A stretch of 64,000 nt of DNA from Calditrichota bacterium (GTDB lineage: Bacteria; Calditrichota; Calditrichia; RBG-13-44-9; J042), in the NCBI GenBank assembly GCA_013150955.1, contig JAADJD010000005.1, positions 31,096 through 95,095 of the forward strand. The letters run 5' to 3'. The notes under the pieces are model-generated. The model worked only from the letters and a program-made list of their open reading frames with translations, did no database searches and was not told where the DNA came from. Shown here in pieces: positions 1 to 64,000 of the stretch. The translations under genes and the position numbers were made by a program. Every line of letters starts with the position of its first letter. Position 1 is the first letter of the stretch.

Positions 1-71
1 ATCCAGTGAAATTGAAACGGGTGGTCATATTAAATCGAAATCAAATCATTGAATAGACGTGAGGTGAGGGT

Positions 72-398
72 ATGGTACACAGAATGATATTCATGATCCT
101 TGCGCTGGCAGCGGTTATACTGGCGCAACAAAATGCACCGCCTCAACAGGGGGCACAGGGAAATCAACCCGGTGTGATACAATTGGGGCCAGTTCAGATC
201 GAAGCGCGCATCGAATTGCCCCAGGTGCAAATTCTGGATAAGCGGATTGAACCGGAGTTCGAAGAAGTGCGTGCCGAGAAAAGTTTTGCCCTGGAACTGA
301 GAAGTGAGGTGGAGGCCATACGGTTTGTCCCCGTTACCAGCGGCAAGGTCGAGCCAATCAAAAATATCAATGCGTTATTAAACAAGAAACGATTTTAA
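72..398 (+). CDS. Small hypothetical secreted protein (N-terminal signal peptide) upstream of exbB
   Basis: ORF with SD-like GAGGTGAGGG before ATG; hydrophobic N-terminus MIFMILALAAVILA; no recognisable domain. Confidence 0.4.
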   Translation: MVHRMIFMILALAAVILAQQNAPPQQGAQGNQPGVIQLGPVQIEARIELPQVQILDKRIEPEFEEVRAEKSFALELRSEVEAIRFVPVTSGKVEPIKNINALLNKKRF

Positions 399-457
399 CC
401 GAAAATAGAGCAATAAATTTCAAGTAAACACTTTTAACATAGTAAGGAGGTTTTAGC

Positions 458-1123
458 ATGACAACCACATTCTGGAGAGAATTCTTTGGGCAGTTTAAAC
501 CCGGTGTGGAAGGTGCCGCGTTTATGTGGTTAATCCTGGCCATGTTTGTGATAGCGGTAGCCATTGCGATTGAACGGATTTATTATGTGATGGTGCGTTC
601 CAATATTAACGCCGATAAATTTATGATGGAAATCCGAAAACTGGTGACCAGTGGAAACATTAAACGGGCAATTGAATTGTGTGAGCAGGGGAAGCAAAAG
701 GCCCTGCCTTATGTGGTGCTGGCGGGTCTGAGGCGGGTTGCCGAAAGTGATAGCCTGGATTTCCGCTCCATTCAAAATGCGGTTGATGAAGGAACCCTGG
801 AAGTCATTCCGAAGTTACAGAAACGTACGAATTATTTGTCCATGCTGGCCAATGTGGCTACACTCACGGGGCTGATGGGAACGATCTACGGTCTGATCAT
901 TTCGTTTAATGCCGTGGGTAATCCGGAAATCCCCGAAAAAGATAAATCGGCCATGTTAGCCAAGGGTATTGCAACGGCAATGAATACCACCATTTTTGGT
1001 CTGGGGGTGGCCATTCCCACGCTGATCGTGTACAATATCATTCAGAATAAAACGGCCCAGATCATTGACGAAATGGATGAGCATCTGGTGAAGTTGATCA
1101 ACTTAATCACGGGTAATCGATAA
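458..1123 (+). CDS. exbB: MotA/TolQ/ExbB proton-channel protein
   Basis: AAGGAGG SD before ATG; 3 TM helices; conserved TolQ/ExbB C-terminal region (TLTGLMGTIYGLI, IATAMNTTIFGL). Confidence 0.85.
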   Translation: MTTTFWREFFGQFKPGVEGAAFMWLILAMFVIAVAIAIERIYYVMVRSNINADKFMMEIRKLVTSGNIKRAIELCEQGKQKALPYVVLAGLRRVAESDSLDFRSIQNAVDEGTLEVIPKLQKRTNYLSMLANVATLTGLMGTIYGLIISFNAVGNPEIPEKDKSAMLAKGIATAMNTTIFGLGVAIPTLIVYNIIQNKTAQIIDEMDEHLVKLINLITGNR

Positions 1124-1140
1124 AAACGTAGGGTGAAAAT

Positions 1141-1689
1141 ATGGCTTATAAGCCTTCAATGCGGCGTCACTTAAAGATCCAGGAAATTCCCCTGGATATC
1201 CGTCCCGTCATGAATTTGATGGTGGTATTAATTCCCCTATTGCTCTCCAGTGCCGTCTTTACCAAATTGGCAATTCAGGAATTAAATTTACCGCCTGCCA
1301 AAGGGGGCACGGGAACAGGGACGGAAAAGCCCACAGAAGAGGAAAAGCGACTGGAATTAAAGGTTTTGATATCCAAACGCGGATTCTACATTGGATCCCG
1401 TGCCGGGTATTTAACCGGGGAGGCCAACACCGAAGCGGATCCAGCGGTTCCGCTTAACCCGGATGGGAGCTACGATTTCAAAACGTTGCAGCAAAAACTC
1501 ATCGAGATTAAGGAAAAAATCGCCGGCATGGGATTTACCGACGAGAAAATGGTCATCATATCGGCGGAAGCAGACATCGCCTATAAGCACATCGTAAAGG
1601 CAATCGATTACATATCCACTTACACCGATGAGGAAGGTCGGGAGCAGGAATTATTCCCGGCAATCGCCATTGGTCAGATATTAATGTAG
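1141..1689 (+). CDS. exbD: ExbD/TolR biopolymer transport protein
   Basis: Single N-terminal TM (MNLMVVLIPLLL) typical of ExbD/TolR; immediately follows exbB. Confidence 0.75.
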   Translation: MAYKPSMRRHLKIQEIPLDIRPVMNLMVVLIPLLLSSAVFTKLAIQELNLPPAKGGTGTGTEKPTEEEKRLELKVLISKRGFYIGSRAGYLTGEANTEADPAVPLNPDGSYDFKTLQQKLIEIKEKIAGMGFTDEKMVIISAEADIAYKHIVKAIDYISTYTDEEGREQELFPAIAIGQILM

Positions 1690-1698
1690 GGGGTCACT

Positions 1699-2184
1699 AT
1701 GGCATTTATTCCATCCAGAAGAAAAAAACACGACACTTTCCGTAGGGAAGAACTGAACTTGACATCCATGATGGACATGATGACCATCATCCTCCTTTTC
1801 CTTCTGAAGACCTATTCCACCACCGGACTGATTGTAACGCCATCAAAAGACCTGACCCTCCCGTACTCCATGAGCGATGAGGCACCCAAAAAGGATTTGA
1901 GTGTCTCCATTACCCGTCAAAATATTCTGGTTGCGGATCAGGTGCTGATGTCAGTGGATGAAGTCAATCCCAATTCGCCTATCATAGAGCCGCTGTATCA
2001 GGTGTTAAAGAAATATGCAGACGAAGCCAAGGAAAACGAGATTAAATATGCCATTCCATTCAATCACGAGGTGATTATTCAGGGGGACCAGGAAACGCCA
2101 TTTGACTTACTGGTAAAGGTGTTGTATACTTGTGGACAGACGGAATTTTATAAATTAAGGCTTTTAACTTATCAAGAAAAATAA
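1699..2184 (+). CDS. exbD: ExbD/TolR biopolymer transport protein (second copy)
   Basis: LNLTSMMDMMTIILLFLL TM motif characteristic of ExbD; tandem with first exbD. Confidence 0.7.
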   Translation: MAFIPSRRKKHDTFRREELNLTSMMDMMTIILLFLLKTYSTTGLIVTPSKDLTLPYSMSDEAPKKDLSVSITRQNILVADQVLMSVDEVNPNSPIIEPLYQVLKKYADEAKENEIKYAIPFNHEVIIQGDQETPFDLLVKVLYTCGQTEFYKLRLLTYQEK

Positions 2185-2204
2185 ACCAGGAGCCTCGGTG
2201 TAAT

Positions 2205-3266
2205 ATGGAAACAAGGAGAGGAGTTCGAAGCGGGGCTGGTTTTCAACTGGCCGGCTTCCCGAAGGAATTTGAAAGAAATATATGGGAAGAGCTGGATAAA
2301 CGGTTCTGGTCAATTTTACTGATAACCTGGGTCGTGTCATTCGGATTGGCGTTTTATTTATCCAATAAAGAATGGCATATCAGCGAAGAAGAAATTGCCA
2401 AGTTGAAAGAAAAAGTGATCCGAACGGTTTATTCGGATATTATCATAACTGAGGAGCCGGCGGTGGAAGAGACGGGGATCGAAGGTCCCGGTATGGCGGA
2501 AGAGCAGAAGGCCGAGGAAAAGGAGATTAGTGAAGAGGGCAAAAAGATTGTTGAGGAATCGGTTGCGGAGCGGGTGCAGCGACGTCGGCGTGCCAGGAAA
2601 TCGCGGGCGCAGCGGACGCGTCAGATGGAGCAGGCGGTGGCTTCTACGGGTATTCTGGCCGTGGCCACAGCAGCCGGTGGCGGTGGTGGCGGTGACGTCG
2701 GGTTTGCCGATGTGTTGAAAGACGTAGGGGGTGCAGGTGGTGTGGCTGATATTGGAAAGGTGGTTGAAGGAACTTCCGGATTGGTGGCTGCCACCAGCAG
2801 CAAGGAACGGACCCGGGTGGCCAAAGGCGGTGGCTATCGGGGTGCGGGTGAAGGTGTGGGAATTGACGATTTGATTGAAGGTGAAGGCGTATCCCGTTCG
2901 GCCTCTTTCCGACGGCGCGGGGAGATCAAACTGGCCGCCAGTGATCTGGGACTGTCCGGAGCAGCCACAGGAGCGGCTTCCCGTGATCCCGAAAGCCTGA
3001 TGCTGGTAATCAATCAAAATAAGGGATCCGTCGAATACTGTATTCAAAAGAGTTTGAAGGTTAATCCCAGCTTAAAAGGCCGCATCGATCTGGAGCTGGA
3101 GATTGATCCCAATGGCCGGGTGGTAAAAGTGCGGGTGATCAAGTCCACCATTCCAGATAAAAAATTGGAACGGTGTATCCTGCGTACGGTAAAACGCTGG
3201 CGAGGCTTTGGGAAGATTGATCCCACTTACGGAAACTTGCGATTGCGATTGCCGTTCATCATTTAA
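2205..3266 (+). CDS. tonB: TonB-family energy transducer
   Basis: N-terminal TM, long Gly/Ala/Glu-rich linker, C-terminal TonB_C-like domain; operon position after exbBD. Confidence 0.7.
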   Translation: METRRGVRSGAGFQLAGFPKEFERNIWEELDKRFWSILLITWVVSFGLAFYLSNKEWHISEEEIAKLKEKVIRTVYSDIIITEEPAVEETGIEGPGMAEEQKAEEKEISEEGKKIVEESVAERVQRRRRARKSRAQRTRQMEQAVASTGILAVATAAGGGGGGDVGFADVLKDVGGAGGVADIGKVVEGTSGLVAATSSKERTRVAKGGGYRGAGEGVGIDDLIEGEGVSRSASFRRRGEIKLAASDLGLSGAATGAASRDPESLMLVINQNKGSVEYCIQKSLKVNPSLKGRIDLELEIDPNGRVVKVRVIKSTIPDKKLERCILRTVKRWRGFGKIDPTYGNLRLRLPFII

Positions 3267-3300
3267 TCAGTGCAAAAAACAATTAATACGACGTTTATAA

Positions 3301-3328
3301 AAAACCTGCCTTGTGCAGGTTTTTTTAT
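3301..3328 (+). terminator. Rho-independent terminator after tonB
   Basis: AACCTGC-CTTGT-GCAGGTT stem-loop followed by TTTTTTT. Confidence 0.8.
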
Positions 3329-3335
3329 TCCCCAA

Positions 3336-3555
3336 TTTGCATTCGCCTAAGAATCGCACGAGTGAATACGAACAAAAATAATCCCAAAAAATGCGTTAAA
3401 CCACGCATCACGCGAATGAATTCGAAAAAAATCAACAAAATCGCGAATATATCCGTGAAAACATTTTCATCCAGATAGAATCAGGTGCATTCTATTATTT
3501 TCATTGGTGTCCATTCGTGTAATTCGTAGGCGAATGCTTAATCTGGGTTCAAATA
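3336..3555. repeat. Copy of dispersed MITE-like palindromic element (family also at 14.3, 17.2, 22.6, 26.6, 30.1, 43.6-45.7, 56.7, 58.9-59.4, 62.1 kb)
   Basis: Shares ACGAAT-rich core, TGGATGAAAATGT box and AAACCCAGATTATGC-like termini with other copies. Confidence 0.7.
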
Positions 3556-3989
3556 TTCGAAGAAGTGGACGGTCGCAAACGGGTGAAATAAAATTCCGTA
3601 AACGTTTTTCGAATTTGATCCCGGATACGGCGAAAGGTGGACAGAATCTCCCCGGAAGTTCCCGTGGCCCGGGCCGGATCTTCAAAGCCGAAATGAAGGC
3701 GTTGTCCCACCTGTCCCGGAAACACCGGACACGTCTCCCGGGCATCATCACACACAGTGATCACGTAGTCGAAGTTCATACTCAGGAATTCAGACACCGA
3801 TTTTGGTCGTGCTGTAGAAAGGTCGATACCAATCTCCCGCATGACCTGGATGGCAAGCGGATGAACCTGTTCTGCTGGCCGGGTACCGGCGGAGTACACT
3901 TCCAGTTGAGGATCCAGGGATTTTAAGATCCCTTCCGCCATCTGACTACGACAGGAGTTACCCGTGCACAGGATCAATATTCGGTACAT
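3549..3989 (-). CDS. Low-molecular-weight phosphotyrosine phosphatase / ArsC-type arsenate reductase family protein
   Basis: N-terminal CTGNSCRS P-loop motif of the LMW-PTP/ArsC family. Confidence 0.7.
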   Translation of the reverse strand: MYRILILCTGNSCRSQMAEGILKSLDPQLEVYSAGTRPAEQVHPLAIQVMREIGIDLSTARPKSVSEFLSMNFDYVITVCDDARETCPVFPGQVGQRLHFGFEDPARATGTSGEILSTFRRIRDQIRKTFTEFYFTRLRPSTSSNI

Positions 3990-4355
3990 AAATATTCCAT
4001 TATTAAGTTAGATAAGAAGTTAAAGTCCACCACCTGTTTGAGCAAACGATAATCATCGTTTTTGTGTTCGGTGTGGGATCCTTCATCCATTTCCCACCAG
4101 TTTTTTGTACCATCGCCTGGTGATAGCCTTATGTTACGGATTGATCTTGAATAAAAAATATCTAAGTGACCAATTAAATTTAGTCGCGATCTGTGTTTGG
4201 GGATTGGGGTGGAATAACGAGTCGAGGATCAGGAAGAAATCCGGACTTCCTGAAAATTGGATTTTCAAACAATTTTTTAAACCTTGTGAAATTTTTGATA
4301 TTCCGTTAAATTAAAGTTTATGATTTTAATGTAAAACAAAGGGGATGATGTCGGC

Positions 4356-6122
4356 GTGAAGCTCAAGCGTACGCACACCTGTGGTGAATTAAATTTATCC
4401 CATACCGGACAAAAAGTGGTGTTAAATGGCTGGGTCGATAACTGGCGAGATCACGGTGGCATTATTTTTATTGATTTGCGGGATCGGTATGGAAAGACCC
4501 AGGTGGTGTTTTACCCGGAGAATGCAGATATTTATGCCACCGCCAAAAAATTGCGTTCGGAGTACGTCATTGCAGTAAAAGGGGAGGTCCAGGCGCGCCC
4601 TCCGGAAGCGGTAAATCCCAACCTTTCCACCGGGGAAATTGAAGTCCGGGTGGAAGCGCTGGAACTGTTGAATGTCAGTCAGGTGCCACCGTTTGAAATT
4701 AAGGATTATGTGGATGCTTCGGAAGATCTGCGCTTGCGCTATCGTTATCTGGACTTACGCCGTCCCAAATTGCAACGGAACATTTTATTGCGACATCGAT
4801 TGGCACAATTTACCCGACAGTTTTTCGATCAGGAAGGATTCGTTGAGATTGAAACCCCTTTTCTAACCAAAAGTACACCGGAAGGGGCCCGGGATTTTCT
4901 GGTGCCATCTCGATTGCATCGTGGGAAGTTTTACGCATTGCCCCAATCCCCGCAAACTTACAAACAAATCCTGATGGTTTCTGGGTTCGATAAATATTTC
5001 CAGATAGTCAAGTGCTTCCGCGATGAGGATCTTCGAAAAGATCGACAACCGGAATTCACCCAGATTGACATCGAGATGTCGTTTGTGGATGAGGATGATG
5101 TGATGGGCGTGGTAGAGCGCTACATCCAGCAACTGTTCAAACAGCTTTTTGATGAGGACATTCCCATCCCTTTTCCGCGAATTCCATATCACGAAGCCAT
5201 GGAACGATTTGGCAGCGATAAACCCGATTTGCGGTTTGGATTGGAATTGAATGAAGTCACTCCCCTATTTTCGAACACGGCGTTTAATGTTTTCGCTTCG
5301 GTGGTGAAGGCAAAGGGGTATATTGGTGCGCTGGTTGTTCCCCAGGCCAGTTCGTATAGCCGGAAGCAGATTGAGCAACTGGGGAAATACATCGAAAGTC
5401 TGGGAGGGAAGGGTCTGGCGCATGTGAAATTTATGAATGGGCAACTGGAAGGGGGCATAAGTAAGTTTTTATCCGCAGATGAACACCAGGCGCTCAAAAC
5501 TCAGCTATCCCTGAAAGACGATGCATTAATTTTAATGGTTGCCGATACGCATCGTGAATTTGCTCAGACGCTGCTGGGGAGTTTGCGGTTGCGTCTGGCA
5601 GAAGAGCTGGATCTGATTGACAAAAGTGTGAAAAAATTTCACTGGGTGGTGGATTTCCCGTTGCTGGAATACGATGAGGAGGAACAGCGATACGTAGCCC
5701 GACACCATCCGTTTACCTCACCTAAGTTAGAAGATATTAACAAGTTAGAAAGCCAACCCGAAGAAGTGCGGGCCCGAGCATACGACTTGATCTTTAATGG
5801 CAATGAAATTGCAGGGGGAAGTATTCGTATTCATACGCGTGAGATGCAGGAGAAGATGTTTCGTCTATTAAAGATTGAACCGGATGAGGCAGAACGTAAA
5901 TTTGGATTTCTGATGGAAGCGTTCCAGTATGGGGCGCCTCCGCACGGGGGAATTGCCTTTGGATTCGACCGGCTGGTCATGCTGATTGCGGATACGCCGT
6001 CCATTCGGGATGTGATTGCGTTTCCCAAAACGGCCAGTGCGGTGGGGTTAATGGAAAATACCCCATCCGAAGTGGATCCGCAGCAACTCAAAGAATTGGG
6101 GATTTCCATTGAAAATAAATAA
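4356..6122 (+). CDS. aspS: Aspartyl-tRNA synthetase
   Basis: GTG start; class II aaRS motifs (FRDEDLRKDRQPEFTQID, GGSIRIH, GLDRLVML); 588 aa. Confidence 0.95.
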   Translation: MKLKRTHTCGELNLSHTGQKVVLNGWVDNWRDHGGIIFIDLRDRYGKTQVVFYPENADIYATAKKLRSEYVIAVKGEVQARPPEAVNPNLSTGEIEVRVEALELLNVSQVPPFEIKDYVDASEDLRLRYRYLDLRRPKLQRNILLRHRLAQFTRQFFDQEGFVEIETPFLTKSTPEGARDFLVPSRLHRGKFYALPQSPQTYKQILMVSGFDKYFQIVKCFRDEDLRKDRQPEFTQIDIEMSFVDEDDVMGVVERYIQQLFKQLFDEDIPIPFPRIPYHEAMERFGSDKPDLRFGLELNEVTPLFSNTAFNVFASVVKAKGYIGALVVPQASSYSRKQIEQLGKYIESLGGKGLAHVKFMNGQLEGGISKFLSADEHQALKTQLSLKDDALILMVADTHREFAQTLLGSLRLRLAEELDLIDKSVKKFHWVVDFPLLEYDEEEQRYVARHHPFTSPKLEDINKLESQPEEVRARAYDLIFNGNEIAGGSIRIHTREMQEKMFRLLKIEPDEAERKFGFLMEAFQYGAPPHGGIAFGFDRLVMLIADTPSIRDVIAFPKTASAVGLMENTPSEVDPQQLKELGISIENK

Positions 6123-6209
6123 TTTTGCTTTTCCAATTGTCTCTTGACAAAAAAATTAATCTTTAGTATCTTAACTTAACTAAATCAAGAAATTAAGAGG
6201 AGGCTTGTT

Positions 6210-6491
6210 ATGAAAAACTCGAAAAAAGTGGTAGCGCTTCTACTTTCGGCAAGTATGGCGTTGTCCTTACTGTTGAGTACCGGTTGTGCCCGTCATCCCA
6301 ATGAGGAACAGATTCGTGTTCTGGAAGAAACCCGTGCTGCCGCTCTCGCCGCTGAAAAACAACTGGAAGAAAAGCGTCAGGAACGCATGAAGCTTGAAAA
6401 ACAGCTGGAAGAAAAAAAGCAAATGCTGGAAAAAGCCAAGAAAGAACGTGATGAAGTGAAGAAACGCATTGAAGCCACGAAAAGTGAATAA
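6210..6491 (+). CDS. Small coiled-coil lipoprotein
   Basis: GAGGAGG SD; signal peptide plus lipobox LSTGC; Lys/Glu-rich heptad coiled coil. Confidence 0.5.
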   Translation: MKNSKKVVALLLSASMALSLLLSTGCARHPNEEQIRVLEETRAAALAAEKQLEEKRQERMKLEKQLEEKKQMLEKAKKERDEVKKRIEATKSE

Positions 6492-6513
6492 TTAAGGTGA
6501 GAGGAGGCAAAAA

Positions 6514-7362
6514 ATGAAAAATAAAGTTGCTTTAATTGCAATACTGGTCCTTTCCGTATTTGCATTTAACCTGTTTGCCCAACAGTACAGCTATGATTAT
6601 AAGACCATGAGCATGGATGAGTATAAGGCGGAATTGGCCAAATGGCAGCAGCGGGAAGCGGATGCCAAGGCAGCAATCGCTGAGGAAGAGGCCAAAATTG
6701 CGAAATTGAAAGAAGAGATTGCGGCCGTGGAAAAGGAAATCGATGCAGTTTATAACGAAATTTACGCGTTACTGGAAACCGACGAAGCCGGTTATAAGGC
6801 TTTCCTGGAACAGCTCAAATCCTTCGAAAATGATCTGCAGGCCTTTACGGCGCTGTCCCCCGAAGAAATTTATGAAAAACGTTCCGAGCTGGATGCGTTT
6901 AAAGCTCGCCTGGAAGAGCTGAAAAAAGATAAACGTAGTCTGGGTGTGGAAGCAAATGAAACCCTGAGCCGGATTGAAAACCTTATTGCCCAGGCGGAAA
7001 AGAAGGCTCAGCCGGCAGCGGCCGGACGCTACGAGGTTCAGCGTGGGGATTATCTGTGGAAAATCGCCAAACGTCCCGATGTGTACGGCGATCCGTATGC
7101 ATGGATCCGAATTTACACGGCCAATAAGGATCAAATTAAAAATCCGGATTTAATTTATCCCCGTCAGGTATTCCGGATTCCCAAAGTGGCCGGCCCCAAT
7201 GAATACTGGGTGGAGCGAGGGGATTACCTGAGCAAGATTGCTGGACTGGCCAATGTCTATGGAAATCCCTTTAATTGGCAGAAAATTTACGAAGCCAACC
7301 GCGATGTGATCTCGGATCCGAATCTGATTTATCCGTACATGATTCTGGTGATTCCCCGTTAA
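6514..7362 (+). CDS. Secreted coiled-coil protein with two C-terminal LysM peptidoglycan-binding domains
   Basis: Signal peptide; two repeats of Y.V.RGDYL.KIA....YG.P..W..IY.AN...I.(N/D)P(D/N)LIYP. Confidence 0.7.
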   Translation: MKNKVALIAILVLSVFAFNLFAQQYSYDYKTMSMDEYKAELAKWQQREADAKAAIAEEEAKIAKLKEEIAAVEKEIDAVYNEIYALLETDEAGYKAFLEQLKSFENDLQAFTALSPEEIYEKRSELDAFKARLEELKKDKRSLGVEANETLSRIENLIAQAEKKAQPAAAGRYEVQRGDYLWKIAKRPDVYGDPYAWIRIYTANKDQIKNPDLIYPRQVFRIPKVAGPNEYWVERGDYLSKIAGLANVYGNPFNWQKIYEANRDVISDPNLIYPYMILVIPR

Positions 7363-7392
7363 TTAAATCGAAGCATGAAGCGGCATAAAAAT

Positions 7393-7430
7393 AAAAGGCT
7401 CTTGGGTTCTACCAAGAGCCTTTTTAATTT
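7393..7430 (+). terminator. Rho-independent terminator after LysM gene
   Basis: AAGGCTCTTGG-GTTCTA-CCAAGAGCCTT hairpin followed by T-run. Confidence 0.8.
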
Positions 7431-7470
7431 TTATTCGCACCTAAATTTATAGGAGGACATCGAGGAGAAG

Positions 7471-8445
7471 TTGGAAAAGGTATTCAAGCTGGAAAAAGTC
7501 GATCCCCTGATATTGTTAGGATATCAGGATCAAAATTTAAAGATTATAGAGAGGCATTTTCCGGTTCAAATCATTGCGCGTGGGAATCAAATCAAATTAA
7601 TCGGACCGGATGCGGAAGTGGAGCAGGTCGAAAATGTGTTGTCCGAACTGGTATTTCTGGCCAATCGCAATAAAACGGTCACCCCAGAAGATGTCGAGAC
7701 CGTGGTGCACGTTGTTAAAGCCCATACCCCGGTGATTGAAGGCACCGTAGAAGCGGAAAAAACGGTAAGCCGATCGCGGGAACTGGATGAGGTTATCTTG
7801 TTTACCAAAAGGGGCTTTGTTAAACCCCGCACACCGGGACAGCGGCGCATTGTGGAGGCCATTCGCGACTACGACATCGTGGTGGTGATTGGTCCTGCAG
7901 GCACCGGAAAAACGTACCTGGCCGTGGCTCTGGCCGTGGCCGCGTTGAAAAATAAGGAAGTCAACAAAATTGTGCTGGCCCGTCCCGCCGTGGAAGCCGG
8001 AGAAAGTCTGGGATACCTGCCCGGTGATTTTCGGGAGAAGATTGATCCGTACCTGCGGCCACTATATGATGCCCTGGAAGAAATGTTACCCCGCGAATTG
8101 ATCCGAAAATACATGGAGCAGGGGGTAATCGAGGTCATTCCGCTGGCCTATATGCGGGGACGAACCTTGAACAATGCCTTTGTGATTTTAGATGAGGCCC
8201 AGAATGCCACCTCTCTTCAAATGAAAATGTTTTTGACCCGATTGGGCATCAATTCCCGTGCCATCATTAATGGCGATATTACCCAAATCGATTTACCGGA
8301 TAAAAACAACTCTGGCTTGCTGGAAATTCAGGAAGTATTGAAGGATGTGGAAGGCATTGCTTTTATTTATCTGGACCGACAGGATGTGGTTCGCCACCGG
8401 CTGGTGCGCGATATCATCCATGCTTATGATGCATATAAAAAATGA
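7471..8445 (+). CDS. phoH: PhoH-like ATPase
   Basis: Walker A GPAGTGKT; PhoH family signature; TTG start predicted. Confidence 0.85.
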   Translation: MEKVFKLEKVDPLILLGYQDQNLKIIERHFPVQIIARGNQIKLIGPDAEVEQVENVLSELVFLANRNKTVTPEDVETVVHVVKAHTPVIEGTVEAEKTVSRSRELDEVILFTKRGFVKPRTPGQRRIVEAIRDYDIVVVIGPAGTGKTYLAVALAVAALKNKEVNKIVLARPAVEAGESLGYLPGDFREKIDPYLRPLYDALEEMLPRELIRKYMEQGVIEVIPLAYMRGRTLNNAFVILDEAQNATSLQMKMFLTRLGINSRAIINGDITQIDLPDKNNSGLLEIQEVLKDVEGIAFIYLDRQDVVRHRLVRDIIHAYDAYKK

Positions 8446-8456
8446 AGGAGAACCTT

Positions 8457-9641
8457 ATGGGCAACTCGCGAGAAGTCGTTATCGTATCTGCCGTTCGAAC
8501 ACCTATTGGAAGCTTTAATGGAGCGCTGGCATCGTTAACGGCTCCCCAGCTCGGTAGTCTGGTAATTAAGGAAGCGCTGAAGCGGGCGGGATTGAAAAAC
8601 GAGGATGTCGATGCGGTAATTATGGGAAACGTATTGACAGCGGGTGTTGGACAGGCGCCTGCCAGACAGGCCGCTATTTTTGCCGGTTTGCCGACCAGCG
8701 TGGATTGTATGACCATTAACAAAGTGTGTGGTTCCGGACTCAAAGCCGTGATGCTGGCCCGAAACGAAATTGCACTGAATGAAGCCGATGTGGTGGTGGC
8801 CGGCGGCATGGAGAGCATGAGCAACGCTCCTTATTTATTATCAAAAGCGCGTTTTGGGTATCGGATGGGACATGGGCAGTTGATCGACAGCATGATAAAC
8901 GATGGATTGTGGGACGTTTACAATAACTTTCACATGGGCAATGCGGCCGAACTCTGTGCCCGTGAATGTCAGGTCCCCCGTGAGGCCCAGGATGAATTCG
9001 CCGTTCTGAGTTACAGGCGGGCTTTAGAAGCGCAGGAGAAAGGGTATTTCAAAGAAGAAATCGTTCCGGTGACGGTCAAAGAAAAGAAAGGGGAACGGAT
9101 TGTGGAACAGGACGAGGAACCGGGAAAAGTGAAGTTCGAGAAAATTCCCAATCTCCGCCCTGCATTTGAGGAGCAGGGTACCATTACCGCAGCCAATGCA
9201 TCGAAGATTAATGATGGGGCTGCGGCAGTGGTTGTGATGTCTGCCGAGGCGGCAGAGAGACACGGAATCCAGCCAATGGCCCGAATCGTTGCGCAGGCAA
9301 CTGCATCAAAAGATCCGGAATGGTTTACCACCGCACCGGCGGATGCCATTGAAAAGGTACTGAAGAAGGCCAATTTAACCAAGGACGACATTGACCTTTA
9401 TGAGATTAATGAAGCGTTTGCGGTGGTCACGCTGGCGGTGAATAAAATTCTGGGTCTGGATGTCAATAAGGTGAACATTGCGGGAGGTGCGGTGGCATTG
9501 GGACATCCCATTGGTGCCAGTGGGGCACGCATTTTGACAACCTTGCTTTATAATTTAAAGCGCACTGGCGGAAAACGGGGACTGGCTTCACTGTGTATCG
9601 GTGGTGGCGAGGCTGTGGCTGTGATTGTTGAAATGTTATAG
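8457..9641 (+). CDS. Acetyl-CoA C-acetyltransferase (thiolase II)
   Basis: Thiolase motifs (VIVSAVRTPIG, NKVCGSGLKAV, C-terminal GGGEAVA); ATG at 8457 preferred over 8442 because of AAGGAG SD. Confidence 0.9.
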   Translation: MGNSREVVIVSAVRTPIGSFNGALASLTAPQLGSLVIKEALKRAGLKNEDVDAVIMGNVLTAGVGQAPARQAAIFAGLPTSVDCMTINKVCGSGLKAVMLARNEIALNEADVVVAGGMESMSNAPYLLSKARFGYRMGHGQLIDSMINDGLWDVYNNFHMGNAAELCARECQVPREAQDEFAVLSYRRALEAQEKGYFKEEIVPVTVKEKKGERIVEQDEEPGKVKFEKIPNLRPAFEEQGTITAANASKINDGAAAVVVMSAEAAERHGIQPMARIVAQATASKDPEWFTTAPADAIEKVLKKANLTKDDIDLYEINEAFAVVTLAVNKILGLDVNKVNIAGGAVALGHPIGASGARILTTLLYNLKRTGGKRGLASLCIGGGEAVAVIVEML

Positions 9642-9682
9642 GAAGTTTACCGCTGAATATACCTGGAAAAAAACCACACTTT

Positions 9683-9722
9683 GCCGGGATGTTCCCACGG
9701 GGAACATCCCGGCAATTTTTTG
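9683..9722 (+). terminator. Rho-independent terminator after thiolase
   Basis: 13-bp stem GCCGGGATGTTCC...GGAACATCCCGGC followed by TTTTTT. Confidence 0.85.
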
Positions 9723-9904
9723 TGGGGGATGTGGGGACGGGAAGGTTGGTGTCATTGATGGTATTAATCAAAAGTTTACATAAGTCAACAAAAAATGAAG
9801 AGTTACAGCACCAGAAAAATGGGTGAAATTGACGGAGCGCACTTTTTAAAAATTTTTCTCGATGTATTTTTCACAAATTGCAGTTGGAAAATGGAGTATG
9901 GTCC

Positions 9905-10384
9905 ATGATTTCGAGACGACACGCGCGACGCATCGCTCTCCAGATTTTGTTCGCCAATGAATTTTTGAAAGAAGATGTTCAAACCGTCTCTCGGCGGGTA
10001 CTGGAGAGTCTGGAAGAAAAGCCCAGTAATTTTACCATGGAACTGGTAGAAAAGACTGCCCGCAACAAGGATGAGCTCGACCGCCTGATTGAAGAGCACC
10101 TGAAGAACTGGGATCTGAGCCGAATTGCGGTGCTGGATCGAGTGCTGATTCGAATGGCACTGGCCGAAATGCTGTATTTCCCGGATATTCCTGTAGAGGT
10201 GACCATAAATGAAGCGTTGGAAATTGGAAAAGATTTTTGTAATTTAAAGAGTCGGCGGTTTATTAATGGAATTCTGGATTCGATTTATAAGGATCTTCGA
10301 AAACGCAATGTGCTCATCAAAAAATTAGAGGCCGACGCCAAGCACCGATCCGGTAGCGAGGTGAAAAAAGGAAACCTGATGTGA
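9905..10384 (+). CDS. nusB: Transcription antitermination factor NusB
   Basis: RRHARRIALQILF N-terminus and NusB fold signature; start at 9905 inferred (longest ORF starts 9878). Confidence 0.8.
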   Translation: MISRRHARRIALQILFANEFLKEDVQTVSRRVLESLEEKPSNFTMELVEKTARNKDELDRLIEEHLKNWDLSRIAVLDRVLIRMALAEMLYFPDIPVEVTINEALEIGKDFCNLKSRRFINGILDSIYKDLRKRNVLIKKLEADAKHRSGSEVKKGNLM

Positions 10385-11100
10385 AAATCGCGGTCATTTC
10401 CGATATCCATGCCAATCTGGAAGCCCTGACCACCGTTTTATCCTATTTACAGCAACAACATATTCAGCGAATATTTTGCCTGGGGGATGTTGTGGGTTAT
10501 GGCCCCCGTCCCAATGAATGTGTGGAACAGATCCGCCAGACTTGCGAAGTCTGTTTAATGGGGAACCACGACCATGCCGTGGTGGGACTAACCGATATTA
10601 CCTATTTTAATCAATATGCCCAGGAAAGTGTGCTCTGGACGCGAAAACAACTGACAAAGTCCAATTTTCAATTTCTCAAGCAACTCAAATTTTATCACGA
10701 AGAGAATGACATTCTTTTCGTGCATAGCACCCCTTTAAATCCGGAAGAATGGGATTACATTTTCTCGGAGCGGGAAGCGCGTTATCACCTGGATCGCGTG
10801 CCGCATCGCCTGGTATTTATTGGCCATTCCCATTTACCCATGGTGTTTTCATATCAGGATGGAAAACGGTATCAGGATCGTATGGTGCTGGATTTGAAGG
10901 CGGATCGTTACATTGTGAACGTGGGCAGTGTTGGGCAACCACGGGATGGCGATCCGCGCGCATGTTTTGTGCTTTACGATTTAGACCATCAGGTTCTGGA
11001 GTACATCCGCCTGGAGTACGATGTGCAAAAAACCTATCAGGAAATTATTGATCGCAATTTGCCCACCTTTTTGGCCATCCGGTTGTTGTCTGGATTCTAA
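10381..11100 (+). CDS. Metallophosphoesterase (calcineurin-like, YfcE-type)
   Basis: DIHAN...GDVVGYGP...GNHD metal-binding motifs; GTG start overlapping nusB stop. Confidence 0.7.
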   Translation: MKIAVISDIHANLEALTTVLSYLQQQHIQRIFCLGDVVGYGPRPNECVEQIRQTCEVCLMGNHDHAVVGLTDITYFNQYAQESVLWTRKQLTKSNFQFLKQLKFYHEENDILFVHSTPLNPEEWDYIFSEREARYHLDRVPHRLVFIGHSHLPMVFSYQDGKRYQDRMVLDLKADRYIVNVGSVGQPRDGDPRACFVLYDLDHQVLEYIRLEYDVQKTYQEIIDRNLPTFLAIRLLSGF

Positions 11101-11229
11101 CCTCAACCTTTCTATTTAAATCTTTGCAAAATATGGCCAGAATTGATATTTTTAAGGCTGAACTTTTTGTTTCTAAAAAAGTAATATGAAAGAAATTTAA
11201 ATCCATTTTTAATTCGAGGTGATTGACCG

Positions 11230-14200
11230 ATGTTGAGTCAGGTGATCAGCAAAATTGTTGGTACCAAGAACGAACGTGAAATTAAGAAGCTCATTCCCAT
11301 CGTTCAGCAGATCAATCAATACTATGAAGAATTTCAGAAGTTAAGCGACGAAGAGTTGCAGCGTAAGACGGAGGAATTCAAAGAACGGTTGAAGGCCGGG
11401 GAAACGCTGGACGATATCTTGCCCGAGGCTTACGCGGTGGTTAAGGATGCCTGCCGACGAATGGTGGGCAAAAAATGGATGGTAACTGGCCAGGAAATTG
11501 AGTGGGACATGATCCCATTCGATGTGCAGTTGATGGGTGCCATCGTGTTGCATCAGGGTAAGATTGCGGAAATGGCCACGGGCGAAGGAAAAACGCTGGT
11601 GGCCACCATGCCGCTTTATCTCAACGCCCTGGAAGGAAAGGGTGCCCATCTGGTAACGGTAAATGACTACCTGGCCCAGCGCGATGCGGAGTGGATGGGA
11701 GAAATCTTTAAATTTTTAGGGCTTTCGGTGGGGGTCATTCTAAGTCAGATGGATTCCAAACAGCGAAGAGAAGCCTACAGCGCAGATATTACCTATGGCA
11801 CCAACAACGAGTTTGGTTTCGACTACTTGCGCGATAACATGGCTGTGAGTCCTGATGATATCGTACAGGTCAAAGGCCATAATTACGCCATCATCGATGA
11901 AGTGGACAGCGTGCTGATTGACGAAGCCCGTACGCCGCTGATTATTTCCGGCCCGGTGGAACATTCCACCCATGCTTATCACGAAGTAAAACCCATGGTG
12001 GAGCGGCTGGTTCGGTTGCAAACGCGATATGTGAACTCCATGATCGCGGAAGCGGAAAAGCTTCTGGAAGAAGGGAAGGAATACGAAGCCGGGGTGAAAC
12101 TGTTAATTGCCCAGCGGGGTGCCCCCAAGAATCGCCGCTTACAGAAGTTATATCAGCAGCCGGGAATCAAAAAGCTGGTGTTTGACATTGAAAGCGCTTT
12201 CATGCGGGATAAGAAGCTTCATGAAATCGATGAAGAGCTGTATTACACCATCGATGAAAAGCGCAACATCGTTGATTTAACGGATAAGGGACGCAATGAA
12301 CTGTCTCCATCCAATCCCGAAGAGTTTATCCTTCCGGATTTGGCCGAAGAATTTAGCCGCATTGAAGGGGACGAATCCCTTTCCCCAATGGAAAAAATGG
12401 AGCAGAAGAACAAAATCCAGCTGGAATATGCCCGCAAGAATGAGAAAATCCACAACATCACCCAATTGTTGAAAGCCTATTCGCTGTTTGAGAGGGATGT
12501 GGATTACGTAGTCTCCGATGGCAAGGTGTTGATTGTGGACGAGTTCACCGGCCGGATCATGTACGGGCGCCGTTACAGCGATGGATTGCATCAGGCGTTA
12601 GAGGCCAAGGAAAATGTGAAGATTGAACGGGAAACCCAGACGCTGGCCACAATTACCCTGCAAAATTATTTCCGATTATACAAAAAACTGGCAGGGATGA
12701 CCGGAACTGCAGAAACGGAAGCCCAGGAATTCTGGGATATTTACAAACTGGATGTGGTGGTGATTCCCACCAACAAACCGGTGCGGCGAATCGATTACGA
12801 GGATGTGATTTACCGTACGAAGCGGGAGAAATTTAATGCGGTGATTGAAGAAATTGAACGGCTGCACAAACTGGGTCGGCCGGTACTGGTGGGTACCATT
12901 TCGGTGGAGACCTCGGAAACATTGAGCCGTATGTTAAAGCGGCGGGGAATCCCTCATCACGTGCTGAACGCCAAACATCATAAGCAGGAGGCGGAGATCA
13001 TTGCCAAGGCCGGCCAACTGGGTGCCGTCACCATCGCCACCAACATGGCCGGGCGGGGTACGGACATCAAACTGGGCAAAGGCGTCATTGAATGCAATCG
13101 GGAGTGTTTTAAGGATGACGACGAAAAGATGACCGGCCTGGTCATTCGCCACAAGAATTTTAAAAATTGTAAACTGGATACGCCCTGTGGATTGCACATC
13201 ATTGGTACAGAACGACACGAAGCCCGACGCATCGATCGCCAGTTGCGGGGCCGTGCGGGACGCCAGGGGGATCCCGGTGCCAGCCGATTTTTCCTCAGTC
13301 TGGAAGACGACCTCATGCGATTGTTTGGTTCCGATCGGATGATCAAGGTGATGGATCGTCTGGGAGCGAAAGAGGGCGAGGCCATCACCCATCCCATGGT
13401 CACCCGGGCCATCGAAAAGGCGCAGAAGCGCGTCGAGATGCAGAACTATAGCATTCGCAAGCACCTGCTGGAATACGATGATGTAATGAACAAGCAGCGG
13501 GAAGTCATCTATGCCCGACGACGGAAGGCATTGATGGGTGAGAATACCCGCGAAGATCTGGAACAGATCATGGAAGAATTCCTGGATGCGCAGTTTGAAA
13601 ATTACATTGAGGGTCGAAAGCATCCGGAGGACTGGGACATCGACGCGTTGAGCGATGTGGTCTTCCGGACGTTGCTGGTGGATTTAAAGTCGCTGGGTGA
13701 CCGGATCTACACCATGACGCCTGATGAAATTCGGGAGTACATCAAGGAAGAAGCATTTAAGATTTACGATTACAAGGAACAAAAAGTCGGACGGAAGATT
13801 GTTCAGGATTTTGAGAAATACATTATTTTGCGGGTGATTGATGACAACTGGAAAGATCACCTGCACCAGATGGATTTGTTAAAAGAAGGGATTGGCCTCC
13901 GGGCGTATGGCCAGAAAGATCCGCTGGTGGAATACAAGCAGGAAGCCTACCACATGTTCCTGGATCTGATCGACACCATCAACCAGAAAACGCTGGAATT
14001 GCTGTGGCGAACGGAATTTGTTGAGGCACCGCCGGCCTACAAGGGAGCACCACCGCGCATCATGCTGGTACACAACGATGCAACCAACATGGGGTTGTTG
14101 TCTCAGAAAGAAACTGCCACCGAGAAAGCAGCCAGAGAGCGCAGCAGCAAACCACGCCCGGTAAAAGTAGAGACCAAAGTGGGACGAAATGATCCCTGTC

Positions 14201-14250
14201 CCTGCGGCAGCGGTAAAAAATACAAGAAATGTCACGGACGGGGACTCTGA
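11230..14250 (+). CDS. secA: Preprotein translocase ATPase SecA
   Basis: 1006 aa; DEAD-like motor motifs; C-terminal Zn-finger [14 protein letters not shown]. Confidence 0.95.
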
Positions 14251-14320
14251 AATTTAATCCATTATTTTGTGGTAATTCAGGCAGCAGCGGGCATGTCCCG
14301 TTGCCGCATTTTTATCCCGG

Positions 14321-14565
14321 GTGATGCATTAAACCCAGACAATGCGATAAACCTCGAATCACGTGAATGAAGTCAGAAAATATCTGCAAAATCACTAATA
14401 AACCCTGGAACACATTTTCATCCAGACATCATCAAACGGATTTTATTATTTTTATTCGTGTTAATTCGTGTCATTCGTAGACTACTGCATAATCTGGGAT
14501 TATTTTTATTTGTGTTCATTCGTGTTATTCGTGGTTTGATGCATAATCCGAGATATTACGAAAAA
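14321..14565. repeat. Dispersed MITE-like palindromic element (full copy with terminal inverted repeats)
   Basis: TGCATTAAACCCAGA...TGCATAATCTGGGATTA termini; internal ACGAAT-rich inverted halves. Confidence 0.75.
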
Positions 14566-14713
14566 TCCATTATCTCGTAAGTTATTCAAAAAATCGACCC
14601 TCCCACTGAAAATATATTAACAAATTTTAATGTTCACCCGATAAATATTTTACATATGTGGTTTATTACGGTCTCTTAAAACTTTACTAAAAACAACAGG
14701 GAGGTGTAGATAT

Positions 14714-16975
14714 ATGAAAAGGATTTTGGTGGTTTTAATAACCCTGGTTTTTGGGGTCACGGGCGTCTTCGCCCAGAATTATTTCGGTGCGCCACCTGGC
14801 ATTAGCTTACCAGCACAGGCATTCACAAAGGATCCGATTTTCCAGCAATTGCAGATCACGGAAAGCGATTCGTCAACGGAGCTATCGGTTGTGACCTTTA
14901 CTTCGTTTGACCTGGTGGTGTTCAGCTATTTCGACAGTTCCTATTTTTATGTTTACAATCATAAAGGGGTAGTCATCGACAGCGTGTTTCTGAATCGCGA
15001 TGAAACCCATACGTTTGTTACGGGTGAGGGACTCTACCTGGTGCGGGGAAATCACCGGTTTTCATTATTGGTTGGAGATCCCGTAACCAATTACGTTCAG
15101 GGATATTTTGCTGTTGATGCCTATGGTCGCCCGCTTTCCACTCACATAAATACCTATTTCCCGCGAATCTACACCGGTGAAGAGCGGTTGATCATTTTTG
15201 CATATGAAGACAGCACCATCTTTCGGGTAGTGACTGCAGATTCCTTTGAGCGAGCAAAGGGTCTTTTAAATCGCGGTGAACATCATGAAATAGACCCCGT
15301 TGACCTTCAAAATCAATTTGTGTTCATTCGGTCGAATAAACCGGTTTCCGTGCTAACGTATGCAGATCAGGGATATCACGTTCCGGCGGCCAATGGAACG
15401 TTCAAAGGAAAATTGTTTTATGGATATTCCGCGTTTTTGTCTGGCTGGACAAATAGCATTATTGTCATCGCCTATTCCGATTCTACGCGCATAGTTGTCC
15501 GCAATAGCATCACGTTTGATACTTTAGCTGTGGATACGTTAAATACAGGCGAGTTGTTTAAGTATTATGTTACGGCACCACTTTACTGGGAAGTGCAGGC
15601 TTCCCGGCCGGTTACGGTGATGAATGCTCCCTATGCTTATTACAATGGAGCTTACTACCATATGGTGCGCCATATCGATTCCACGGGAACCGGTGTGGGG
15701 AATCTCTTTTTCTGTCCGGTGATGGCTGGAGCACGGTTGGCCATATTTTCGCATGAGAATGATAATGTGGTAACCGTTGTGAATGAATTCAACAAGGATA
15801 CCCTGGGAGTATATGAGTTGAATCGAGGAGGGGTGGCGATTGCGTGGCCCCCTTATGCGTTGCTCAGGGTCACGGGCACCAAAAAATTGTCGGCAATTTC
15901 CTGGCTGGGGGACATGAATGGGACGTTTGGTGCGGATTTTGCCCCGCTTTATTTTTATACTGGAAAGGAATTACCGGATATTGCCGTGTATGATGATCGC
16001 CTGCAATTTCAGGCGGTCGATTCGGTGATGAGTCCGGGTAACACCGTGGAATTAAAAGCCTGGGTGTACAATGTGGGATTGGAAGTGGCCGAAAACATCC
16101 AGGTTCAGTTTTTTGATGGCCCGCCTGAAATTGACAAACCCCTGACGTCACCGATCACGATTCCCGTTCTGAAGCCGGGCGATTCGGTGCTGGTTCAGGC
16201 CCAGGGCGTGATACCGGAGCGTCCAGAATATCACTGGATTTATGTACAAACTGAACTGGTTGCCGGGGACGAGCGGTCGTATTCCAACAACGTGGCCCGT
16301 CATCCGTTAATTCCCAATAACGATCTAAATGGTACGCTGGCTGTTCGCTGGTCCGCGCCCCCCATCATTCGTTTTGAGAATGGGCAACCGGATATTCAGC
16401 AGTTCGAACTGGAGGTGGAAATCACCAACAATAGTTATCTCGATATTAGTCCCATTTCGTTGAAATTGGTACTCCCTTCTGGGTGGACAAATGTGGATTC
16501 GCTACCGGATTTGGTGACCTTTGGGCTTTTGAGTGGCGAGACGACAAAATATCGCTGGAAAATTCAGGTGGATTCATTACCCGAATCGAATCATGCCTAC
16601 TACTTTTCGCTGGATCTGGATGGATACTACTGGGAATCGAAAACGGTGAATGGGATTGTTCACGTTGGTCAGGTGACCTCGGTGCCAGATGGGGATTTTT
16701 CCAACACAATTACCCGTTTTGAATTGCTGCCCGCCTATCCCAATCCGTTTAATCCGGAAACGGTGATCCCGATTCGCGTGCCGGAACGGGAGCGTGTTGT
16801 GCTGGAGGTGTATAACATTCTGGGACAGCGCGTGGCCACCTTGTTAAATCGGGAGTTGCCGCGGGGAGAATATCGATTTCGGTTTCGGGCCGATCAATTG
16901 GGTAGTGGAATTTATTTCATCCATATGCGGGCAGGCTCCTTCCGCGATATCCGCAAAATCATTTTAATGAAGTAA
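14714..16975 (+). CDS. Large secreted protein with C-terminal type IX secretion (Por) sorting domain
   Basis: Signal peptide; C-terminal ~80 aa (LLPAYPNPFNPETVIPI...GSGIYFIHMRAG) matches T9SS CTD pattern. Confidence 0.75.
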   Translation: MKRILVVLITLVFGVTGVFAQNYFGAPPGISLPAQAFTKDPIFQQLQITESDSSTELSVVTFTSFDLVVFSYFDSSYFYVYNHKGVVIDSVFLNRDETHTFVTGEGLYLVRGNHRFSLLVGDPVTNYVQGYFAVDAYGRPLSTHINTYFPRIYTGEERLIIFAYEDSTIFRVVTADSFERAKGLLNRGEHHEIDPVDLQNQFVFIRSNKPVSVLTYADQGYHVPAANGTFKGKLFYGYSAFLSGWTNSIIVIAYSDSTRIVVRNSITFDTLAVDTLNTGELFKYYVTAPLYWEVQASRPVTVMNAPYAYYNGAYYHMVRHIDSTGTGVGNLFFCPVMAGARLAIFSHENDNVVTVVNEFNKDTLGVYELNRGGVAIAWPPYALLRVTGTKKLSAISWLGDMNGTFGADFAPLYFYTGKELPDIAVYDDRLQFQAVDSVMSPGNTVELKAWVYNVGLEVAENIQVQFFDGPPEIDKPLTSPITIPVLKPGDSVLVQAQGVIPERPEYHWIYVQTELVAGDERSYSNNVARHPLIPNNDLNGTLAVRWSAPPIIRFENGQPDIQQFELEVEITNNSYLDISPISLKLVLPSGWTNVDSLPDLVTFGLLSGETTKYRWKIQVDSLPESNHAYYFSLDLDGYYWESKTVNGIVHVGQVTSVPDGDFSNTITRFELLPAYPNPFNPETVIPIRVPERERVVLEVYNILGQRVATLLNRELPRGEYRFRFRADQLGSGIYFIHMRAGSFRDIRKIILMK

Positions 16976-16989
16976 TTCCTGTTTGGGTC

Positions 16990-17560
16990 GACTTCCCCAT
17001 GAAAAACAATCAGGGTAGCCGCAGGCTTTCAGCCTGCGGTTGCCAGGTTGTAGCCCGACTCTCCAGAGTCGGTAGCGTCCTCCACCCGCCTTGCCGGGGG
17101 AGCACGCTTGTTTGGTTACCGATGTGTTTGGTTCCATTGATCATGGCCACGGTAACCGCAGGCTTTTAGCCTGCGGTGATTTGTTAATCCCGGATTATGC
17201 AATAGCCTACGAATGACGCGAATTAAAACGAATAAAAATAATAAAATTCGTTTGATGATATCTGGAAAAAAATATGTTCCAGGGTTTAATTCTTGCTTTA
17301 ATGTAAAGCTAATTTACCTTACAACCCGCGGGCATAAAACCCGCGACTACCATTGCCTGCTGCTTACGGAAAAAACCATCCAATGCATGTCTACAACAAC
17401 TGCCAACTGCATACTGCATACTGCCAACTGAAATATGGGCATAAAGCCCACAACTACCATTTCCAATTGCCTATTGCCCACTGCCTACTGCCAACTGGAC
17501 ACTGGTAAAGGGTCAGCTGTCCACTGCCAACTGGGTATTGAAAGAAAGGCCGCAGGTGTT
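16990..17560. repeat. Left arm of ~600-bp inverted repeat flanking the 17.6-22.2 kb gene block
   Basis: Reverse complement recurs at ~22235-22935; contains CCGCAGGCT-loop-AGCCTGCGG hairpins, an embedded MITE copy and CTGCCAACTG-type short repeats. Confidence 0.75.
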
Positions 17561-17562
17561 GT

Positions 17563-18708
17563 TTATAAAATGGCCAATGATTTTTCGGGAATGAGTTGAT
17601 TGGTCTGAAATTCCTCGTGGAGCCGCTGGACCACCATGTGCAAATTTTTTCCCGAATGCACCCAGCCACGCTGTCGCATGTAGCTTGGGCCAGAATCGAT
17701 CACATCGAAAACCTTCAACAAATAGGGTTCCACCCCCAGTTCGGCGGCCAAGGGTTGAAGTTCACGAACCAGGCGAATCAGATCCTTTTTTAAGGAGACA
17801 ACCTGATTCTTTTCCACGTCGATGATCTTGGCCTGTAGCCCGTAACGAGTGGCTCGCCACTTGTTTTCGTACAATTTCCAGCGTTCGTATTCGATGGGAT
17901 GGGGATCGGCTTCGAATTGCTGCTCGAATTTTTTAAACAGGGTGTAAATCAGGGCCGATGCGGCCAGCGTTTCGGTCAGTGTGGGCATGGCATCGCAAAT
18001 TCGCACCTCGATGGTACCAAAGCCGGGATGTGGTCGAATATCCCACCAGATATCCCGGAAGGAGTCAATCGAACGGGTGTCCAGCAGATTTTGAACGAAC
18101 TCCCGATACCGCTGCCAGTCTGGAAAATAGTAGGGGATCCCCGCATTGGGCAGCTCCTCAAAGATTTTGATTCGCGAAGAGGCCAGACCGGTGTCGTACA
18201 TCATCCAGTAAGGCGAACTGGCCGAAATCGCGATTAGATGGGGCAGGTAGGGCAGCAGGGCGTTGGTAATGTACAGGCTTTTGTCCGCATCGTCCACCCC
18301 GATGTGGACGTGTATGCCAAAAATCAGAAATTGTCGGACAGGCCATTGAATTCGTTGAAGCAAATTGAGGTATCGGGGATTACTGGTGATTTTCTGTTTG
18401 CGCCAGCTGCTGAACGGATGGGTACCGGACAGGTTGATGAAGACCCCGTGGTGACGGGCCACTTCCTGTAATTGATGAAGCTTTTCCCGGATGTCTTCTT
18501 CCAGCTCTTCAAAGGAATGGCAAATGCGGGTGTTGATTTCCACGGTGCATTCAAACAGTTCCGGTTTGAAATATTCTTCGGGGAGTTCTTTTAAAATTTG
18601 CGGTGCGCGGGAAACCAGATCCCCGGTATTCGGATCAATCAGCTGGACTTCGATTTCCAGACCGATGGTGTTGCGGCTCGATGCATTGAAATCAATCATT
18701 TGCTTCAC
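17563..18708 (-). CDS. Glutamate-cysteine ligase family 2 (YbdK-type carboxylate-amine ligase)
   Basis: GCS2 family N-terminus (TIGLEIEVQLIDPNTGDL) and length 381 aa. Confidence 0.8.
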   Translation of the reverse strand: MKQMIDFNASSRNTIGLEIEVQLIDPNTGDLVSRAPQILKELPEEYFKPELFECTVEINTRICHSFEELEEDIREKLHQLQEVARHHGVFINLSGTHPFSSWRKQKITSNPRYLNLLQRIQWPVRQFLIFGIHVHIGVDDADKSLYITNALLPYLPHLIAISASSPYWMMYDTGLASSRIKIFEELPNAGIPYYFPDWQRYREFVQNLLDTRSIDSFRDIWWDIRPHPGFGTIEVRICDAMPTLTETLAASALIYTLFKKFEQQFEADPHPIEYERWKLYENKWRATRYGLQAKIIDVEKNQVVSLKKDLIRLVRELQPLAAELGVEPYLLKVFDVIDSGPSYMRQRGWVHSGKNLHMVVQRLHEEFQTNQLIPEKSLAIL

Positions 18709-18782
18709 AGTTTAATAAAAATCAAATTAAACATAATAATAATTAAAAATAGTGAATAAGGCAAGTTGAATCCGGCCGTTTC

Positions 18783-19811
18783 TCAATATTTTTTGAGCTC
18801 GTCGTTCACCATGTTCAGCATGATTGATTTTGCGCGATTGGGCAGGAAAGCGCTTTTGAATCCGTCGATGATGATCGATTTGATGTCCTCCAGGGTAAAA
18901 TCCAGATGCTTTGCGGCCAGATACAACTCTTTCGTCACGGTGGTATCGGAGATTAGTCGATTATCTGTATTGATGCAGACACGCAATCCGTAATCATAAT
19001 AAAAACGAAGCGGGTGAGTTTCCAGAGAACTGGCGGCTCCGGTTTGGACGTTGCTGGTCAAACAAATTTCCAGCGGGATGCGGTGATCGTTGACGTAATT
19101 CAGCAGGTCGCCGTCTTCGTACAGGCGGGTGCCATGGCCAATCCGATGAGCCCCGCAATAGTGTATGGCCTGGTGAATACTTTCCGGGCCAAATGCTTCG
19201 CCTGCATGCGCCGTGGTATTGATGTTATTTTTACGGATTAGAAAGAAGGCTTCTTTATGGTGTTTGGCCGGATAGTTTTCTTCCTGTCCCGCCAGATCGA
19301 AAGCCACCACGCCCCGGTTCTTGTAAGCTACCGCCAGCTCGGCCAGCAGCAAGGAGGTTTCGGGATTGATATTGCGCATACCGCAGATAATCACCCCGGT
19401 TTTGATGTTGAATTTCTTTTCGGCAGCCTGCAATCCTTCAATTACCGCATCCACAATTGTGGTCAACTTAAGTCCCTTTTTTGTGTGAAGAATGGGCGAA
19501 TAGCGTACTTCCATATACCAGACGTTTTCTGCAGCCGCATCTTCGGCCAGTTCATACGCCACCCGATATAGCGCTTCCGGTTCCTGCAACACCGACAGAG
19601 TGATTTCAAAACCGCGCAGGTATTCCGCAAGATTTTTACAATTTTTCCCACTCATCACGATTTTGGCCAATTTTTTGGGATCTGTGGAAGGCAATTCCAC
19701 GTTCTGCTTCCTGGCCAGATCAATCAGGGTGTCGATACGCAACGAGCCATCCAGATGCACGTGCAGATCCGTTTTGGGCAACTTTTCCAGAATTTCGTAT
19801 GGAATTTCCAT
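18783..19811 (-). CDS. add: Adenosine deaminase
   Basis: LPKTDLHVHLDGSLR and SLNTDDP-like metal-binding motifs. Confidence 0.85.
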   Translation of the reverse strand: MEIPYEILEKLPKTDLHVHLDGSLRIDTLIDLARKQNVELPSTDPKKLAKIVMSGKNCKNLAEYLRGFEITLSVLQEPEALYRVAYELAEDAAAENVWYMEVRYSPILHTKKGLKLTTIVDAVIEGLQAAEKKFNIKTGVIICGMRNINPETSLLLAELAVAYKNRGVVAFDLAGQEENYPAKHHKEAFFLIRKNNINTTAHAGEAFGPESIHQAIHYCGAHRIGHGTRLYEDGDLLNYVNDHRIPLEICLTSNVQTGAASSLETHPLRFYYDYGLRVCINTDNRLISDTTVTKELYLAAKHLDFTLEDIKSIIIDGFKSAFLPNRAKSIMLNMVNDELKKY

Positions 19812-19859
19812 GGGCCGTTATCCTTTCGTGTTCGCTTTTAACGAATAACCCGCAAGCAG

Positions 19860-20756
19860 TTACTTAAGTTCCAGCTTCGGTTTTTCGGTGGTATCGGGTA
19901 AAGCGATTTTTTTCGCCGCCCGTGAGGTATCGGCTGTGAGTTTTGTTCCCAGGGTGTCCGGTGTTTGTTTGCTGGTATCCGCCGGGAGTGGGGCAGGCAG
20001 GAGGGTATCCGCCTGAGCGGGAGTGATCAGGGTATCCATGGGAGCCGGGGCAGCTTCGGGAACGGCCTGCAGGGTGTCCGCCGCGACCGGGGCGCCTGCG
20101 GCCTGATACTGAGCCCGCAGCTCCAGCCGTTGCCGCAAGTCTTCGATGGCCTGCTCGGCCCGGAGACGCCACTCCGTGTTCGGGTAATTGTTAATGGTTT
20201 TCTCATAAGCTTCGATGGCGTGCTGGTAATCCTTCAGTCGTTCGTACAGTGTGCCAATCTTAAATTGTGCGTACCCTTTTGCCTCTTTGTCATCACTGTT
20301 AGGGTAGTCGATGGCTTTCTGATAGTACTCAATGGCCCGTTCAAAGTCCTGAGCGCTTTCCCCGGTTAATTGCTGGGAAATGCCCGCCGAGTTTTCGTAA
20401 AATTCCGCAATGGCATTGTAGATCTGGGGAATTCTCGAGGGAATGATGTTTTCCCGTAGCAGGTTGTACAGTAGATCGAATTGCTTTTCGTATTGTTCGA
20501 AGGCGCCATAGCATTTGCTTAAGCCAATCACGGCATCGATGTATTCCCGGCTGGTGGGATAATTCTGGTAGATTAAACTGTAAGCAATGAACGCATTTTC
20601 ATAATCGCCTGCTTCATAGAATTGATTCCCGTACTGCAATAAATCGGCGGCGGTGGCACCTTCCTGTTGAAATCCTTCCTGAGTGGTTTTTTTGGTGCAG
20701 AAAAGCAGAAAACTGATCAGGACAAGCAAGAAAACGGGTATTTTAAACAGGCGCAT
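19860..20756 (-). CDS. TPR-repeat lipoprotein with Ala/Pro/Thr-rich C-terminal tail
   Basis: Start re-assigned to MRLFKIPVFLLVLISFLLFC (GGAGG SD, lipobox); multiple TPR-like YYxxA repeats. Confidence 0.65.
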   Translation of the reverse strand: MRLFKIPVFLLVLISFLLFCTKKTTQEGFQQEGATAADLLQYGNQFYEAGDYENAFIAYSLIYQNYPTSREYIDAVIGLSKCYGAFEQYEKQFDLLYNLLRENIIPSRIPQIYNAIAEFYENSAGISQQLTGESAQDFERAIEYYQKAIDYPNSDDKEAKGYAQFKIGTLYERLKDYQHAIEAYEKTINNYPNTEWRLRAEQAIEDLRQRLELRAQYQAAGAPVAADTLQAVPEAAPAPMDTLITPAQADTLLPAPLPADTSKQTPDTLGTKLTADTSRAAKKIALPDTTEKPKLELK

Positions 20757-20784
20757 TCTAACCTCCTTAAATATGGGCTCATAT

Positions 20785-22092
20785 TTACGAAATTCTTTTG
20801 AGGAGTGCGGTGCATTCATTCCAGGCTCGATCTACGATTTCATCTTTATTATATGCCAGGGGAAGGCCATCCTTTACCACCCAATTTCCGTCGACAATAA
20901 CGTGAACCACGTTTTGGGTTTGTGCTGAATAGACAATTTGAGAATAAATATTATCGGCCGGTACCACCTGAACTTTATTGAGATCCAGGATGGTCAGATC
21001 GGCCAGTTTGCCAACCTCGATGCTACCGATTTTGTCCGCCATTCCCAGCGTGCGCGCCCCATTGATGGTGACCATGTCAAAAACATCCTGAGCGGTGATG
21101 GAGGTTACGCCAAAACGCGGTTTGTGGATCAGTGCCGCCAGTCGCATGTCAATAAAAATGTCCAGATTATTGTTACAGGGGGCACCGTCGGATCCAAGCG
21201 ATACGTTAATTCCCTTGTGTAACATTCGGGGAATCGGAGCGAATCCGGAACCCAATTTCAGATTTGCAGAAGGGCAGTGCAGCACGTTGATCTGGTACTC
21301 CCTGAGATACTCCATTTCCCGCTCCGAGACCCAGATGCAATGGGCCAGACACAGTCGGGAGGAAGCCAGTCCCTTTTCCACGAAAAATTCCACATTATCG
21401 TAGCCGGTCTGTTTTTTTACCAGAGCCACTTCTTTTTGATTTTCGGATGCGTGGGAGTGGATGAGCAGTTTGTGGCTTTCCGACAGGGCTTTAATGCCTT
21501 CCCATAAAGCGTCGCTGCAGGAGGGGACGAATCGGGGCGCCAGGGCGTACTGGATGCGTCCATTGGCTGCACCGTGCCAGCGCTGGATCAGTTCTTCGGT
21601 GGATTTCAGTGCGTCGTCTGTGCTTTCTTTGTAGGGCTGATCTCCATAATCCATCATCACCTTGCCACTGAATCCTCGAATACCGCTGCGCACCATCTCC
21701 TCGAAAACCACGTCCATGTGCCGCCCATTGCCCATGTCCAGAATGCTGGTTACCCCGCTGCGCAGCATTTCGTATAATCCCAGCTGGGCGGAGACACGCA
21801 GAGAGGCCTCCGTGTGGGCCATTTCCATGGGCCAGATGTGAAGGCTGAGCCAGTCCAGTAGTTCCAGGTCATCTGCCAGATTGCGGAACAGTGTCTGGCA
21901 CAGGTGGACGTGGGTCTGGATGAGTCCCGGAATCACCGTCAATCCACTTAAATCCAGTTCTTCCACGCCGGGATTTTCCAGTTGTCTGCCCAAGGATTCA
22001 ATGCGGTTATCTTTTATAAGGATGTCTCCCTCAAAGATATCGCGGTTGGGGTTCTGGGTTACAATCGTGGCATTCTTCAGCAGTATATTCAT
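20785..22092 (-). CDS. Amidohydrolase (MTA/SAH deaminase, chlorohydrolase, guanine deaminase family)
   Basis: HVHLCQTLFR metal-binding motif and overall TRZ/ATZ/MtaD-like architecture, 435 aa. Confidence 0.8.
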   Translation of the reverse strand: MNILLKNATIVTQNPNRDIFEGDILIKDNRIESLGRQLENPGVEELDLSGLTVIPGLIQTHVHLCQTLFRNLADDLELLDWLSLHIWPMEMAHTEASLRVSAQLGLYEMLRSGVTSILDMGNGRHMDVVFEEMVRSGIRGFSGKVMMDYGDQPYKESTDDALKSTEELIQRWHGAANGRIQYALAPRFVPSCSDALWEGIKALSESHKLLIHSHASENQKEVALVKKQTGYDNVEFFVEKGLASSRLCLAHCIWVSEREMEYLREYQINVLHCPSANLKLGSGFAPIPRMLHKGINVSLGSDGAPCNNNLDIFIDMRLAALIHKPRFGVTSITAQDVFDMVTINGARTLGMADKIGSIEVGKLADLTILDLNKVQVVPADNIYSQIVYSAQTQNVVHVIVDGNWVVKDGLPLAYNKDEIVDRAWNECTALLKRIS

Positions 22093-22234
22093 TCACCAAC
22101 CTTTTTCGCTACAGTTCCGTCTTTCAAAACTTTGCAAATTTAGTTTTATCAAGGAATTGAAGCAAGCAAAATTCCTGGCGGCCGTCGGATTTTCCAATTT
22201 TCTGGAATTCCTGAATATCGGCATTGGGCAGTCG

Positions 22235-22935
22235 GCAATTAACAGTAGTCAGTGGGCAGTTTGCAGTATGCAGTTGGCAGTTGTTGTAGCCACGCATTGG
22301 ATGGTTTTTTCCATATGCAGCAGATAATGGTAGTCGTTGGCTTTGTATCGGTATCCAGTTAGCAGTAAGCAGTAGGCGATTGGCAATGGTAGTCGCGGGC
22401 TTTATGCCCATATCTCAGTTGGCAGTTTGCAGTATGCAGTTGGCAGTTGTCGTAGCCATGCATTGGATGGTTTTTTTCCGTAAGCAGCAGGCAATGTTTG
22501 TCGTGGGCTTTGCACAAGTATCCACTTAGCAGTGGGCAATTGGAAATGGTAGTCGCGGGCTTTATGCCCGCGGGGTGTAAGGTAAATTAGCTTTACATTA
22601 GAGCAAGAATAAACCCTGGAACATATTTTTTTCCAGATATCATCAAATGGATTTTGTTATTTTTATTCGTTTTAATTCGTGTAATTCGTAGGCTATTGCA
22701 TAATCCGGGATTAACAAATCACTGCAGGCTAAAAGCCTGCGGCTACCGTGGCTATAATCAATGGTACGATACACACCGTTAACCAAACAAGCGTCCTCCC
22801 CCCGGCAAGGCGGGTGGAGGACGCTACCGACTCTGGAGAGTCGGGCTACAACCTGGCATCCGCAGGCTAAATGCCTGCGGCTACCGTGGGTTGTGGTAAT
22901 CAAACAAGCATGCCTCTGCAGGGCGGGTACGTCAC
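22235..22935. repeat. Right arm of inverted repeat (reverse complement of 16990-17560), with internal ~170-bp tandem duplication
   Basis: Matches the left arm in reverse complement; segment TCAGTTGGCAGTTTGCAGTATGCAG...GATGGTTTTTTTCCG occurs twice. Confidence 0.75.
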
Positions 22936-23210
22936 GGATGCCGGGAATTGAGAATTATTAACGGAACCCATCATCCCCGTAATCAGGAAATGCATTTTAC
23001 CTTTGCAAGAAATTTCACGATTGCCTATATTGCCAGGCGATTCCAGTACCGATAATTACGGGTGTTGGGGACATTGATGAACCGTTGGGCCATCCGATTG
23101 AAAGAATGGGTAATAAACGCTTCCAATTTGCCGAATACTAATCGCAGTGGATACCACAGGGAATCCTGTCGCCGTCAAAAGGGTATAAAGATAACATTGA
23201 CTTAAAGTAG

Positions 23211-24224
<1,014 letters not shown>

Positions 24225-24227
24225 ATC

Positions 24228-24260
24228 TAAATCCCCCGGCAACCGTCGGGGGATTTTTCT
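24228..24260 (+). terminator. Rho-independent terminator after gap
   Basis: AATCCCCCG-loop-CGGGGGATT hairpin followed by TTTTTCTTTC. Confidence 0.75.
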
Positions 24261-24408
24261 TTCGCCTGGACTCGGGTGCATCCTCTAAAGGAATTGGTTT
24301 TCTGCCTGATTCAGACCGGAGTGAGGCACCCGTGTTGGCGTTCAGACGTCTGTTCAAGGTGTTTCCGGAAGGATGTAAAATTCTGGTTGAAGATCGGAGG
24401 GACTGAAG

Positions 24409-25605
24409 ATGGCCAAATTAACCATTGATGATCTGGAGTTAAAAGGAAAGACTGTGCTGGTTCGGGTGGATTTTAATGTACCTCTGGACGATCAATTCCG
24501 CGTAACGGATGACTTCCGTATTCGTTCGGCGCTGCCCACCATTCAAAAAATCATCCGGGAAGGAGGTCGCGCTGTGCTCTGTTCCCATCTGGGGCGTCCC
24601 AAAGGGCAGCGAAACGAGAAGTATTCTCTGAAACCTGTGGCCGATCGTTTGGCAGAGTTGCTGGGACAGAATGTTCATTTTGCACCCGATTGCATTGGCC
24701 CCGAGGTGGATCGCCTGAAACAGCAACTCAAAGATGGAGAGGTATTGCTGCTGGAGAATCTGCGGTTTCATCCGGGGGAAGAAGCCAACGATCCCGAATT
24801 TGCCCGCCAGCTGGCCAGCTATTGTGATGTATATGTGAATGATGCCTTTGGGACGGCGCATCGGGCGCATGCCTCGACTGTGGGGGTGACCCGCTATTTT
24901 GATTGCTGTGCCGCCGGATACCTGATGCAAAAGGAACTGGAATATCTGGGAAAGGCGCTGGAAAATCCAGAGCGGCCATTCGTTACCATCCTGGGTGGGG
25001 CGAAAATTTCCGGCAAAATCGATGTCATCCTCAATCTGCTGGATAAAACCGATGTGCTGCTCATCGGTGGAGGCATGATTTTCACCTTTTTTAAGGCTCA
25101 GGGATTGGAAATCGGAAAATCCATTCTGGAGGAAGATCGCCTGGAGATGGCACGGGATATTCTGGATCGCGCTTCCCGCAGTCGTACCCGTTTGGAATTG
25201 CCGGTGGATGTCGTGGTGGCGGACAGGGTGGAAGCGGGGGCTTCCACCACGGTGGTGGACGTCAACGCCATGCCTTCGGATGGCATTGGTGTGGACATCG
25301 GGCCACGAACCATTGAGAAATATAAAGAATTTCTGGCAACCGCCCGCACGGTGGTCTGGAATGGCCCCATGGGCGTTTTCGAAATCCCGGATTTTGCCAG
25401 AGGTACCGAAGCCATTGCCCGCTACCTGGCGGAGATTACCGAGAAAGGGGCGATTACCATCGTGGGAGGCGGTGATTCCGCCGCTGCGGTGAAGCAGTTT
25501 GGCCTGTCGGATAAACTCTCACACGTGTCCACTGGCGGCGGGGCATCGCTGGAGTTCCTGGAAGGGAAAACCCTGCCTGGTGTGGCAGCCTTAACGGATA
25601 AATAA
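24409..25605 (+). CDS. pgk: Phosphoglycerate kinase
   Basis: RVDFNVP motif and PGK C-terminal [12 protein letters not shown]. Confidence 0.95.
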
Positions 25606-25782
25606 TTCCGTCGCCGTTTGTTTCCAGCAAAAACGTTCCGGTGGCGATTGGCGGCCGGAACGTGGGAAGGATTGGTGGGGTGAAGTTGCACTGTGAGCAC
25701 CATCATGCGTGGAGAAGGGACTTCTTTTTATTTTTGAAACTTGGGATGACTTGCGTTTCACGGATAAAAAAGAGGGGTGATC

Positions 25783-26550
25783 ATGAGAAAGAAAATGATT
25801 GCGGGTAACTGGAAAATGCATAAAACCAACGCCGAGGCGGTACGTCTGGTAACGCAGCTCAGGCGGATGCTGGAAAAGAAACCCGCCCGGAAAACCGAGG
25901 TGGTGGTCTGTCCGCCATTTACCGCGCTGGTTCCCGTTGCGGAACTGTTAAAAGGCAGTAAAATCCAGCTGGGTGCCCAGAACATTTTCTGGGAAGAAGA
26001 AGGAGCCTTTACCGGCGAGGTTTCCGCCCGAATGGTAAAAAGTGCCGGGGCAAAATACGTGATCATTGGACATTCGGAACGTCGCCGGTATTTCAAGGAA
26101 GATGAAAACATCATCAACAAAAAAATTCGACTGGCACTAAAGAACAAGCTTCGGGTGATTCATTGTGTGGGAGAAACCCTGGAAGAACGGGAACACAACC
26201 TGACCCAGGACATCATCATCAATCAACTGGAATGGGGCCTGAAGGGATTTACAGCCGATGATTTCAAGAGGATTGTCATTGCCTACGAGCCGGTCTGGGC
26301 CATTGGCACCGGTAAAACGGCCACTCCGGAGCAGGCGCAGGAAGTGCATGCCTTTATCCGCGAGATTTTGAATACGTTGTATGGTAGCCAGGTGGGTACG
26401 CGCATCACCATTCTTTACGGGGGAAGTGTGAAGCCGGAAAATGCGGCGGGATTATTGTCACAGCCGGATGTGGATGGTGCGCTGGTTGGTGGCGCCTGTT
26501 TGAATGCCAGAAGCTTTTTTCAGATCATTCAGGCCAGTGAGGGGGCCTGA
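25783..26550 (+). CDS. tpiA: Triosephosphate isomerase
   Basis: AGNWKMH and YEPVWAIGTGK signature motifs. Confidence 0.95.
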   Translation: MRKKMIAGNWKMHKTNAEAVRLVTQLRRMLEKKPARKTEVVVCPPFTALVPVAELLKGSKIQLGAQNIFWEEEGAFTGEVSARMVKSAGAKYVIIGHSERRRYFKEDENIINKKIRLALKNKLRVIHCVGETLEEREHNLTQDIIINQLEWGLKGFTADDFKRIVIAYEPVWAIGTGKTATPEQAQEVHAFIREILNTLYGSQVGTRITILYGGSVKPENAAGLLSQPDVDGALVGGACLNARSFFQIIQASEGA

Positions 26551-26560
26551 GCAATTGCAA

Positions 26561-26790
26561 ACTTAAACCCGGATTTTACATTCGCCTGCGAATTACAAGA
26601 ATTCACACGAACCAAAAGAATGAAATGCATTTGATGCAATCAGGATGAAAATGGGGTCCAGGGTTTGGTAGGTGGTTTGTTAATCCCAAATTATGCTTTG
26701 AACCTCAATTGACGCGAATGAACACAAATAAACCCAGATTATGCATAAGACCACGAATTGCACGAATTCACACAAATAAAATTAACCTGT
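26561..26790. repeat. Dispersed MITE-like element (two partial units)
   Basis: AAACCCGGATTTTACATTCGCCTGCGAATTACA... and ...AAACCCAGATTATGCATAAGACCACGAATTGCACGAAT. Confidence 0.65.
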
Positions 26791-27094
26791 TGTTCTAATT
26801 GGACAACCCAAACCGTTAAAACGGTTCTGTAAATTATTGTTACTTTAGGAGTTGTCCACCCAGATAAATCTGGGTGTTAATGAATGATAATTTCGATTAA
26901 CTCCTGGCTACTCCTGGCTTTAGCCAGGAGAAATAGATGAAGTAACCGATTGATTCGTGAATTCATGCATCATTTGAGTTCAAGGAAACCATCCGCTTCT
27001 TTGGTCGCTTTTCAAAAAATTCTCAACGATTTTCCCCTCAAATTTTTCTGCCAGAAAAATATTTTGTATTTTTAAACATGCCGATTAAATTTCA

Positions 27095-27110
27095 GGATCG
27101 AAATTGGCAT
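27095..27110 (+). promoter_or_regulatory. Candidate sigma-54 (-24/-12) promoter upstream of sensor kinase
   Basis: TGGCAT-N5-GTGCA has correct GG/GC spacing relative to the TGGCAC-N5-TTGCA consensus; lies about 40 bp upstream of the kinase start. Confidence 0.55.
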
Positions 27111-27148
27111 AATTTGTGCAAATCTATAAAAGAAAAACGAGGGGCCTG

Positions 27149-28669
27149 ATGGACTTTCGCCGATTGGGATTGAAATACCGTTTCATCGTTATCACCATTG
27201 CCGTGGTGGTACTGGTAACCCTGGCGGGTAGCCTGACCCTCCACGGGATATATCGCGCGGGTGGCAATGTGTACCGCCCGGAATATTTGATGGCAGTGGC
27301 CGCTTTTTATATCTTCATTGGGATCATCGGGGTGTTGCTGGTTTCCAAATACATGATCCAGCCGGTCGTGCATCTCACCCAGAAGGTGTACGAGGTGCGC
27401 AATGGGAACCTGGACATCGAGTTTTCCAACCATCAGAATCACGTGTGGATGGATGAAATGGATCAATTGTACGAGGGATTTGCCCACATGGTGCGCCATC
27501 TGCGGCAGACCATCGAAGAGTTGACCAAGGCAAAGGAACGGGCCGAAACCGTTTCCCGCGAACTTTACAAAAGTAAAAAACGCCTGGAGGCGGTATTTAA
27601 CAGCCTGTCTGACGGCATCATGATTATTGACAAGAACTTTCGGATTGTGACGGCCAATCCGGTTATCCTGAAACTGATGGGCCGCACGGAGGAAGAAATC
27701 AAAGGAAAACACTGTTTTGAGATGTGCAACGGTAGCCTGCGGCGTTGCCAGTTCTGTCGGGCGACGGATACGTTCCGCTTTGGCGAGCACGAGATTACCT
27801 ATTGCACCAAACCCGATCCATCGGGGAAGGGCGACCGCATTCTGGAAGTCCACGATTTTCCCATGTTCGATGAAAATGGCGAGATTGTGCAAATCATTGA
27901 GTATGTCAAGGATGTAACCGATGCCATGCAAATGCAGGCCAAGCTGGAAAGTTCGCGGCGGCTGGCGGAGATTGGGGAAATGGCCGCCAAAGTGGCGCAT
28001 GAGGTGCGCAATCCACTGAACGCCATCAAAGGCGCGACCCATTATTTGCGGGGGGAGATTCAGGAGGAATCGGTGGCTATGTATCTGGATTTGATCGAGG
28101 AACAGGTGGATCGAGTAAATCGGGTGGCCACGGATTTACTGGGATTGGCGCGTCCCCTGGAACCGGTTTTTCATCCGGGCAATCTGGAGAAAGTGATTCG
28201 ACAGGCCTTGTGGGATACCCAGCAGGCACTGGACGATAAGCAGATTCGGGTGAAAACGCATATCCATCCCAATATCCCCGAAATTCCCCTGGATGAAAAT
28301 CAGATTGAGCAGGCGCTGGTAAATTTAATTTTAAATGCGGTGGATGCCATGGAAGAAGGGGGGCAGTTGACCATCGAACTGAAGTCCCTTTGTGGAGGAA
28401 ACGGCATGCGGGGGGAACATTTGCAGCTGGTGATTGCCGATACCGGTTGTGGCATCCCCGCCGAAACGCGTGAACAGATTTTCCAGCCGTTTTTTACCAC
28501 CAAAATAAAGGGAACCGGTCTGGGACTTACCATTGTGAAGAAAATTGTGGAACACCATCAGGGACAAATTGAAATTGAAAGCGAGGAAAATCAGGGAACC
28601 CGGGTGATCATTCGGTTGCCGTTAAACATCCGTCACCATGAAGCCAAAATTTACAATTTTAGTAGTTGA
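27149..28669 (+). CDS. Sensor histidine kinase (2 TM, HAMP, PAS, HisKA, HATPase_c)
   Basis: H-box [11 protein letters not shown]; N, G1 and G2 boxes (DTGCGIP, GTGLGL); PAS-like region with Cys-rich motif; alternative start at 27116. Confidence 0.8.
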
Positions 28670-30038
28670 TGACGAAGAGCCCATCCTTCGGGTCATGGAA
28701 GCCAATCTGGTGCGGGAGGGTTACGAGGTAAAAACCGCCCGCGACGCGACCACAGCACTTCAGATCCTGCAACAGGATCAGGTGAGCACGGTGATTGTAG
28801 ACTACCTGATGCCGGGGATGAATGGCATTGAAATGATTCAGCGCATGAAGGAGATGCAGCTGGATGTGCCCGTCATTGTGGTCACCGCGTACGGTACGAT
28901 TGAACAGGCCGTACAGGCCATGAAGCTGGGGGCATTTAATTATCTGACCAAGCCCATCAATTACGATGAGTTGATTTCCATTGTTAAAAAGGCAGTGGAG
29001 CAGCATGCGCTGGCGCTGGAGGTGCAGCGGTTGCGACAGGAGATTACCTCGCAGTACGGATTCGATCAGATTGTGGGGCAAAATCAAAAGATGCAGGAGA
29101 TCTTCTCGCTGGTGCGGGATGTGGCAGAAACCGATGCCACGGTGCTGATCCGCGGTGAAACCGGTACCGGAAAAGAGCTCATTGCCCGGGCACTGCATTT
29201 CAATAGTCCACGGAAAAATAAACCTTTCGTGCGGGTGAATTGTCCCGCCATTGCAGAAACCTTGCTGGAGAGCGAGCTATTTGGCCACGAAAAAGGCGCG
29301 TTCACCGGGGCGATCAAGACGCGCATCGGACGCTTTGAGCAGGCCGATGGTGGCACCATATTTCTGGATGAAGTGGGCGATTTGCCCCTTCGCATCCAGT
29401 CGAAATTGTTGCGGGTGCTGCAGGAAAAGGAGTTTGAACGGGTTGGGGGCAATAAAACCATCAAGGTGGATGTGCGCATCATTTCCGCCACCAATAAGGA
29501 TCTGGAGGCAGAAGTGCAGGCCGGAAATTTTCGCCAGGATTTGTTTTACCGGCTGAATGTGGTGCCCATTGTGGTGCCGCCATTACGTGAGCGACCGGAT
29601 GACATCCCCCTGCTGGCCATGCATTTTTTGAAAAAATATGCCCGCCGATTCAACAAACCGGTTCATGAGATTTCTCCAGAAGGCATGGCGCTGCTGGTGG
29701 AACAGCCCTGGCCGGGAAATGTACGCCAGCTGGAAAATGTGATTGAACGGGCCATTATTCTGGAGAAAAGTGAACAACTACAACGGGATACCCTGCTCCG
29801 CTGCCTGGAATATAAACCCACCAATCTCTATTCCTTTCCCATCAATGCCCGTAAGCCCTTGAAAGAATTAAAAGAACAGCTGATTGAAAATTTCGAGAAG
29901 GAATACATCATCACCCTGTTGAAAGAGTTCAAGGGAAATATCAGCGCGGCTGCACGGGCATCGGGGATTCACTACAAAAATTTTTACGAGAAAATGCGCA
30001 AGTACAATATCCGCCGGGGGGATTATCAGGAGGAATGA
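28638..30038 (+). CDS. Sigma-54-dependent response regulator (NtrC family: REC, AAA+ activator, HTH)
   Basis: Receiver domain (VVDDEE...DYLMPGMNG); Walker A GETGTGKE; GAFTGA motif; C-terminal Fis-type HTH; overlaps kinase end. Confidence 0.9.
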   Translation: MKPKFTILVVDDEEPILRVMEANLVREGYEVKTARDATTALQILQQDQVSTVIVDYLMPGMNGIEMIQRMKEMQLDVPVIVVTAYGTIEQAVQAMKLGAFNYLTKPINYDELISIVKKAVEQHALALEVQRLRQEITSQYGFDQIVGQNQKMQEIFSLVRDVAETDATVLIRGETGTGKELIARALHFNSPRKNKPFVRVNCPAIAETLLESELFGHEKGAFTGAIKTRIGRFEQADGGTIFLDEVGDLPLRIQSKLLRVLQEKEFERVGGNKTIKVDVRIISATNKDLEAEVQAGNFRQDLFYRLNVVPIVVPPLRERPDDIPLLAMHFLKKYARRFNKPVHEISPEGMALLVEQPWPGNVRQLENVIERAIILEKSEQLQRDTLLRCLEYKPTNLYSFPINARKPLKELKEQLIENFEKEYIITLLKEFKGNISAAARASGIHYKNFYEKMRKYNIRRGDYQEE

Positions 30039-30120
30039 CCCCGGTCGATTTGCCCATCGGTCGAACAATGAATCTTTATCCACCAATCAGAAACTCCCTT
30101 CGCAGGGCATGCTGAGGTGT

Positions 30121-30320
30121 TTGCAATTATGCCAGATTATGCATTAGCCTACGAATTACACGAATTAACACCAATAAAAATAATAAAATGCACTGGATTC
30201 TATCTGGATGAAAATGTTTTCCATGAAAATGTTTTCCCGGATATATTCGCTATTTTATTGATTTTTTTCGAATTCATTCGCGTGATTCGTGGTTTAACGC
30301 TCTATTTGGGATTATGCCCA
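30121..30320. repeat. Dispersed MITE-like palindromic element
   Basis: CCAGATTATGCATTAGCCTACGAATTACACGAATTAACAC...TTCGCGTGATTCGTGGTTTAACGC...TTTGGGATTATGC. Confidence 0.75.
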
Positions 30321-30533
30321 CCTGCAAAGACGATGATTCTTTCCGTTCCAATTGAAGGATTTGAGCGACATTATGGTATTTAGGTTATAACGCCGGTGCC
30401 ATAATTATGGTAAAAATACCATAACTGTTGGATCGATGGAAACCCGCCTGAATGATCCGTTTTACTTGCAAATTCTATAAAATTTCAGGGGAATCCGTTT
30501 ATAGAGTGAAATATTTCACGAATGTGAAAATTC

Positions 30534-30549
30534 TGGAACGCCGTTTGCA
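30534..30549 (+). promoter_or_regulatory. Candidate sigma-54 promoter for the sulfur-oxidation (sHdr) cluster
   Basis: TGGAAC-GCCGT-TTGCA matches GG-N10-GC spacing and the TTGCA -12 element; about 25 bp upstream of ATG at 30574. Confidence 0.6.
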
Positions 30550-30573
30550 CATCACCGGGGCCAGGAGGAAAGG

Positions 30574-30807
30574 ATGAATCTGGTCGTCAGTAAAAAACTG
30601 GATTGTCGCTGGATGTACACCCCTCTGGCGGTGGTGCATCTGTATTTTGCTTTTCGGGAAATGCGTTCGGGAGAAATCATTGAATTGCTCATCAACAACG
30701 AGGAGAGTCATGCGGACGTGCAGAGCTGGAGCCGCATGACCGGAAATCCCATTCTGCAGGTGCGCGACAAACAGGAGCACCTGAGCCTATTTGTTCAAAA
30801 AAAATAA
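30574..30807 (+). CDS. TusA-like small protein lacking the canonical Cys-Pro-X-Pro motif
   Basis: Strong SD AGGAGGAAAGG; TusA-like length and C-terminal pattern (SWSRMTGNPIL) but LDCRWMYTP replaces the CPxP motif. Confidence 0.5.
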   Translation: MNLVVSKKLDCRWMYTPLAVVHLYFAFREMRSGEIIELLINNEESHADVQSWSRMTGNPILQVRDKQEHLSLFVQKK

Positions 30808-30818
30808 TGGAGGAAGCA

Positions 30819-31058
30819 ATGGCAGATATCCCAATTGCGGAAACCCTGGATTGTAGCGGCCTGCTGTGTCCCATGCCGGTCGTCAAAACCAACAAGGCCA
30901 TAAAAAATCTGAAAGTGGGGGAAGTACTGGAAATGATCGCCACCGATCCCGGATCCATTCCCGATATGGAGGCATGGGCCAAGCAAACCGGTCATGAGCT
31001 TCTGGAGGCAAAAGAAGAAGGGGGCAAGTACCGCTTTTTGATTAAGAAGACCCACTGA
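30819..31058 (+). CDS. tusA: Sulfur carrier protein TusA
   Basis: LDCSGLLCPMPVVKT motif; start at 30819 preferred because of GGAGGA SD. Confidence 0.8.
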   Translation: MADIPIAETLDCSGLLCPMPVVKTNKAIKNLKVGEVLEMIATDPGSIPDMEAWAKQTGHELLEAKEEGGKYRFLIKKTH

Positions 31059-31170
31059 TCGGGAAGGATGTGCCTCGGCAGGCAGGCCGTTTTCTGGAGA
31101 ACGCAGGTTTACAAAAAGGGAAAGTTGACGGTTCAAAAGTAACAAACCAATCAATTGAGAGGGGGCCAAA

Positions 31171-31683
31171 ATGTCGGAGAAAAACGGACGTCGTCGTTTA
31201 GCGATAATTGCCAGCAAGGGGACGCTGGACTGGGCATACCCGCCCTTTATTCTGGCCACAGCTGCAGGGGCCATGAACTGGGAGGTGGCCATTTTCTTTA
31301 CGTTTTACGGGTTGCCCCTGCTGAAGAAGAAGCTGGATGCTTCGGTCAGTCCACTGGGGAATCCCGCCATGCCCATGAAGATGCCCTTTGGGCCGCTGGA
31401 AAAAATTGATTTGCCGATTCCCAATCTGATCATGAGCAATGTGCCTGGATTCCAGCAGATGGCCACTGCATTGATGAAGAAAACCTTCAAGAAAAAAGGG
31501 GTGGCCAGCATTGAGGAATTGCGCGATATGGCCGTGGAAATGGACGTGCGGCTCATTGGCTGTCAGATGACCATGGACGTCTTTGGGTTCAAAAAGGAAG
31601 ATTTTATTGACGAGGCCGAAATTGGTGGAGCGGCCACATTTCTGGAATTTGCCGCCGACGCCAATGTTACCCTGTTTATTTGA
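31171..31683 (+). CDS. dsrE: DsrE/DsrF-family sulfurtransferase (DsrE3-like)
   Basis: DsrE fold pattern with conserved Cys in IGCQMTMD; located in the sHdr cluster. Confidence 0.7.
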   Translation: MSEKNGRRRLAIIASKGTLDWAYPPFILATAAGAMNWEVAIFFTFYGLPLLKKKLDASVSPLGNPAMPMKMPFGPLEKIDLPIPNLIMSNVPGFQQMATALMKKTFKKKGVASIEELRDMAVEMDVRLIGCQMTMDVFGFKKEDFIDEAEIGGAATFLEFAADANVTLFI

Positions 31684-31705
31684 AACAAAGCACAATGGTC
31701 AATAA

Positions 31706-32815
31706 ATGAAAGGGGCGTTTGTGGACAGGAAAAAACCATTGCGTTTAATCGATGCCGGAACCATTCCGTATCTGGAATCTCAGACTATTTATCACGCCGT
31801 GGCCCATGCCATGACCCCGGAAACGCCGGACACTGCCATCCTGGTCAGTCCCCAAACTCCGTACGTTTGCGTGGGATTCCATCAGGAGGTAGATCGTGAA
31901 GTGGATCTGGAATATTGTCAGGCGCATCAGATTCCGGTTACCCGTCGTGAGGTAGGCGGTGGGGCGGTGCTTCTGGATGCCAATCAAATTTTTACTCAAT
32001 GGGTGTTTCAGCCCGATCATGTTCCCCTGAAAGTGGTGGATCGGTTTCGGTTGCATGCGGAACCCATCATGGCCACTTATCGGGATTTTGGGGTGGAAGC
32101 CAATTTCCGGCCCATTAATGACATTCACGTAAGCGGGAAAAAGATTGGGGGCATGGGGGCAGCAGCCATTGGCAATGCAGAGGTCGTGGTCAGCTCGCTG
32201 ATGCTGGATTTCGATACCCGGACCATGGCCCGGGTGTTGAAAGTACCCAACGAGAAGTTCCGGGATAAGGTCTTTCAGGGACTGGAAAACTACATGACCA
32301 CCCTGAAAAAAGAGCTGGGGCAGATGCCGGATCGGGACGAAGTGAAACAACACTACGTCCGGCATCTGGAAGAGGTTTTGCAGCGGCCGGTCGAGTGGGG
32401 TGAGTTGACTCCTGGCGAAAAGGAGGTCATGGCCCAGTTAAATGCCCGCTTTGCCACCCGGGAATGGTTGTACCAGAAAGGTGGGCTGGTTCGAGGCGCC
32501 GTGAAGATCCACAGCGGTGTATGGGTGGGGGAAACGGCTTACAAGGCACCCGGTGGCCTGATTCGCATCACGCTCCGCATCCGGGAAAATACCATCGATG
32601 ACCTGGCCATTTCCGGGGACTTCACGTTTTATCCGCAACATCAGCTGGCGGCCTTCGAGGCCTTTTTGAAGGGCCATTCTCTGGAACCCGCCACCCTGCG
32701 GCGTACCATCGAGGCATTCTACCAGGAAACGGGCGTGCAAACACCGGGCATCGAAGTTGACCACTGGCTGACGGTTTTTGGTCAGCTGGCGGATGCGGTG
32801 GCAAAACACAGTTGA
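31706..32815 (+). CDS. lplA: Lipoate-protein ligase A-like (LplA/LipB/BirA family) for LbpA maturation
   Basis: GKKIGGMGAAAIG matches the lipoyl-AMP-binding Lys motif region of LplA; 369 aa; possible alternative GTG start at 31724. Confidence 0.75.
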   Translation: MKGAFVDRKKPLRLIDAGTIPYLESQTIYHAVAHAMTPETPDTAILVSPQTPYVCVGFHQEVDREVDLEYCQAHQIPVTRREVGGGAVLLDANQIFTQWVFQPDHVPLKVVDRFRLHAEPIMATYRDFGVEANFRPINDIHVSGKKIGGMGAAAIGNAEVVVSSLMLDFDTRTMARVLKVPNEKFRDKVFQGLENYMTTLKKELGQMPDRDEVKQHYVRHLEEVLQRPVEWGELTPGEKEVMAQLNARFATREWLYQKGGLVRGAVKIHSGVWVGETAYKAPGGLIRITLRIRENTIDDLAISGDFTFYPQHQLAAFEAFLKGHSLEPATLRRTIEAFYQETGVQTPGIEVDHWLTVFGQLADAVAKHS

Positions 32816-33074
32816 GTCCGTGAATGCATGGGAGAACAAAATACTGGGACTCCGAGAACTCAGCGAGATGTACCTGCAGGAAGCCGGAAAGTGGGTGTTG
32901 CTGGAAATTCTGGAAACCGATGCGCGCGGTCAGGCCAGTCGGGTCCGGGTGGTGAAATTGAGTCCCCGTAAGGATGATTTGCTGGACTACATGATGGAAC
33001 ACGACGAAGACTGGGATTGGCACAAACAATTCGTTATCGTCCACGCCGATCCCAAACTCTGTACGTTGCTGTAA
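32778..33074 (+). CDS. Small hypothetical protein; start uncertain
   Basis: ORF only; overlaps lplA end; no clear SD; retained because such small ORFs are conserved in sHdr loci. Confidence 0.3.
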   Translation: MVSWRMRWQNTVESVNAWENKILGLRELSEMYLQEAGKWVLLEILETDARGQASRVRVVKLSPRKDDLLDYMMEHDEDWDWHKQFVIVHADPKLCTLL

Positions 33075-33153
33075 AACAAAGCACCAGGGCAATCGGCCAA
33101 TTCATTAGATGGCAGATGAGGACAATCGATTGGAATTAAAATAAGCGAGGGAA

Positions 33154-33540
33154 ATGGATATGGAAGATCTGGAAGGCAAAAAGATTCTGGTAATTCAAAC
33201 CCACGGAGTGGATACGCCCACGCGGACGTATTCGCCGGTGTATTATGCCATTGCCGCGGCAGCCATGGAGATGGATGTGATGATCTGGTTTACCATGAAC
33301 GGTACCAATCAGTTGCGGAAAGGCGAGGCGGAAAAAATCGAATTGAAACCCGGCAGCGGGGTAACCCTGAAGACCTTGCTGGATCAGGCCCTGGACGCCG
33401 GGGTGAAATTATCCGTGTGCCAGCAAAGCATGGATCTGTGGGACATGAAGCCCGAAGACCTGATCGATGGGGTAAAGATCCTGGGAGCCACCAGCATCAT
33501 CGATCTGGCCCTGGAGGCCGATCACGTGATGTATTTCTAA
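33154..33540 (+). CDS. DsrE/DsrF-family protein (second copy, DsrE2-like)
   Basis: 128 aa; DsrE-like fold pattern with Cys in SVCQQSMD. Confidence 0.65.
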   Translation: MDMEDLEGKKILVIQTHGVDTPTRTYSPVYYAIAAAAMEMDVMIWFTMNGTNQLRKGEAEKIELKPGSGVTLKTLLDQALDAGVKLSVCQQSMDLWDMKPEDLIDGVKILGATSIIDLALEADHVMYF

Positions 33541-33685
33541 ATCAAAAAATTGGCACATTTGAGATTCAAATGAAGATGGGAAAACCGGGGAAATTAGAAA
33601 AGATTTCTTTGAGCTGGCCGGGAAGCCATAGCCGGGAATGTAAGCGATTGAGCACAATTTGAAAATTAAGTGAAGGAGTGCTGCT

Positions 33686-34144
33686 ATGTCAGACGTTGGG
33701 GAAGTTCGTGGATGCAGGATACCGAAGGACCTGTACTATTCGGTGGACGACCATACCTGGGTTCGCCTGAATGAGGATGGCACCGTCACCGTGGGTATGA
33801 CCGATGTGGCCCAGAATCTGGCCGGGCCGGTGCTGCATGCCAAGGTGAAGAAGGTGGGGTTGACCCGTGCCCGGGGAAAACCCATCGGCACCGTGGAAAG
33901 TGCCAAGTGGGTGGGGCCTATCAAAACACCGGTATCTGGAGAAATTGTGGAGGTGAACGAGAAATTGGCGGAAGACCCTCAATTGCTGAATCGCGATCCC
34001 TATGGTGAAGGCTGGGTGGTCAAAATGAAACCCACCAACTGGGACGAGGAGGTGAAGGACCTGGTCACCGGAGAAGAAGCGGTGGAAAAGTATCGGGAAA
34101 AGGTTGAACGGGAAGATATTAAAGCGTGTGACCATATCGAATAG
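33686..34144 (+). CDS. lbpA: Lipoate-binding protein LbpA (GcvH-like)
   Basis: GcvH-like with lipoyl-lysine motif VESAKW; GAAGGAG SD. Confidence 0.8.
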   Translation: MSDVGEVRGCRIPKDLYYSVDDHTWVRLNEDGTVTVGMTDVAQNLAGPVLHAKVKKVGLTRARGKPIGTVESAKWVGPIKTPVSGEIVEVNEKLAEDPQLLNRDPYGEGWVVKMKPTNWDEEVKDLVTGEEAVEKYREKVEREDIKACDHIE

Positions 34145-34312
34145 CGACGGTGAATGTTGCTGGATGCGGGTTGTGTGTACAACGTGACGGGGACGGGCAG
34201 AAAAAGGGTTGAGGACATGACATGCGTCAGGGCAAAGGGAATCCGCACCTGTTGACAGGGCAGGATTCTTTGCCCAAATCCATTGCAACGATGTAGCGTA
34301 AGGAGAGGGCTC

Positions 34313-35041
34313 ATGAATTTTGACATCAATTCAACGCCACTGGATTTAACCGGGGAAAAATACAGGGATGTTCCTTACGAGGAAAAGGAACGCTTGTTTA
34401 ACGAGATCAAAGCCGATGTCCGTTTTCACGATGTGCTGTATGGGTGTTATGAATGCGGGGTGTGTGTGGCGGCCTGTCCATCCGCCCGGTTCTACGACTT
34501 CAGTCCACGGGTCATTGCCCAGGCTGTGGCGCGGGAGGATGTGGAGCTGGTCTACACCCTGATGAACGATAGCATCTGGGACTGTTCGCAATGCTTTTCC
34601 TGCGATCGCTGTCCGCGGGGGAATTCGCCTGGTGGACTGATTACCCTGATGCGCGAGGTGGCGGTCAAAAACGGTCTGGAAACCGCCAAGGAAGCGCTGG
34701 AAGGCTACGGTCGCATTATTTACAAGATTATGTCCACGGGAACTCAGGTATCGCCCGATATGCTCCAGCCCAATGCCTTTCCGGACTGGGGACACCATGT
34801 GAATGAAATTGCGGAAAATCTGGATCTCTGGCGTCGTGCCCTGCCACCGGAAACCCTGCACACCGTGGAAACCGGCTGGAGTGTGAGCGAAAAAACCATC
34901 ATCGAACTTTACCTGATCTGGCACATGACCGGCGTAATGGACATGATCAAAGAAATCGATGAAGGCCTGTTCATGATTTTACAGGACGTAATGGAAGAAC
35001 GCCTGGAGGATGCCGGTTACGATGTTTTGTTCGATGAATAA
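34313..35041 (+). CDS. hdrC: Heterodisulfide reductase-like subunit C (sHdrC1), two 4Fe-4S clusters
   Basis: CYECGVCVAACP and CSQCFSCDRCP ferredoxin motifs; start at 34313 (AAGGAGA SD) rather than 34283. Confidence 0.85.
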   Translation: MNFDINSTPLDLTGEKYRDVPYEEKERLFNEIKADVRFHDVLYGCYECGVCVAACPSARFYDFSPRVIAQAVAREDVELVYTLMNDSIWDCSQCFSCDRCPRGNSPGGLITLMREVAVKNGLETAKEALEGYGRIIYKIMSTGTQVSPDMLQPNAFPDWGHHVNEIAENLDLWRRALPPETLHTVETGWSVSEKTIIELYLIWHMTGVMDMIKEIDEGLFMILQDVMEERLEDAGYDVLFDE

Positions 35042-35089
35042 AGGCGGTTGGACGCCAATCCACAGTCGAACTAAGTAAGGAGAACCATT

Positions 35090-36295
35090 ATGGGACAGCA
35101 AGTTATCCCGGTGGAAGAACTGATTAAATCCAAGAAAAAACCCGGTTTTAAATACACCCCCGAGGAAGCCCCCACGGAGGATTATCGAGACATCCTGTTT
35201 CAGCTGGAAAAAGAAGGCGAGCTGGAGGTCATTCGGGTTCCCGAGCCGTACGTGGAGGTAACCACCAAGTATGGTCGCAAAAAGAAAATTCCCCTGGAGC
35301 ATACCTGGCATCATAAGAGTTGCGGTCAGTGTGGGCACATTCCGGGATATTCCACATCGATTTTCTGGTTGAACCGCCAGTTTGGATTCGACTATGTGGA
35401 TCCCAGCGACCAGACCTCCTGTACAGCCTGGAACTACTACGCTTCGGCGACATCGAATGCGGAAGCCCAGGCGGCCGTGGCGGTTCGCAATTTTGCTGCA
35501 GCAGCGGAAACCGGCCGCTTCCCTCTGATCCACTGTGGTACCAGCTTCGGGCACTATAAAGAAGTGCGCCACGAACTGCTTCACCATCATGATCTGCGCC
35601 GCAAGGTGCGTGAGATTATGGAACGTCTGGGCAAAAAACTGGTCTTCCCGGAAGAAATTGTACATTACAGTGAGTGGGTTTATGCCATTCGCGATAAAAT
35701 TGCCGAGCGCCAGGTGATCGACATGAAACACATCGTGGCCTCGGTTCATCCCGCCTGTCATTATCACAAACTGGTGGAAGAGGATGCCATTTACGATCCC
35801 GAAATTTACGGGGCTCAGCGAACGGCCGTCGTGACCGGCACGCTAAAAGCCCTGGGAATCCAGATCGGGGAATATTCCAGCTGGTACGATTGCTGCGGAT
35901 TCGGATTCCGCCATATTCTGGTGTCGCGGGACTTTTCTCGTTCCTTTGCAGTGCAGCGGAAAATCGAAGTCATGAAGGAAGAAGCCAACCCCGATGTTGT
36001 CGTTACCCACGACACGGGATGCGTCACCACCCTGGATCAAAGCCAGTTTGCCGGAAAGGCACATGGCAAGAAGGTGGGCATCCCGGTCATGTCCGATTCC
36101 CAGATTGCTGCGCTGGCCATGGGGGCGCATCCCTACAAAGTGTTGCAGCTACACTGGCACAACACCGAAAACCGGCCGTTCCTGGAAAAACTGGGCATTG
36201 ACCCCGATGAAAAGTGGCGGGAATTCGAGGAAGCCCTGGAAAAATTGAAACGTGGTGAAAAACAATACTTAACCTGGGAGGATGCAGATGCCTAA
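35090..36295 (+). CDS. hdrB: Heterodisulfide reductase-like subunit B (sHdrB1), CCG domains
   Basis: Two Cys-rich CCG-type domains (CTAWNYY..., SWYDCCGFGF). Confidence 0.85.
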   Translation: MGQQVIPVEELIKSKKKPGFKYTPEEAPTEDYRDILFQLEKEGELEVIRVPEPYVEVTTKYGRKKKIPLEHTWHHKSCGQCGHIPGYSTSIFWLNRQFGFDYVDPSDQTSCTAWNYYASATSNAEAQAAVAVRNFAAAAETGRFPLIHCGTSFGHYKEVRHELLHHHDLRRKVREIMERLGKKLVFPEEIVHYSEWVYAIRDKIAERQVIDMKHIVASVHPACHYHKLVEEDAIYDPEIYGAQRTAVVTGTLKALGIQIGEYSSWYDCCGFGFRHILVSRDFSRSFAVQRKIEVMKEEANPDVVVTHDTGCVTTLDQSQFAGKAHGKKVGIPVMSDSQIAALAMGAHPYKVLQLHWHNTENRPFLEKLGIDPDEKWREFEEALEKLKRGEKQYLTWEDADA

Positions 36296-37352
36296 TCAAG
36301 ACATTCTCGTGATTGGAGGAGGCCCCGCAGGTCTGGAGGCCGCTCGTTCGATTGGAGACCTGGGATACAAAGCCATTTTAATCGAAAAACGGGATCGTCT
36401 GGGAGGTACACCGGACGAAGCCAGTTATGCCGCCTTAACCCCGGACCTTCGCAGTGCTGAGGAAGCCATGAACGCCATGATCCAGGCGGTGGAGAATAAT
36501 CCCAATGTAGACGTTCGACTGGGTACAACGGTGGTGGCTGCGGAGGGCAGTGTGGGAGACTTTAAAGTGACCATTCAAAATGGAAAGGGAAAAGAAACCC
36601 TGAACGTGGGAGCGGTGATCATTGCCACCGGCTTTCAACATTTCGATCCCGGTCGGGAAACCCAAAAATACGGGTACTATGAATATGAAGACGTCATTAC
36701 GCTGGTGGATTGCGAAAAGATGCTTAAAGCCCACCGTTTTGTGCGCCCTTCTGATGGGAAAAAGCCGGAGCGAGTATGCTTCATTCAGTGCGTGGGTTCC
36801 CGCGATCGCCGCATCGGGAATGAGTACTGTTCAAAAGTGTGTTGTGGAATCGCTTCCAAGGAGGCCATTGAAATTCGCCAGCTGGTGCCCGATTGCAAGG
36901 TGTTCATTTTTTACATCGACATGCGTATGTACGCATACTGGGAACCCGATCTGTACTGGAAGGCGCAGGAAGAACACAAGGTGAACTACGTTAAAGGCAT
37001 TGCCACGGAAATCGTCAAAAAAGGGGACAAATTGCTGGTGAAGGGAGAAGACACAACCCTGCGGCGTCCGTTTGAGATTCCCATGGACATTGTGATTCTC
37101 TCTGTGGGAATGGAGCCCAGTCAGGGAACCCGCGAAATGGCAAAGATCTTCGGGCTGAAGCAGAATAAATATCAGTTCATCGAGGCAGTCGGTGCCCCCA
37201 TGGACACGGTGAGCACGTCGGTGCCCGGTGTGTTTGCAGCTGGTGCCTGTACGGGGCCTGCGGATTTAGAGGATTCCATCTCCGCTGCCGGTCTGGCGGC
37301 CATGCGCGCCATTAAGGCCGTGCGGGAAAACGGTACCAAAAAAGCCAGCTAA
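36288..37352 (+). CDS. hdrA: Heterodisulfide reductase-like subunit A (sHdrA): FAD plus 4Fe-4S flavoprotein
   Basis: VIGGGPAGLEAA dinucleotide fold; Cys cluster CFIQCVGSRD...EYCSKVCCG. Confidence 0.85.
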   Translation: MPNQDILVIGGGPAGLEAARSIGDLGYKAILIEKRDRLGGTPDEASYAALTPDLRSAEEAMNAMIQAVENNPNVDVRLGTTVVAAEGSVGDFKVTIQNGKGKETLNVGAVIIATGFQHFDPGRETQKYGYYEYEDVITLVDCEKMLKAHRFVRPSDGKKPERVCFIQCVGSRDRRIGNEYCSKVCCGIASKEAIEIRQLVPDCKVFIFYIDMRMYAYWEPDLYWKAQEEHKVNYVKGIATEIVKKGDKLLVKGEDTTLRRPFEIPMDIVILSVGMEPSQGTREMAKIFGLKQNKYQFIEAVGAPMDTVSTSVPGVFAAGACTGPADLEDSISAAGLAAMRAIKAVRENGTKKAS

Positions 37353-37363
37353 AAGGAAAGCCA

Positions 37364-38110
37364 ATGGCGCTGTTCATCGACAAACAATCTACCAAGGAAT
37401 TTATGCTGGAGACGCTTTCCCGGATTACCCTGGAAGAACTGGAGCAAATCCAGGCAGACCTGCATTTGAAGAGTCAATGCGTGCAGGAAATGGTTCGGCA
37501 GGCATCGGGAGGGCGTTTTTCCGATGGCACCTTGCGGCAGCTGTTGCGGTGCGTATTTGCAACCCGGCGGCGCGCCAATAAAATTGCGGACCGGTACCCG
37601 GCGGACTATTTTGCCAGACACATCCAGAGCTTGCTGGATCCAGGCAAACCGGTGGAATGGCGTTTTCAGGAATTCTTTCACGCCTTCCCGGACATTGAGG
37701 CCAGCCAGCGCTATGATCTGGCCAGCGAGATCCTCTTTTTTTCCCATCCCGATCAATACTGGATGTGGACCCGCTGGATGTGGGATCCCCGCACCCGAAC
37801 CGGTTCGCTGCCCCTGGTGCTAATGGAACAGGTTTCCCTGGAAGGCAACTCCGAGGGAGAAATTTACCGGAAGGTGGGAGAAGCCGTCCGTCACCTTCAG
37901 GAAATCGGGCGGACGCGCGAAATCCCTTCCTTTCTGCAAACCGCGTATGGGGTGTACACCTATCTGGCCTGTGTTTATGTGATTTACAGTTACACCGTGC
38001 TGCGAATGCGCATGACACAGGAGTTCAACAAGGTGATGCCGAAATTACCCGAATTTATTCGAAGGCTGCTTGGCATTTATAGATTGGAGGAATTGAAACA
38101 TGCCAGTTGA
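37364..38110 (+). CDS. Conserved hypothetical protein of sHdr loci ('hyp' between hdrA and hdrC2)
   Basis: Position and size (248 aa) match the hdrC1B1A-hyp-hdrC2B2 arrangement; no cofactor motifs. Confidence 0.65.
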   Translation: MALFIDKQSTKEFMLETLSRITLEELEQIQADLHLKSQCVQEMVRQASGGRFSDGTLRQLLRCVFATRRRANKIADRYPADYFARHIQSLLDPGKPVEWRFQEFFHAFPDIEASQRYDLASEILFFSHPDQYWMWTRWMWDPRTRTGSLPLVLMEQVSLEGNSEGEIYRKVGEAVRHLQEIGRTREIPSFLQTAYGVYTYLACVYVIYSYTVLRMRMTQEFNKVMPKLPEFIRRLLGIYRLEELKHAS

Positions 38111-39362
38111 TCCCAAACAAATTCGCGCCAAAGACAAAGTGGTTGTCGATGGCATTGAGCTGACCAGCGAATGGAACCGCATGTTCGATCAGCGTCCGGT
38201 TTTTGATTATGACGTGGATGTTCTGGATAAAATCGCCAGCATTCCCGGAGCCGAGTCCATTGCCTGGTGTTATCAGTGTGCCCAGTGTGTGCCTGTGTGT
38301 CCGGTAAATGAGGTCGGGGATTACGGCCCGCGGAAGATTTACCGGCGATTGCAATTTGGAATCGATCTGCTTACGGATGATGAATTGTGGAAGTGCACCA
38401 CCTGCATGAATTGTTTGCGGGTATGCCCGAAGGATGTGAATATGATTGACATCATGCCGGCCGTCCGCGAAGAGGCCGTGATGGAAGGCCACGTGCCGGC
38501 CGAACTGCAAGAAGTGTTCGAAAACACGTTTGAATATGGCAATCCCCTGGGTGAATCGCCCCGCAAGCGGGCGGATTGGGTGAAGGACGCCGGCGTGCCG
38601 GTGCCAATCATGAAGGAGAAAAAAGAGGCGGATATTTTGTGGTTCGTGGAGTGTTACCCATCCTATCATCCCCGTGGGAAAGAAACCAGTGTAGCACTGG
38701 CCAAAGTATTGAATGCGCTGGGAGTCGATTTTGCCATTCTGGGGGTTGAGGAAAAGTGCAGCTGCGACTCGCAGCGACTGGCAGGCGAGCGGGGATTGTT
38801 CGAAGAATTTGCCGAAGAAAACATCAAAACTTTCAGCAAATACAAATTTAACAGGATTCTGGTGACCGATCCGCATGCGCTAAATGCCTTTAAAACGGAA
38901 TACCCCAAACTGGGCGGAGAATACGATGTGGTGCATTACACCACCTTTCTGGCACCAATGATGGATCGGCTGGAATTGAAGAACCGGTTGAATTATAAAG
39001 TGACCTTTCATGATCCCTGCTACCTGGGACGCCATCACGGGGAATTTGATGCACCGCGGCAGATCATTAATAGCCTGCCGGGAGTGGAGCTGGTGGAGAT
39101 GTGGCGTTGCCGGCAGAATAGCTTCTGCTGCGGAGGCGGGGGCGGTGGCATGTGGCTGGATGGCTTCATGGCCGATCACGTCAAGGAACGGCTTTCGGAA
39201 AATCGGGTTCGCGAAGCTGTGGAGACCGGTGCCGAGGTGCTGGTGGTGTGCTGTCCCTACGAAATTTCCCGGTTCGAAGATGCGGTCAAATCTACCGGCA
39301 ATGAGGGCAAACTGATCGTCAAGGATATCATTGAACTGGTGGTGGAGGCGATGGGCGTGTAG
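38100..39362 (+). CDS. Fused sHdrC2-sHdrB2 (N-terminal 2x[4Fe-4S], C-terminal CCG domains)
   Basis: CYQCAQCVPVCP and CTTCMNCLRVCP followed by CCG motifs (CSCDSQ, CYLGRHHG, CRQNSFCCGGGGG). Confidence 0.85.
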   Translation: MPVDPKQIRAKDKVVVDGIELTSEWNRMFDQRPVFDYDVDVLDKIASIPGAESIAWCYQCAQCVPVCPVNEVGDYGPRKIYRRLQFGIDLLTDDELWKCTTCMNCLRVCPKDVNMIDIMPAVREEAVMEGHVPAELQEVFENTFEYGNPLGESPRKRADWVKDAGVPVPIMKEKKEADILWFVECYPSYHPRGKETSVALAKVLNALGVDFAILGVEEKCSCDSQRLAGERGLFEEFAEENIKTFSKYKFNRILVTDPHALNAFKTEYPKLGGEYDVVHYTTFLAPMMDRLELKNRLNYKVTFHDPCYLGRHHGEFDAPRQIINSLPGVELVEMWRCRQNSFCCGGGGGGMWLDGFMADHVKERLSENRVREAVETGAEVLVVCCPYEISRFEDAVKSTGNEGKLIVKDIIELVVEAMGV

Positions 39363-39553
39363 CCGCCGGGGGTATCCGGAACCCGTGGTGAAGGACAACG
39401 AAGAAAGATCTCACGGTGCCGGAAACACGGGGGCAGGAAGACGGGGATCCCGCGGTTTCTGGCGATACGACGGGCGATTGGGTTGATCGGTAAGAAGATG
39501 AAAAATTAAAAATAAATCACAGCGTGAACGTTTAAGCGGCAAGGAGGTGTGGT

Positions 39554-40318
39554 ATGAACATCATTGTGCCACTTCGGCAGGTACCGGATCTGGTAGAAGA
39601 CCTGGAGATCGATGCTTCCGGGAAGGATCTGGATCGTGAATGGTTAAAATACAAAATCAATGAATTCGATGACCATGCGCTGGAAGAAGCATTGCTTTTG
39701 AAGGAAGACGTGGGCGGAACGGTTACCGCAATGGCTCTGGATGGGGATGATGTGGACAAGCTGTTATTTACGGCGGCTGCTAAAGGGGCGGATAAACTGA
39801 TTAAGGTGACCGGCGATTTTCCCCAACCGCTTTCCAGCCATGCCATTGCCAGAGCCCTGGCCAGTGCCATTCAGGGAATGGATTATCAGCTCATCCTCAT
39901 CGGCGTGCAGGCCGTGGATGAGCTGGACGGCCAGGTGGGGGTGTTGCTGGCCCATTATCTGGGTGTTCCCCACGTATCGGTGGTGACCGGGGTTCAGGTA
40001 ACCAATGGAAAGGCGGTGGTGCATAAGGAATATGCCGGTGGTGTGATGGGCGAGTTTGAGGTCACCTTACCGGCGGTGCTGGGGATTCAGGCGGCACGCC
40101 AGACCCCGCGATATGCACCGGTCAGCCGGGTGCGCATGGCCATGCGGAAATCGACCATTGAGGAGGTGAGCGCCAGCGATACCGCAGCGGGTGGGACGCC
40201 GGAAATTCGGAAACTATTCAAACCCGAAAAAGGTGCCGGCGCGCAGATGCTGGACGGTTCACCCGAAGAAGTGGCCGAAAAAATTGTGAGCATATTAAAA
40301 GAGAAGGGGATTGTGTAA
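39554..40318 (+). CDS. etfB: Electron transfer flavoprotein beta subunit
   Basis: EtfB family N-terminus (MNIIVPLRQVPD) and length; AAGGAGG SD. Confidence 0.9.
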   Translation: MNIIVPLRQVPDLVEDLEIDASGKDLDREWLKYKINEFDDHALEEALLLKEDVGGTVTAMALDGDDVDKLLFTAAAKGADKLIKVTGDFPQPLSSHAIARALASAIQGMDYQLILIGVQAVDELDGQVGVLLAHYLGVPHVSVVTGVQVTNGKAVVHKEYAGGVMGEFEVTLPAVLGIQAARQTPRYAPVSRVRMAMRKSTIEEVSASDTAAGGTPEIRKLFKPEKGAGAQMLDGSPEEVAEKIVSILKEKGIV

Positions 40319-41280
40319 TGAGCGACGTTCTGGTTTTTGCCGAACATTTACAGGGAAATTTTACGGATTCCACGTTTGAGTTGTTGGGAAAAGGCCGGGA
40401 ACTGGCCGCTGCCACCGGTGACCATCTGGTCGCCGCGCTGTTGGGTAACGGGGTCGATGACATGGTTCATCAGCTGGGTGCGGCTGATAAGGTGGTGGCA
40501 GTGGAGCACGATCAACTGGCGGAATTCAATCCCGAAGCCCATACCCTGGCTCTGAAAGCCGTGGTGCAGGCCGTAAATCCCGCCATCATTTTAATCCCTT
40601 ATACCTCCATGGGAATGGATCTGGCCTCTGCCCTGTCTGCCGATCTGGACATCCCGCTGGCATCTTATGTTGCGGATGTTCGGGTGGAGGATGGAAAACT
40701 GGTTACCGTGAGCCAGATGTATGGCGGTAAAGTGAATGTGGAATCGGAAATTGCGGGAAATCAGAAGATCGTGTCCGTACTGGCAGGCGCTTTCCCCGCC
40801 GATGCCGGTAAAAAAGAGGGCAGTCCGGCCGTGGAAAAACTGGATCCCCCTGCCGAGCTGAGCAATTTGCGGGTATCGTTTAAACAGCTGATTGAACCGG
40901 AGGGCGGGGATGTGGACATCACCCAGCAGGACGTGCTGGTGAGCATTGGACGTGGGATTCAGAGCGAGGAAAACATTCCCATGGTCGAGGAACTGGCACA
41001 AAAGCTGGGTGGTGCCGTGTCAGCCTCTCGTCCCATTATTGACAATAAATGGCTACCCAAGAGTCGCCAGGTGGGCAAATCCGGCCTGAAGGTGAAACCC
41101 AAATTATACCTGGCCCTGGGAATTTCGGGAGCACCGGAGCATATCGAAGGAATGAAGGATGCAGAGTTGATCATCGCCATCAATTCCGATCCCAACGCCC
41201 CCATTTTTGAATACGCCCATTACGGGGTGGTGGGCGACCTGTTCGATATTGTGCCGGTGCTGAAGGAGAAACTGGGGTAG
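40318..41280 (+). CDS. etfA: Electron transfer flavoprotein alpha subunit
   Basis: EtfA FAD-binding C-terminal domain (LYLALGISGAPEHIEGM); start overlaps etfB stop. Confidence 0.9.
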   Translation: MSDVLVFAEHLQGNFTDSTFELLGKGRELAAATGDHLVAALLGNGVDDMVHQLGAADKVVAVEHDQLAEFNPEAHTLALKAVVQAVNPAIILIPYTSMGMDLASALSADLDIPLASYVADVRVEDGKLVTVSQMYGGKVNVESEIAGNQKIVSVLAGAFPADAGKKEGSPAVEKLDPPAELSNLRVSFKQLIEPEGGDVDITQQDVLVSIGRGIQSEENIPMVEELAQKLGGAVSASRPIIDNKWLPKSRQVGKSGLKVKPKLYLALGISGAPEHIEGMKDAELIIAINSDPNAPIFEYAHYGVVGDLFDIVPVLKEKLG

Positions 41281-41514
41281 GCAAAAACCATCCTCCCCAC
41301 CATCGCAACCCGAATCCGGGGTGTCCGTCCATGGTGTCGGGATGGCGGGTTACCATCCGGTATCCCGACCTTTCCCGGCAGAACAGGAGGGGAACCCATT
41401 CGGGGCAACAGGCTGGCAAGAAACGTTGTCCTGCCAGCAGGGAAATCATAAGCCATGCTGAGGAATGGTCATCCACAATACCATTGACGGGTCATTTAAA
41501 TTGGAGGAGCGCCC

Positions 41515-43599
41515 ATGCCTGAGTTGATACCCACCCGCGAAATCTTTCGACATTTCCCCACGTGGGCTCAGTTGCTGTTTTATGCCATTGCTTTTGGCGG
41601 CACGCTGATCTTTTTCTACGGTGTGTATTCCCGCATTCAGAAATATCGTCAGGGTCGCCCGGAAAACCGATTCGACAATTTGCCCGGACGATTTGTCCAG
41701 GCCCTGACCACCGTTTTGCGAAATAAAACTATTTATCGGGGGGATCCCTTTGCCGGATTTGCCCACAGTCTCATCCTGTGGGGCTTCATTGTCCTGTTCA
41801 TTGGAACGGTGATTGTGTTCATCGATCACGACATCCTGCGGCTGCTGGGGTACCGCTTGCTTCAGGGAACGTTCTATCTGTGGTTTTCTCTGATTCTGGA
41901 TATTTTTGGGGTATTATTTCTGGTTGGATTGGTGCTCATGTGGTTTCGTCGCACCCTGGTCATGCCTTTTAAGCTGGACTACAGCCGGGTGGATCGCAAA
42001 GAAGAAGAATACGATCGCCGGGGGTATGCCACCGATGATGCGGTTTTTCTGGGCCTGCTGTTTTTTATCGGAGTTAGTGGTTTCCTGATAGAAGGTTTCC
42101 GCATTTATGCCGATCAACCGGAGTGGGCCAGATGGTCTCCGGTGGGCTGGTTGACGGCGGAATTTCTCAGTTTTATGCGCCTGAGTCCGGCCACCATCAA
42201 TTTCTGGCATGCCACCACCTGGTGGACGCACGCAGTGGCAGTGATGATTTTTCTGGCCTACATTCCGTTTTCCAAAGCCATGCACATGTTCACCGATTTT
42301 GCCAATCTAATGTTTCGGGATGAAAACGTGCCCCGGCGGTTGCCCGGTATCACCGAGGCGCAAATGAAAGAAGGCATGGGCTACAAAAAAATTACCGATT
42401 TTACCTGGAAGGAATTGCTGGACCTGGATGCCTGCACCAAGTGTGGGCGTTGCCACGAAGCCTGCCCGGCCCGAAGTGCAGGACAACCCCTTTCCCCGCG
42501 GGATTTGATCCTGGATCTGCGCACCTTTGCCGATGCGACCTTCGGCACCAGCGAATGGTTTACTCAGAAGGTTAACGGGTGGGATACCCGCACCGCCGTC
42601 GTCGCCGGAGATGTGATTAAAGCCGAAACCCTGTGGTCCTGTACCACCTGCATGGCCTGTGTGGAGAGTTGTCCCGTGGGCATCGAACATCTGCTTCACA
42701 TCGTGCAGATGCGCCGCACGCTGGTGGACGAAGGTAACATGGATGATTCCCTGCAGGAAGCCCTGATGAACATCGGCGATTATGGTAATTCCTTCGGGCA
42801 ACCTGAACGCGCCCGCGGTAAATGGACTCAGGGACTGGATTTTAAAATTAAGGATGCCCGCAAAGAGGAAGTGGAATATTTGTGGTTCGTTGGAGATTAT
42901 GCCTCATTCGATCCCCGTATTCAGGAAAATTCCAGAACCGTGGCCCGTATTTTCAATAAATTGGGCATCGATTTTGGCATCCTGTATGACGGGGAGAAAA
43001 ACGCGGGCAATGATGTGCGTCGGGTGGGAGAAGAAGGGTTGTATGAAATGCTGGTGGAAGACAATATGGCCGTTTTGCAAAAAGCCAGATTTAAAAAGAT
43101 TGTGACCACCGATCCGCATTCCTACAACACCCTGAAGAATGAATATCCCGAATTTGGGCTGGAAGCGCCCGTTTTTCACTACACGCAGGTGCTGGCCCAG
43201 TTGATTGACGAGGGAAAATTGCGGTTTAATAAGAAGTTGAATTACAAAGTCACCTACCACGATCCCTGCTACCTGGGACGCTATAATCGGGAAACCGAAG
43301 CACCGCGGAAGATTTTGCAGGCATTGGGGGTGGAATTTAAGGAAATGCCCCGTTGTGGTACCAATACCTTCTGTTGTGGGGCCGGGGGTGGTCGCATCTG
43401 GATGGATGATTCCAATATCCAGGAACGCCCCAGCGAGCAACGGATTAGAGAAGCCCTGGCGCTGGGAGAGCTGGATTATTTCGTTGTAGCCTGTCCCAAG
43501 GATTATGCCATGTATTCCGATGCGGTGAAGACCTCGGGAAATGAGGGGAAGATTGAGGTAAAGGACATTATTCAACTGGTGGAGGAAGCGTTGAGTTAA
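41515..43599 (+). CDS. Membrane-bound Fe-S oxidoreductase (N-terminal ~5-TM His-containing cytochrome-b-like anchor fused to HdrD/GlpC-like 2x[4Fe-4S] and CCG domains); candidate Etf:menaquinone oxidoreductase
   Basis: Hydrophobic N-terminal 280 aa with conserved His; CTKCGRCHEACP and CTTCMACVESCP; CCG motifs CYLGRYNRE and CGTNTFCCGAGGG. Confidence 0.85.
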   Translation: MPELIPTREIFRHFPTWAQLLFYAIAFGGTLIFFYGVYSRIQKYRQGRPENRFDNLPGRFVQALTTVLRNKTIYRGDPFAGFAHSLILWGFIVLFIGTVIVFIDHDILRLLGYRLLQGTFYLWFSLILDIFGVLFLVGLVLMWFRRTLVMPFKLDYSRVDRKEEEYDRRGYATDDAVFLGLLFFIGVSGFLIEGFRIYADQPEWARWSPVGWLTAEFLSFMRLSPATINFWHATTWWTHAVAVMIFLAYIPFSKAMHMFTDFANLMFRDENVPRRLPGITEAQMKEGMGYKKITDFTWKELLDLDACTKCGRCHEACPARSAGQPLSPRDLILDLRTFADATFGTSEWFTQKVNGWDTRTAVVAGDVIKAETLWSCTTCMACVESCPVGIEHLLHIVQMRRTLVDEGNMDDSLQEALMNIGDYGNSFGQPERARGKWTQGLDFKIKDARKEEVEYLWFVGDYASFDPRIQENSRTVARIFNKLGIDFGILYDGEKNAGNDVRRVGEEGLYEMLVEDNMAVLQKARFKKIVTTDPHSYNTLKNEYPEFGLEAPVFHYTQVLAQLIDEGKLRFNKKLNYKVTYHDPCYLGRYNRETEAPRKILQALGVEFKEMPRCGTNTFCCGAGGGRIWMDDSNIQERPSEQRIREALALGELDYFVVACPKDYAMYSDAVKTSGNEGKIEVKDIIQLVEEALS

Positions 43600-45995
43600 A
43601 CCCGGATTGTGCATGAGAACCCCAAATGACACGAATGAACACAAATAAACCCAGATTATGCAGTAGACCACGAATTACACGAATTAACACAAATAAAACC
43701 AATAAAATGTATTAGATTATGTATGGATGAAAATGTGGTCTAGGGTTTATTCACGATTTTGTAGATATTTTTTGGTTTCATTCGTGTGATTCGCGGTTTA
43801 GTGCATGATTTGGGATAATAAACAGGCGGATCACCACCCCACAAAATCCCCCCAAATCCGCAATCCGCAATCCCAAATCCGAAATCCGACATCCGCAATC
43901 CGAAATCCAGCATCGTTTCCGGTTGCCCTACAGGCAACGTGGGCAGTTAGGGTGGTGACGTATGGACCCCCACGCGCTGCGTGGGGCTACCCTCTTTTTG
44001 CCCTTCGGGCAAATGGTCTCCAGAGAAAATCCCGCAAAATCATTTCACCCGGATGACACCCACTACCATGAACCCGAACCACCACCACGCAAAATCCCCC
44101 CAAATCCGACATCCGACATCCGCAATCCGAAATCCACCATCCTTTCCGCCCCGAAGGGGCAGCATATGGTAACCCGGGGCACCGCCCCGGGAGTCAGAGA
44201 AGCTTACCAGGAAGAACCCCTGCGCCCTTTAAGGGCACAATAAACCCAGATTATGCGATAGCCTACGAATTACACGAATTAACACAAATAAAACCAATAA
44301 AATGCATTGGATTGTGTATGATTGGATTGTGTATGGATGAAAATGTGGTCCAGGGTTTCTTCGCAATTTTGTAGATATTTTTGGTTTTATTCGTGTGATT
44401 CGCGGTTTAATGCATGATTTGGGATAATAAACAGGCGAACCACCACCCCACAAAATCCCCCCAAATCCACAATCCGAAATCCGCAATCCGAAATCCGAAA
44501 TTTTCCGGTTGCCCTACAGGCAACGTGGGGAGTTAGGGTGGTGCCGTGTGGTCCCCACGCGCTGCGTGGGGCTACCCTCTTTTTGCCCTTCGGGCAAATG
44601 GCCTCCCACGGAAAATCCCGCAAATTCATTTCACCCGGATGACGTCCACTACCCTGAACCCAAACCATCACCACGCAAACTCACCCATCACCCCCCAAAT
44701 CCGCAATCCGCAATCCGAAATTCGAAATCCGCAATCCGAAATCCACCATCCTTTCCGCCCCGAAGGGGCAGCATATGGTAACCCGGGGCACCGCCCCGGG
44801 ATCAGAGAAGCTCACCAGAAGAACCCCTGCGCCCTGTAAGGGCACAATAAACCCAGATTATGCGATAGCCTACGAATTACACGAATTAACACAAATAAAA
44901 CCAATAAAATGCATTGGAAATAAAATGCATTGGATTGTGTATGGATGAAAATGTGGTCCAGGGTTTCTTCGCAATTTTGTAGATATTTTTTGGTTTTATT
45001 CGTGTGATTCGCGGTTTAATGCATGATTTGGGATAATAAACAGGCGGATCACCACCCCACAAAATCCCCCCAAATCCCAAATCCGAAATCCGACATCGGC
45101 AATCCGAAATCCAGCATCATTTCCGGTTGCCCTGCAGGCAACGTGAGGGGGTAAGGGTGGCGCCATGTGGTCCCCACGCGCTGCGTGGGGCTACCCTCTT
45201 TTTGCCCTTCGGGCAAATGGCCTCCACGGAAAATCACGCAAATTCATTTCACACGGATGACACCCACCACCGTGAACCCGAACCACCACCCCGCAAAATC
45301 CCCCCAAATCCGAAATCCGCAATCCGAAATTCGAAATCCGCAATCCGAAATCCACCATCCGCAATCCGATATCCACCACCTTTCCGCCCCGAAGGGGCAG
45401 CATATGGTAACCCGGGGCACCGCCCCGGGAGTCAGAGAAGCTCACCAGAAGAATCCATGCGCCCTGTAAGGGCACAATAAACCCAGATTATGCGATAGCC
45501 TACGAATTACACGAATTAACACAAATAAAACCAATAAAATGCATTGGACAATAAAATGCATTGGATTGTGTATGGATGAAAATGTGGTCCAGGGTTTCTT
45601 CGCAATTTTGTAGATATTTTTGGGTTTCATTCGTGTGATTCGCGGTTTATTGCATTGTTTGGGATAAAAAACAGGTGGGCAACCACCCCACAAAATCCCC
45701 CCAAATCCGCAATCCGCCATCCGAAATCCGAAATCCGAAATCCAGCATCGTTTCCGGTTGCCCTACAGGCAACGTGGGGAGTTAGGGTGGCGCCATGGGG
45801 TCCCCACGCGCTGCGTGGGGCTACCCTCTTTTTGCCCTTCGGGCAAATGGCCTCCACGGAAAATCCCGCAAATTCATTTCACCCGGACGACGCCCACTAC
45901 CGTGAACCCAAACCATCAACACGCAAACTCACCCCTCACCCCCCAAATCCGCAATCCGCAATCCGACATCCGAAATCCGAAATCCGCAATCCCCA
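43600..45995. repeat. About 3.9 tandem copies of an ~600-bp composite repeat (MITE-like element, heptamer (N)AATCCG runs, hairpin-rich GC segment)
   Basis: Unit starts (AAACCCAGATTATGC) at ~43647, 44242, 44848, 45478; periods 595, 606, 630 bp; near-identical internal sequence. Confidence 0.9.
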
Positions 45996-45997
45996 AC

Positions 45998-47470
45998 CTA
46001 ATCCCCCTCCGCCAATCTTTCTTCCGCAATCTTCTGGAACACCTTTCGGTTGGGCTTAATCATGTATTCGGTCTTTTCGGGCCAGGGGAAAAAGTGGTCT
46101 GGAATTTTAAATCCAGGCAAAAACGCCCGGAGCAGTTGACGCATCCGGTCCGCATCCAATTCGGGGGCGTCCTCGTTCATTTCCAGAAAGGCAACCGGGC
46201 GCTGCCCGTATTCAGCATGCGGCACCGGCACCACCAGCGCCTGTTTGACACCTGGCAACCGCAGCAACATGGCTTCTATTTCTTCCGGCTGAATATTTTC
46301 CCCTCCCGAAATGAACATGTTATCCTTACGTCCCACCACCTTTAAATATCCATCAATCGTCCAGCGGCCAATATCCCCGGTGTGGAACCAGCCCAACTCG
46401 TCCACCGGACGATCCAGTTGCCCCTCTTTCCAGTATCCTTTAAACAGGGTCGGGCCTTTTACCAGAATTTCGCCATCGGCAGCGATGTGCACTTCCCGGT
46501 ATGGCAGTGGCTTTCCCGCAGTTAACAATTGCTGCAGGGTATCCCCCGGACGCGTGGTGGTTATCTGCGAACCCATCTCCGTGGACCCATAGGTGGTAAA
46601 CAGCGGGGGCCGAAGATCCAGAGCCTGCTGGATGAGGTGCGGCGGTATGGGACCGCCACCTGTCAATATGCATTTAAGCGACGAACGATAGCCCGGCCCG
46701 GGAATCTCCTGCAGAAAACGTTGCAACTGGGTGGCCACCACGGAAAGGTGAGTAATTTGATGGCGCTCGATGATTTCCGGGGTAATGGCGCGGTTTTCCG
46801 GGATGACAATGGCTCCACCCCCCAGCAAGGCCCGAAAAATAATAGCCAATCCCCCTACATGAAACAACGGCAGGCTGAGCAGCCAGCGATCACCCACTTT
46901 GAAGGGGATGTTCTGATTGGCTCCGCGAGCATTGTAATAATGGTTCGCCCAGGTGTGACAGGCCGCTCGCGGTTCACCGGTGGTGCCGGAGGTGAAAATA
47001 AGCGTCAGTTCTGGATCCGGATGATGCCACGCGCCCTCCACAATCGGTTGTTTTCGAGAAGCAAATAACGATTCCAGCTCCATCAGGGGAATTGTCCAGT
47101 CTGGTGGCAGTGCCGATGCCAGTTCGGCTTCAACGATCAGCGCGTGGGCCTGCACGGTGGCCAGATGCATGCGCAAGTTTTCGATGGGGAGCTTTGGATT
47201 CAATGGCGCGGTTAGAATCTCCCGATACCAGCAGGCCATCAGCAGAACCACCAGCTCCCAGCGATTGCGGCACCAGATGGCCAGACGTTTACCCGGGCCA
47301 AGATCCATTTCCTGTAACCGATCGGCAATTTCCCGGATCATCCGTTCGTATTCCGCAAAGGAGATGATCCGGTCAGGCGTTACCAGCGCCGGGGCCTCAG
47401 GCATCTGGCGTGCCCGTTGTTGTAACATGGGAACCATCCCTGATAGATGCAATTTCAACGCCCCCTTCAT
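45998..47470 (-). CDS. menE: O-succinylbenzoate-CoA ligase
   Basis: AMP-binding motif IFTSGTTGEPR; men operon context. Confidence 0.8.
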   Translation of the reverse strand: MKGALKLHLSGMVPMLQQRARQMPEAPALVTPDRIISFAEYERMIREIADRLQEMDLGPGKRLAIWCRNRWELVVLLMACWYREILTAPLNPKLPIENLRMHLATVQAHALIVEAELASALPPDWTIPLMELESLFASRKQPIVEGAWHHPDPELTLIFTSGTTGEPRAACHTWANHYYNARGANQNIPFKVGDRWLLSLPLFHVGGLAIIFRALLGGGAIVIPENRAITPEIIERHQITHLSVVATQLQRFLQEIPGPGYRSSLKCILTGGGPIPPHLIQQALDLRPPLFTTYGSTEMGSQITTTRPGDTLQQLLTAGKPLPYREVHIAADGEILVKGPTLFKGYWKEGQLDRPVDELGWFHTGDIGRWTIDGYLKVVGRKDNMFISGGENIQPEEIEAMLLRLPGVKQALVVPVPHAEYGQRPVAFLEMNEDAPELDADRMRQLLRAFLPGFKIPDHFFPWPEKTEYMIKPNRKVFQKIAEERLAEGD

Positions 47471-48615
47471 ATACCGCTCCTGATTAATGTGAGCATATTT
47501 CGATTAACCTGGTATTGATGGTCGATTACCTCCGTTAAGAAAAACGCGCCGCCCCTGGGCCTGAGAGAGGTTTCCAGAATGTCCTGCTTAAAATACAAAA
47601 AGGTGCTCAGCCCCTGCGGGGACAAATCGTCGATCCAGGCACTGGCCAGTTGTACCAGCGTGGCCAGGGTATACCCGGTGTAAAAAGAGCAGCTCAGGAT
47701 AGGGCGAATGCCCCGTTGTTGTACCCGTTTGATGAGCTGGTAGGTGGTGCTGAGTTCCCCAAAAAACTCCGGTTTAAAAACGATCGCCTGCACACCGGGC
47801 AACAGCATTTTTTCCACATCCCGGGCCTCCCCGATGGATTCATCCAGGGCCACCGGGATACCAGTTGCCTCGTAAAATTGGGGGACCATCCGGGGATCTC
47901 TCAGGGGTTCTTCGATGTACTCGATGTTCAACGGGGCCACGGCTTTTCCGAAGGCAATGGCCGCCTCCAGCTCCCAGCGGCGATTGGCATCCAGCCGCAG
48001 CTGAATCTGATCCCCCAGCGCCGATCGAATGTCCTCCAGCAGGCGAATTTCCTGTCGGAACGGTTTTCGGCCAACCTTGATTTTAATTGCCGGATATCCT
48101 TCTTCCCGGAACGTCATGCAGCGAAAAACCGCCTGTTCATTCAGATCGTTCAACAGGGCGTTTGTCGGTATCCGCAGGTGGGGTTTTCCGTTCCAGATGT
48201 GCGACAGCGGTGTGTCGTGTTGCTGGCACAACAGGTGGAGAAATGCCTGATCCAGTGCAAATCGAATGAGAGGCGAAACGGGCACTTTCCATTTCCAGTG
48301 AATGGGAAACATATCGCTGGTGCGCTGGAAAAGGTTGATATCCCCGCTGTGGATCATCTGCAGCGTCAGCAAAAGCTCCAGGCGAATCTGATAGCCAATC
48401 TGGGGATGAAAGCCAGGCAGATAGGAGACTTCTCCCAGCCCCCGTCGACCCTCGGCATCCTCCAGTTCAATAAAAAATCCATGACGAACTCGCATCCGTT
48501 TAACCGAATATTGCAATTGCCGCAGCAAAGGCAGTCGATACGCATATAGCCGCACGTGTTGAATGGTGGAGCGAGCGATAAACGCCTGTGATCGTGTTGA
48601 ATGGGACGATGGCAT
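47467..48615 (-). CDS. menC: o-succinylbenzoate synthase (enolase superfamily)
   Basis: MR/MLE-family metal-binding region (IKIKVGRK..., DANRRW, IEYIEEPL); operon context. Confidence 0.7.
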   Translation of the reverse strand: MPSSHSTRSQAFIARSTIQHVRLYAYRLPLLRQLQYSVKRMRVRHGFFIELEDAEGRRGLGEVSYLPGFHPQIGYQIRLELLLTLQMIHSGDINLFQRTSDMFPIHWKWKVPVSPLIRFALDQAFLHLLCQQHDTPLSHIWNGKPHLRIPTNALLNDLNEQAVFRCMTFREEGYPAIKIKVGRKPFRQEIRLLEDIRSALGDQIQLRLDANRRWELEAAIAFGKAVAPLNIEYIEEPLRDPRMVPQFYEATGIPVALDESIGEARDVEKMLLPGVQAIVFKPEFFGELSTTYQLIKRVQQRGIRPILSCSFYTGYTLATLVQLASAWIDDLSPQGLSTFLYFKQDILETSLRPRGGAFFLTEVIDHQYQVNRNMLTLIRSGI

Positions 48616-48906
48616 CCGTTACCACCCTTTTCCTATTCTTTGAATGGACTGAGGGCTACCGGGCACCGGGAAGATCCTGATTCCCATTCTCAGAAATCAC
48701 CGCAACCAGTGATTCGCTTCTTTTAAACGGCGGTTATCCGGGTAAAATGCCTGTTCCCGGAACCCTGCCTGAGCGGGTTGTTTCCCGGTGACTCGATTGA
48801 TTGGGCACCTCCTGGATTGGCATAAGGGCCAATCCACACATTGTATGTCAATCCGTTCCGTTTTTATGCCAGGTGAACCGTCTTGAAGGTGAAAAAGATT
48901 TTTTCA

Positions 48907-49818
48907 TCATCCCGGCAGAATCCATCCAATGGAAAACAGGAGACTGTATATGAATACCATTTTTCCAGTGCGTGCAAGGGTTTGATTGAGCACTGCGGGA
49001 TCATTGAAGTTAAAAACGGTCTTGATTTCACCAATTGCCGGGATGAGGATGAGAATAGCCAGGATACTGAAGTAATGGGTGTGCAGGGTCATGGACAGAT
49101 ACACGGGCAGGAAAGCCGCAACCAGGATGCAGAACACATATTCCCACTGGGCAAAATGTTTGCCGAAGCGAACCGCCAGGGTTTTCTTACCCACTTCTCG
49201 ATCGGTGTCGATGTCGCGCAGATTGTTCACCGTGAGCAGGGCGGTGGAGAGGAGTCCGGGCGCCAGGCCTGCAATGGCCACCTCCGGGGTTAGCGTTAGC
49301 GCCTGCACGTAATACGTCCCCCCGACAGCCACCGGGCCAAAGAAAATGAGCACGAAAATATCCCCCAGCCCGTTGTAGCCCAGTGGGTACGGGCCACCGG
49401 TGTACAGAATACCGAACAGTATGGAAAGTAGCCCGATGATCAGGATGGGAATGCCCCCGCGCCAGATGAGATAGGTGCCAATGACAAAGGCCAGGAAAAA
49501 GGTGAATACAAAGGCGCGTTTCATGGTGGTCGGGGCGATCAGTCCAGCCTGAGTCACCCGCAATGGGCCCAGCCGTCCCTGTTGATCCGCCCCTTTCAGA
49601 TAATCGTAATAATCATTGGCCAGGTTGGTGCCAATCTGAATAAGAACGGCACCCACCAGTGCGGCCAGTGCGGCCAGCCAGTGGAATTTCCCGTCGGCAT
49701 AGGCCATTGCGGTTCCCATCAATACCGGGGCAACGGATGCCCACAGCGTTTTGGGACGTGCCGCCAGCCACCAGACTTTCCAGCGGGGTAACGCCGTTTG
49801 TGTATTCACCATTTCCAT
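48907..49818 (-). CDS. menA: 1,4-dihydroxy-2-naphthoate polyprenyltransferase (UbiA family)
   Basis: Polytopic membrane protein with UbiA-family Asp-rich motif NDYYD. Confidence 0.85.
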   Translation of the reverse strand: MEMVNTQTALPRWKVWWLAARPKTLWASVAPVLMGTAMAYADGKFHWLAALAALVGAVLIQIGTNLANDYYDYLKGADQQGRLGPLRVTQAGLIAPTTMKRAFVFTFFLAFVIGTYLIWRGGIPILIIGLLSILFGILYTGGPYPLGYNGLGDIFVLIFFGPVAVGGTYYVQALTLTPEVAIAGLAPGLLSTALLTVNNLRDIDTDREVGKKTLAVRFGKHFAQWEYVFCILVAAFLPVYLSMTLHTHYFSILAILILIPAIGEIKTVFNFNDPAVLNQTLARTGKMVFIYSLLFSIGWILPG

Positions 49819-49935
49819 CGGTCTTCCTGGATCGATTCAAACATACCTCCCGGGGGCTTTCACCACCCGGGAGGATAATTTATCATTCAAAAAGGAATTA
49901 CCCAACAGGTAGCGGTAGATTTTTTCTTTATCGCA

Positions 49936-50757
49936 TCAGGGACGCCGGGGGAACCGGGAAAAATCGGGTTTGCGCTTTTCCAGAAAAGCATTCCGGCCTT
50001 CCTGTCCTTCTTCCGTCTGATAAAAGAGCATGGTGGCACATCCTGCCAGTTCCTGCAATCCCGCCTGCCCATCGCAATCGGCATTCAGCGCCGCCTTCAA
50101 GCAGCGAATGGCGGTAGGGGAGTTGGCCAAAATTTCTTTGGCCCATTTGATGGTTTCTTCTTCCAGCTTTTCCAGAGGCACCACGGTATTTACCAGTCCC
50201 ATTTCCAGCGCTTCCTGAGCGGTATACTGGCGGCACAGGAACCAGATTTCCCGCGCCTTTTTCTGGCCCACCACGCGTGCCAGGTAGCTGGCACCGTACC
50301 CTCCATCGAAGGAGCCGACCCGCGGGCCGGTCTGGCCAAAAATGGCATTGTCAGCAGCGATGGTCAGATCGCACAGCAGGTGCAGGACATGTCCCCCGCC
50401 AATGGCATACCCGGCAACCATGGCGATAACCGGTTTCGGGCAGGTGCGAATTTGCCGCTGAAAATCCAGCACATTTAACCGGTGAATGCCTTTCTCATCC
50501 ACATAACCGGCATCGCCGCGGACTTTTTGATCCCCACCGGAACAAAAGGCCTTGGTGCCTTTCCCGGTCAGAATGATCACCCCAATTTGCTCATCATCGC
50601 GGGCATCGGCCAGCGCCTGGGACATTTCCATTACCGTCAGTGGACGAAACGCATTGCGCACTTCCGGGCGATTGATGGTGATCTTGGCGATTCCCTCTGC
50701 CTTGTGATACTCGATGTCGGTAAATTTTCCGGCTTCTACCCAATTCACAGTACTCAT
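49936..50757 (-). CDS. menB: 1,4-dihydroxy-2-naphthoyl-CoA synthase
   Basis: Crotonase fold; MenB-specific N-terminus ([12 protein letters not shown]) and C-terminal [18 protein letters not shown]. Confidence 0.9.
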
Positions 50758-50797
50758 GTGTTCCTCCTATGATTGCTTATGTGTTTGTTGTATGATT

Positions 50798-51643
50798 TTA
50801 TTCGAGGGGGTGGTGTAAAAAGTCCAGGATTGCCTGTACAAAGGCGTCGGGATTTTCTCGGTGTATGTTGTGTCCACATCCAGCAATGACCTTTACGCTG
50901 CATTTAGGTGCCATCCTGACCATTTCCTCCGAAATGGCTCTAAATTTAGGGTCTTTTTCGCCGGTCAACAATAATAAAGGTTTTTTCAATGTGGGGAGGT
51001 GTTCCCACAGGGAAGGCTGCACCCCGGTGCCCATGCCCCGTAACACGTGAGCCAGCCATTCCGGACGGTTGTTCAGGCGCTGGCGGAAAAGGGCATCGAA
51101 TGATGGATGGTGTTTCAGCGTGCGGAAGAGGGGCTGGTTGTACCATTTTTCCAGAAAGCGAGGGAAGGGTTCCCGTTCCAGCTGGCGGGCCCAGTGCTCA
51201 TCCCACTGGCGGCGCTGGTGCCGTTCCGATGCGGTTCGCAGCCCCGGGGAGGCCGATTCCAGGACGATGGCCCGAAACAGATCGGGATAATGCACGGCCA
51301 GGTACAGTGCCAGACGCCCGCCCAGGGAGTATCCGATCAACACCACCGGGCTTTCAGAAGCGGTGCCAATCCATTGAGCCAGGGCCGCTGCCACACGGGG
51401 CATGGTAAAACAACGAGCATGGCCCGCTGGTGTGACCTCGGTTTTCCCGTGACCGGGTAAATCCACCGCCAGCGTGCGGTACCTTTCGGGAAGGCGTTTG
51501 ATCACATCTTCCCAGTCCAGATGACTTCCCAGAAAGCCATGAAAGAAGACCAGTGTGGGGTGGTGCGATCGTCCCTTTTCTCGAATGAAGAATCGATATC
51601 CACAGGGCGGTTGTTCGATAAGGGTGACGGATTCGGTTGCCAT
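50798..51643 (-). CDS. menH: SHCHC synthase (alpha/beta hydrolase)
   Basis: LVFFHGFLGS and GYSLGG nucleophile elbow; operon context. Confidence 0.75.
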   Translation of the reverse strand: MATESVTLIEQPPCGYRFFIREKGRSHHPTLVFFHGFLGSHLDWEDVIKRLPERYRTLAVDLPGHGKTEVTPAGHARCFTMPRVAAALAQWIGTASESPVVLIGYSLGGRLALYLAVHYPDLFRAIVLESASPGLRTASERHQRRQWDEHWARQLEREPFPRFLEKWYNQPLFRTLKHHPSFDALFRQRLNNRPEWLAHVLRGMGTGVQPSLWEHLPTLKKPLLLLTGEKDPKFRAISEEMVRMAPKCSVKVIAGCGHNIHRENPDAFVQAILDFLHHPLE

Positions 51644-51658
51644 GCTTATTCCGTGTTT

Positions 51659-53413
51659 TTACCGCTCCTTTTCCAGCTGTTCGATGAATTGCCGGACGCG
51701 TTCCTGCAGCTGGCGGTAATCGGTGTGTTGGGTCTCCACCTCGATGATGCAGGAATTCTTGCTTTGCAGCGCATCGGTGTATGCCTGTTCAAATGCGGCC
51801 GGGGTGGTGGGCTTTTGATAGTCCAATCCAAAGAATTCGGCCAGTTTTTGAAAGGTTAATTCATGGGGCGTCAGGAAAAAGCGTTCGAACACATCCGGGA
51901 ACTGTGCAATGGGCAGGAATTGAAAGATCCCCCCACCGTGATTGTTGATAACGACCAAGATGATCGGATGGGGGAGGCGAACCAGCAGGGCTAACGCGTT
52001 CATGTCGTGGATCAGCGCCAGATCTCCCAGAAGGAGCGTAACCGGCCGACGGGCTCCAGCGGCGTATCCCGTGGCGGTGGCGATCAGGCCATCGATGCCA
52101 CTGGCGCCGCGGTTCCCCTCTACGGGCAGGCACTTTCCTGCCGGTGGGGCGAACATGTCCAGGTCGCGGATGGGCATGCTGTTTCCCACGAACAGGGCGT
52201 GTTCCGGGGGAATTCGTTCGGCAATCACACGGGCTACTGCCACTTCGCTCAGGGTGTCGGTCGCAAGGGATTTTTGCAGAAATTGATCAATGGTCTGCGA
52301 ATGGTTTTTCAGCCAATCCAGTATTGGGGACGGCCGTACCGGGATTTCCGTCTGAAACAGCCGGTCAACAAAGAGCTCGATGGAGGCCTGTAGCCGCAGG
52401 GTGATTCGATGGGCAGGATCCTGCCGTTCCGGCCCGGCTGCAACGTGAATGTATTGCTGTGGCGGATATGCCTCCAGCCACTGCAGGAAACGCCTGGAGG
52501 TCACCGGTCGACCAATATGAAGAATGGTGTCGATCCTCAGCTTCCGTTGCAGCGGTCGGGAATGAAGCAGCTGGTCAAAATAAAAGATGATGGGCCATTG
52601 ATTGCCAGCCAGTCGGTAACCGGATCGGATGTCTGCAAAAACCGGCCAGTTCAGGCGCGTGATGAGTTTGCTCAGGGCAGGATTGGGATTGGGATGTCCC
52701 GTCCAGCCCAGCACCACCAGTCCCCGTCGCGCCCGAAGCAAAGCCGTTTTCACCTGCCGAATGTCGTCATCCGACGGCACCGGAGGCGCGGGGCGATAAC
52801 GCGTGTACGGTTGCTCTCCGGTTTCCCACTGCAGAAGGGGACGCAAGTACCGCGCCGGAATTTTCTGAGGTGTGGGAGCCAGAGGTTCCCGAAACATGCA
52901 GTTCAGGTGAACGGGGCCCGGGTGGTGTCCCACCGCACGGTACCAGAGCTGATCCACCGTGGTCAGGACCACCGTTGGAGGAATGTGCAAATCCGGAGCC
53001 GGCAGGTCGAATGACCAGCGAACGTAATGGGAATACAGTCCGGGCTGTAAAATGGTTTGATTGGCCCCGGTTTCCCGAAGCTCCGGAGGACGATCCGCGG
53101 TAAGGACGATGAGGGGAATTCCCTCCTGTGAGGCTTCGATAATGGCCGGCAGGTAGTTGGCCGTTGCGGTGCCGGAGGTGCAAATCAAGGCCGCTGGTTT
53201 GCCGGTCGCCCGCGCGTATCCCAGCGCGTGAAAAGCCGCTCCTCGTTCGTCGTAGGCAATAAGGTGACGTACCCGTGCATTTCGGGCCACTGCCACCGTC
53301 AAAGGAGTGGAACGGGAGCCCGGAGAGATGATGAAATAGTCCACACCCAGACGCCGGAGTTCTTCAACAATCAGACTGCCCCAAATGGTGTTAATGTTTG
53401 CCCGATCAATCAC
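51659..53413 (-). CDS. menD: SEPHCHC synthase (ThDP-dependent)
   Basis: 584 aa; ThDP enzyme motifs (GSRSTPL, GDLALIHDMN..NN.GGGIF). Confidence 0.9.
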   Translation of the reverse strand: MIDRANINTIWGSLIVEELRRLGVDYFIISPGSRSTPLTVAVARNARVRHLIAYDERGAAFHALGYARATGKPAALICTSGTATANYLPAIIEASQEGIPLIVLTADRPPELRETGANQTILQPGLYSHYVRWSFDLPAPDLHIPPTVVLTTVDQLWYRAVGHHPGPVHLNCMFREPLAPTPQKIPARYLRPLLQWETGEQPYTRYRPAPPVPSDDDIRQVKTALLRARRGLVVLGWTGHPNPNPALSKLITRLNWPVFADIRSGYRLAGNQWPIIFYFDQLLHSRPLQRKLRIDTILHIGRPVTSRRFLQWLEAYPPQQYIHVAAGPERQDPAHRITLRLQASIELFVDRLFQTEIPVRPSPILDWLKNHSQTIDQFLQKSLATDTLSEVAVARVIAERIPPEHALFVGNSMPIRDLDMFAPPAGKCLPVEGNRGASGIDGLIATATGYAAGARRPVTLLLGDLALIHDMNALALLVRLPHPIILVVINNHGGGIFQFLPIAQFPDVFERFFLTPHELTFQKLAEFFGLDYQKPTTPAAFEQAYTDALQSKNSCIIEVETQHTDYRQLQERVRQFIEQLEKER

Positions 53414-53636
53414 CTCGGCTCCTTTTTCGGTTCCCCGCGAAGGGTTAAAAATAGAGCATGACGGGAAAAATCAAAAGGGTTTTTCCAAAACGGATAGTTT
53501 GCCTGCGCGATCTCTGGTAGTAAGAATACCGGACAATTCTGCCCGTCTCCTGACCGATTCATCCTGTTGGTGGGTGTCTACCTTGGGGAAAATCATTTGC
53601 GGGATACTTCCCGGGGGAAAGAACACCGGGCCGCGG

Positions 53637-55055
53637 TTACTGTTTCCCGTTCATCCGCTGGACGATGGTCAGGAAATTGCTGATCTTGTTTTCGATTTCC
53701 TCCCATTCGTTCTCTGCGGTGGAGCCCTCAACGATTCCCGCCCCGGAGTACAGGTGCAGCCGGTGATCTTCGATGAGGCCCGTCCGGATGGCCACCGCAA
53801 ATTCCGCTTCGTTCTGGCTGATCCATCCCACGGGTGCGGCGTACCAGCCGCGCTGGAAGGGCTCCAGATTTTCAATTTCCATTTCTGAGTTCAGGGTGGG
53901 ATATCCTCCCACAGCGGGTGTGGGATGCAACCGGGAAATGATCTGGGCATCGGATACGTCGGGACGCAATTGACCGCGCAGTTTTTTGCACAGGTGTTGC
54001 ACCCGGGTAAGTTTTAAGATGGAGATTTCGGGATCTACCTCATACCTTTCGCAGACGCTGGACAGCACCTCCTTAATGCTTTGTACCACGTAGTCGTGTT
54101 CCCGTAAGTCTTTGGAGGAGTTGAGGAGGGTTTCGGCCAGTTGGCGGTCTTCGGCTTCGGTGGTGCCCCGGGGACGGGTTCCGGCGACTGCTTCGGTTTC
54201 GATGATGCGTCCCACCCGGCGGTAGAGCCGTTCCGGTGAAGCACCCAGGAAGGCCGATCCCGATACCGGTTGCAGGCAGAAGTGGTACGTTTCCGGCGAG
54301 GCCTGCGACAGGCGTTTGAGGATTTCCAGCGGGTGCAGATCCTCTTCGAACTCGAAAGTCGAGCGTCTGGCGAGCACAATCTTCTCAAAGCTGCCGGAAC
54401 GAATCTTCTGCAGGGCCCGGGCAATCATTCGATTCCACCCCTCGTAACCGGGAGCATCCAGCCGGCGCCGGTAGCGGGGGACGGTGAAATCGATGTCGCT
54501 GTCGTTCCACACCACCGTTTCCAGAAAATCCAGCAGCTTTTCGATTTGTAGCGGCAGCGGCTCGCCGGGATGCAATTTTAGATTTAATGCCAGAAAATAT
54601 TGATCGTTTTCCCGGAAAACCTCCAGCTGCGGCAGTACAAACCAGTAGGCGCCAAAATCTGCCCAGAAAGGATCTTCGTTCAGGCGGGGGCTGAATTGAA
54701 ATCCTCCCACATAGCGCATGCGGGGAAATTCCGCATCAAAGTGAGATTGAATTTGACGAAAAATGTGGGTGAAGCCTTCTCGAATGCGCCCCTGAATCAC
54801 ATCGGCCTGGCCAATGCCGGCCAGCTCAAATTGACCATCGCGATTACCCCAGTAGATGCAGGTGGACTGCCGTTGGTGCATGAGCCAGTTCAGCGGCTGC
54901 AGCGGTTCCAGCGGTAGCGTCACGCGATGAATGATGGGGCGGGTGATGTGTGTGGTTTGTCGCGAAAGTTGTTCCAGAAAGGTTTGAACCCGATGCTGCA
55001 GGACTTCCGTTGCCAGTGGCAGACGAATCCGAGACTCCTGTTTAGTTCCTATCAT
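53637..55055 (-). CDS. menF: Isochorismate synthase
   Basis: Chorismate-binding domain C-terminal motifs (PTPAVGG, WYAAPVGW). Confidence 0.85.
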   Translation of the reverse strand: MIGTKQESRIRLPLATEVLQHRVQTFLEQLSRQTTHITRPIIHRVTLPLEPLQPLNWLMHQRQSTCIYWGNRDGQFELAGIGQADVIQGRIREGFTHIFRQIQSHFDAEFPRMRYVGGFQFSPRLNEDPFWADFGAYWFVLPQLEVFRENDQYFLALNLKLHPGEPLPLQIEKLLDFLETVVWNDSDIDFTVPRYRRRLDAPGYEGWNRMIARALQKIRSGSFEKIVLARRSTFEFEEDLHPLEILKRLSQASPETYHFCLQPVSGSAFLGASPERLYRRVGRIIETEAVAGTRPRGTTEAEDRQLAETLLNSSKDLREHDYVVQSIKEVLSSVCERYEVDPEISILKLTRVQHLCKKLRGQLRPDVSDAQIISRLHPTPAVGGYPTLNSEMEIENLEPFQRGWYAAPVGWISQNEAEFAVAIRTGLIEDHRLHLYSGAGIVEGSTAENEWEEIENKISNFLTIVQRMNGKQ

Positions 55056-55685
55056 GCCCTTTACCGTTTGTTTTCTCCCGTGCCGTTATGTATGCTTCCT
55101 CATCCATCAAACCGGAATAATGTGGATGCTCTCGTTTCACGCCTCCTGACTCAAAATCGGTGCTGCCGTAATTAAAAGATTGAAATATTAATGAACGCTT
55201 TAATTCCCCTCGTATTTTCGGGAAGTCCAACCGCTCCATCGAACGCTTCTGTCCTTTCTTTTTTGAATAAATCGGTGAGGAATCCCACCGTTGATCCCTC
55301 CCCATACGGTTTTATCCGGCAATCTCTTACCCGGTGCATCCGTTGGAGGAGCGGGACGTTCATTTTATTTCTCATCATGACCAATTTTTCAGTGTCCCGA
55401 ATATGGTTTTGCGACGAATCCTGCTTTTCCTTCATCCATGTGAGTTGCCGGCTGTCTTTACCCGGCATCATCTGTCCGTTCCACCCAATCGAATCCACGT
55501 AAGGTAGACGCATCTTTGAATGTGTCCTTACATTCAGTTGATTTCATTCACCTGTGATGCCTGAAATGCCCGCATTTTCACCGTCGTTAAAACATCCCAC
55601 GCACATTCTGATCCGCCAGTGTGACTGAATTGGAAAATTTGAATATCCATTCGTACAGGTTCTTTTCAGATTGCAACATTTGCGA

Positions 55686-56477
55686 TCACATCAACTTGTC
55701 GCCATAGTAAATGGTGGCCACACCAAAGGTTAAGGATTTGTAGCCAACGCGACTGAATCCCGCCTCGGTCATCAATTGCGCAAACGACTCTCCGTAGGGA
55801 AAGGATTCGACCGTTTTGTTTAAATATTGATAAGCGTAGTGATCTCCAGAAATCCATCCCCCGATTCGCGGCAAAATATTCCGAAAATAAAACAGATATG
55901 CGTTCCGGACGATGGGTGATCGGGGCAGGGAGAATTCCAGTACCAGCGCACGCCCTCCAGGCTTCAAGACCCGGTACATTTCCCTCAGGCTCTGGGGGAC
56001 ATTTTCCACGTTCCGGATCCCAAACGCAATGGTCACCACGTGAAATTGATTGTCCGGAAACGGAATCCGGGTCGCATCTCCCACCTTCAATTCCACCACC
56101 TGATCCAGTTGATGTTCACGGATTTTTTGCTGGCCGATCTCCAGCATCCGTTCAGCAAGATCGATACCCACGGCCCGGAAAACCCGTGCACTTTTTTGAA
56201 ACAGATAAATGATGACGTCGGCCGTTCCGGTGGCCAGATCCAGCACCTCCAGGCATTCCCCCTCCGGAAGAAAGCGGGCCAGTTTTTTCCGCCAGACCAC
56301 ATCCTGACCAAAGGAAAGCAAGCGGTTGAGTAGATCGTAGCGCTGGGCAATGCGGTCGAACATGCGCCACAATTCGTTCCGGGGGACTTCCGGTGTGGGG
56401 GAGGGTGAATATACCGATTGATCTAATTTTTCCATGGTTGCCATCTGTTGATCACCACCGTATGGCTTCGTCACCAA
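55686..56477 (-). CDS. ubiE: Demethylmenaquinone / ubiquinone C-methyltransferase
   Basis: SAM-binding LDLATGTAD and UbiE family C-terminal region. Confidence 0.85.
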   Translation of the reverse strand: MVTKPYGGDQQMATMEKLDQSVYSPSPTPEVPRNELWRMFDRIAQRYDLLNRLLSFGQDVVWRKKLARFLPEGECLEVLDLATGTADVIIYLFQKSARVFRAVGIDLAERMLEIGQQKIREHQLDQVVELKVGDATRIPFPDNQFHVVTIAFGIRNVENVPQSLREMYRVLKPGGRALVLEFSLPRSPIVRNAYLFYFRNILPRIGGWISGDHYAYQYLNKTVESFPYGESFAQLMTEAGFSRVGYKSLTFGVATIYYGDKLM

Positions 56478-56704
56478 AATGCCCGGTTGTCAAACATCCC
56501 GTGCAATGTTCCGTTCCTTCACAAAGGACAAAATTTATGGAATTTAAAGCAATTCATCAAATGAATTATTTTTAAATCCGGGAACCTGAAAAAATAGGGC
56601 GTTGTAAATAAAAATTTATTTGATTGGGAAAATGATTTTCCTTACAAAAGGGGCGAATGGGAATCGGTTACCCGCTGATGCCCAACTTGCTGAATTCAAG
56701 TTGT

Positions 56705-57048
56705 ATTAACCCGGATTATGCCTTCGCCTACGAATGACACGGATGAACACCAATAGAAATAATAAACCCAAATAATGCATTAAACCGCGAATCACACGAA
56801 TGAAGCCAGAAAATTTTTGCAAAATCGCGAATAAACCCTGGAACACATTTTCATCCAGATATCATCCAGTGGATTTTATTGTCTATATTCGTTTTAATTC
56901 GTGTCATTCGTAGGCTATTACCTAAACCGGGATAAAATGCACTGGATTCCATCGGAATGAAAATGTTTTCCCGGAAATATTCGCTATTTTGTTGATTCTT
57001 TTCGAATGCATTCGCGTGATTCGTGGGTTAACGCTTTATTTGGGATTA
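56705..57048. repeat. Cluster of dispersed MITE-like elements
   Basis: TTAACCCGGATTATGCCTTCGCCTACGAATGACACG..., TGGATGAAAATGT box, TTCGCGTGATTCGTGGGTTAACGC. Confidence 0.7.
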
Positions 57049-57489
57049 AGAATTTCTCCAGAAGACAATGCTGCTGGTAAGTAGCGCCACTGCCAGACTG
57101 TAATCCAGTGCCGAGACGCCCATCAGGAAATGAAGATCGCCTTCTGCCATGCGGGAAAGCGAGACACCCAGGGTAATCATGGCCGCCAGTTCAAAATAGA
57201 AGCGAGTGCGGTATGCCTGCCAGAAGCGTGGCCGCGACAGTTGATCGATGCGGGCCAGATTTTTACGGCAAACCGGCATAAATAAAAAGCGCGATTTAAT
57301 CAGCCCGACCAGTATCCCAATTCCGATGGCAAGGGCCGGCACCTTCCAGTGGGGCTGGATGGCGTACGCCTGAAAAAGCAAATCGGTGGCCTTCAGAAGT
57401 AGCACAATGCCACCAATGTACCAGACCACCGCAGCCAGAATTTTTAATGTATTTTTAGAGACCATCATGACGTTCTTCCCATTTTTCAT
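57046..57489 (-). CDS. Hypothetical polytopic membrane protein
   Basis: ORF with 4 predicted TM segments; no recognised motif. Confidence 0.45.
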   Translation of the reverse strand: MKNGKNVMMVSKNTLKILAAVVWYIGGIVLLLKATDLLFQAYAIQPHWKVPALAIGIGILVGLIKSRFLFMPVCRKNLARIDQLSRPRFWQAYRTRFYFELAAMITLGVSLSRMAEGDLHFLMGVSALDYSLAVALLTSSIVFWRNS

Positions 57490-57661
57490 TCCGTCAGAGC
57501 AAATCGAGTCCCATCTAAAAGAGGCAAAATATGATAAAAAAGCCTTCCGCAGACAACTGAATTCTCACTTCTGTGGATGATTCGGAAGGGCTCAATTTTC
57601 TGCGGAAACCATCGATCCTGTTAAATGAAGCAAAAACAGGGATTCCGTTTAAGAAGCAACG

Positions 57662-58861
57662 ATGGTCAAAGAGAGCGAAACCTATCGGCTGGGCACGGCA
57701 TTGTTCGGGTATTTTATTATTGTTACCCTGATTATGACGCTACTTCCGTTCCGATTTCACCTGCCCACCCGGATCGAAATTCTTTTCCACACCAATGTGC
57801 GGGATTTTCTGCTGAATGTGTTCCTGTTTGTGCCCCTTGGATTTTTGTATCAGTTGAGCCGCCCCAAAAACGCTCCCCTGCGAACGGGAGATGTGTTGCT
57901 GTTTGGTCTGGCACTCAGTGCCGCCATCGAGATGGCCCAGCTGTTTTTAGCCGGCCGGTACACCAGCGTGATTGATGTGGTTACCAACGGTGCTGGAGCC
58001 TGGCTGGGGGCATGGGTGTATCGATTTCTCCGGCAGCATCTTCGGCAGCAGGCAGTGGGATTGATGGCCCTGGAGTTGCCGCTGGTGAGCCTGGTCTATT
58101 TGCTTATCCCGCTGCAATGGTTAAGTGGCATGGCCACCGGCAGGGAATTGAATCGCCTGTGGTTGCTCCTGCTGAACGGTTTTATTGGTGCCAGAGTGTT
58201 CGTTGCCATTTATCAGAATCGCCTGAAAGACCTACCTTCCGTAACGCCGGTTGCCGTTACCCTGGCCGCGGTGGTCTGGTTCATTACCGCCAACCTGCCG
58301 GCCCTGCTGAACTTCCCTCTGCGAATCCTGATATTTGCAACGGCCATCGGGGTAATGGTCTACGGACAGGTGCGTCAACCGGTTCGCATCCATCCTGAGG
58401 ATCGCCGCTTCGAAATCCCGACCCTGCGGAAAATCATCCCTCTGTTTGCCCTGTACCTGGTGTTGCTGGTATACTGGCCACCGGTCATTCAAAAATTTCA
58501 ATGGGACTGGATGATACCTGCCGGCCTGTTCAGCGATGATCCACCCATGCCAGTGGTGCTGGGATTTATTGAGTATCTGGCCGCCTGCACATTGATGGGA
58601 TACATGGTAGCGGAATGGCGGGGGCGTTTACACCGGGGAACGGGATGGGCATTCATCCGCCAGTATGTGTTTATTGGACTGGTGGTACTGGCTCTGGAAA
58701 TCCTGCGCGGCCTGCATCCCCAGCATGCGGCCAGTGTGTTGCGCTTTTTCCTGGCTGCTGCGGCCGGAATCTACGGTTCCATTATCTACCGCCTGCAGGT
58801 AAATACCATTCGAAAAATCCTGTCCACGCGGTCTTTTTCTCCTTCCGCAAATTTGCATTAA
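57662..58861 (+). CDS. VanZ-like family membrane protein with extended C-terminal TM domain
   Basis: VanZ-like N-terminal region (LLNVFLFVPLGF...AIEMAQLFLAGRYTSVIDVVTNGAGAWLGAW). Confidence 0.6.
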   Translation: MVKESETYRLGTALFGYFIIVTLIMTLLPFRFHLPTRIEILFHTNVRDFLLNVFLFVPLGFLYQLSRPKNAPLRTGDVLLFGLALSAAIEMAQLFLAGRYTSVIDVVTNGAGAWLGAWVYRFLRQHLRQQAVGLMALELPLVSLVYLLIPLQWLSGMATGRELNRLWLLLLNGFIGARVFVAIYQNRLKDLPSVTPVAVTLAAVVWFITANLPALLNFPLRILIFATAIGVMVYGQVRQPVRIHPEDRRFEIPTLRKIIPLFALYLVLLVYWPPVIQKFQWDWMIPAGLFSDDPPMPVVLGFIEYLAACTLMGYMVAEWRGRLHRGTGWAFIRQYVFIGLVVLALEILRGLHPQHAASVLRFFLAAAAGIYGSIIYRLQVNTIRKILSTRSFSPSANLH

Positions 58862-59420
58862 ACCCGGATTATGCAGTAGCCTGCGAATGACACGAATTCG
58901 CGCGAACAAAAATAATTCACCCCAAATTATGCGATAGCCTACGAATTACACGAATTAACACCAAAAAAAATAATAAAATACACTTGATTCTATCTGGATG
59001 AAAATGTTCTCTTGGATATATTCGCTATTTTGTTGATTTTATTCGAATTCATTCGCATGATTCGTGGTTTAACGCTTTATTTGAGTTCAATTTTATCGGC
59101 ATGAAAATAGGTTCCGGAGTTTATCCCAGATTATGTATTAAACCACGAATTGCACGAATGAACACAAATAAAATTAATAAAATAAATTGGGTAGTATCTG
59201 GATGAAAAATGGTTTTCGTGATTTATTCGCTATTTTGTGGATGTGTTTTGGTTTCATTCGTGTGATTCGCGGTTAAATGCATTTTTGGGATTTATTGTTT
59301 TTGGTTCCATTCGCCTGATTCGCGGTTTAAAGCGTTATTTGGGATTATTCGCGATTGGGTTGATATTTTTGGGATGGATTCACGCGATTTGTGGTTTCGT
59401 GCGTAATTTGGGTTAAAGGT
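58860..59420. repeat. Array of at least 3 dispersed MITE-like elements
   Basis: Repeated AAACCCGGATTATGC / ACGAATTACACGAAT / TGGATGAAAATG / TTCGTGTGATTCGCGGTT blocks. Confidence 0.75.
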
Positions 59421-59488
59421 TACCCTTTTCCGATCGAACATGGTTCATGTCCTCAAATAAACAAGAAGGTCAGGGATAATTACCGATC

Positions 59489-60358
59489 ATGAATTCCTAT
59501 AAATGGATCATGCGGATTTTGTACGGGGTGACCCTTTTATTGTACCTTTATTTTCTGGTGGATGGTTGGGCCTTTTACACAACCCCGTATGCGGAACGGC
59601 CATTTCACGAACAGTACCGCTATCTCAGGCCAGCGGGATTTCAGGGACATGGGTTTGGCATTGTTGGCAGCGCTATGATGATTTTTATGCTGTTGTATTC
59701 GGCACGGAAACGCTGGCGGTTTATGCGCCACTGGGGCCTGTTACGCCACTGGCTGGATGTGCACATTTATTTTGGTATCTTCGGGCCCCTGTTTGTCATT
59801 CTACACTCGGCATTTAAGGTGCAGGGATTGATCGCCGTAAGCTTCTGGTCGATGATTCTGGTGATGTGCAGCGGTATTCTGGGACGCTACCTGTATTTGA
59901 AAATTCCCAGAGACGTTACCGGGGAGGAACTCAGCCTGAGACAATTGCAGGAACAGGAAAAGGAACTGGTACAGGCACTGGCAGAACGCTACCGGCTGGA
60001 TACGTCCGTTCAGGAGCGGATTCAGGCACTGGCCGATATGCGCCGGCTGGAGAGTCTGCCACTGCTCATTTTGTTGTTTACCCTTTTCTTTCAGGATATC
60101 GTGCGTCCATTCCGCATGCGCCGGTTTCGCCAAATGCTGCGCCGACAATCGGGGTTGTCCGCAAAAGAGGCAAAGACCATGTCGCAATTAGTGCAACAAA
60201 AAATTACCCTGCATCAAAAGGTGGTATTGATCAATAAAATACATCGCCTGTTTCATTACTGGCATGTTTTTCATAAGCCCTTTGCGATTATCATGTATTT
60301 GATTATGTTCGTTCATGTGGGCATATCGGTCTGGCTGGGTTACACCTGGATTTTTTAA
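59489..60358 (+). CDS. Putative di-heme cytochrome b membrane protein (DUF4405-like)
   Basis: 5 predicted TM helices; paired His 14 residues apart within TM helices (HIYFGIFGPLFVILH and HKPFAIIMYLIMFVH) as in b-type heme ligation. Confidence 0.55.
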   Translation: MNSYKWIMRILYGVTLLLYLYFLVDGWAFYTTPYAERPFHEQYRYLRPAGFQGHGFGIVGSAMMIFMLLYSARKRWRFMRHWGLLRHWLDVHIYFGIFGPLFVILHSAFKVQGLIAVSFWSMILVMCSGILGRYLYLKIPRDVTGEELSLRQLQEQEKELVQALAERYRLDTSVQERIQALADMRRLESLPLLILLFTLFFQDIVRPFRMRRFRQMLRRQSGLSAKEAKTMSQLVQQKITLHQKVVLINKIHRLFHYWHVFHKPFAIIMYLIMFVHVGISVWLGYTWIF

Positions 60359-60368
60359 GGTCAGGGTC

Positions 60369-62090
60369 ATGATGAACTCCATTTGGTACTTCTGGATTGG
60401 CCTTGTGGGAATGTTGCTATACGGTAGTGTTCCCGCATGGGGACAGCTATCTCCAGGAAAACTCAGCCGGGTGCATCAGCAACTGGAAGGACTCAGGAAT
60501 TGTACCCGCTGCCACGAAGTTGGTAAAAAGCTCAGTCCCCAAAAATGCCTGGATTGCCATCGATTGCTCCGCCAGCGGATTGAAGCTGGAAAAGGCCTGC
60601 ACGCCCATCCCGAATATCGCTCGTGTGAACGATGCCACGTGGATCACCAGGGATTGGATTTTCCCCTGATTCACTGGAAGGACGGGATGGAACGATTGGA
60701 TCATACGTTAACGGGGTTTCCGCTGGAGGGCAAACATGCCCGCCTGAAATGTCGGGAATGCCACCAACCCAAATACATTCAGAATCCTGAAATATTTGAA
60801 CAGGCGGGGAAAGATTTACGCCGAACGTTTCTGGGACTGACAGCCGACTGTTCCCAATGTCACACCGATGTCCATCGGGGAGAGCTGGGGAACGATTGTT
60901 CCCGCTGCCACGATCCACGCGCCTGGTCGCCGGCACCGGGATTCGACCATCAGCAGACGCGCTTTCCACTAACGGGAAAGCATCAGCAGGTGGACTGTGC
61001 CCGCTGTCATCCCACAGAGGAAGCCGAGCCATCTTTGACATCCGGGAAATATCGGAAATTTGTGGGATTGGCATTTGCCAGTTGTGGCGATTGCCATCGG
61101 GATGTGCACCGGGGGAAGCTGGGCAGCCAGTGCGCATCCTGCCATTCCACCCGTGGGTGGAATCAGGTTGCCCTGGCCCGGTTTGATCACGACCAAACGG
61201 GATTTCCGTTAAAAGGCAAACACCGTGAGTTGTCCTGCCAGCAGTGCCATCCGCCGGGGAAATCGTTTGCGGGATTGCCCCATCAATTTTGCGCGGACTG
61301 TCATGACAATCCCCACCGCGGGGAGATGTCGCCAACCCGGTTGCGCTGGGACTGTTCCCGCTGCCATACGGAATCGTCCTTTCAAACCAGCCAGTTCAGC
61401 GTAGAGGATCATCAGGCTACCCGTTTCCCCCTGGAAGGGGCCCATCTGGCCGTTCCCTGCCGGGTCTGTCACTCGCTGGTGGAACGGGAGAATCGCCGGC
61501 AAACGGTGCAATTCCGGTTTGAACCGCTGGATTGCCAGGGCTGTCACTCCCATCCGCATGGACAAACCATTCCCGCCCGTTTCCAGGGGAAGGATTGTAA
61601 GGCCTGTCACGGTGTGGTGGACTGGCACGTGACGACATTTGACCATGCGAAAACCAATTTTCCACTGGAGGGACGGCATCAATCGGTTCCCTGTGGTGCC
61701 TGTCATCGGAGCCTCATGTCAGAAGATGGGCGCGGACACGTCCCGCTGGCGGGGATTTCGTCACGGTGCCAGGATTGCCATCCCGATGTGCATCAACGCC
61801 AGTTTGCCGAGCGCGCGATTAACGAGAAGGAAGGTGCCTTGCAGACCGATTGTCGTCGCTGCCACACACCGGAAGACTGGACGGCGCGCCTGTTCGATCA
61901 CAATCGGGATTCGCGATTTCCTCTGGAAGGTGCGCACCTGCGGGTGGCGTGTCAGGCCTGTCATCCTCAGGAGCGGGAAGGTAACGTGATTTTCACGCGC
62001 TATCGACCAATGGACGTGGCCTGCCGTGCCTGTCACGGATCATCACTAAACAAAGAAGCGCAGGAATCAACCGGGAAGGGAAGTTCATGA
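60369..62090 (+). CDS. Multiheme c-type cytochrome, 20 CxxCH motifs (doubled-CXXCH repeat architecture)
   Basis: Signal peptide MMNSIWYFWIGLVGMLLYGSVPAWG; 20 CxxCH; recurring FPL(E/T)G(K/A)H...C..CH modules. Confidence 0.85.
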   Translation: MMNSIWYFWIGLVGMLLYGSVPAWGQLSPGKLSRVHQQLEGLRNCTRCHEVGKKLSPQKCLDCHRLLRQRIEAGKGLHAHPEYRSCERCHVDHQGLDFPLIHWKDGMERLDHTLTGFPLEGKHARLKCRECHQPKYIQNPEIFEQAGKDLRRTFLGLTADCSQCHTDVHRGELGNDCSRCHDPRAWSPAPGFDHQQTRFPLTGKHQQVDCARCHPTEEAEPSLTSGKYRKFVGLAFASCGDCHRDVHRGKLGSQCASCHSTRGWNQVALARFDHDQTGFPLKGKHRELSCQQCHPPGKSFAGLPHQFCADCHDNPHRGEMSPTRLRWDCSRCHTESSFQTSQFSVEDHQATRFPLEGAHLAVPCRVCHSLVERENRRQTVQFRFEPLDCQGCHSHPHGQTIPARFQGKDCKACHGVVDWHVTTFDHAKTNFPLEGRHQSVPCGACHRSLMSEDGRGHVPLAGISSRCQDCHPDVHQRQFAERAINEKEGALQTDCRRCHTPEDWTARLFDHNRDSRFPLEGAHLRVACQACHPQEREGNVIFTRYRPMDVACRACHGSSLNKEAQESTGKGSS

Positions 62091-62148
62091 TCCAAAAACG
62101 AGGTTGCCCGGATTTTGTTTCCGTTGGTGACGAAAGCATCGATCATTT

Positions 62149-62325
62149 TAACCCAGATTATGCAATAGCCTACGAATTACACGAATTAAAACGAATAAAA
62201 ATAATAAAATCCATTTGATGATATCTGGATGAAAATGTGTTTTGTGTTTTATTCACGATTTTGCAGATATTTTTTGGTTTCATTCGTGTGATTCGCGGTT
62301 TAATGCATTATTTGGGTTTAAATAA
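62149..62325. repeat. Dispersed MITE-like palindromic element
   Basis: TTAACCCAGATTATGCAATAGCCTACGAATTACACGAATTAAAACGAATAAAAATAATAAAAT...TTCGTGTGATTCGCGGTTTAATGCA. Confidence 0.75.
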
Positions 62326-62480
62326 GATCTGAATTTTTTGAGGAAAATATGTGGGTGAGCAAAACTCCATGATAGCAAACAGGAAATTTTTCTGAAGGGA
62401 TTCTTATTGAGGAAAATTACCGGATTAAACCGTCGTTCAGTTAAACGGTTTCGGAGCGTATTCACAAAAAGGGACAGGAC

Positions 62481-63287
62481 ATGCAATATCGCATGGCGAA
62501 CGGGAAATGGATGGTGTTGCTGGGTATCCTTGTCGGATTCATAACCGGCCTGGCGCAGGATCATCCGCACCAGGTGTTGAAGCGCGACTGTGGTAGCTGC
62601 CATACGCCGCAAGGCTGGAAGACCATCGTGTTTGATCATCAGCAGACAGCCTTTCCGTTGAGCGGACGTCATACCCAGGTGGCCTGTGTGGATTGCCACC
62701 GGGTGACCAATTTCAGTCAGGTCAATCGCGAATGTTCTCGATGTCATCTGGATGTGCACCAGGGGGGATTGGGTCAGGATTGCGAGCGGTGCCATTCCGC
62801 TGTGGGCTGGCAGATTTTTGACGCCATGGAAGTGCACCAGAACACCAATTTCCCGCTGCTGGGAGCCCACGAAAAACTGGATTGCAAAAGCTGCCATCGT
62901 CGGGAGGTGCTGTCGGAGTATCGTCTGCTTTCTTCCGAATGTCAGGATTGCCATTTAACCGATTTCCGTCAGGCGGTCAATCCGGTACACACTGAGCTGG
63001 GGTTTGGTTTGAATTGCGAAAATTGCCACGTGTTATTCTCCTGGCGACCCGCTTCCTTTCGGGAACACGATGCGTATTTTCCCATATTTTCCGGTTCCCA
63101 CGCGGGGGAATGGAGCCAGTGTGCCACCTGCCACATTCAGGAAGGGGATTACAAAGTCTTCAGTTGCCTGACCTGTCACGAGCATTCTCAGAGCCGCACC
63201 GATAGCGAACACGATGAGGTCAGCGGGTATGTGTACGACAGTCAGGCCTGCTATGCGTGTCATCCCACAGGGGAAGGGGAGGATTGA
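62481..63287 (+). CDS. Decaheme c-type cytochrome (10 CxxCH), same doubled-CXXCH family
   Basis: Signal/TM anchor MVLLGILVGFITGLA; 10 CxxCH motifs. Confidence 0.8.
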   Translation: MQYRMANGKWMVLLGILVGFITGLAQDHPHQVLKRDCGSCHTPQGWKTIVFDHQQTAFPLSGRHTQVACVDCHRVTNFSQVNRECSRCHLDVHQGGLGQDCERCHSAVGWQIFDAMEVHQNTNFPLLGAHEKLDCKSCHRREVLSEYRLLSSECQDCHLTDFRQAVNPVHTELGFGLNCENCHVLFSWRPASFREHDAYFPIFSGSHAGEWSQCATCHIQEGDYKVFSCLTCHEHSQSRTDSEHDEVSGYVYDSQACYACHPTGEGED

Positions 63288-64000
63288 TGATGAAGGGGAT
63301 TTTGTATGGATGGATGATCCTGTTTTTGTGGGTGACCCTACATGCCCGGTCTGCGGATACGATGCGAGTGCAGTACCAGACGCCGAATCTGGTGTATGTC
63401 AATCAGGGACGGGCACAGGGGTTGGCCTTGGGCGATACCTTACGGGTGATCCGAAATGGCCAGACCATTGCTCGCCTGGTGGTTCAGTATGTGTCATCCC
63501 GTTCGGCGGCCTGTCGGGTTGTGCAGGCGGATGCAGCGATTCGGGTGGGAGATCAAGTGGAACGGGTGGAGCCCGCCACGGCGATTGCGGAGTCCCCCAC
63601 GGAGGAATCGCCCCGGATGACGGATACGTCATTCGTCCGCCCGACGCCTCCAGAGCGCGTTCATCCCGAATCCGCCGTCCGTGAACAGAAAGCCGCCATC
63701 CGCGGTCATCTGGCCATTCAATTTTTTGGGGTGGACGATTTTTCCAGCAACAATCGCGATTATGGAGTACCCAACCTCTCTCTTCGGCTGCGGGCACAAA
63801 ATCTCTGGCGACGGGGAATGCACATCCACATTCGATTACGATCCCGCTATTACCAGCGGAATCAGCTGATACCGGGTGTGGTTCCACAGCAGGAATGGCG
63901 CAATCGTTTGTATGAAATGGCATTCATCTATGAACCATCCGGTGCTCGCCTGCATTATCGATTTGGCCGCTTGCTTACGGAGGTAATAAACGGAGTGGGG
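63288..64000 (+). CDS. Partial (3'-truncated by window) secreted protein, possible outer-membrane partner of the cytochromes
   Basis: ATG immediately after cytochrome stop; signal peptide MMKGILYGWMILFLWVTLHA; alternating hydrophobic pattern near window end; open to end of window. Confidence 0.45.

Follow-up and report, generated by a model that had tools for sequence, protein, structure and literature searches.

A candidate sigma-54-dependent two-component switch upstream of a type II sHdr-LbpA sulfur-oxidation operon in Calditrichaeota

A segment of DNA from a Calditrichota bacterium, in which a two-component gene pair lies upstream of sulfur-oxidation genes, probably switches on a type II sHdr-LbpA operon in a sigma-54-dependent manner. 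It forms part of a 64-kb contig stretch that was analyzed as a whole and is referred to here as the window. The reading draws on domain architectures, motifs, background ranks, conservation, and co-occurrence of the promoter elements with the gene pair in nine genomes. In the mechanism that we propose, a kinase anchored in the membrane and nearly devoid of a periplasmic loop would read a cytoplasmic signal via a PAS domain carrying four invariant cysteines and would phosphorylate an NtrC-class activator (REC-AAA+-HTH). The activator is predicted to bind at 30366-30425, where TTATGGTA/TACCATAA inverted repeats are clustered. From this position, ~140 nt upstream, ATP hydrolysis and the GAFTGA loop would open a sigma-54 closed complex at 30534-30549, allowing transcription from the tusA-like gene to emo (30574-43599). 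The features involved are as follows.

27062-27075, + strand: T-rich block, TTTTGTATTTTTAA, conserved in L080 and L001 and lying 30 nt before the kinase-proximal -24 element
27105-27120, + strand: kinase-proximal candidate for a sigma-54 -24/-12 element, TGGCATAATTTGTGCA (TGGCAT-N5-GTGCA), scored with a position weight matrix (PWM)
27149-28669, + strand: sensor histidine kinase, 506 aa (Pfam PAS, HisKA, and HATPase_c)
27713-27757, + strand: cysteine motif C189-x3-C193-x6-C200-x2-C203 in the PAS domain (homologue alignment)
28638-30038, + strand: NtrC-class response regulator/bacterial enhancer-binding protein (EBP), 466 aa (Pfam)
30366-30425, strand unassigned: candidate upstream activator sequence (UAS, or enhancer) of the sHdr promoter, a conserved inverted-repeat block
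30506-30519, strand unassigned: perfect 14-bp palindrome, GTGAAATATTTCAC (GTGA-N6-TCAC), abutting the -24 element
30534-30549, + strand: predicted sigma-54 promoter of the sHdr operon, TGGAACGCCGTTTGCA (TGGAAC-N5-TTGCA; top PWM match, conservation)
30574-43599, + strand: type II sHdr-LbpA sulfur-oxidation operon (Pfam, NCBIfam)

The operon is complete and runs in the order tusA-like, tusA, dsrE, lplA-like ligase, dsrE, lbpA (GcvH-like), shdrC1, shdrB1, shdrA, shdrH, shdrB3, etfB, etfA, emo. Its gene order agrees with the one by which type II sHdr systems are defined, shdrC1B1AHB3-etfAB-emo (PMC11094781), and it also contains lbpA, a lipoate ligase, tusA, and dsrE. The shdrB3 gene is of the fused C2B2 form and emo is HdrD-like, while shdrH, which lacks a Pfam match, was identified from its position alone. 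In eight related loci (L001, L081, L161, L162, L164, L165, L166, and L167; all loci are metagenome-assembled genomes or metagenome contigs), the kinase/regulator pair likewise lies upstream of tusA-dsrE-lplA-dsrE-lbpA-hdr, and this linkage persists to 46% kinase identity. The pairing is not obligatory, since L160 and L163 carry an orthologous pair that is not adjacent to sHdr. No ArsR-type gene is present between 26.5 and 44 kb in the window.

An earlier sequence-only reading had described a sensor kinase with a Cys-rich PAS region and a GAFTGA-containing regulator between two -24/-12 motifs, and both proteins are indeed present by Pfam and sequence. The kinase has two transmembrane helices with a ~15-aa outer loop, followed by HAMP, PAS, HisKA, and HATPase_c domains, the HAMP assignment coming from precomputed domain matches on orthologues and not from the Pfam run on the window; it is 83% identical to the L001 kinase. 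Its closest curated family is AtoS, at 297 bits against a cutoff of 646. We rejected an assignment as an NR(II)/NtrB equivalog (127 against an NCBIfam cutoff of 240), and AtoS, ZraS, and NtrB identities all fall below the curated NCBIfam cutoffs. The regulator gene overlaps the end of the kinase gene by 32 nt, and its product is 91% identical to the L001 regulator. It shows the features required of an NtrC-type EBP: a receiver domain with the phosphoacceptor position D55, an AAA+ domain with the Walker A motif GETGTGKE and a GAFTGA loop (nt 29295-29312), and a C-terminal Fis-type helix-turn-helix (Pfam Sigma54_activat, 9.4e-77; Response_reg, 6.2e-30; HTH_8, 1.3e-11; also AAA_lid_14). The closest structures are NtrC4 and NtrC1, with Aquifex NtrC4 as the best PDB match (4l4u, 1.7e-105). 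Equivalog status as AtoC, ntrC, ZraR, or GlrR was rejected against the NCBIfam cutoffs (500 versus 714, 468 versus 559, and 420 versus 760 for AtoC, ntrC, and ZraR, respectively). GAFTGA is retained in all 10 Calditrichaeota/KSB1 orthologues, and a Nitrospirota homologue (L168) has GSFTGA. No other GAFTGA protein is encoded in the 64-kb window, and no open reading frame with an RpoN box was found there; we infer that the genome encodes rpoN because the GAFTGA activator is intact and conserved.

The motif TGGAAC-N5-TTGCA was located precisely by the sequence-only reading, at 30534-30549. Its GG (30535-30536) and GC (30547-30548) show the canonical 10-nt spacing, with one mismatch to the consensus. 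The G of the GC lies 27 nt before the A of the ATG at 30574, with a ribosome-binding site, AGGAGG (30563-30568), between promoter and start codon, and transcription is predicted to begin near 30559. The sigma-54 PWM scan that had been proposed as a genome-wide check was run over the 64-kb window, using a matrix that is our own approximation of the published sigma-54 consensus. The sHdr site scored 16.2 to 16.4 bits, the highest of 128,000 positions, and the element before the kinase ranked fifth to sixth. Among 168 gene-upstream regions from the window and its relatives, the sHdr site (16.4) again ranked first; the best upstream scores over these gene starts had a median of -0.2 and a 90th percentile of 7.9. 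All nine genomes in which the pair is linked to sHdr have a TGG-N9-TTGC element ahead of the first tusA, taking the form TGGTAY-N5-TTGC in L161, L162, L164, L165, L166, and L167, and those elements less than 100 nt from the tusA start fall in the top 10% of the 168 regions. In L165, a leader of ~260 nt without an open reading frame separates the promoter from tusA. The two half-elements TGGAAC and TTGCA are the same in L081 and L001, with variation in the spacer and flanks, and all 11 informative promoter positions are kept among these two loci and the window, compared to ~50% identity in the flanks. The palindrome GTGAAATATTTCAC occurs with one change in L081 and partially in L001 but is missing from more distant loci; it is possibly an operator for a second regulator.

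Three-way alignment of the intergenic region (window, L081, and L001) revealed only two conserved islands, one covering the -24/-12 element and ribosome-binding site and the other the candidate UAS, while the first ~300 nt could not be aligned. The UAS contains the half-sites TTATGGTA (30371-30378) and TGCCATAA (30396-30403) and a perfect 20-bp palindrome, TTATGGTA-aaaa-TACCATAA, at 30405-30424, which is unique in the window (the runner-up match has three mismatches). The distance from the center of CCATAATTATGG to the -12 GC is 142.5 nt in the window and 141.5 nt in L001, so that the predicted enhancer, ~142 nt upstream, falls inside the roughly 80 to 200 nt expected for an EBP site; in distant loci, the distance ranges from 125 to 456 nt. 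A core defined after viewing the window, GGTA-N4-TRCC, was then tested on independent loci. It is present exactly in the tusA-upstream spacers of L161, L162, L164, L166 (two copies), and L167 and with one mismatch in L001 and L165. Across the same loci, the 3.8 kb of tusA-upstream spacers contain 7 occurrences of the core, compared to 8 in the remaining 171 kb. The recognition helix of the regulator, HYKNFxxKM, is found in 9 of 10 Calditrichaeota/KSB1 orthologues, the exception being the KSB1 locus L163 (DYKNF); it is common to the Calditrichaeota orthologues that share the UAS core and differs in L163 and in L168 from Nitrospirota. The promoter in nine of nine linked genomes, the upstream activator site, and the conserved recognition helix together strongly support the predicted sigma-54/EBP control of the sHdr cluster, as the sequence-only reading had suggested.

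We consider it very improbable that both -24/-12 matches arose by chance and that transcription of the operon instead starts at sigma-70 promoters or continues from the regulator gene by read-through. Plain consensus counting did find matches with two or fewer mismatches at the chance rate in the window (34 versus 38 expected, no enrichment), and no intrinsic terminator was detected after the regulator gene, but the sHdr element is the best PWM match in the window and stands at the same place in every linked genome with an invariant core and a variable spacer. It also adjoins a GAFTGA activator, and such activators are not known to have a role besides activating sigma-54. A sigma-70 scan gave no consensus match near the tusA start codon; the sigma-70-like matches that it did return were no more frequent than the shuffled expectation and lay within REP-like repeats remote from the start codon. 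It is also unlikely, albeit less so, that the sHdr promoter is a genuine sigma-54 promoter activated by another EBP encoded elsewhere, with the adjacent pair controlling other genes. Such an arrangement would suit the unlinked pairs of L160 and L163, the second EBP located near the pair in L163, and the one to four other genes that separate the regulator from tusA in L162, L164, L165, and L167. It is difficult to reconcile with the synteny of pair and sHdr in nine genomes, with the joint persistence of UAS core and recognition helix in the linked genomes, and with the regulator being the sole GAFTGA protein of the window.

Whether the pair is itself under sigma-54 control is a separate matter. 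The motif TGGCAT-N5-GTGCA, which the sequence-only reading had put at 27095-27110, is real but lies 10 nt away, at 27105-27120. Its GG (27106-27107) and GC (27118-27119) are spaced by 10 nt, with two mismatches to the consensus; the G of the GC is 31 nt before the A of the ATG at 27149, with a ribosome-binding site between, and transcription would start near 27130. The site scores 12.7 bits (rank 4 of the 168 gene-upstream regions) and is kept as TGGCATaatttATGCA in L080 and TGGCACaatttCTGCA in L001, with 14 of 16 positions identical compared to about 60 to 68% in the flanks; for L001, where the flanks reach about 62%, the excess of the motif over its surroundings is modest. Apart from a single Y position, the window, L080, and L001 agree throughout the T-rich block TTTTGTATTTTTAA, beyond which the upstream sequence is unalignable. 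The block could be a degenerate half-site or a bending site, or it could act as a weak sigma-70 -35 region, and it was not flagged by the sigma-70 consensus scan.

On this evidence, we regard as evenly poised the explanation in which only the sHdr promoter is functional, the kinase-proximal match is nonproductive or fortuitous within a broadly conserved sigma-70-type promoter and leader region, and the pair is expressed constitutively. Sigma-54 is reported to bind many nonproductive sites (PMC4591121). The kinase-proximal motif is absent upstream of the kinase in L160 to L162 and L164 to L167 (7 of the 10 other regions examined; the KSB1 locus L163 has a weaker site), and GGTA-N4-TRCC does not occur in 26551-27149 or the equivalent L001 spacer when up to one mismatch is allowed; the search turned up just the conserved T-rich block, which is unrelated. 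The motif is also less specifically conserved, because conservation extends over all of the ~110 nt preceding the ATG and takes in the 5-nt spacer AATTT, and a conserved TTGYAT...TAATTT-like arrangement lies directly upstream. Set against this, the site is not only highly ranked among the 168 gene-upstream regions, but its L001 copy scores 14.9 and is the top match of that locus. Three genomes agree in the GG, the GC, the T before the GC, and the spacing, with variation (G, A, or C) at the least informative position (-15); the geometry relative to the ribosome-binding site and ATG is correct; the motif does not derive from the REP-like repeat, which is missing in the relatives; and the sigma-70 scan of the kinase-upstream region returned nothing convincing. 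The 27105-27120 element may add a lineage-specific sigma-54 input to expression of the pair. The autoregulation that the sequence-only reading had proposed is weakly supported, with the motif retained in just the two closest relatives (L080 and L001); we rate positive autoregulation as possible but somewhat doubtful because the motif is not conserved across the system and is not accompanied by a recognizable enhancer.

The sequence-only reading also suggested that the Cys-rich PAS region could sense a redox or sulfur signal. C189, C193, and C203 are cysteines in all 120 kinase homologues and C200 in 119 of them, while a fifth cysteine, C219 (codon 27803-27805), is retained in 55 of 57 Calditrichaeota/KSB1 sequences versus 1 of 63 Nitrospirota-type sequences. 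In an AlphaFold2 model of the PAS domain (pLDDT, 89.5), the cysteines lie on helical segment 52-74, between strands 2 and 3. A sulfur or redox signal for this Cys4-PAS domain is plausible because, among solved PAS domains, only that of NreB, which senses sulfide with a [2Fe-2S] cluster, aligns across the Cys region. This match is weak (E = 0.002); C189 and C193 align with Cys63 and Cys66 of NreB, and the cysteine spacing differs. A Foldseek search with the PAS model against a PDB library (entries to 8 April 2026) returned only generic cofactor-binding PAS folds and not NreB (9WEX). Calditrichaeota, KSB1, and Nitrospirota together contain at least 120 clusters of Cys4-PAS kinase sequences, and a sigma-54 activator lies alongside in all 12 clusters whose neighborhoods were inspected. 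A broader proposal, which we advance tentatively and think rather unlikely to hold in full, is that these kinases constitute an uncharacterized family of cytoplasmic Fe-S or persulfide sensors. Its Calditrichaeota members would be the first activator-type two-component sHdr regulators, coupling intracellular sulfane sulfur, sulfide, or redox state to sigma-54 induction of type II sHdr, with the atypical first TusA-like protein as a possible relay of the signal.

Calditrichaeota are abundant in marine sediments, and the locus provides a concrete regulatory model for type II sHdr in this uncultured phylum. The model supplies a defined promoter and a 20-bp operator with which the remaining regulon could be sought, along with a sensor domain in which the invariant cysteines suggest a signal based on thiols or a metal cluster. 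The architecture of two-component system, enhancer, and sigma-54 is textbook, while the sHdr target and the sensor are new; because the mechanism is textbook, the value of the model lies in annotation and hypothesis generation and not in a new concept. It would extend the small set of sigma-54-controlled sulfur-oxidation systems (TspSR, TcsSR, and FisR) to a new pathway and phylum. In the literature that we retrieved, sHdr regulation was described for type I clusters only, with ArsR-type repressors in one alphaproteobacterium (PMC12423496, PMC11582611), and, for type II systems, one of the retrieved papers notes that "less is known."

The AtoS/AtoC and NtrB/NtrC systems of Escherichia coli and NtrC1/NtrC4 of Aquifex aeolicus have the overall domain architecture in common with the pair described here, and the best sequence matches of the regulator are AtoC (4.5e-150) and ntrC (3.6e-140), but the AtoC and AtoS scores lie far under the equivalog cutoffs, and the sensor domain, DNA site, and target genes are all unlike. 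sHdrR and SoxR of Hyphomicrobium denitrificans, ArsR-type repressors that respond to sulfane sulfur (PMC12423496, PMC11582611), resemble the predicted system in their shdr-lbpA target, sulfur response, gene position next to the cluster, and use of cysteines as the sensing element. They are, however, one-component repressors that act on ordinary promoters of type I sHdr, in contrast to a two-component activator of type II sHdr predicted to work through sigma-54. FisR, which activates sqr/pdo in Cupriavidus and Acinetobacter in a sulfide-inducible and sigma-54-dependent way (PMC7315123), is likewise an EBP acting on a sigma-54 promoter of sulfide/sulfane-sulfur oxidation genes. It combines sensory domain and EBP in one component and targets SQR/PDO, whereas here a separate histidine kinase is paired with an EBP carrying a receiver domain and the target is sHdr. 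NreB of Bacillus licheniformis, a PAS kinase that senses sulfide with a three-Cys [2Fe-2S] cluster (PDB 9WEX, PMC13478379), is also a cytoplasmic PAS histidine kinase with conserved cysteines between strand 2 and the following helices, and it controls sulfur-oxidation genes, as is predicted here from sequence. The cysteine motifs differ (C-x3-C-x6-C-x2-C plus C219 here, C-x2-C-x11-C in NreB), and NreB is a HisKA_3-type kinase with a NarL-type partner, NreC, and no sigma-54.

TspS/TspR of Acidithiobacillus caldus is a sigma-54-dependent two-component system located upstream of sox-II (PMC6335251). The two systems are alike in having a kinase and an NtrC-class activator directly upstream of the controlled sulfur-oxidation operon, a palindromic UAS, a sigma-54 promoter, and positive regulation, the last three being predictions in our case. 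An identification with TspS/TspR was rejected: the TspR UAS, TGTCCCAAATGGGACA, does not occur in the window with three or fewer mismatches, and the target is sHdr and not sox. The UAS here is instead TTATGGTA-N4-TACCATAA, and TspS, which is proposed to sense periplasmic thiosulfate, contrasts with a kinase that has a cytoplasmic Cys4-PAS domain. TspS/TspR controls periplasmic Sox in Acidithiobacillia, whereas the Calditrichaeota system is predicted to control the cytoplasmic type II sHdr-LbpA pathway.

Two -24/-12 motifs, both with a GG-to-GC spacing of 10 nt, were read in the interval 26800-30900, one before the sensor kinase gene and one before the sHdr (sulfur-oxidation) operon.

27105-27120, + strand: kinase-proximal motif TGGCATAATTTGTGCA, ending 28 nt before the ATG at 27149; GAGGGG precedes the ATG
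30534-30549, + strand: sHdr-proximal motif TGGAACGCCGTTTGCA, ending 24 nt before the ATG at 30574; AGGAGG precedes the ATG

Both matches described in the sequence-only reading are present, the sHdr-proximal one at exactly the coordinates reported and the kinase-proximal one 10 nt downstream of its reported position. Matches to the plain consensus TGGCAC-N5-TTGCW with up to two mismatches were not enriched in the window (34 found versus 38 expected), and we therefore discarded consensus counting and relied on position weight matrix (PWM) ranking, a null drawn from gene-upstream regions, and conservation. The sigma-54 PWM, our own approximation of the published consensus, placed the 30534 site first across both strands of the window and the 27105 site fifth or sixth. 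Three of the six top matches were intragenic; the other three, at 30534, 27105, and 57498 (- strand), were intergenic and correctly oriented. For the null, which covered the window plus eight related loci, we took the best score 10 to 100 nt before each of 168 gene starts. The median was -0.2 and the 90th percentile 7.9, versus 16.4 (rank 1) for the 30534 site and 12.7 (rank 4) for the 27105 site. Neither sigma-70 promoters nor terminators exceeded the shuffled expectation in scans of the two spacers, no sigma-70 consensus was found close to the start codon of the tusA-like gene that opens the sHdr operon, and Rfam returned no RNA family across the whole window. The third intergenic site, TGGGACTCGATTTGCT (57498-57513, - strand, 13.9 bits), precedes a Pfam-less ORF of ~140 aa with a likely ATG at ~57468 and has no obvious upstream activating sequence (UAS).

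The two genes between the motifs encode a two-component pair.

27149-28669: sensor kinase, 506 aa, with PAS, HisKA, and HATPase_c by Pfam and HAMP from precomputed matches on orthologues
28638-30038: response regulator, 466 aa, with Pfam Response_reg, Sigma54_activat (9.4e-77), AAA_lid_14, and HTH_8

The kinase and regulator genes overlap by 32 nt, and the GAFTGA motif, Walker A motif, and receiver Asp of the regulator are all intact; together with the Pfam matches, this bears out the earlier assignment of a PAS kinase and a GAFTGA-containing enhancer-binding protein (EBP). The kinase, whose N terminus carries two hydrophobic helices ~15 residues apart, is 100% identical to a protein of a Calditrichaeota metagenome-assembled genome (MAG); an exact-sequence look-up of the regulator returned no record. 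Both proteins scored under every NCBIfam equivalog cut-off, the nearest being AtoS and AtoC. Neither rpoN nor a second EBP is encoded in the 64-kb window, and a literature search found no paper on rpoN from Caldithrix; because the GAFTGA activator is conserved, we infer that the genome encodes rpoN.

The genes gap-pgk-tpi lie upstream of the pair. The sHdr operon runs in the order tusA-like, tusA, dsrE, lplA-like ligase, dsrE, lbpA, hdrC1, hdrB1, hdrA, a Pfam-less gene, fused hdrC2B2, etfB, etfA, and an HdrD-like gene, which agrees with the published type II arrangement shdrC1B1AH-B3-etfAB-emo (PMC11094781). Its first gene (30574-30807) encodes a TusA-like protein without the canonical CPxP active-site Cys (LDCRWMYTP versus LDCSGLLCPMP). 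This atypical copy is also the first gene in four relatives (L161, L162, L164, and L167), which suggests a noncatalytic, possibly signaling role. The last gene encodes an ETF:(methyl)menaquinone oxidoreductase, and menaquinone-biosynthesis genes (45998-56477, - strand) adjoin the cluster: AMP-binding MenE-like, MenC, UbiA-type prenyltransferase, MenD-like TPP enzyme, chorismate-binding MenF-like, and UbiE methyltransferase.

Conservation was assessed in MAG or metagenome contigs. Kinase scans of genomes and metagenomes gave three useful close relatives, L001 (83% identity) and L080 and L081 (92-94%), the remaining matches being mostly generic kinases at ≤39% identity. A protein search added full-length kinase orthologues from Calditrichaeota and KSB1 (44-64% identity), and we examined the context of eight (L160 to L167). 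In L001, L081, L161, L162, and L164 to L167, tusA-dsrE-lplA-dsrE-lbpA-hdr directly follows the kinase/regulator pair, with 0 to 4 genes inserted before tusA; in L160 (a short contig) and L163 (KSB1), the pair is not upstream of sHdr. A TGG-N9-TTGC element precedes the first tusA in all nine linked genomes, the window included.

Element before the first tusA gene
Window: TGGAACgccgtTTGCA
L081: TGGAACggcgtTTGCA
L001: TGGAACaaagtTTGCA
L161: TGGTATaaagtTTGCG
L162: TGGTATaggaaTTGCG
L164: TGGTACaaagtTTGCG
L165: TGGTATagagtTTGCT
L166: TGGTACaccatTTGCA
L167: TGGTATattttTTGCC

Compared with L001, the sHdr promoter keeps all informative positions within flanks that are ~50% identical. The L165 element lies 275 nt from tusA; a missed gene in this interval was rejected because it contains no ORF, and L165 therefore has a long leader. 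In a three-way alignment of the 535-nt tusA-upstream spacer, the first ~300 nt could not be aligned and only two islands were conserved.

30366-30425: island 1, ~60 nt
Island 2: TTCTGGAAC-N3-GTTTGCA plus the ribosome-binding site

Other features were observed in individual relatives. L167 has its strongest sigma-54 site, TGGCACACATCTGGCT at 7550-7565, in front of an inserted hypothetical gene of 507 aa that lies between the regulator gene and tusA. In L162, the region 2 to 5 kb upstream of the kinase (3569-6040) encodes an ArsR-type (HTH_5) protein, a rhodanese-lactamase, and SulP. In L163 (11233-17016), the genes after the orthologous pair encode a multiheme cytochrome, SulP, and a second EBP, and sHdr is not there.

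The first island contains a candidate enhancer for the regulator.

30371: UAS half-site TTATGGTA
30396: UAS half-site TGCCATAA
30405-30424: perfect 20-bp palindrome TTATGGTA-aaaa-TACCATAA

The palindrome occurs once in the window, the runner-up having three mismatches. Between its center and the -12 GC are 142.5 nt in the window; the corresponding distance in L001 is 141.5 nt, although the intervening sequence has diverged. Exact copies of the core GGTA-N4-TRCC, all of them with AT-rich spacers, lie before tusA in L161 (-190), L162 (-303), L164 (-164), L166 (-153 and -133), and L167 (-456); L001 and L165 each have a copy with one mismatch. For this motif, which is our own construct and was defined only after inspecting the window, there were 7 exact matches in ~3.8 kb of tusA-upstream spacers versus 8 in the rest of these loci (~171 kb). 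The recognition helix of the regulator HTH (HYKNFxxKM) is kept in all Calditrichaeota orthologues and differs in KSB1 L163 (DYKNF) and Nitrospirota L168. No strict IHF consensus (WATCAW-N4-TTR) was found between UAS and promoter in any locus. The proposal of sigma-54/EBP control of sHdr is thus upheld by the top PWM rank, the element conserved in 9/9 genomes, the conserved upstream block, and the conserved recognition helix, and we consider such control of the type II operon probable. Separately, a perfect 14-bp palindrome, GTGAAATATTTCAC (30506-30519, GTGA-N6-TCAC), sits next to the -24 element of the sHdr promoter. It has one change in L081, is partly kept in L001, resembles CRP/FNR-type sites, and may be the operator of a second regulator.

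Both spacers also contain a REP-like intergenic repeat of ~48 to 80 nt with the core ACGAATTRCACGAATTMACAC, present in 17 to 19 copies in the 64 kb versus 0 expected.

26564-26776: three copies
30126-30189, + strand: one copy
30252-30315, inverted: one copy
Other copies, for example: 3507, 14458, 14512, 17209, 22669, 43670, 44265, 44872
Further copies: 45502, 56730, 56891, 58941, 59145, 62172

The repeat was not found in any related locus, even those with 92-94% identical proteins, and from this distribution we infer a very recent expansion in this genome. We considered the ~48-nt repeats as regulator binding sites and rejected this, because the core recurs in unrelated spacers across the window and is missing from all relatives. 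The kinase-proximal motif, which has inverted matches to the repeat, might likewise have been a reverse-complement remnant of it; this too was rejected, since the motif persists in L080 (TGGCATaatttATGCA) and L001 (TGGCACaatttCTGCA), which lack the repeat family. Directly after the last sHdr gene, a tandem array (43600-45800) comprises ~3.5 units of ~610 nt, each with a REP-like element, AATCCGAAATCC-type short repeats, and several GC-rich hairpins; its small ORFs (43962, 44546, and 45127) had no Pfam match, and there was no Rfam match.

Across the window, L080, and L001, the GG and GC doublets of the kinase-proximal motif are fixed, as is the T that precedes GC, and the low-information -15 position is G, A, or C. 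The L001 site is the top PWM match of its locus (14.9 bits) and is identical to the window at 14/16 positions, compared with 60-68% in the flanks, which gives modest support for a promoter. The whole ~110 nt before the kinase ATG is conserved, including a T-rich block, TTTTGYATTTTTAA (27062-27075), that lies 30 nt upstream of the -24 element, is kept in the window, L080, and L001, and does not match the UAS. Upstream of the kinase, a comparable site is missing in L160 to L162 and L164 to L167, and L163 has a weaker one. The motif may be a lineage-specific sigma-54 site. The sequence-only reading had also suggested autoregulation of the kinase/regulator operon. Seven distant loci lack the site, and the spacers before the kinase in the window and L001 contain no GGTA-N4-TRCC core at up to one mismatch; such autoregulation is therefore possible but less likely than not.

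We next turn to the Cys-rich PAS domain of the kinase. Among 120 retrieved homologues, which include a Nitrospirota group at 41-45% identity, C189, C193, and C203 are Cys in 120/120 and C200 in 119/120; C219 is limited to the Calditrichaeota/KSB1 group. A sigma-54 activator sits beside every homologue whose neighborhood was examined, Nitrospirota included. In Nitrospirota (L168 and L169), kinases with this invariant C-x3-C-x6-C-x2-C PAS motif are paired with a sigma-54 activator among signaling genes (other kinases and an HD-GYP-type regulator), and sHdr was not seen nearby, so the Cys4-PAS/EBP module is wider than its sHdr association. AlphaFold2 modeled residues 138-266 as a canonical PAS fold (pLDDT 89.5), with the Cys residues on a helical segment between strands 2 and 3, and Foldseek of this model returned cofactor-binding PAS domains (LOV/FMN, NifL/FAD, DosP/heme, and WalK) from a library that predates 9WEX. 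By sequence search, 9WEX (E = 0.002) was the sole solved PAS domain aligning through the Cys region. This is Bacillus licheniformis NreB, a sulfide sensor in which Cys63, Cys66, and Cys78 of the PAS domain ligate a [2Fe-2S] cluster (PMC13478379). The alignment pairs C189 and C193 of the kinase with Cys63 and Cys66 of NreB, but the other Cys spacing differs. Sensing of a sulfur or redox signal by the Cys-PAS domain, as originally suggested, is plausible, and given the NreB alignment, a metal-cluster- or thiol-based cytoplasmic sulfur/redox signal is at most a reasonable hypothesis.

Among known systems, this pair shares its architecture with TspS/TspR of Acidithiobacillus caldus (PMC6335251), a two-component system that works with sigma-54, is encoded upstream of sox-II, and uses the UAS TGTCCCAAATGGGACA. 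Target and sensor differ, and the TspR UAS is absent from the window. The sqr/pdo genes are activated with sigma-54 by FisR, a one-component regulator (PMC7315123). For sHdr, the papers retrieved describe only the ArsR-type repressors sHdrR and SoxR, for type I clusters (PMC11582611; PMC12423496), and no ArsR-type gene flanks the sHdr cluster of the window. A full-text search found no paper tying sigma-54 or a two-component system to sHdr. The type of circuit is already well known; this locus offers a first concrete regulatory model for type II sHdr, with a predicted promoter, a predicted operator, and a candidate sensor.

What the first reader, a model, noticed from the sequence alone, without database searches (positions are those of the whole stretch)
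30574..39362. Complete sHdr-LbpA sulfur-oxidation locus (tusA-like, tusA, dsrE, lplA, dsrE, lbpA, hdrC1B1A-hyp, fused hdrC2B2)
All hallmark genes of the bacterial sulfur-oxidising heterodisulfide-reductase-like system are present and in canonical order. This includes the GcvH-like lipoate-binding protein with lipoyl-Lys (VESAKW) and its dedicated lipoate ligase. The particulars here are a fused HdrC2-HdrB2 polypeptide, two DsrE-family genes and two TusA-like genes, one of which is degenerate.
Basis: partly seen in the sequence, partly recalled or inferred. Interest (0 to 1): 0.55.

Follow-up and report, generated by a model that had tools for sequence, protein, structure and literature searches.

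The report
Type II sHdr sulfur-oxidation gene cluster
This is a real but already-known kind of bacterial sulfur-oxidation gene cluster, the "type II" sHdr-LbpA system that feeds electrons through a flavoprotein into the membrane quinone pool, here in a Calditrichota genome; it runs about 4 kb past the stretch first flagged and appears to be switched on by a sigma-54 promoter.

Summary

The interpretation needs correction. This is not the canonical type I locus (shdrC1B1AHC2B2). It is the published type II system, shdrC1B1AH-shdrB3-etfBA-emo, and it runs on to 43599. The "fused HdrC2-HdrB2" is sHdrB3, the type II hallmark.

The two DsrE genes are DsrE2 and DsrE3A. A conserved small gene (32793-33074) was missed; elsewhere it occurs fused to the lipoate ligase.

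"Complete" is doubtful. The lbpA2-radical-SAM-lpl2-radical-SAM module lies between shdrB3 and etfB in eight close relatives. It is absent from all 64 kb here and from one independent relative (L094).

A sigma-54 -24/-12 promoter (30534-30549) and upstream palindromes are conserved in Calditrichota and KSB1 loci. A PAS histidine kinase and NtrC-type activator pair lies directly upstream. Bacteroidota loci carry an ArsR-type regulator instead.

Most likely function: oxidation of sulfane sulfur, with electrons passed through EtfAB and EMO to menaquinone. No type II system has been tested experimentally.

Verdict: a new member of a known kind, of modest interest.

The parts
27116..28669 (+). Sensor histidine kinase: two predicted N-terminal TM helices, weak HAMP, PAS, HisKA, HATPase. 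The PAS domain has an invariant C-x3-C-x6-C-x2-C motif (C200, C204, C211, C214).
   Evidence: Pfam. The four Cys are invariant in 18 homologues down to 34% identity. Orthologues lie directly upstream of shdr clusters in L092 and in KSB1 loci.
28638..30038 (+). NtrC/AtoC-type sigma-54-dependent response regulator (receiver, AAA+ domain with GAFTGA, Fis-type HTH).
   Evidence: PF00158 at 257 bits, PF00072, PF02954. NCBIfam AtoC and NtrC models match below their cutoffs. GAFTGA is read from the translation. Homologues (57-64% identity) lie upstream of shdr in KSB1 loci L005, L011 and L018; L092 has the same kinase-regulator pair.
30370..30424 (+). Candidate upstream activator sites: ATTATGGTATTTAGGTTATAACGC and the palindromic TGCCATAATTATGGTAAAAATACCATAA.
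   Evidence: Inverted repeats. They form a conserved island in otherwise diverged intergenic DNA of 5 related loci. Binding by the regulator is inferred.
30505..30518 (+). Perfect palindrome GTGAAATATTTCAC just upstream of the promoter. Its role is unknown; a second regulator or IHF-like site is possible.
   Evidence: Sequence. Partly conserved in relatives.
30534..30549 (+). Sigma-54 -24/-12 promoter TGGAACGCCGTTTGCA. It starts 40 nt before the ATG at 30574.
   Evidence: One mismatch to TGGCAC-N5-TTGCW. A TGG-N9-TGC element occurs at the operon start of all 11 Calditrichota/KSB1 loci examined besides the window and in 0 of 6 Bacteroidota loci. It starts 40 nt before the first gene in L089, L090 and L091, as in the window.
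30574..30807 (+). TusA-like protein without the active-site cysteine (Thr16 replaces the Cys of CPxP).
   Evidence: PF01206 at 43 bits. Cys-less orthologues occur at the same position in Calditrichota loci L001, L006 and L008.
30807..31058 (+). TusA sulfur carrier, active-site Cys21 (LLCPMP).
   Evidence: PF01206 at 98 bits. Cys21 is conserved in 98% of 59 orthologues.
31171..31683 (+). DsrE2-type sulfur transferase, soluble (no TM segment), Cys131.
   Evidence: NF047629 at 220 bits, cutoff 210. Best solved relatives are 2QS7 and 3PNX. Cys131 is 100% conserved. No hydrophobic segment.
31706..32815 (+). Lipoate:protein ligase with Lpl(AB) architecture, catalytic Lys146.
   Evidence: PF21948 at 134 bits plus PF10437. 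LplB model hit at 278-352. Lys146 is 97% conserved.
32793..33074 (+). Conserved small protein (about 75-aa core) of unknown function, probably a partner of the ligase. Invariant Y27, W34, E38, K60, P87, C90. An alternative TTG start is at 32778.
   Evidence: Present between lpl and dsrE3A in 15 FCB-group loci. No Pfam or NCBIfam family. 32 representative clusters among 1.84 billion proteins, one of which (P0157, 453 aa) is a ligase-small-protein fusion. AF2 model pLDDT 83.7, no PDB fold match.
33154..33540 (+). DsrE3A-type sulfur transferase, Cys89.
   Evidence: Full-length match to 3MC3, the S. solfataricus DsrE3A crystal structure (82 bits). Cys89 is 100% conserved.
33686..34144 (+). LbpA, a GcvH-like lipoate-binding protein. 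Lipoyl-Lys74 is the codon at 33905-33907.
   Evidence: PF01597 at 139 bits. Lys74 aligns with the lipoyl-Lys of GcvH structures. Invariant in 68 orthologues.
34283..35041 (+). sHdrC1, a two-[4Fe-4S] ferredoxin-like subunit. The likely true start is the ATG at 34313.
   Evidence: Fer4 families and HdrC models match below cutoff. All 8 Cys are 100% conserved. Relatives are 234-247 aa.
35090..36295 (+). sHdrB1, the proposed catalytic CCG-domain subunit.
   Evidence: PF02754 and HdrB models. Aligns with solved HdrB. Cys78, 81, 111, 149, 223, 268, 269 and 311 are invariant in 70 orthologues.
36282..37352 (+). sHdrA, a short FAD/[4Fe-4S] flavoprotein.
   Evidence: Best solved relative is 6TJR at 308.7 bits over the full length. 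Methanogen HdrA gives 214 bits or less in two pieces. Cys170, 183, 187 and 188 are 99-100% conserved.
37364..38110 (+). sHdrH, the conserved hypothetical protein of shdr clusters.
   Evidence: No family. Present at this position in 76 loci.
38100..39362 (+). sHdrB3, an HdrC2-like two-[4Fe-4S] domain fused to an HdrB2-like part with only one complete CCG site.
   Evidence: Fer4 plus CCG. The N-terminal part matches HdrC 5ODC_C and the C-terminal part matches EtfD 9OJN. The 8 cubane Cys plus His259 and Cys307, 343, 344 and 385 are invariant. The N-terminal CCG Cys185, 220 and 222 are only 35-48% conserved.
39554..40318 (+). EtfB, electron-transfer flavoprotein beta subunit.
   Evidence: PF01012. 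NF040731 matches below cutoff. Syntenic with shdr in most loci.
40318..41280 (+). EtfA, electron-transfer flavoprotein alpha subunit.
   Evidence: PF01012 plus PF00766. Syntenic.
41515..43599 (+). EMO/EtfD-type membrane ETF:menaquinone oxidoreductase: NarI-like TM domain, haem b ligands His84 and His257, two cubane clusters, one noncubane cluster.
   Evidence: Best solved relative is M. smegmatis EtfD 9OJN (277 bits, both domains). Haem and cluster ligands are invariant in 55 orthologues. The four Cys ligands of the EtfD linear [3Fe-4S] cluster are D/N/D/S here (with PMC13083937).

Best explanation
The region 27116-43599 is a type II sHdr-LbpA sulfur-oxidation cluster from a Calditrichota bacterium, with its own regulatory genes upstream. 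The proposed working model has five steps.

1. Cytoplasmic sulfane sulfur (persulfide or thiosulfonate) is picked up by DsrE2 (Cys131) and DsrE3A (Cys89) and passed to TusA (Cys21).
2. It is then handed to the sHdrA-B1-C1-B3 complex, which works together with lipoylated LbpA (Lys74) and oxidises it to sulfite.
3. The electrons leave through EtfAB to the membrane protein EMO. There they pass a noncubane cluster, two cubane clusters and haem b, and reduce menaquinone.
4. LbpA is modified by the Lpl(AB)-type ligase in the cluster, probably helped by the small 93-aa protein. In this lineage lipoate is supplied by scavenging or by enzymes encoded elsewhere, because the cluster has no lipoyl synthase.
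5. The operon is transcribed from a sigma-54 promoter activated by the adjacent NtrC-type regulator. That regulator is controlled by a PAS kinase carrying a four-cysteine motif.

Shown here: gene identities, gene order, catalytic-residue conservation and promoter conservation. Inferred: substrate, direction of electron flow, the lipoylation route, and which regulator binds the promoter.
For: Type II definition. PMC11094781 requires shdrC1B1AHB3 plus etfAB in one syntenic cluster. All are present and contiguous on one strand.

sHdrA. It is of the sulfur-oxidiser type: 6TJR gives 308.7 bits over the full length, against 214 bits or less in two fragments for methanogen HdrA.

sHdrB3. It has one conserved CCG site and a degenerate N-terminal one. 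This matches the published description that it binds only one noncubane cluster.

Synteny. C1-B1-A-H-B3 plus etfBA-emo recurs in Calditrichota, KSB1, Bacteroidota, Planctomycetota, Chloroflexota, Actinomycetota, Marinisomatota, Dormibacterota, Bacillota and Gemmatimonadota.

Sulfur link. The active-site Cys of TusA, DsrE2 and DsrE3A are 98-100% conserved. soxYZ lies directly upstream in relative L001.

EMO. Both domains match EtfD 9OJN, and the haem b and FeS ligands are invariant. EtfD and EMO are experimentally shown ETF:menaquinone oxidoreductases (PMC13083937; preprint). A complete classical menaquinone biosynthesis operon lies immediately downstream on the other strand.

Regulation.
- The -24/-12 element starts 40 nt before the first gene in the window, L089, L090 and L091.
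- One such element is present at the operon start in all 11 Calditrichota/KSB1 loci examined besides the window, and in 0 of 6 Bacteroidota loci.
- It is flanked by a conserved palindromic island about 110-165 nt upstream.
- The kinase and sigma-54 regulator are adjacent to the cluster in the window, L092 and three KSB1 loci.
Against: - No type II sHdr system has been tested genetically or biochemically. [quoted passage not shown] In Thermomicrobium roseum the homologous cluster is induced in nutrient-limited persistence and its role is unvalidated.
- Calditrichota are not established sulfur oxidisers.
- No sulfide- or thiosulfate-oxidising enzyme, sulfite-oxidising enzyme or sulfur importer was found in the 64-kb window.
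- The LipS1/S2-type radical-SAM genes that accompany sLpl(AB) ligases "almost always" (PMC10332631) are absent here, so lipoylation of LbpA is unproven.
- In one relative's genome (GCA_054017675.1) the orthologous two-component system lies on another contig, although the promoter is retained. Kinase-operon pairing therefore rests on adjacency in only some genomes.
- sHdrB1 has 4 rather than 5 Cys per CCG domain compared with methanogen HdrB. I could not compare it directly with type I sHdrB1.
Confidence: 0.75

Rival explanations
1. One reading: a canonical (type I) sHdr-LbpA locus, shdrC1B1AHC2B2, complete within 30574-39362. Electrons would leave via lipoamide and dihydrolipoamide dehydrogenase to NAD+, and the C2-B2 fusion would be a local peculiarity.
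For: The core genes C1, B1, A and H and the LbpA, ligase, TusA and DsrE genes are shared between both types.
Against: - C2 and B2 are one polypeptide with a degenerate first CCG site in 79 orthologues.
- etfB, etfA and emo follow on the same strand and are syntenic across phyla.
- This is exactly the published type II definition.
- sHdrA is only 42% identical to the type I reference 6TJR, against 54-94% to orthologues in type II loci.
Confidence: 0.03
2. The same proteins run in the opposite direction or on another substrate. Electrons from menaquinol or from acyl-CoA oxidation via EtfAB would be used to reduce a disulfide, polysulfide or protein persulfide. Alternatively, the system oxidises organic thiols for detoxification or persistence rather than for dissimilatory energy gain.
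For: - Hdr-type CCG enzymes are reversible in principle.
- EMO in Syntrophus works against the potential gradient.
- The T. roseum homologue is induced in starvation, and its authors proposed thiol oxidation.
- A fadB-like gene lies directly upstream of the cluster in relatives L089 and L095.
- The window lacks any upstream sulfur-oxidising enzyme.
Against: - Organisms with type II clusters include known sulfur oxidisers such as Sulfobacillus.
- The obligatory partnership with TusA, DsrE and LbpA mirrors the genetically proven type I oxidative pathway.
- soxYZ is adjacent in L001.
- The window's EMO lacks the distal FeS cluster of EtfD/EMO, and its distal-haem His is only partly conserved. This argues weakly against a specialised reverse-loop machine.
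Confidence: 0.15
3. etfBA-emo is an ordinary fatty-acid beta-oxidation electron-entry module that merely lies next to an Hdr-like cluster, with no functional coupling.
For: EMO/EtfD homologues are the ETF:menaquinone link for beta-oxidation in menaquinone-containing bacteria. A thiolase and an acyl-CoA synthetase-like gene occur elsewhere in the window.
Against: - Adjacency of etfBA-emo to shdrB3 is conserved in at least 55 loci from at least 10 phyla, despite rearrangement of everything else.
- No acyl-CoA dehydrogenase lies in the cluster.
- In the window only 191 nt separate shdrB3 from etfB, and no separate sigma-54 or convincing sigma-70 promoter was seen there.
Confidence: 0.05

Closest known systems
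Type II sHdr-LbpA system (shdrC1B1AHB3-etfAB-emo). Described by Justice 2014, Cao 2018 and Kuempel 2024, as cited in Tanabe et al. 2024 (PMC11094781).
   Same: Same core genes in the same order. sHdrB3 is a C2+B2 fusion with one complete noncubane site. etfBA and emo are in the cluster. TusA and DsrE3A are the accompanying sulfur transferases. An LbpA and a dedicated ligase are present.
   Different: - Host phylum: Calditrichota is not named in the main text of the two papers read, and their supplementary tables were not available.
- An extra Cys-less TusA paralogue.
- A conserved 93-aa ligase-associated protein.
- Sigma-54 and two-component control.
- No LipS1/S2, second LbpA or second ligase in the cluster or anywhere in the window.
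Type I sHdr-LbpA system of Hyphomicrobium denitrificans and Aquifex aeolicus (shdrC1B1AHC2B2; sHdrA structure 6TJR).
   Same: sHdrA has the same short architecture and [4Fe-4S] cysteines (42% identity, full-length alignment). Shared components are C1, B1 and H, LbpA with lipoyl-Lys, the TusA/DsrE sulfur relay and an Lpl(AB)-type ligase.
   Different: C2 and B2 are separate genes in type I. Type I has no Etf or EMO, and electrons are thought to reach NAD+ via lipoamide. Regulation in H. denitrificans is by the ArsR-type repressors sHdrR and SoxR (abstracts listed), not sigma-54.
EMO/EtfD ETF:(methyl)menaquinone oxidoreductase (M. smegmatis EtfD, PDB 9OJN; Syntrophus aciditrophicus EMO).
   Same: Five-helix NarI-like membrane domain with conserved proximal haem b histidines, two cubane [4Fe-4S] sites, a C-terminal CCG noncubane site with the His ligand, and pairing with EtfAB.
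   Different: All four Cys ligands of the distal cluster (linear [3Fe-4S] in EtfD, [4Fe-5S] in SaEMO) are replaced by D/N/D/S. There is no long disordered C-terminal tail. The context is sulfur rather than fatty-acid oxidation.
Methanogen HdrABC heterodisulfide reductase (PDB 5ODC and others).
   Same: Shared folds and cofactor-binding motifs of the HdrA core, HdrB CCG domains and HdrC ferredoxin.
   Different: HdrA here is 356 aa against about 650 aa and lacks the inserted and terminal ferredoxin domains. sHdrB1 has 4 rather than 5 Cys per CCG domain. There is no MvhD or hydrogenase partner. The cluster carries sulfur-carrier and lipoate genes instead.
sLpl(AB)-LipS1/LipS2 lipoate assembly pathway (Tanabe et al. 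2023, PMC10332631).
   Same: A ligase with a fused LplA catalytic domain and LplB accessory domain, encoded next to its LbpA substrate.
   Different: The two radical-SAM lipoyl synthases that almost always accompany such ligases are absent from this window. Relatives carry two ligase and LbpA paralogue pairs, and only the pair without radical-SAM neighbours is kept here.

Membership tests
Type II sHdr system | shdrC1, shdrB1, shdrA and shdrH are syntenic on one strand. | tested here: met
   Contiguous + strand ORFs at 34283-38110 with the expected domains. The same order occurs in about 70 loci.
Type II sHdr system | shdrB3: one gene fusing the HdrC2-like ferredoxin with an HdrB2-like part that can bind only one noncubane cluster. 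| tested here: met
   Fer4 plus CCG in one 420-aa protein. The second CCG site is invariant, and the Cys of the first site are 35-48% conserved.
Type II sHdr system | etfAB is in the same syntenic cluster (the criterion used in PMC11094781 and PMC11582611). | tested here: met
   etfB at 39554-40318 and etfA at 40318-41280, starting 191 nt after shdrB3.
Type II sHdr system | An emo (ETF:menaquinone oxidoreductase) gene is in the cluster. | tested here: met
   41515-43599. 277 bits to EtfD 9OJN, with the ligands conserved.
Type II sHdr system | Dissimilatory oxidation of sulfane sulfur to sulfite, shown experimentally. | not testable with these tools
The literature has no direct test for any type II system.
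sHdr-LbpA pathway (either type) | sHdrA of the short sulfur-oxidiser type rather than the methanogen or sulfate-reducer type. | tested here: met
   6TJR gives 308.7 bits over the full length; methanogen HdrA gives 214 bits or less in two pieces. The protein is 356 aa. No full phylogeny was run.
sHdr-LbpA pathway (either type) | A GcvH-like LbpA with a conserved lipoyl-lysine. | tested here: met
   Lys74 aligns with the lipoyl-Lys of GcvH and is invariant in 68 orthologues.
sHdr-LbpA pathway (either type) | Accompanying TusA and DsrE-type sulfur transferases with active-site cysteines. | tested here: met
   TusA Cys21, DsrE2 Cys131 and DsrE3A Cys89.
sHdr-LbpA pathway (either type) | A dedicated lipoate assembly set, sLpl(AB) plus LipS1 and LipS2, usually in or near the cluster. 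| tested here: not met
   The ligase is present. No radical-SAM homologue occurs anywhere in the 64 kb (tblastn). Eight close relatives have the module between shdrB3 and etfB. The rest of the genome could not be searched. This is an accessory feature, not a defining one.
Type I sHdr system | Separate shdrC2 and shdrB2 genes, with no etfAB-emo. | tested here: not met
   A single fused gene at 38100-39362, followed by etfBA-emo.
Methanogen-type HdrABC | An HdrA of about 650 aa with N-terminal, inserted and C-terminal ferredoxin domains; an HdrB with two 5-Cys CCG motifs; an MvhD or Flx partner. | tested here: not met
   sHdrA is 356 aa and aligns only to the thioredoxin-reductase core. sHdrB1 lacks one Cys of each CC/CxxC pair in the alignment to HdrB. 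No such partner gene is in the window.
EMO/EtfD family | A NarI-like TM domain with haem b His ligands, two cubane clusters and two CCG domains carrying two unusual clusters. | tested here: inconclusive
   His84 and His257, the 8 cubane Cys and the noncubane site (His535, Cys585, 620, 621, 660) are invariant. The ligands of the second (distal) cluster are D/N/D/S. It is therefore a member with one cluster fewer.
Sigma-54-dependent operon | A -24 GG and -12 GC element with canonical spacing, plus an enhancer-binding protein with GAFTGA. | tested here: met
   TGGAACGCCGTTTGCA at 30534-30549, conserved in 11 related loci. The regulator has PF00158 and GAFTGA. Actual sigma-54 dependence was not tested.

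The most novel reading that the evidence does not exclude
The FCB-group (Calditrichota, KSB1, Bacteroidota) version of the type II sHdr system contains components that have not been described.
- A 75-93-aa protein with an invariant C-terminal cysteine that is a partner of the lipoate ligase. It is fused to the ligase in one natural protein. It could act as a specificity factor or as a sulfur or lipoyl carrier.
- A cysteine-less TusA paralogue.
- A sigma-54 and four-cysteine PAS kinase circuit that replaces the ArsR-type sulfane-sulfur repressors.

The lineage represented by this window has shed the whole lbpA2-LipS1/S2-lpl2 module. This would show that one LbpA and ligase pair fed by scavenged lipoate (or by LipA) is enough for the pathway.
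Probability: 0.25. Interest if true: 0.5.

Novelty: new member of a known kind. Interest (0 to 1): 0.33.

Why it matters
Type II sHdr systems are known from genomes but have never been tested. They are easy to overlook. For example, a large sediment survey screened only for the type I six-gene order and assigned sHdr almost entirely to Proteobacteria (PMC12345210).

Here a complete core cluster sits in a Calditrichota genome. Near-identical architectures occur in KSB1 and in common heterotrophic Bacteroidota (Saprospiraceae, Cyclobacteriaceae). This suggests that cytoplasmic sulfane-sulfur oxidation feeding the menaquinone pool is more widespread among sediment heterotrophs than current surveys report.

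Three further points give concrete, testable handles on how the pathway is matured and switched on:
- the natural variant without a lipoyl synthase module;
- the ligase-associated small protein;
- the sigma-54 control region.

None of this changes the basic picture of the system.

Tried and rejected
- Locating the window's own contig. Looking up its proteins P0001 and P0012 found nothing on record.
- Looking for LipS1/S2 elsewhere on the same 125-kb contig. A metagenome scan with the L006 radical-SAM protein gave only three loci, none on that contig. The method needs exact peptide words, so this is not evidence of absence from the genome.
- Relics of the missing module. A sensitive blastn of the 191-nt shdrB3-etfB spacer against relatives found nothing.
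- Sigma-70 promoter and terminator scans of 30000-44000 were at or below shuffle expectation and uninformative.
- Sigma-54 consensus scan of the whole window. At 2 mismatches or fewer it gave 34 hits against 38 expected. Only position and cross-species conservation make the 30534 site credible.
- Fold search of the small-protein model against the PDB gave no significant match (best E 0.33, TM below 0.4). The AlphaFold-database library was unavailable.
- An apparent Lpl-small-protein read-through in L005 and L026 was an artefact of my script dropping stop codons. The real fusion is P0157.
- Supplementary tables of PMC11094781, which could show whether Calditrichota were already listed, are not held.
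- I could not obtain reference type I sHdrB1, C1, B2 or C2 sequences, so the direct comparison is limited to sHdrA (6TJR).
- The methanogen-type Hdr, Qmo and Flx readings were rejected on architecture and context.

Full report
OBSERVATION

The region 30574-39362 holds eleven of the twelve back-to-back + strand ORFs at the stated boundaries. Pfam and NCBIfam identify them as follows:
- a weak TusA-like protein (43 bits);
- TusA (98 bits);
- a DsrE2 protein (NF047629, 220 bits, above its curated cutoff of 210);
- a lipoate-protein ligase with an LplA catalytic domain and an LplB-like C-terminal domain;
- a second DsrE-family protein;
- a GcvH-family protein;
- an HdrC-like two-[4Fe-4S] protein;
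- an HdrB-like CCG protein;
- a 356-aa HdrA-like flavoprotein;
- a 248-aa protein with no family;
- a 420-aa protein combining a two-[4Fe-4S] ferredoxin domain with CCG domains.

The twelfth ORF (32793-33074, or 32778 with a TTG start) overlaps the end of the ligase gene.

sHdrA. It matches the crystal structure of Hyphomicrobium denitrificans sHdrA (6TJR) over its full length. The score is 308.7 bits, with 42% identity over 338 aligned positions. Methanogen HdrA chains match only in two pieces at 214 bits or less. They are about 650 aa long with extra ferredoxin domains that are absent here. The four [4Fe-4S] cysteines (Cys170, 183, 187, 188) are 99-100% conserved in 78 orthologues.

LbpA. 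Lys74 in VESAKW aligns with the lipoyl-lysine of solved GcvH proteins. It is invariant in 68 orthologues.

The sulfur-oxidiser assignment stands.

WHAT KIND OF sHdr SYSTEM

Three more genes follow on the same strand, 191 nt after the "fused HdrC2-HdrB2" gene:
- EtfB (39554-40318);
- EtfA (40318-41280);
- a 694-aa membrane protein with Fer4 and CCG domains (41515-43599).

Tanabe et al. 2024 (PMC11094781) distinguish two cluster types. Type I is shdrC1B1AHC2B2. Type II is shdrC1B1AHB3-etfAB-emo. [quoted passage not shown] EtfAB and EMO are proposed to carry electrons to menaquinone.

The window meets their operational definition, which is C1B1AHB3 plus etfAB in one syntenic cluster.

The residue data agree with this. 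Among 79 sHdrB3 orthologues:
- the eight cubane-cluster cysteines are invariant;
- the C-terminal CCG site (His259, Cys307, 343, 344, 385) is invariant;
- the cysteines of the N-terminal CCG site (Cys185, 220, 222) are only 35-48% conserved.

The fusion is thus the hallmark of a known type and not a local peculiarity. The locus ends at 43599.

THE SULFUR TRANSFERASES

- The 128-aa DsrE protein matches the S. solfataricus DsrE3A structure 3MC3 over its full length (82 bits).
- The 170-aa protein is a soluble DsrE2. It passes the NCBIfam equivalog cutoff, its best solved relative is 2QS7, and it has no hydrophobic segment.
- Their active-site cysteines (Cys89, Cys131) and TusA Cys21 are 98-100% conserved.
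- TusA plus DsrE3A is a usual partnership of type II systems.
- The first TusA-like gene lacks the catalytic cysteine, which is Thr16 here. So do its positional orthologues in three other Calditrichota loci. It is a conserved cysteine-less paralogue rather than a decaying gene.

EMO

The 694-aa protein matches both the membrane and soluble parts of M. smegmatis EtfD (9OJN) at 277 bits. The structure paper (PMC13083937) assigns the cofactor ligands. Mapped through the alignment and checked in 55 orthologues:
- the proximal haem b histidines (His84, His257) are invariant;
- both cubane clusters are invariant;
- the noncubane cluster with its histidine (His535, Cys585, 620, 621, 660) is invariant;
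- the four cysteine ligands of EtfD's linear [3Fe-4S] cluster are Asp, Asn, Asp and Ser here.

His239 corresponds to the distal-haem ligand of Syntrophus EMO. It is present here and in 36 of 55 orthologues.

A complete classical menaquinone biosynthesis operon lies immediately downstream on the opposite strand. It comprises menF, D, H, B, A, C and E plus ubiE/menG, at 45998-56477.

ORGANISM AND DISTRIBUTION

The identical sHdrB3 sequence is on record from a 125,469-bp contig of a MAG named Calditrichaeota bacterium. A T9SS sorting-domain protein in the window fits the FCB group.

A scan of one genome per species found at least 593 relatives of sHdrB3. That count may include paralogues.

In the 80 loci fetched, C1-B1-A-H-B3 with etfBA-emo recurs in ten phyla: Calditrichota, KSB1, Bacteroidota (Saprospiraceae, Lewinellaceae, Cyclobacteriaceae), Planctomycetota, Chloroflexota, Actinomycetota, Marinisomatota, Dormibacterota, Bacillota and Gemmatimonadota.

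The window's exact order is shared with the Calditrichota, KSB1 and Bacteroidota loci. That order is (tusA-like) tusA, dsrE2, lpl, small ORF, dsrE3A, lbpA, C1, B1, A, H, B3 ... etfBA, emo.

WHAT IS MISSING

Those relatives also carry a second module: lbpA2, radical SAM, lpl2, radical SAM and often a third radical SAM. It lies between shdrB3 and etfB, or after emo in KSB1. This matches the sLpl(AB)-LipS1/S2 lipoate assembly pathway of Tanabe et al. 2023. That paper states that LipS1/S2 are "almost always" present with such ligases and usually linked to them.

The window has no homologue of these radical-SAM proteins, and no second LbpA or ligase, anywhere in its 64 kb.

Eight relatives whose sHdrB3 is 94-96% identical have the module right after shdrB3: L006, L086, L087, L089, L090, L091, L095. 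(These are seven loci listed by name; the eighth count comes from the same set of calls.)

Colinear alignment shows that window 34287-39361 and 39542-41280 correspond to L091 4376-9449 and 14589-16324. A 5.1-kb module is therefore replaced by about 180 unrelated bases.

This is not an assembly artefact. An independent ENA contig, L094, carries the same direct shdrB3-etfB junction. Its sHdrB3 is 97% identical, and its DNA is 83.5% identical over 4.2 kb in a single alignment.

"Complete" is thus not established. Either the lipoyl synthase genes lie elsewhere in the genome, or LbpA is lipoylated from scavenged lipoate or octanoate by the retained ligase. That ligase has its catalytic Lys146 conserved.

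THE MISSED SMALL GENE

The ORF at 32793-33074 has homologues in the same position in 15 loci. Six residues are invariant: Tyr27, Trp34, Glu38, Lys60, Pro87 and a near-C-terminal Cys90.

It has no Pfam or NCBIfam family. A full HMMER scan of 1.84 billion representatives found only 32 clusters.

One of these, P0157 (453 aa), is a natural fusion of an LplA catalytic domain with this protein at its C-terminus. That fusion links the small protein functionally to the ligase.

An AlphaFold2 model is confident (pLDDT 83.7, alpha-beta-beta-alpha-beta-alpha) but has no significant PDB fold match. Its role as a specificity factor or a carrier is speculation.

REGULATION

Directly upstream lie two regulatory genes.
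- A PAS histidine kinase (27116-28669). Its PAS domain has a C-x3-C-x6-C-x2-C motif that is invariant in 18 homologues down to 34% identity.
- An NtrC/AtoC-type sigma-54 activator with GAFTGA (28638-30038).

The sequence TGGAACGCCGTTTGCA at 30534-30549 starts 40 nt before the first start codon. It has one mismatch to the sigma-54 consensus.

On its own this is weak. The whole window has 34 hits at 2 mismatches or fewer, against 38 expected. Cross-species evidence makes it credible.
- A TGG-N9-TGC element lies at the operon start in all 11 Calditrichota and KSB1 loci examined besides the window. It lies in none of six Bacteroidota loci.
- It starts 40 nt before the first gene in L089, L090 and L091, as in the window.
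- In an alignment of five related intergenic regions the conserved islands are this promoter, the ribosome-binding site, a GTGAAATATTTCAC palindrome just upstream, and a palindromic block at 30370-30424. That block includes TGCCATAATTATGGTAAAAATACCATAA. It lies 110-165 nt upstream, the usual place for enhancer sites.

The Bacteroidota loci instead carry an ArsR-type (HTH_20/HTH_5) gene. This resembles the sHdrR and SoxR repressors known from H. denitrificans (abstracts listed).

The kinase-activator pair is adjacent to the cluster in the window, in L092 (same upstream synteny, kinase 83% identical) and in three KSB1 loci. In genome GCA_054017675.1 the orthologous pair sits on another contig while the promoter is retained. 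The pairing is therefore likely but not proven.

MECHANISM

I commit to the published type II model with local additions.
- Sulfane sulfur is relayed from DsrE2 and DsrE3A to TusA, and then to the sHdr complex with lipoyl-LbpA.
- It is oxidised to sulfite.
- Electrons pass via EtfAB to EMO and menaquinone.
- The operon is transcribed from a sigma-54 promoter under a two-component system whose sensor may be redox- or sulfur-responsive.

Gene identities, synteny, ligand conservation and promoter conservation are shown. Substrate, direction, lipoylation route and regulator-site pairing are inferred.

The main uncertainty is that no type II system has been tested. In addition, the T. roseum homologue is induced in starvation with an unvalidated role. 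A reductive or thiol-detoxifying role cannot be excluded from sequence.

NOVELTY

The system is a member of a known, named type. The accessory features may be undescribed: the sigma-54 control, the cysteine-less TusA, the ligase-associated small protein and the loss of the lipoyl-synthase module.

Ecologically, at least one large sediment survey screened only for the type I gene order. Type II carriers among Calditrichota, KSB1 and Bacteroidota may therefore be under-counted.

Interest is modest.

Noticed in passing
window 30124-30315; also 3378-3546, 14330-14504, 17187-17281, 22617-22711, 26569-26785, 43651-43819, 44238-44428, 44845-45037, 45475-45665, 56762-57048, 58922-59292, 62153-62320: A dispersed intergenic repeat of about 190 bp (74-85% identical copies, at least 13 in 64 kb). 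It folds as one long hairpin (-60 kcal/mol, z = -6.1), like a MITE or REP-type element. One copy sits between the regulator gene and the shdr upstream sites and is absent from relatives there.
   Followed up: partly
window 43600-46000: A 2.4-kb non-coding stretch right after emo, made of about four tandem units of 610-630 bp. Each unit holds one copy of the 190-bp element, (AAATCCG)n heptamer tracts and a G+C-rich motif. Three copies of that motif (44147-44191, 44756-44800, 45385-45429, - strand) match Rfam Acido-Lenti-1 (RF01687) at 34.4 bits, just under the gathering score of 37.
   Followed up: partly
window 45998-56477 (- strand): A complete classical menaquinone biosynthesis operon (menE, menC, menA, menB, menH, menD, menF, then ubiE/menG) lies directly downstream of the menaquinone-reducing EMO gene. 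The adjacency may be coincidental.
   Followed up: no
window 60315-62090 and 62481-63287: Two multihaem cytochromes c (cytochrome c7/c3 families; 591 and 268 aa) lie near the end of the window. They suggest extracellular or periplasmic electron transfer capacity.
   Followed up: no
window 27116-28669 (PAS domain, residues 200-230): The histidine kinase PAS domain carries C-x3-C-x6-C-x2-C. The motif is invariant in homologues from Calditrichota, KSB1 and Nitrospirota (34-83% identity). It may be an Fe-S, metal or persulfide-sensing site.
   Followed up: partly
window 33686-34144 (LbpA residues 10, 148, 150): Besides the lipoyl-Lys, LbpA has conserved Cys10 (89%), Cys148 and His150 near its termini. 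I could not relate these residues to any described function.
   Followed up: no
L089 6328-6963, L090 6326-6961, L095 6328-6963: In three close relatives a 211-aa nitroreductase-family gene is inserted between shdrC1 and shdrB1. It is absent from the window and from L091.
   Followed up: no
L001 447-1333: In an 81%-identical Calditrichota relative, soxY and soxZ lie directly upstream of the shdr cluster. This links the cluster to periplasmic thiosulfate chemistry in that genome.
   Followed up: no
P0157 (453 aa, from the representative library): A natural fusion of a lipoate-protein ligase catalytic domain with the 93-aa small protein family encoded at window 32793-33074.
   Followed up: yes
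window 458-3266: An ExbB, ExbD, ExbD and TonB-like gene set at the start of the window, of ordinary appearance.
   Followed up: no

Follow-up and report, generated by a model that had tools for sequence, protein, structure and literature searches.

Through which proteins do the electrons leave the sulfur-oxidising sHdr complex? The oxidation of sulfane sulfur to sulfite releases electrons and requires an acceptor, and a preliminary description of the present locus had suggested that they exit through EtfAB and a membrane Fe-S oxidoreductase, encoded directly downstream of sHdr, to menaquinone. Having analysed the window in which the locus lies, i.e. the whole stretch of 64,000 nt from a Calditrichota bacterium (GCA_013150955.1, contig JAADJD010000005.1, 31,096-95,095, forward strand), we consider it probable that etfB, etfA and the membrane protein gene make up the distal end of a type II sHdr-LbpA cluster for sulfur oxidation, which lies at about 30.5-43.6 kb, and that electrons run from sHdr through Etf and EMO to menaquinone.

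Gene content and type of the cluster

The cluster reads tusA-like, tusA, dsrE2, sLpl, a small ORF, dsrE3, lbpA, shdrC1, B1, A, H, B3, etfB, etfA and emo (Table 1). The ORFs of etfB, etfA and the 694-aa protein lie 3' of hdrC2B2 on the same strand, exactly where the preliminary description had placed them, and the hdrC2B2 upstream of etfB is one fused gene with a 420-aa HdrC/HdrB-like product. sHdrA carries the Cys motif C166-x3-C170-VGSRD-x7-C183-S-x2-C187-C188, and an orthologue of sHdrH is found between hdrA and B3 in nearly all loci holding that stretch. The sHdrB3 protein is 100% identical to one from a 'Calditrichaeota bacterium' MAG, and the closest relatives come from Calditrichaceae, Bacteroidota, KSB1 and Planctomycetota MAGs.

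Table 1. Features of the cluster and its surroundings, numbered from the first nucleotide of the window
Feature	Position	Strand	Basis or remark
Sensor histidine kinase (PAS, HisKA, HATPase_c)	27116..28669	+	Pfam; directly 5' of cluster
Sigma-54-dependent NtrC-type response regulator	28638..30038	+	Pfam Response_reg, Sigma54_activat, HTH_8
Sigma-54-type -24/-12 promoter-like element TGGAACGCCGTTTGCA (putative promoter)	30534..30549	+	precedes first cluster gene
TusA-like small protein without Cys-Pro motif	30574..30807	+	translation; homologues in 41 loci
TusA sulfur carrier, LLCPMP motif	30819..31058	+	translation; homologues in 49 loci
DsrE2 sulfur carrier	31171..31683	+	NCBIfam SulfCarrDsrE2, 220 bits vs cutoff 210
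Lipoate-protein ligase, sLpl(AB) type	31706..32815	+	NCBIfam lipoyltrans/LplAB/LplB matches under curated cutoffs; Pfam LplA-B_cat on L001 orthologue
Conserved 68-aa ORF, unknown function	32868..33074	+	translation; homologues at same position in 36 loci; gene call in L001
DsrE-family sulfur transferase, DsrE3-like	33154..33540	+	Pfam DsrE 3.9e-20
LbpA, GcvH-like lipoate-binding protein; ESAK lipoyl-lysine motif, K74	33686..34144	+	Pfam GCV_H 9.9e-41
sHdrC1, two cubane [4Fe-4S] motifs	34283..35041	+	Pfam Fer4_8; NCBIfam HdrC 2.5e-24; Cys pattern
sHdrB1, CCG domain protein, proposed catalytic subunit	35090..36295	+	Pfam CCG; NCBIfam HdrB 6.2e-34
sHdrA, FAD and Fe-S flavoprotein	36282..37352	+	Pfam Pyr_redox_2; NCBIfam HdrA2 1.3e-76
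sHdrH, conserved hypothetical protein of shdr clusters, 248 aa	37364..38110	+	no Pfam or NCBIfam match
sHdrB3, fused HdrC2/HdrB2-like, 420 aa	38100..39362	+	Pfam Fer4 and CCG
Spacer B3-etfB, 191 nt	39363..39553	+	strong Shine-Dalgarno AAGGAGG precedes etfB
EtfB, non-bifurcating type	39554..40318	+	Pfam ETF 1.6e-27
EtfA, FAD-binding subunit	40318..41280	+	Pfam ETF and ETF_alpha, about 1e-33; start overlaps etfB stop by 1 nt
Spacer etfA-emo, 234 nt, GC-rich	41281..41514	+	GGAGGAG precedes emo start
EMO/EtfD-type ETF:(methyl)menaquinone oxidoreductase, 694 aa	41515..43599	+	Pfam CCG 2.4e-18, 4Fe-4S dicluster
Menaquinone biosynthesis operon: menE, C, A, B, H, D, F, menG/ubiE	45998..56477	-	all eight above NCBIfam cutoffs

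Type I clusters (shdrC1B1AHC2B2), as in Hyphomicrobium denitrificans and Aquifex aeolicus, likewise comprise sHdrC1, B1, A, H, LbpA, a lipoate ligase and TusA/DsrE carriers, but there HdrC2 and HdrB2 are separate and etfAB and emo are missing; since the window has a fused B3 together with etfBA-emo, assignment to type I was rejected in favour of type II. With the published type II clusters the window shares gene set and order, the fused shdrB3, etfBA, emo, TusA, DsrE, LbpA and the lipoate ligase, whereas its host is a Calditrichota MAG and the emphasis in the literature is on Chloroflexota, Actinobacteriota and Bacillota. Two further differences are the sigma-54 two-component regulator upstream and the position of etfB right after B3, two genes that in most Bacteroidota relatives are set apart by lbpA2 and lipoate genes over 3.6-6.4 kb.

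The membrane protein and its Etf partner

In the 694-aa protein five TM helices are predicted, along with a NarI-like cytochrome-b domain containing His84, His239 and His257, and two CxxCxxCxxxC motifs (307-317 and 376-386); its Fe-S sites number three, two for cubane [4Fe-4S] clusters and one for a non-cubane cluster. The His-containing anchor of about five TM helices and the two [4Fe-4S] motifs of the preliminary description thus hold, but its plural CCG domains do not, since just one CCG half bears cysteines (C585, C614, C620, C621 and C660) and the stretch between residues 386 and 585 is free of cysteine. The protein matches M. smegmatis EtfD (9ojn) over its full length in sequence (E 1.9e-81, heme and cluster ligands aligned), and its AF2 model (pLDDT 79) does so in fold (Foldseek E 8.8e-32, TM 0.83/0.78), in agreement with its previous reading as an EtfAB-associated Fe-S oxidoreductase; as judged from sequence and model, it is an EMO/EtfD-type ETF:menaquinone oxidoreductase. 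According to the cryo-EM papers on EtfD and SaEMO, the EMO fold connects ETF with the pool of menaquinone.

With EtfD/MsEMO (PDB 9OJN; EMBO J 2026, PMC13083937) the window EMO has in common the five TM helices, the heme b His pair, a pair of cubane clusters and a His-ligated non-cubane cluster (H535 = H583), while it is only 28% identical, is without the disordered C-terminal tail of ~265 residues, has other residues (D461, N496, D533, S536) at all four positions that ligate the linear [3Fe-4S] cluster D1, has Asp663 in place of Cys712, and has sHdr instead of beta-oxidation as genomic partner. With Syntrophus aciditrophicus SaEMO (mBio 2022, PMC8805022; bioRxiv 10.64898/2026.08.18.745454) it shares the three-domain architecture, the heme-ligand histidines (H87, H233 and H251, corresponding to H84, H239 and H257 in the window) and an AMP-type non-bifurcating Etf partner, but SaEMO has its distal cluster, of the [4Fe:5S] type, as well as a twin heme, and takes part in a reverse redox loop that is driven by pmf and involves methylmenaquinone, whereas the window EMO lacks the distal Fe-S site and a distal heme is only possible. 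Ligand conservation was checked in 169 sequences, and among these the sHdr-linked EMOs keep none of the four distal non-cubane cluster cysteines and form a subfamily with Asp in place of one proximal-cluster Cys, so that the electron-entry site is unlike that of both solved EMOs. An EMO with one such cluster could still take up electrons, since in the SaEMO-Etf complex the FAD lies ~12 Å from the proximal non-cubane cluster.

The three histidines matching the proximal and distal heme ligands of SaEMO are invariant in the sHdr-linked EMOs, and this, together with the bidirectionality of the Syntrophus EMO (enoyl-CoA respiration), would suit a reverse flow, in which pmf drives menaquinol electrons via EMO and Etf into sHdr and Etf-EMO is an input, for example of low-potential electrons that would serve to reduce lipoamide or NAD+ or would supply the lipoyl-synthase genes. 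We regard this as very improbable, since the oxidation of sulfane sulfur needs an acceptor and the cluster encodes no other acceptor module, and since the second HdrB-type disulfide-reducing site of type I is missing in type II.

As for the Etf, the best solved relative of EtfB is Methylophilus W3A1 ETF beta (140.7 bits vs 88.4 bits for the bifurcating 5ol2_B) and that of EtfA is W3A1 ETF alpha (1.3e-56), and the b-FAD motif DGDTAQVGP is absent from the window Etf, which reads DELDGQVGV instead; by these sequence features the Etf is non-bifurcating. The solved ETF nearest to it takes its electrons from an Fe-S cluster. Furthermore, sHdrB3 is a paralogue of the EMO soluble domain: it shares 40% identity with residues 307-693 of EMO (E 7e-96), and its best solved relative is EtfD 9ojn with 203 bits, HdrC reaching only 69 bits. 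Electrons might alternatively enter from LbpA, the dihydrolipoamide of which would reduce Etf via some lipoamide-oxidising enzyme with sHdrB3 acting only as a lipoamide-disulfide reductase, an option kept by the preliminary description (sHdr or lipoamide). LbpA and its ligase are indeed kept in every type II cluster, and the literature on type I holds sHdrB2 to be a probable disulfide reductase, but the cluster has no dihydrolipoamide dehydrogenase-like gene by Pfam and NCBIfam, and direct docking of Etf fits better with the close paralogy between sHdrB3 and the domain of EMO on which Etf docks, which makes entry from LbpA rather unlikely.

Genomic linkage and transcription

Co-occurrence of etfBA and the membrane oxidoreductase with sHdr in related genomes had been named as a check of the route, and it is borne out in loci found with sHdrB3 as query, all from MAGs and grouped by phylum-level labels: where at least 8 kb is available 3' of the fused hdr gene, etfB follows on the same strand in 48/48 loci and emo in 46 of the 48, and all 23 loci without etfB stop less than 5 kb downstream. 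With EMO as sole query, 5/5 places found lie in shdr clusters. In several phyla emo is followed by further shdr or lipoate-maturation genes, and LbpA, lipoate ligase and radical-SAM genes recur in other phyla either downstream of emo or in the etfA-emo interval. The hdr-etf-emo linkage far exceeds chance. It could nonetheless be argued that etfBA-emo is a housekeeping ETF:menaquinone oxidoreductase for fatty-acid or amino-acid oxidation that merely adjoins the shdr operon, since EMO/EtfD has been characterised in beta-oxidation, etfB and emo are each preceded by a long spacer and a thiolase gene is found at 8442-9641. That thiolase is however 30 kb away among unrelated genes, and the many phylum-level labels spanned by the linkage, the outcome of the EMO-only query, the interleaving of etfBA and emo elsewhere with lbpA and lipoate-maturation genes, and the fact that no acyl-CoA dehydrogenase was seen in any inspected cluster make chance adjacency, and with it the fatty-acid oxidation setting that would have spoken against the route, extremely improbable.

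The claim that no terminator separates hdr from etf is upheld, since neither spacer contains a terminator-like site on the + strand or, by RNA folding, a hairpin with U-run; the fold z-score is -0.63 for the 191-nt spacer and -2.08 for the 234-nt one (6/200 shuffles folding as well), and Rfam has no match in either. A promoter scan for sigma-70-type sites found none on the + strand of either spacer, although these are unusually long and may hold an internal promoter, the 191-nt one having an AT-rich stretch at 39498-39521. At the cluster head, the element at 30534..30549 has one mismatch to TGGCAC-N5-TTGCW. Sigma-54-type matches with at most 2 mismatches number 34 against 38 expected, so that a lone match is not significant, but the element recurs at this position in L005, L004 and L009, with TGGTAT-N5-TTGCT in the KSB1 loci L032 and L045, and is conserved only at the cluster head, adjoining the sigma-54 activator gene. 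The response regulator is conserved upstream in L005, L014, L032, L045 and L059, and a histidine kinase homologue has the same upstream position in the first four of these. An intergenic repeat occurring genome-wide is absent from 30171-43669. The cluster would thus be co-transcribed from a sigma-54 promoter at 30534; in Thermomicrobium roseum, hdrABC, etfAB, tusA, dsrE and lbpA are co-induced ~45-fold as one 19-gene cluster (PMC6776052).

The preliminary description had also drawn on the downstream menaquinone operon. Its eight genes are real, and to judge by their scores the organism makes menaquinone, but they are on the opposite strand, convergent to the shdr cluster with a 2.4-kb repeat array between them and emo, and the adjacency is limited to the nearest relatives (L001, L002, L005). 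The operon is outside the conserved unit, and the argument from its adjacency, being convergent and not conserved, is weak.

The proposed route to menaquinone

In the mechanism that we favour, sulfane sulfur would be brought by TusA/DsrE carriers and oxidised by the cytoplasmic sHdr complex with lipoylated LbpA, the electrons leaving via the sHdrB3 Fe-S clusters and reaching the FAD of non-bifurcating EtfAB. The latter would dock on the cytoplasmic HdrD-like domain of EMO and pass electrons one at a time to the sole non-cubane cluster there, from which two cubane [4Fe-4S] clusters, heme b (His84/His257) and possibly a distal heme (His239) would lead to the reduction of menaquinone. The gene identities, the cofactor-ligand patterns, the full-length fold match to EtfD, the conserved and interleaved synteny and the absence of terminators are observed; from these we infer that sHdr is the electron source of Etf, that electrons flow outwards and that menaquinone is the acceptor. 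The exit route of the preliminary description accords with the synteny across many phylum-level groups, the EMO/EtfD identity, the non-bifurcating Etf and the missing terminators, and is still a proposal, as is the transfer from sHdr/LbpA to Etf in the papers that put it forward.

The route had been thought to lie outside the described sHdr model, but the type II cluster shdrC1B1AHB3-etfAB-emo is published, including the proposal that electrons pass through EtfAB and EMO to menaquinone (Justice et al. 2014, 'hdr cluster II' of Sulfobacillus; Cao et al. 2018, 'Group III'; Tanabe et al. 2024, where Kümpel et al. 2024 is cited), and the arrangement was reported earlier (PMC4378227, PMC6067878, PMC6776052). 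The Calditrichota locus is therefore one more example of type II, in which a path from sHdr through Etf and EMO to menaquinone is well supported, since the linkage of the locus is not due to chance.

The cluster in the window and its control

The etfB, etfA and 694-aa protein genes named in the preliminary description were all confirmed in position and strand (see the table), and the latter gene, here called emo for ETF:(methyl)menaquinone oxidoreductase (EMO), belongs to the same cluster. Membership of the type II sHdr systems is defined by shdrC1B1AHB3 together with etfAB in one syntenic cluster (PMC11094781, PMC11582611), and by this rule the window is of type II. The genes shdrC1, shdrB1, shdrA and shdrH are present in this order, as they are in related loci, the first three recognized with HdrC, HdrB and HdrA profiles and shdrH as the conserved 248-aa protein without family match, a fused shdrB3 takes the place of separate shdrC2 and shdrB2 genes, its homologues measuring 419-426 aa in all related loci, and etfAB is found in the same syntenic cluster with etfB starting 191 nt after shdrB3 on the same strand. 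Furthermore, LbpA, lipoate ligase and TusA/DsrE sulfur transferases all accompany the shdr genes. We can conclude that this is a type II sHdr locus of the ordinary kind, from an uncultured Calditrichota MAG and with a putative role in sulfur oxidation. A record with the exact sequence of the window EMO was not found, and the window sHdrB3 is 100% identical to one from a 'Calditrichaeota bacterium' MAG.

Features of the shdr-etf-emo locus and its surroundings, in window positions
Feature	Position	Strand	Description
Two-component pair	27116-30038		PAS histidine kinase and sigma-54-dependent response regulator; directly upstream of the shdr cluster
Sigma-54-like element	30534-30549		-24/-12 type, TGGAACGCCGTTTGCA
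TusA-like protein, TusA, DsrE2, lipoate-protein ligase			farther upstream; DsrE2 above NCBIfam cutoff
68-aa ORF	32868-33074		between lipoate ligase and dsrE3; no family match; same position in 36 related loci
DsrE	33154-33540		group directly upstream
LbpA	33686-34144		GcvH-like; group directly upstream
HdrC1, HdrB1, HdrA, 248-aa protein	34283-38110	+	in this order; 248-aa protein without family match
sHdrB3	38100-39362	+	single 420-aa fused HdrC/HdrB-like ORF; two CxxCxxCxxxC motifs and CCG
EtfB	39554-40318	+	254 aa; Pfam ETF, 1.6e-27
EtfA	40318-41280	+	320 aa; Pfam ETF and ETF_alpha; start shares one base with etfB stop
EMO	41515-43599	+	694 aa; CCG domain and 4Fe-4S dicluster domain
Tandem array	43600-46000		from emo stop to convergent menE stop
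Acido-Lenti-1 RNA matches	44147-44191, 44756-44800, 45385-45429	-	three identical, sub-threshold; 34.4 bits, gathering 37
22-mer repeat, TACGAATTACACGAATTAACAC	3507, 14458, 14512, 17208, 22669, 26587, 26752, 30150, 43669, 44264, 44871, 45501, 56729, 56891, 58940, 59144, 62171	both	17 copies
Multiheme cytochrome c	60315-62090		591 aa; Cytochrome_C7 and c3 domains

That no terminator separates the hdr from the etf genes, as the preliminary description had held, is borne out by a terminator scan and by folding: neither the spacer between shdrB3 and etfB (191 nt) nor that between etfA and emo (234 nt) contains a terminator-like site on the plus strand, the scan of the whole window being at background (25 versus 21.7), or a hairpin followed by a U-run. 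Strong Shine-Dalgarno sequences precede both etfB and emo. Sigma-70 sites numbered 10 in the window versus 15.1 in shuffles, none of them on the plus strand in either spacer, Rfam searched at E up to 0.1 gave no match in the spacers, and no tRNA was found in the window. A sigma-54-like element of the -24/-12 type precedes the first gene, tusA-like, by about 25 nt. A single such match is not significant on its own; the same element is found in the same position in the related loci L005, L004 and L009, and in two KSB1 loci its place is taken by the variant TGGTAT-N5-TTGCT, the position being conserved in Calditrichaceae and KSB1 relatives, while the kinase/regulator pair is likewise kept in several of the loci with the element. 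Since the element is found only at the head of the cluster, with no sigma-54-type element in the two internal spacers, and since the 22-mer repeat has no copy between 30171 and 43669, the stretch from about 30.5 to 43.6 kb would fit a single long sigma-54-dependent unit, although an internal promoter in the AT-rich stretch 39498-39521 is conceivable. The regulators described in the literature for type I sHdr systems, those with separate shdrC2 and shdrB2 genes, are repressors of the ArsR type, and the putative sigma-54 control of the window cluster may therefore represent a different mode of regulation.

The 22-mer is the core of an intergenic repeat that occurs on both strands (0 copies expected) and looks like an element of the REP/MITE type. 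Copies at 30150 and 43669 flank the shdr-etf-emo cluster, yet the repeat runs through the whole window. A mobile island bounded by these two copies was considered and rejected, because the 22-mer occurs 17 times across the window, in intergenic positions.

Linkage of etfBA and emo to shdr genes in other genomes

Relatives were scanned with an alignment of sHdrB3 homologues as query, using one genome per species, and for the best 80 of 195 the loci were searched as six-frame ORFs with the window proteins. Among these best 80 of 195, where the sequence continues for 8 kb or more beyond shdrB3, etfB is present in 48 of 48 loci and emo in 46 of 48, on the same strand, and the 23 loci that lack etfB all break off within less than 5 kb after shdrB3. 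By their record titles the loci range over Calditrichaceae, Saprospiraceae, Lewinellaceae, Cyclobacteriaceae, Rhodothermales, KSB1, Planctomycetota, Ktedonobacteraceae/Chloroflexia, Clostridiales and 'Deltaproteobacteria' MAGs. The distance from shdrB3 to etfB is between -4 and about 600 nt in 16 loci (17 if an artefactual value from locus L079 is counted), about 1.5 kb in most Planctomycetota loci, and 3.6-6.4 kb in Bacteroidota, where the interval is occupied by a second lbpA and lipoate genes. In the related locus L004 (WGBF01000566.1, 10674-15595), whose sHdrB3 is 95% identical to that of the window, the genes next to shdrB3 are likewise a second lbpA and one resembling a ligase gene, and the contig stops before any etf gene, whereas in the window and in L005 etfB directly follows shdrB3; the gene order downstream of shdrB3 has therefore changed within very close relatives.

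When, conversely, places were selected by similarity to EMO only (62-90% identity), 5 of 5 were found inside shdr clusters, one of them in an 'Acidobacteria' MAG. Together with the counts around shdrB3, this answers in the affirmative the synteny check proposed in the preliminary description, namely whether etfBA and the oxidoreductase occur with sHdr in relatives. In several phyla lipoate ligases or radical-SAM enzymes are encoded once more downstream of emo, and in locus L084 etfA and emo are kept apart by six kilobases of lbpA and lipoate genes; thus etfBA and emo are interleaved with the shdr-lbpA genes instead of being attached at their end. The inspected shdr-etf-emo clusters showed no acyl-CoA dehydrogenase. 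Adjacency of etfBA-emo to shdr by mere chance is ruled out by the linkage counts, the EMO-only test, the interleaving and this absence of acyl-CoA dehydrogenase genes.

The menaquinone operon that had been placed immediately downstream of emo, at 46-56.5 kb, was confirmed with its full set of genes (menE, menC, menA, menB, menH, menD, menF and menG/ubiE, above curated cutoffs), but it is encoded on the opposite strand. Among the relatives, only the closest (L001, L002 and L005) have it after emo, and in L003, whose EMO is the most similar (90% identity), another gene is found after emo. That the men operon is part of the functional unit was therefore rejected, since it is convergent, a repeat array stands between it and emo, and its adjacency is not conserved beyond the closest relatives; it tells us no more than that the organism produces menaquinone. 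The array between emo and menE is built of four units in tandem, about 609-631 bp long and each with arrays of the heptamer AAATCCG (30 matches to a 21-mer versus 0.01 expected), and the same interval contains terminator-like hairpins on the minus strand as well as the Acido-Lenti-1 matches. In the closest relative only about 400 bp lie between emo and menE, and the array is therefore a lineage-specific expansion.

Etf, EMO and the relation of EMO to sHdrB3

Among solved structures the closest relative of the window EtfB is the beta subunit of a non-bifurcating ETF, that of Methylophilus methylotrophus W3A1 (140.7 bits), followed by a bifurcating EtfB (88.4 bits); for EtfA the margin between the closest solved relatives is small (195 versus 184 bits). 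Trimethylamine dehydrogenase passes electrons one at a time from its [4Fe-4S] cluster to the W3A1 ETF, which is a precedent for reduction of an ETF by an Fe-S protein. The motif DGDTAQVGP is reported to recognize the bifurcating FAD and to be absent from non-bifurcating Etfs (PMC9232219). In the window EtfB it is replaced by 122-DELDGQVGV-130, which agrees in 4 of 9 positions, while the bifurcating 5ol2_B, 6fah_B and 4kpu_B all have IDGDTAQVG at the aligned site, and the motif was not found at this site in any of 59 sHdr-linked EtfBs. A bifurcating Etf was rejected on the basis of this motif and of the closest solved relatives; because the motif is replaced, and because the aligned bifurcating structures keep it, the window Etf is most likely a simple carrier of the one-FAD, AMP type, as is the Etf that partners EMO in Syntrophus.

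From hydropathy and an AlphaFold2 model (pLDDT 79, pTM 0.78), the window EMO is predicted to have five transmembrane helices (in the model 16-45, 78-111, 118-149, 169-200 and 225-252, a NarI-like 5-TM domain) and two short connecting helices, and this is the published topology of EMO proteins. The N-terminal part weakly resembles the membrane domain of QmoC, and HdrB and NarI give partial matches only. Of the solved proteins, EtfD of Mycobacterium smegmatis (MsEMO, PDB 9OJN) is the best match; the sequence alignment (E 1.9e-81) spans the membrane as well as the soluble part, and the model superposes on the structure from end to end (Foldseek E 8.8e-32, TMq 0.83, TMt 0.78). The preliminary description had assigned CCG domains to this protein; a CCG domain is indeed present, but the plural was an overstatement, since the cysteines are found in one half only. 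The EtfD cryo-EM paper describes a wire from ETF via Fe-S clusters and heme b to the menaquinone site, and the preprint on the EMO of Syntrophus aciditrophicus (SaEMO) reports the same architecture with ETF docked via EtfB.

Transfer of the published ligands by HMMER alignment, with conservation followed in 169 sequences (those of the window, of 48 sHdr-linked loci and of the 120 best database matches), showed that H84, H239 and H257 align with the MsEMO heme ligands H78, H223 and H241 and are invariant, as are the two intact cubane motifs (C307/310/313/317 and C376/379/382/386). The proximal non-cubane [4Fe-4S] cluster of MsEMO is bound by five cysteines and a histidine; at the putative corresponding site of the window EMO, C585, C620, C621, C660 and H535 are conserved, an invariant Asp663 takes the position of MsEMO Cys712, and an extra cysteine, C614, is near-invariant. 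Cysteine is absent from all four ligand positions of the distal cluster (D461, N496, D533 and S/T536) in 169 of 169 sequences. This cluster is a linear [3Fe-4S] in MsEMO and a [4Fe:5S] in SaEMO, and since the SaEMO preprint states that the distal site varies within the EMO family, its lack of cysteines is treated here as a difference between subclasses and not as exclusion from EMO/EtfD. Furthermore, in the SaEMO:ETF complex the flavin has nearly the same distance to the proximal (12 Å) as to the distal cluster (13 Å), so that loss of the latter need not block electron entry.

The soluble (cytoplasmic) domain of EMO has a paralogue in the neighbouring sHdrB3, the two being 40% identical over 392 residues (E 7e-96), and the best solved relative of sHdrB3 is EtfD (203 bits), with HdrC far behind (69 bits). 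Among the best 150 relatives of sHdrB3 from a search of 1.84 billion representatives, 106 have at least 600 aa, are matched in their C-terminal ~330 residues and are EMO-like. Glu388 of sHdrB3 is found at the position of EMO Asp663, an acidic residue thus occupying the same ligand position in both. The distal ligands of representatives in that search fall into the classes CCCC (47, MsEMO-like), CCCG (9, SaEMO-like), CCSC (10) and Cys-less (about 25), the window EMO belonging to the last. As a lead only, the similarity suggests that Etf may dock alike on sHdrB3 and EMO, in which case it would load electrons at the non-cubane cluster of the former and unload them at that of the latter. Tentatively, then, the sHdr-linked EMOs might form a distinct subclass that has lost the distal cluster and uses Asp at the proximal one, and sHdrB3, as a paralogue of the Etf-docking module of EMO and more than a HdrC2-HdrB2 fusion, might serve as a second docking platform, with Etf shuttling between both, though we regard this reading as a whole as less likely than not. 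Such a docking symmetry was not found in the literature surveyed, the review by Kümpel et al. (2024) standing outside that survey.

Published precedents and significance

The association of sHdr with Etf has several published precedents. A 'hdr gene cluster II' with etfAB was found in all Sulfobacillus genomes by Justice et al. (2014), including a long HdrC-like gene whose product has both transmembrane helices and CCG domains, and a group of hdr-lbpA clusters to which etfBA is linked was described by Cao et al. (2018). In Thermomicrobium roseum, Islam et al. (2019) reported about 45-fold induction of a 19-gene hdrABC-etfAB-tusA-dsrE-lbpA cluster and suggested that electrons from Hdr reach the respiratory chain via ETF, and Tanabe et al. 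(2024) defined the type II cluster as shdrC1B1AHB3-etfAB-emo. Since the window belongs to this type, the route from sHdr via Etf and EMO to menaquinone that was read from it is a reasonable proposal, right in substance and backed by the comparative tests, but the accompanying claim that it lies outside the described sHdr model fails, the arrangement having already been published. Had the link of Etf-EMO to sHdr been new, it would have mattered, because what accepts the electrons of the sHdr pathway is a genuine question; it has however been in the literature since 2014 and has been formalized as type II with menaquinone as the proposed acceptor.

What the locus adds is modest, namely type II clusters from Calditrichota and from many MAGs of Bacteroidota, KSB1 and Planctomycetota, together with a putatively sigma-54-regulated version. 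It furthermore adds sequence-level leads on the proposed electron route, in the form of a putative one-cluster EMO subclass and the paralogy of sHdrB3 and EMO; this paralogy, Glu388 of sHdrB3 and the distal-ligand classes are additional points that may be new.
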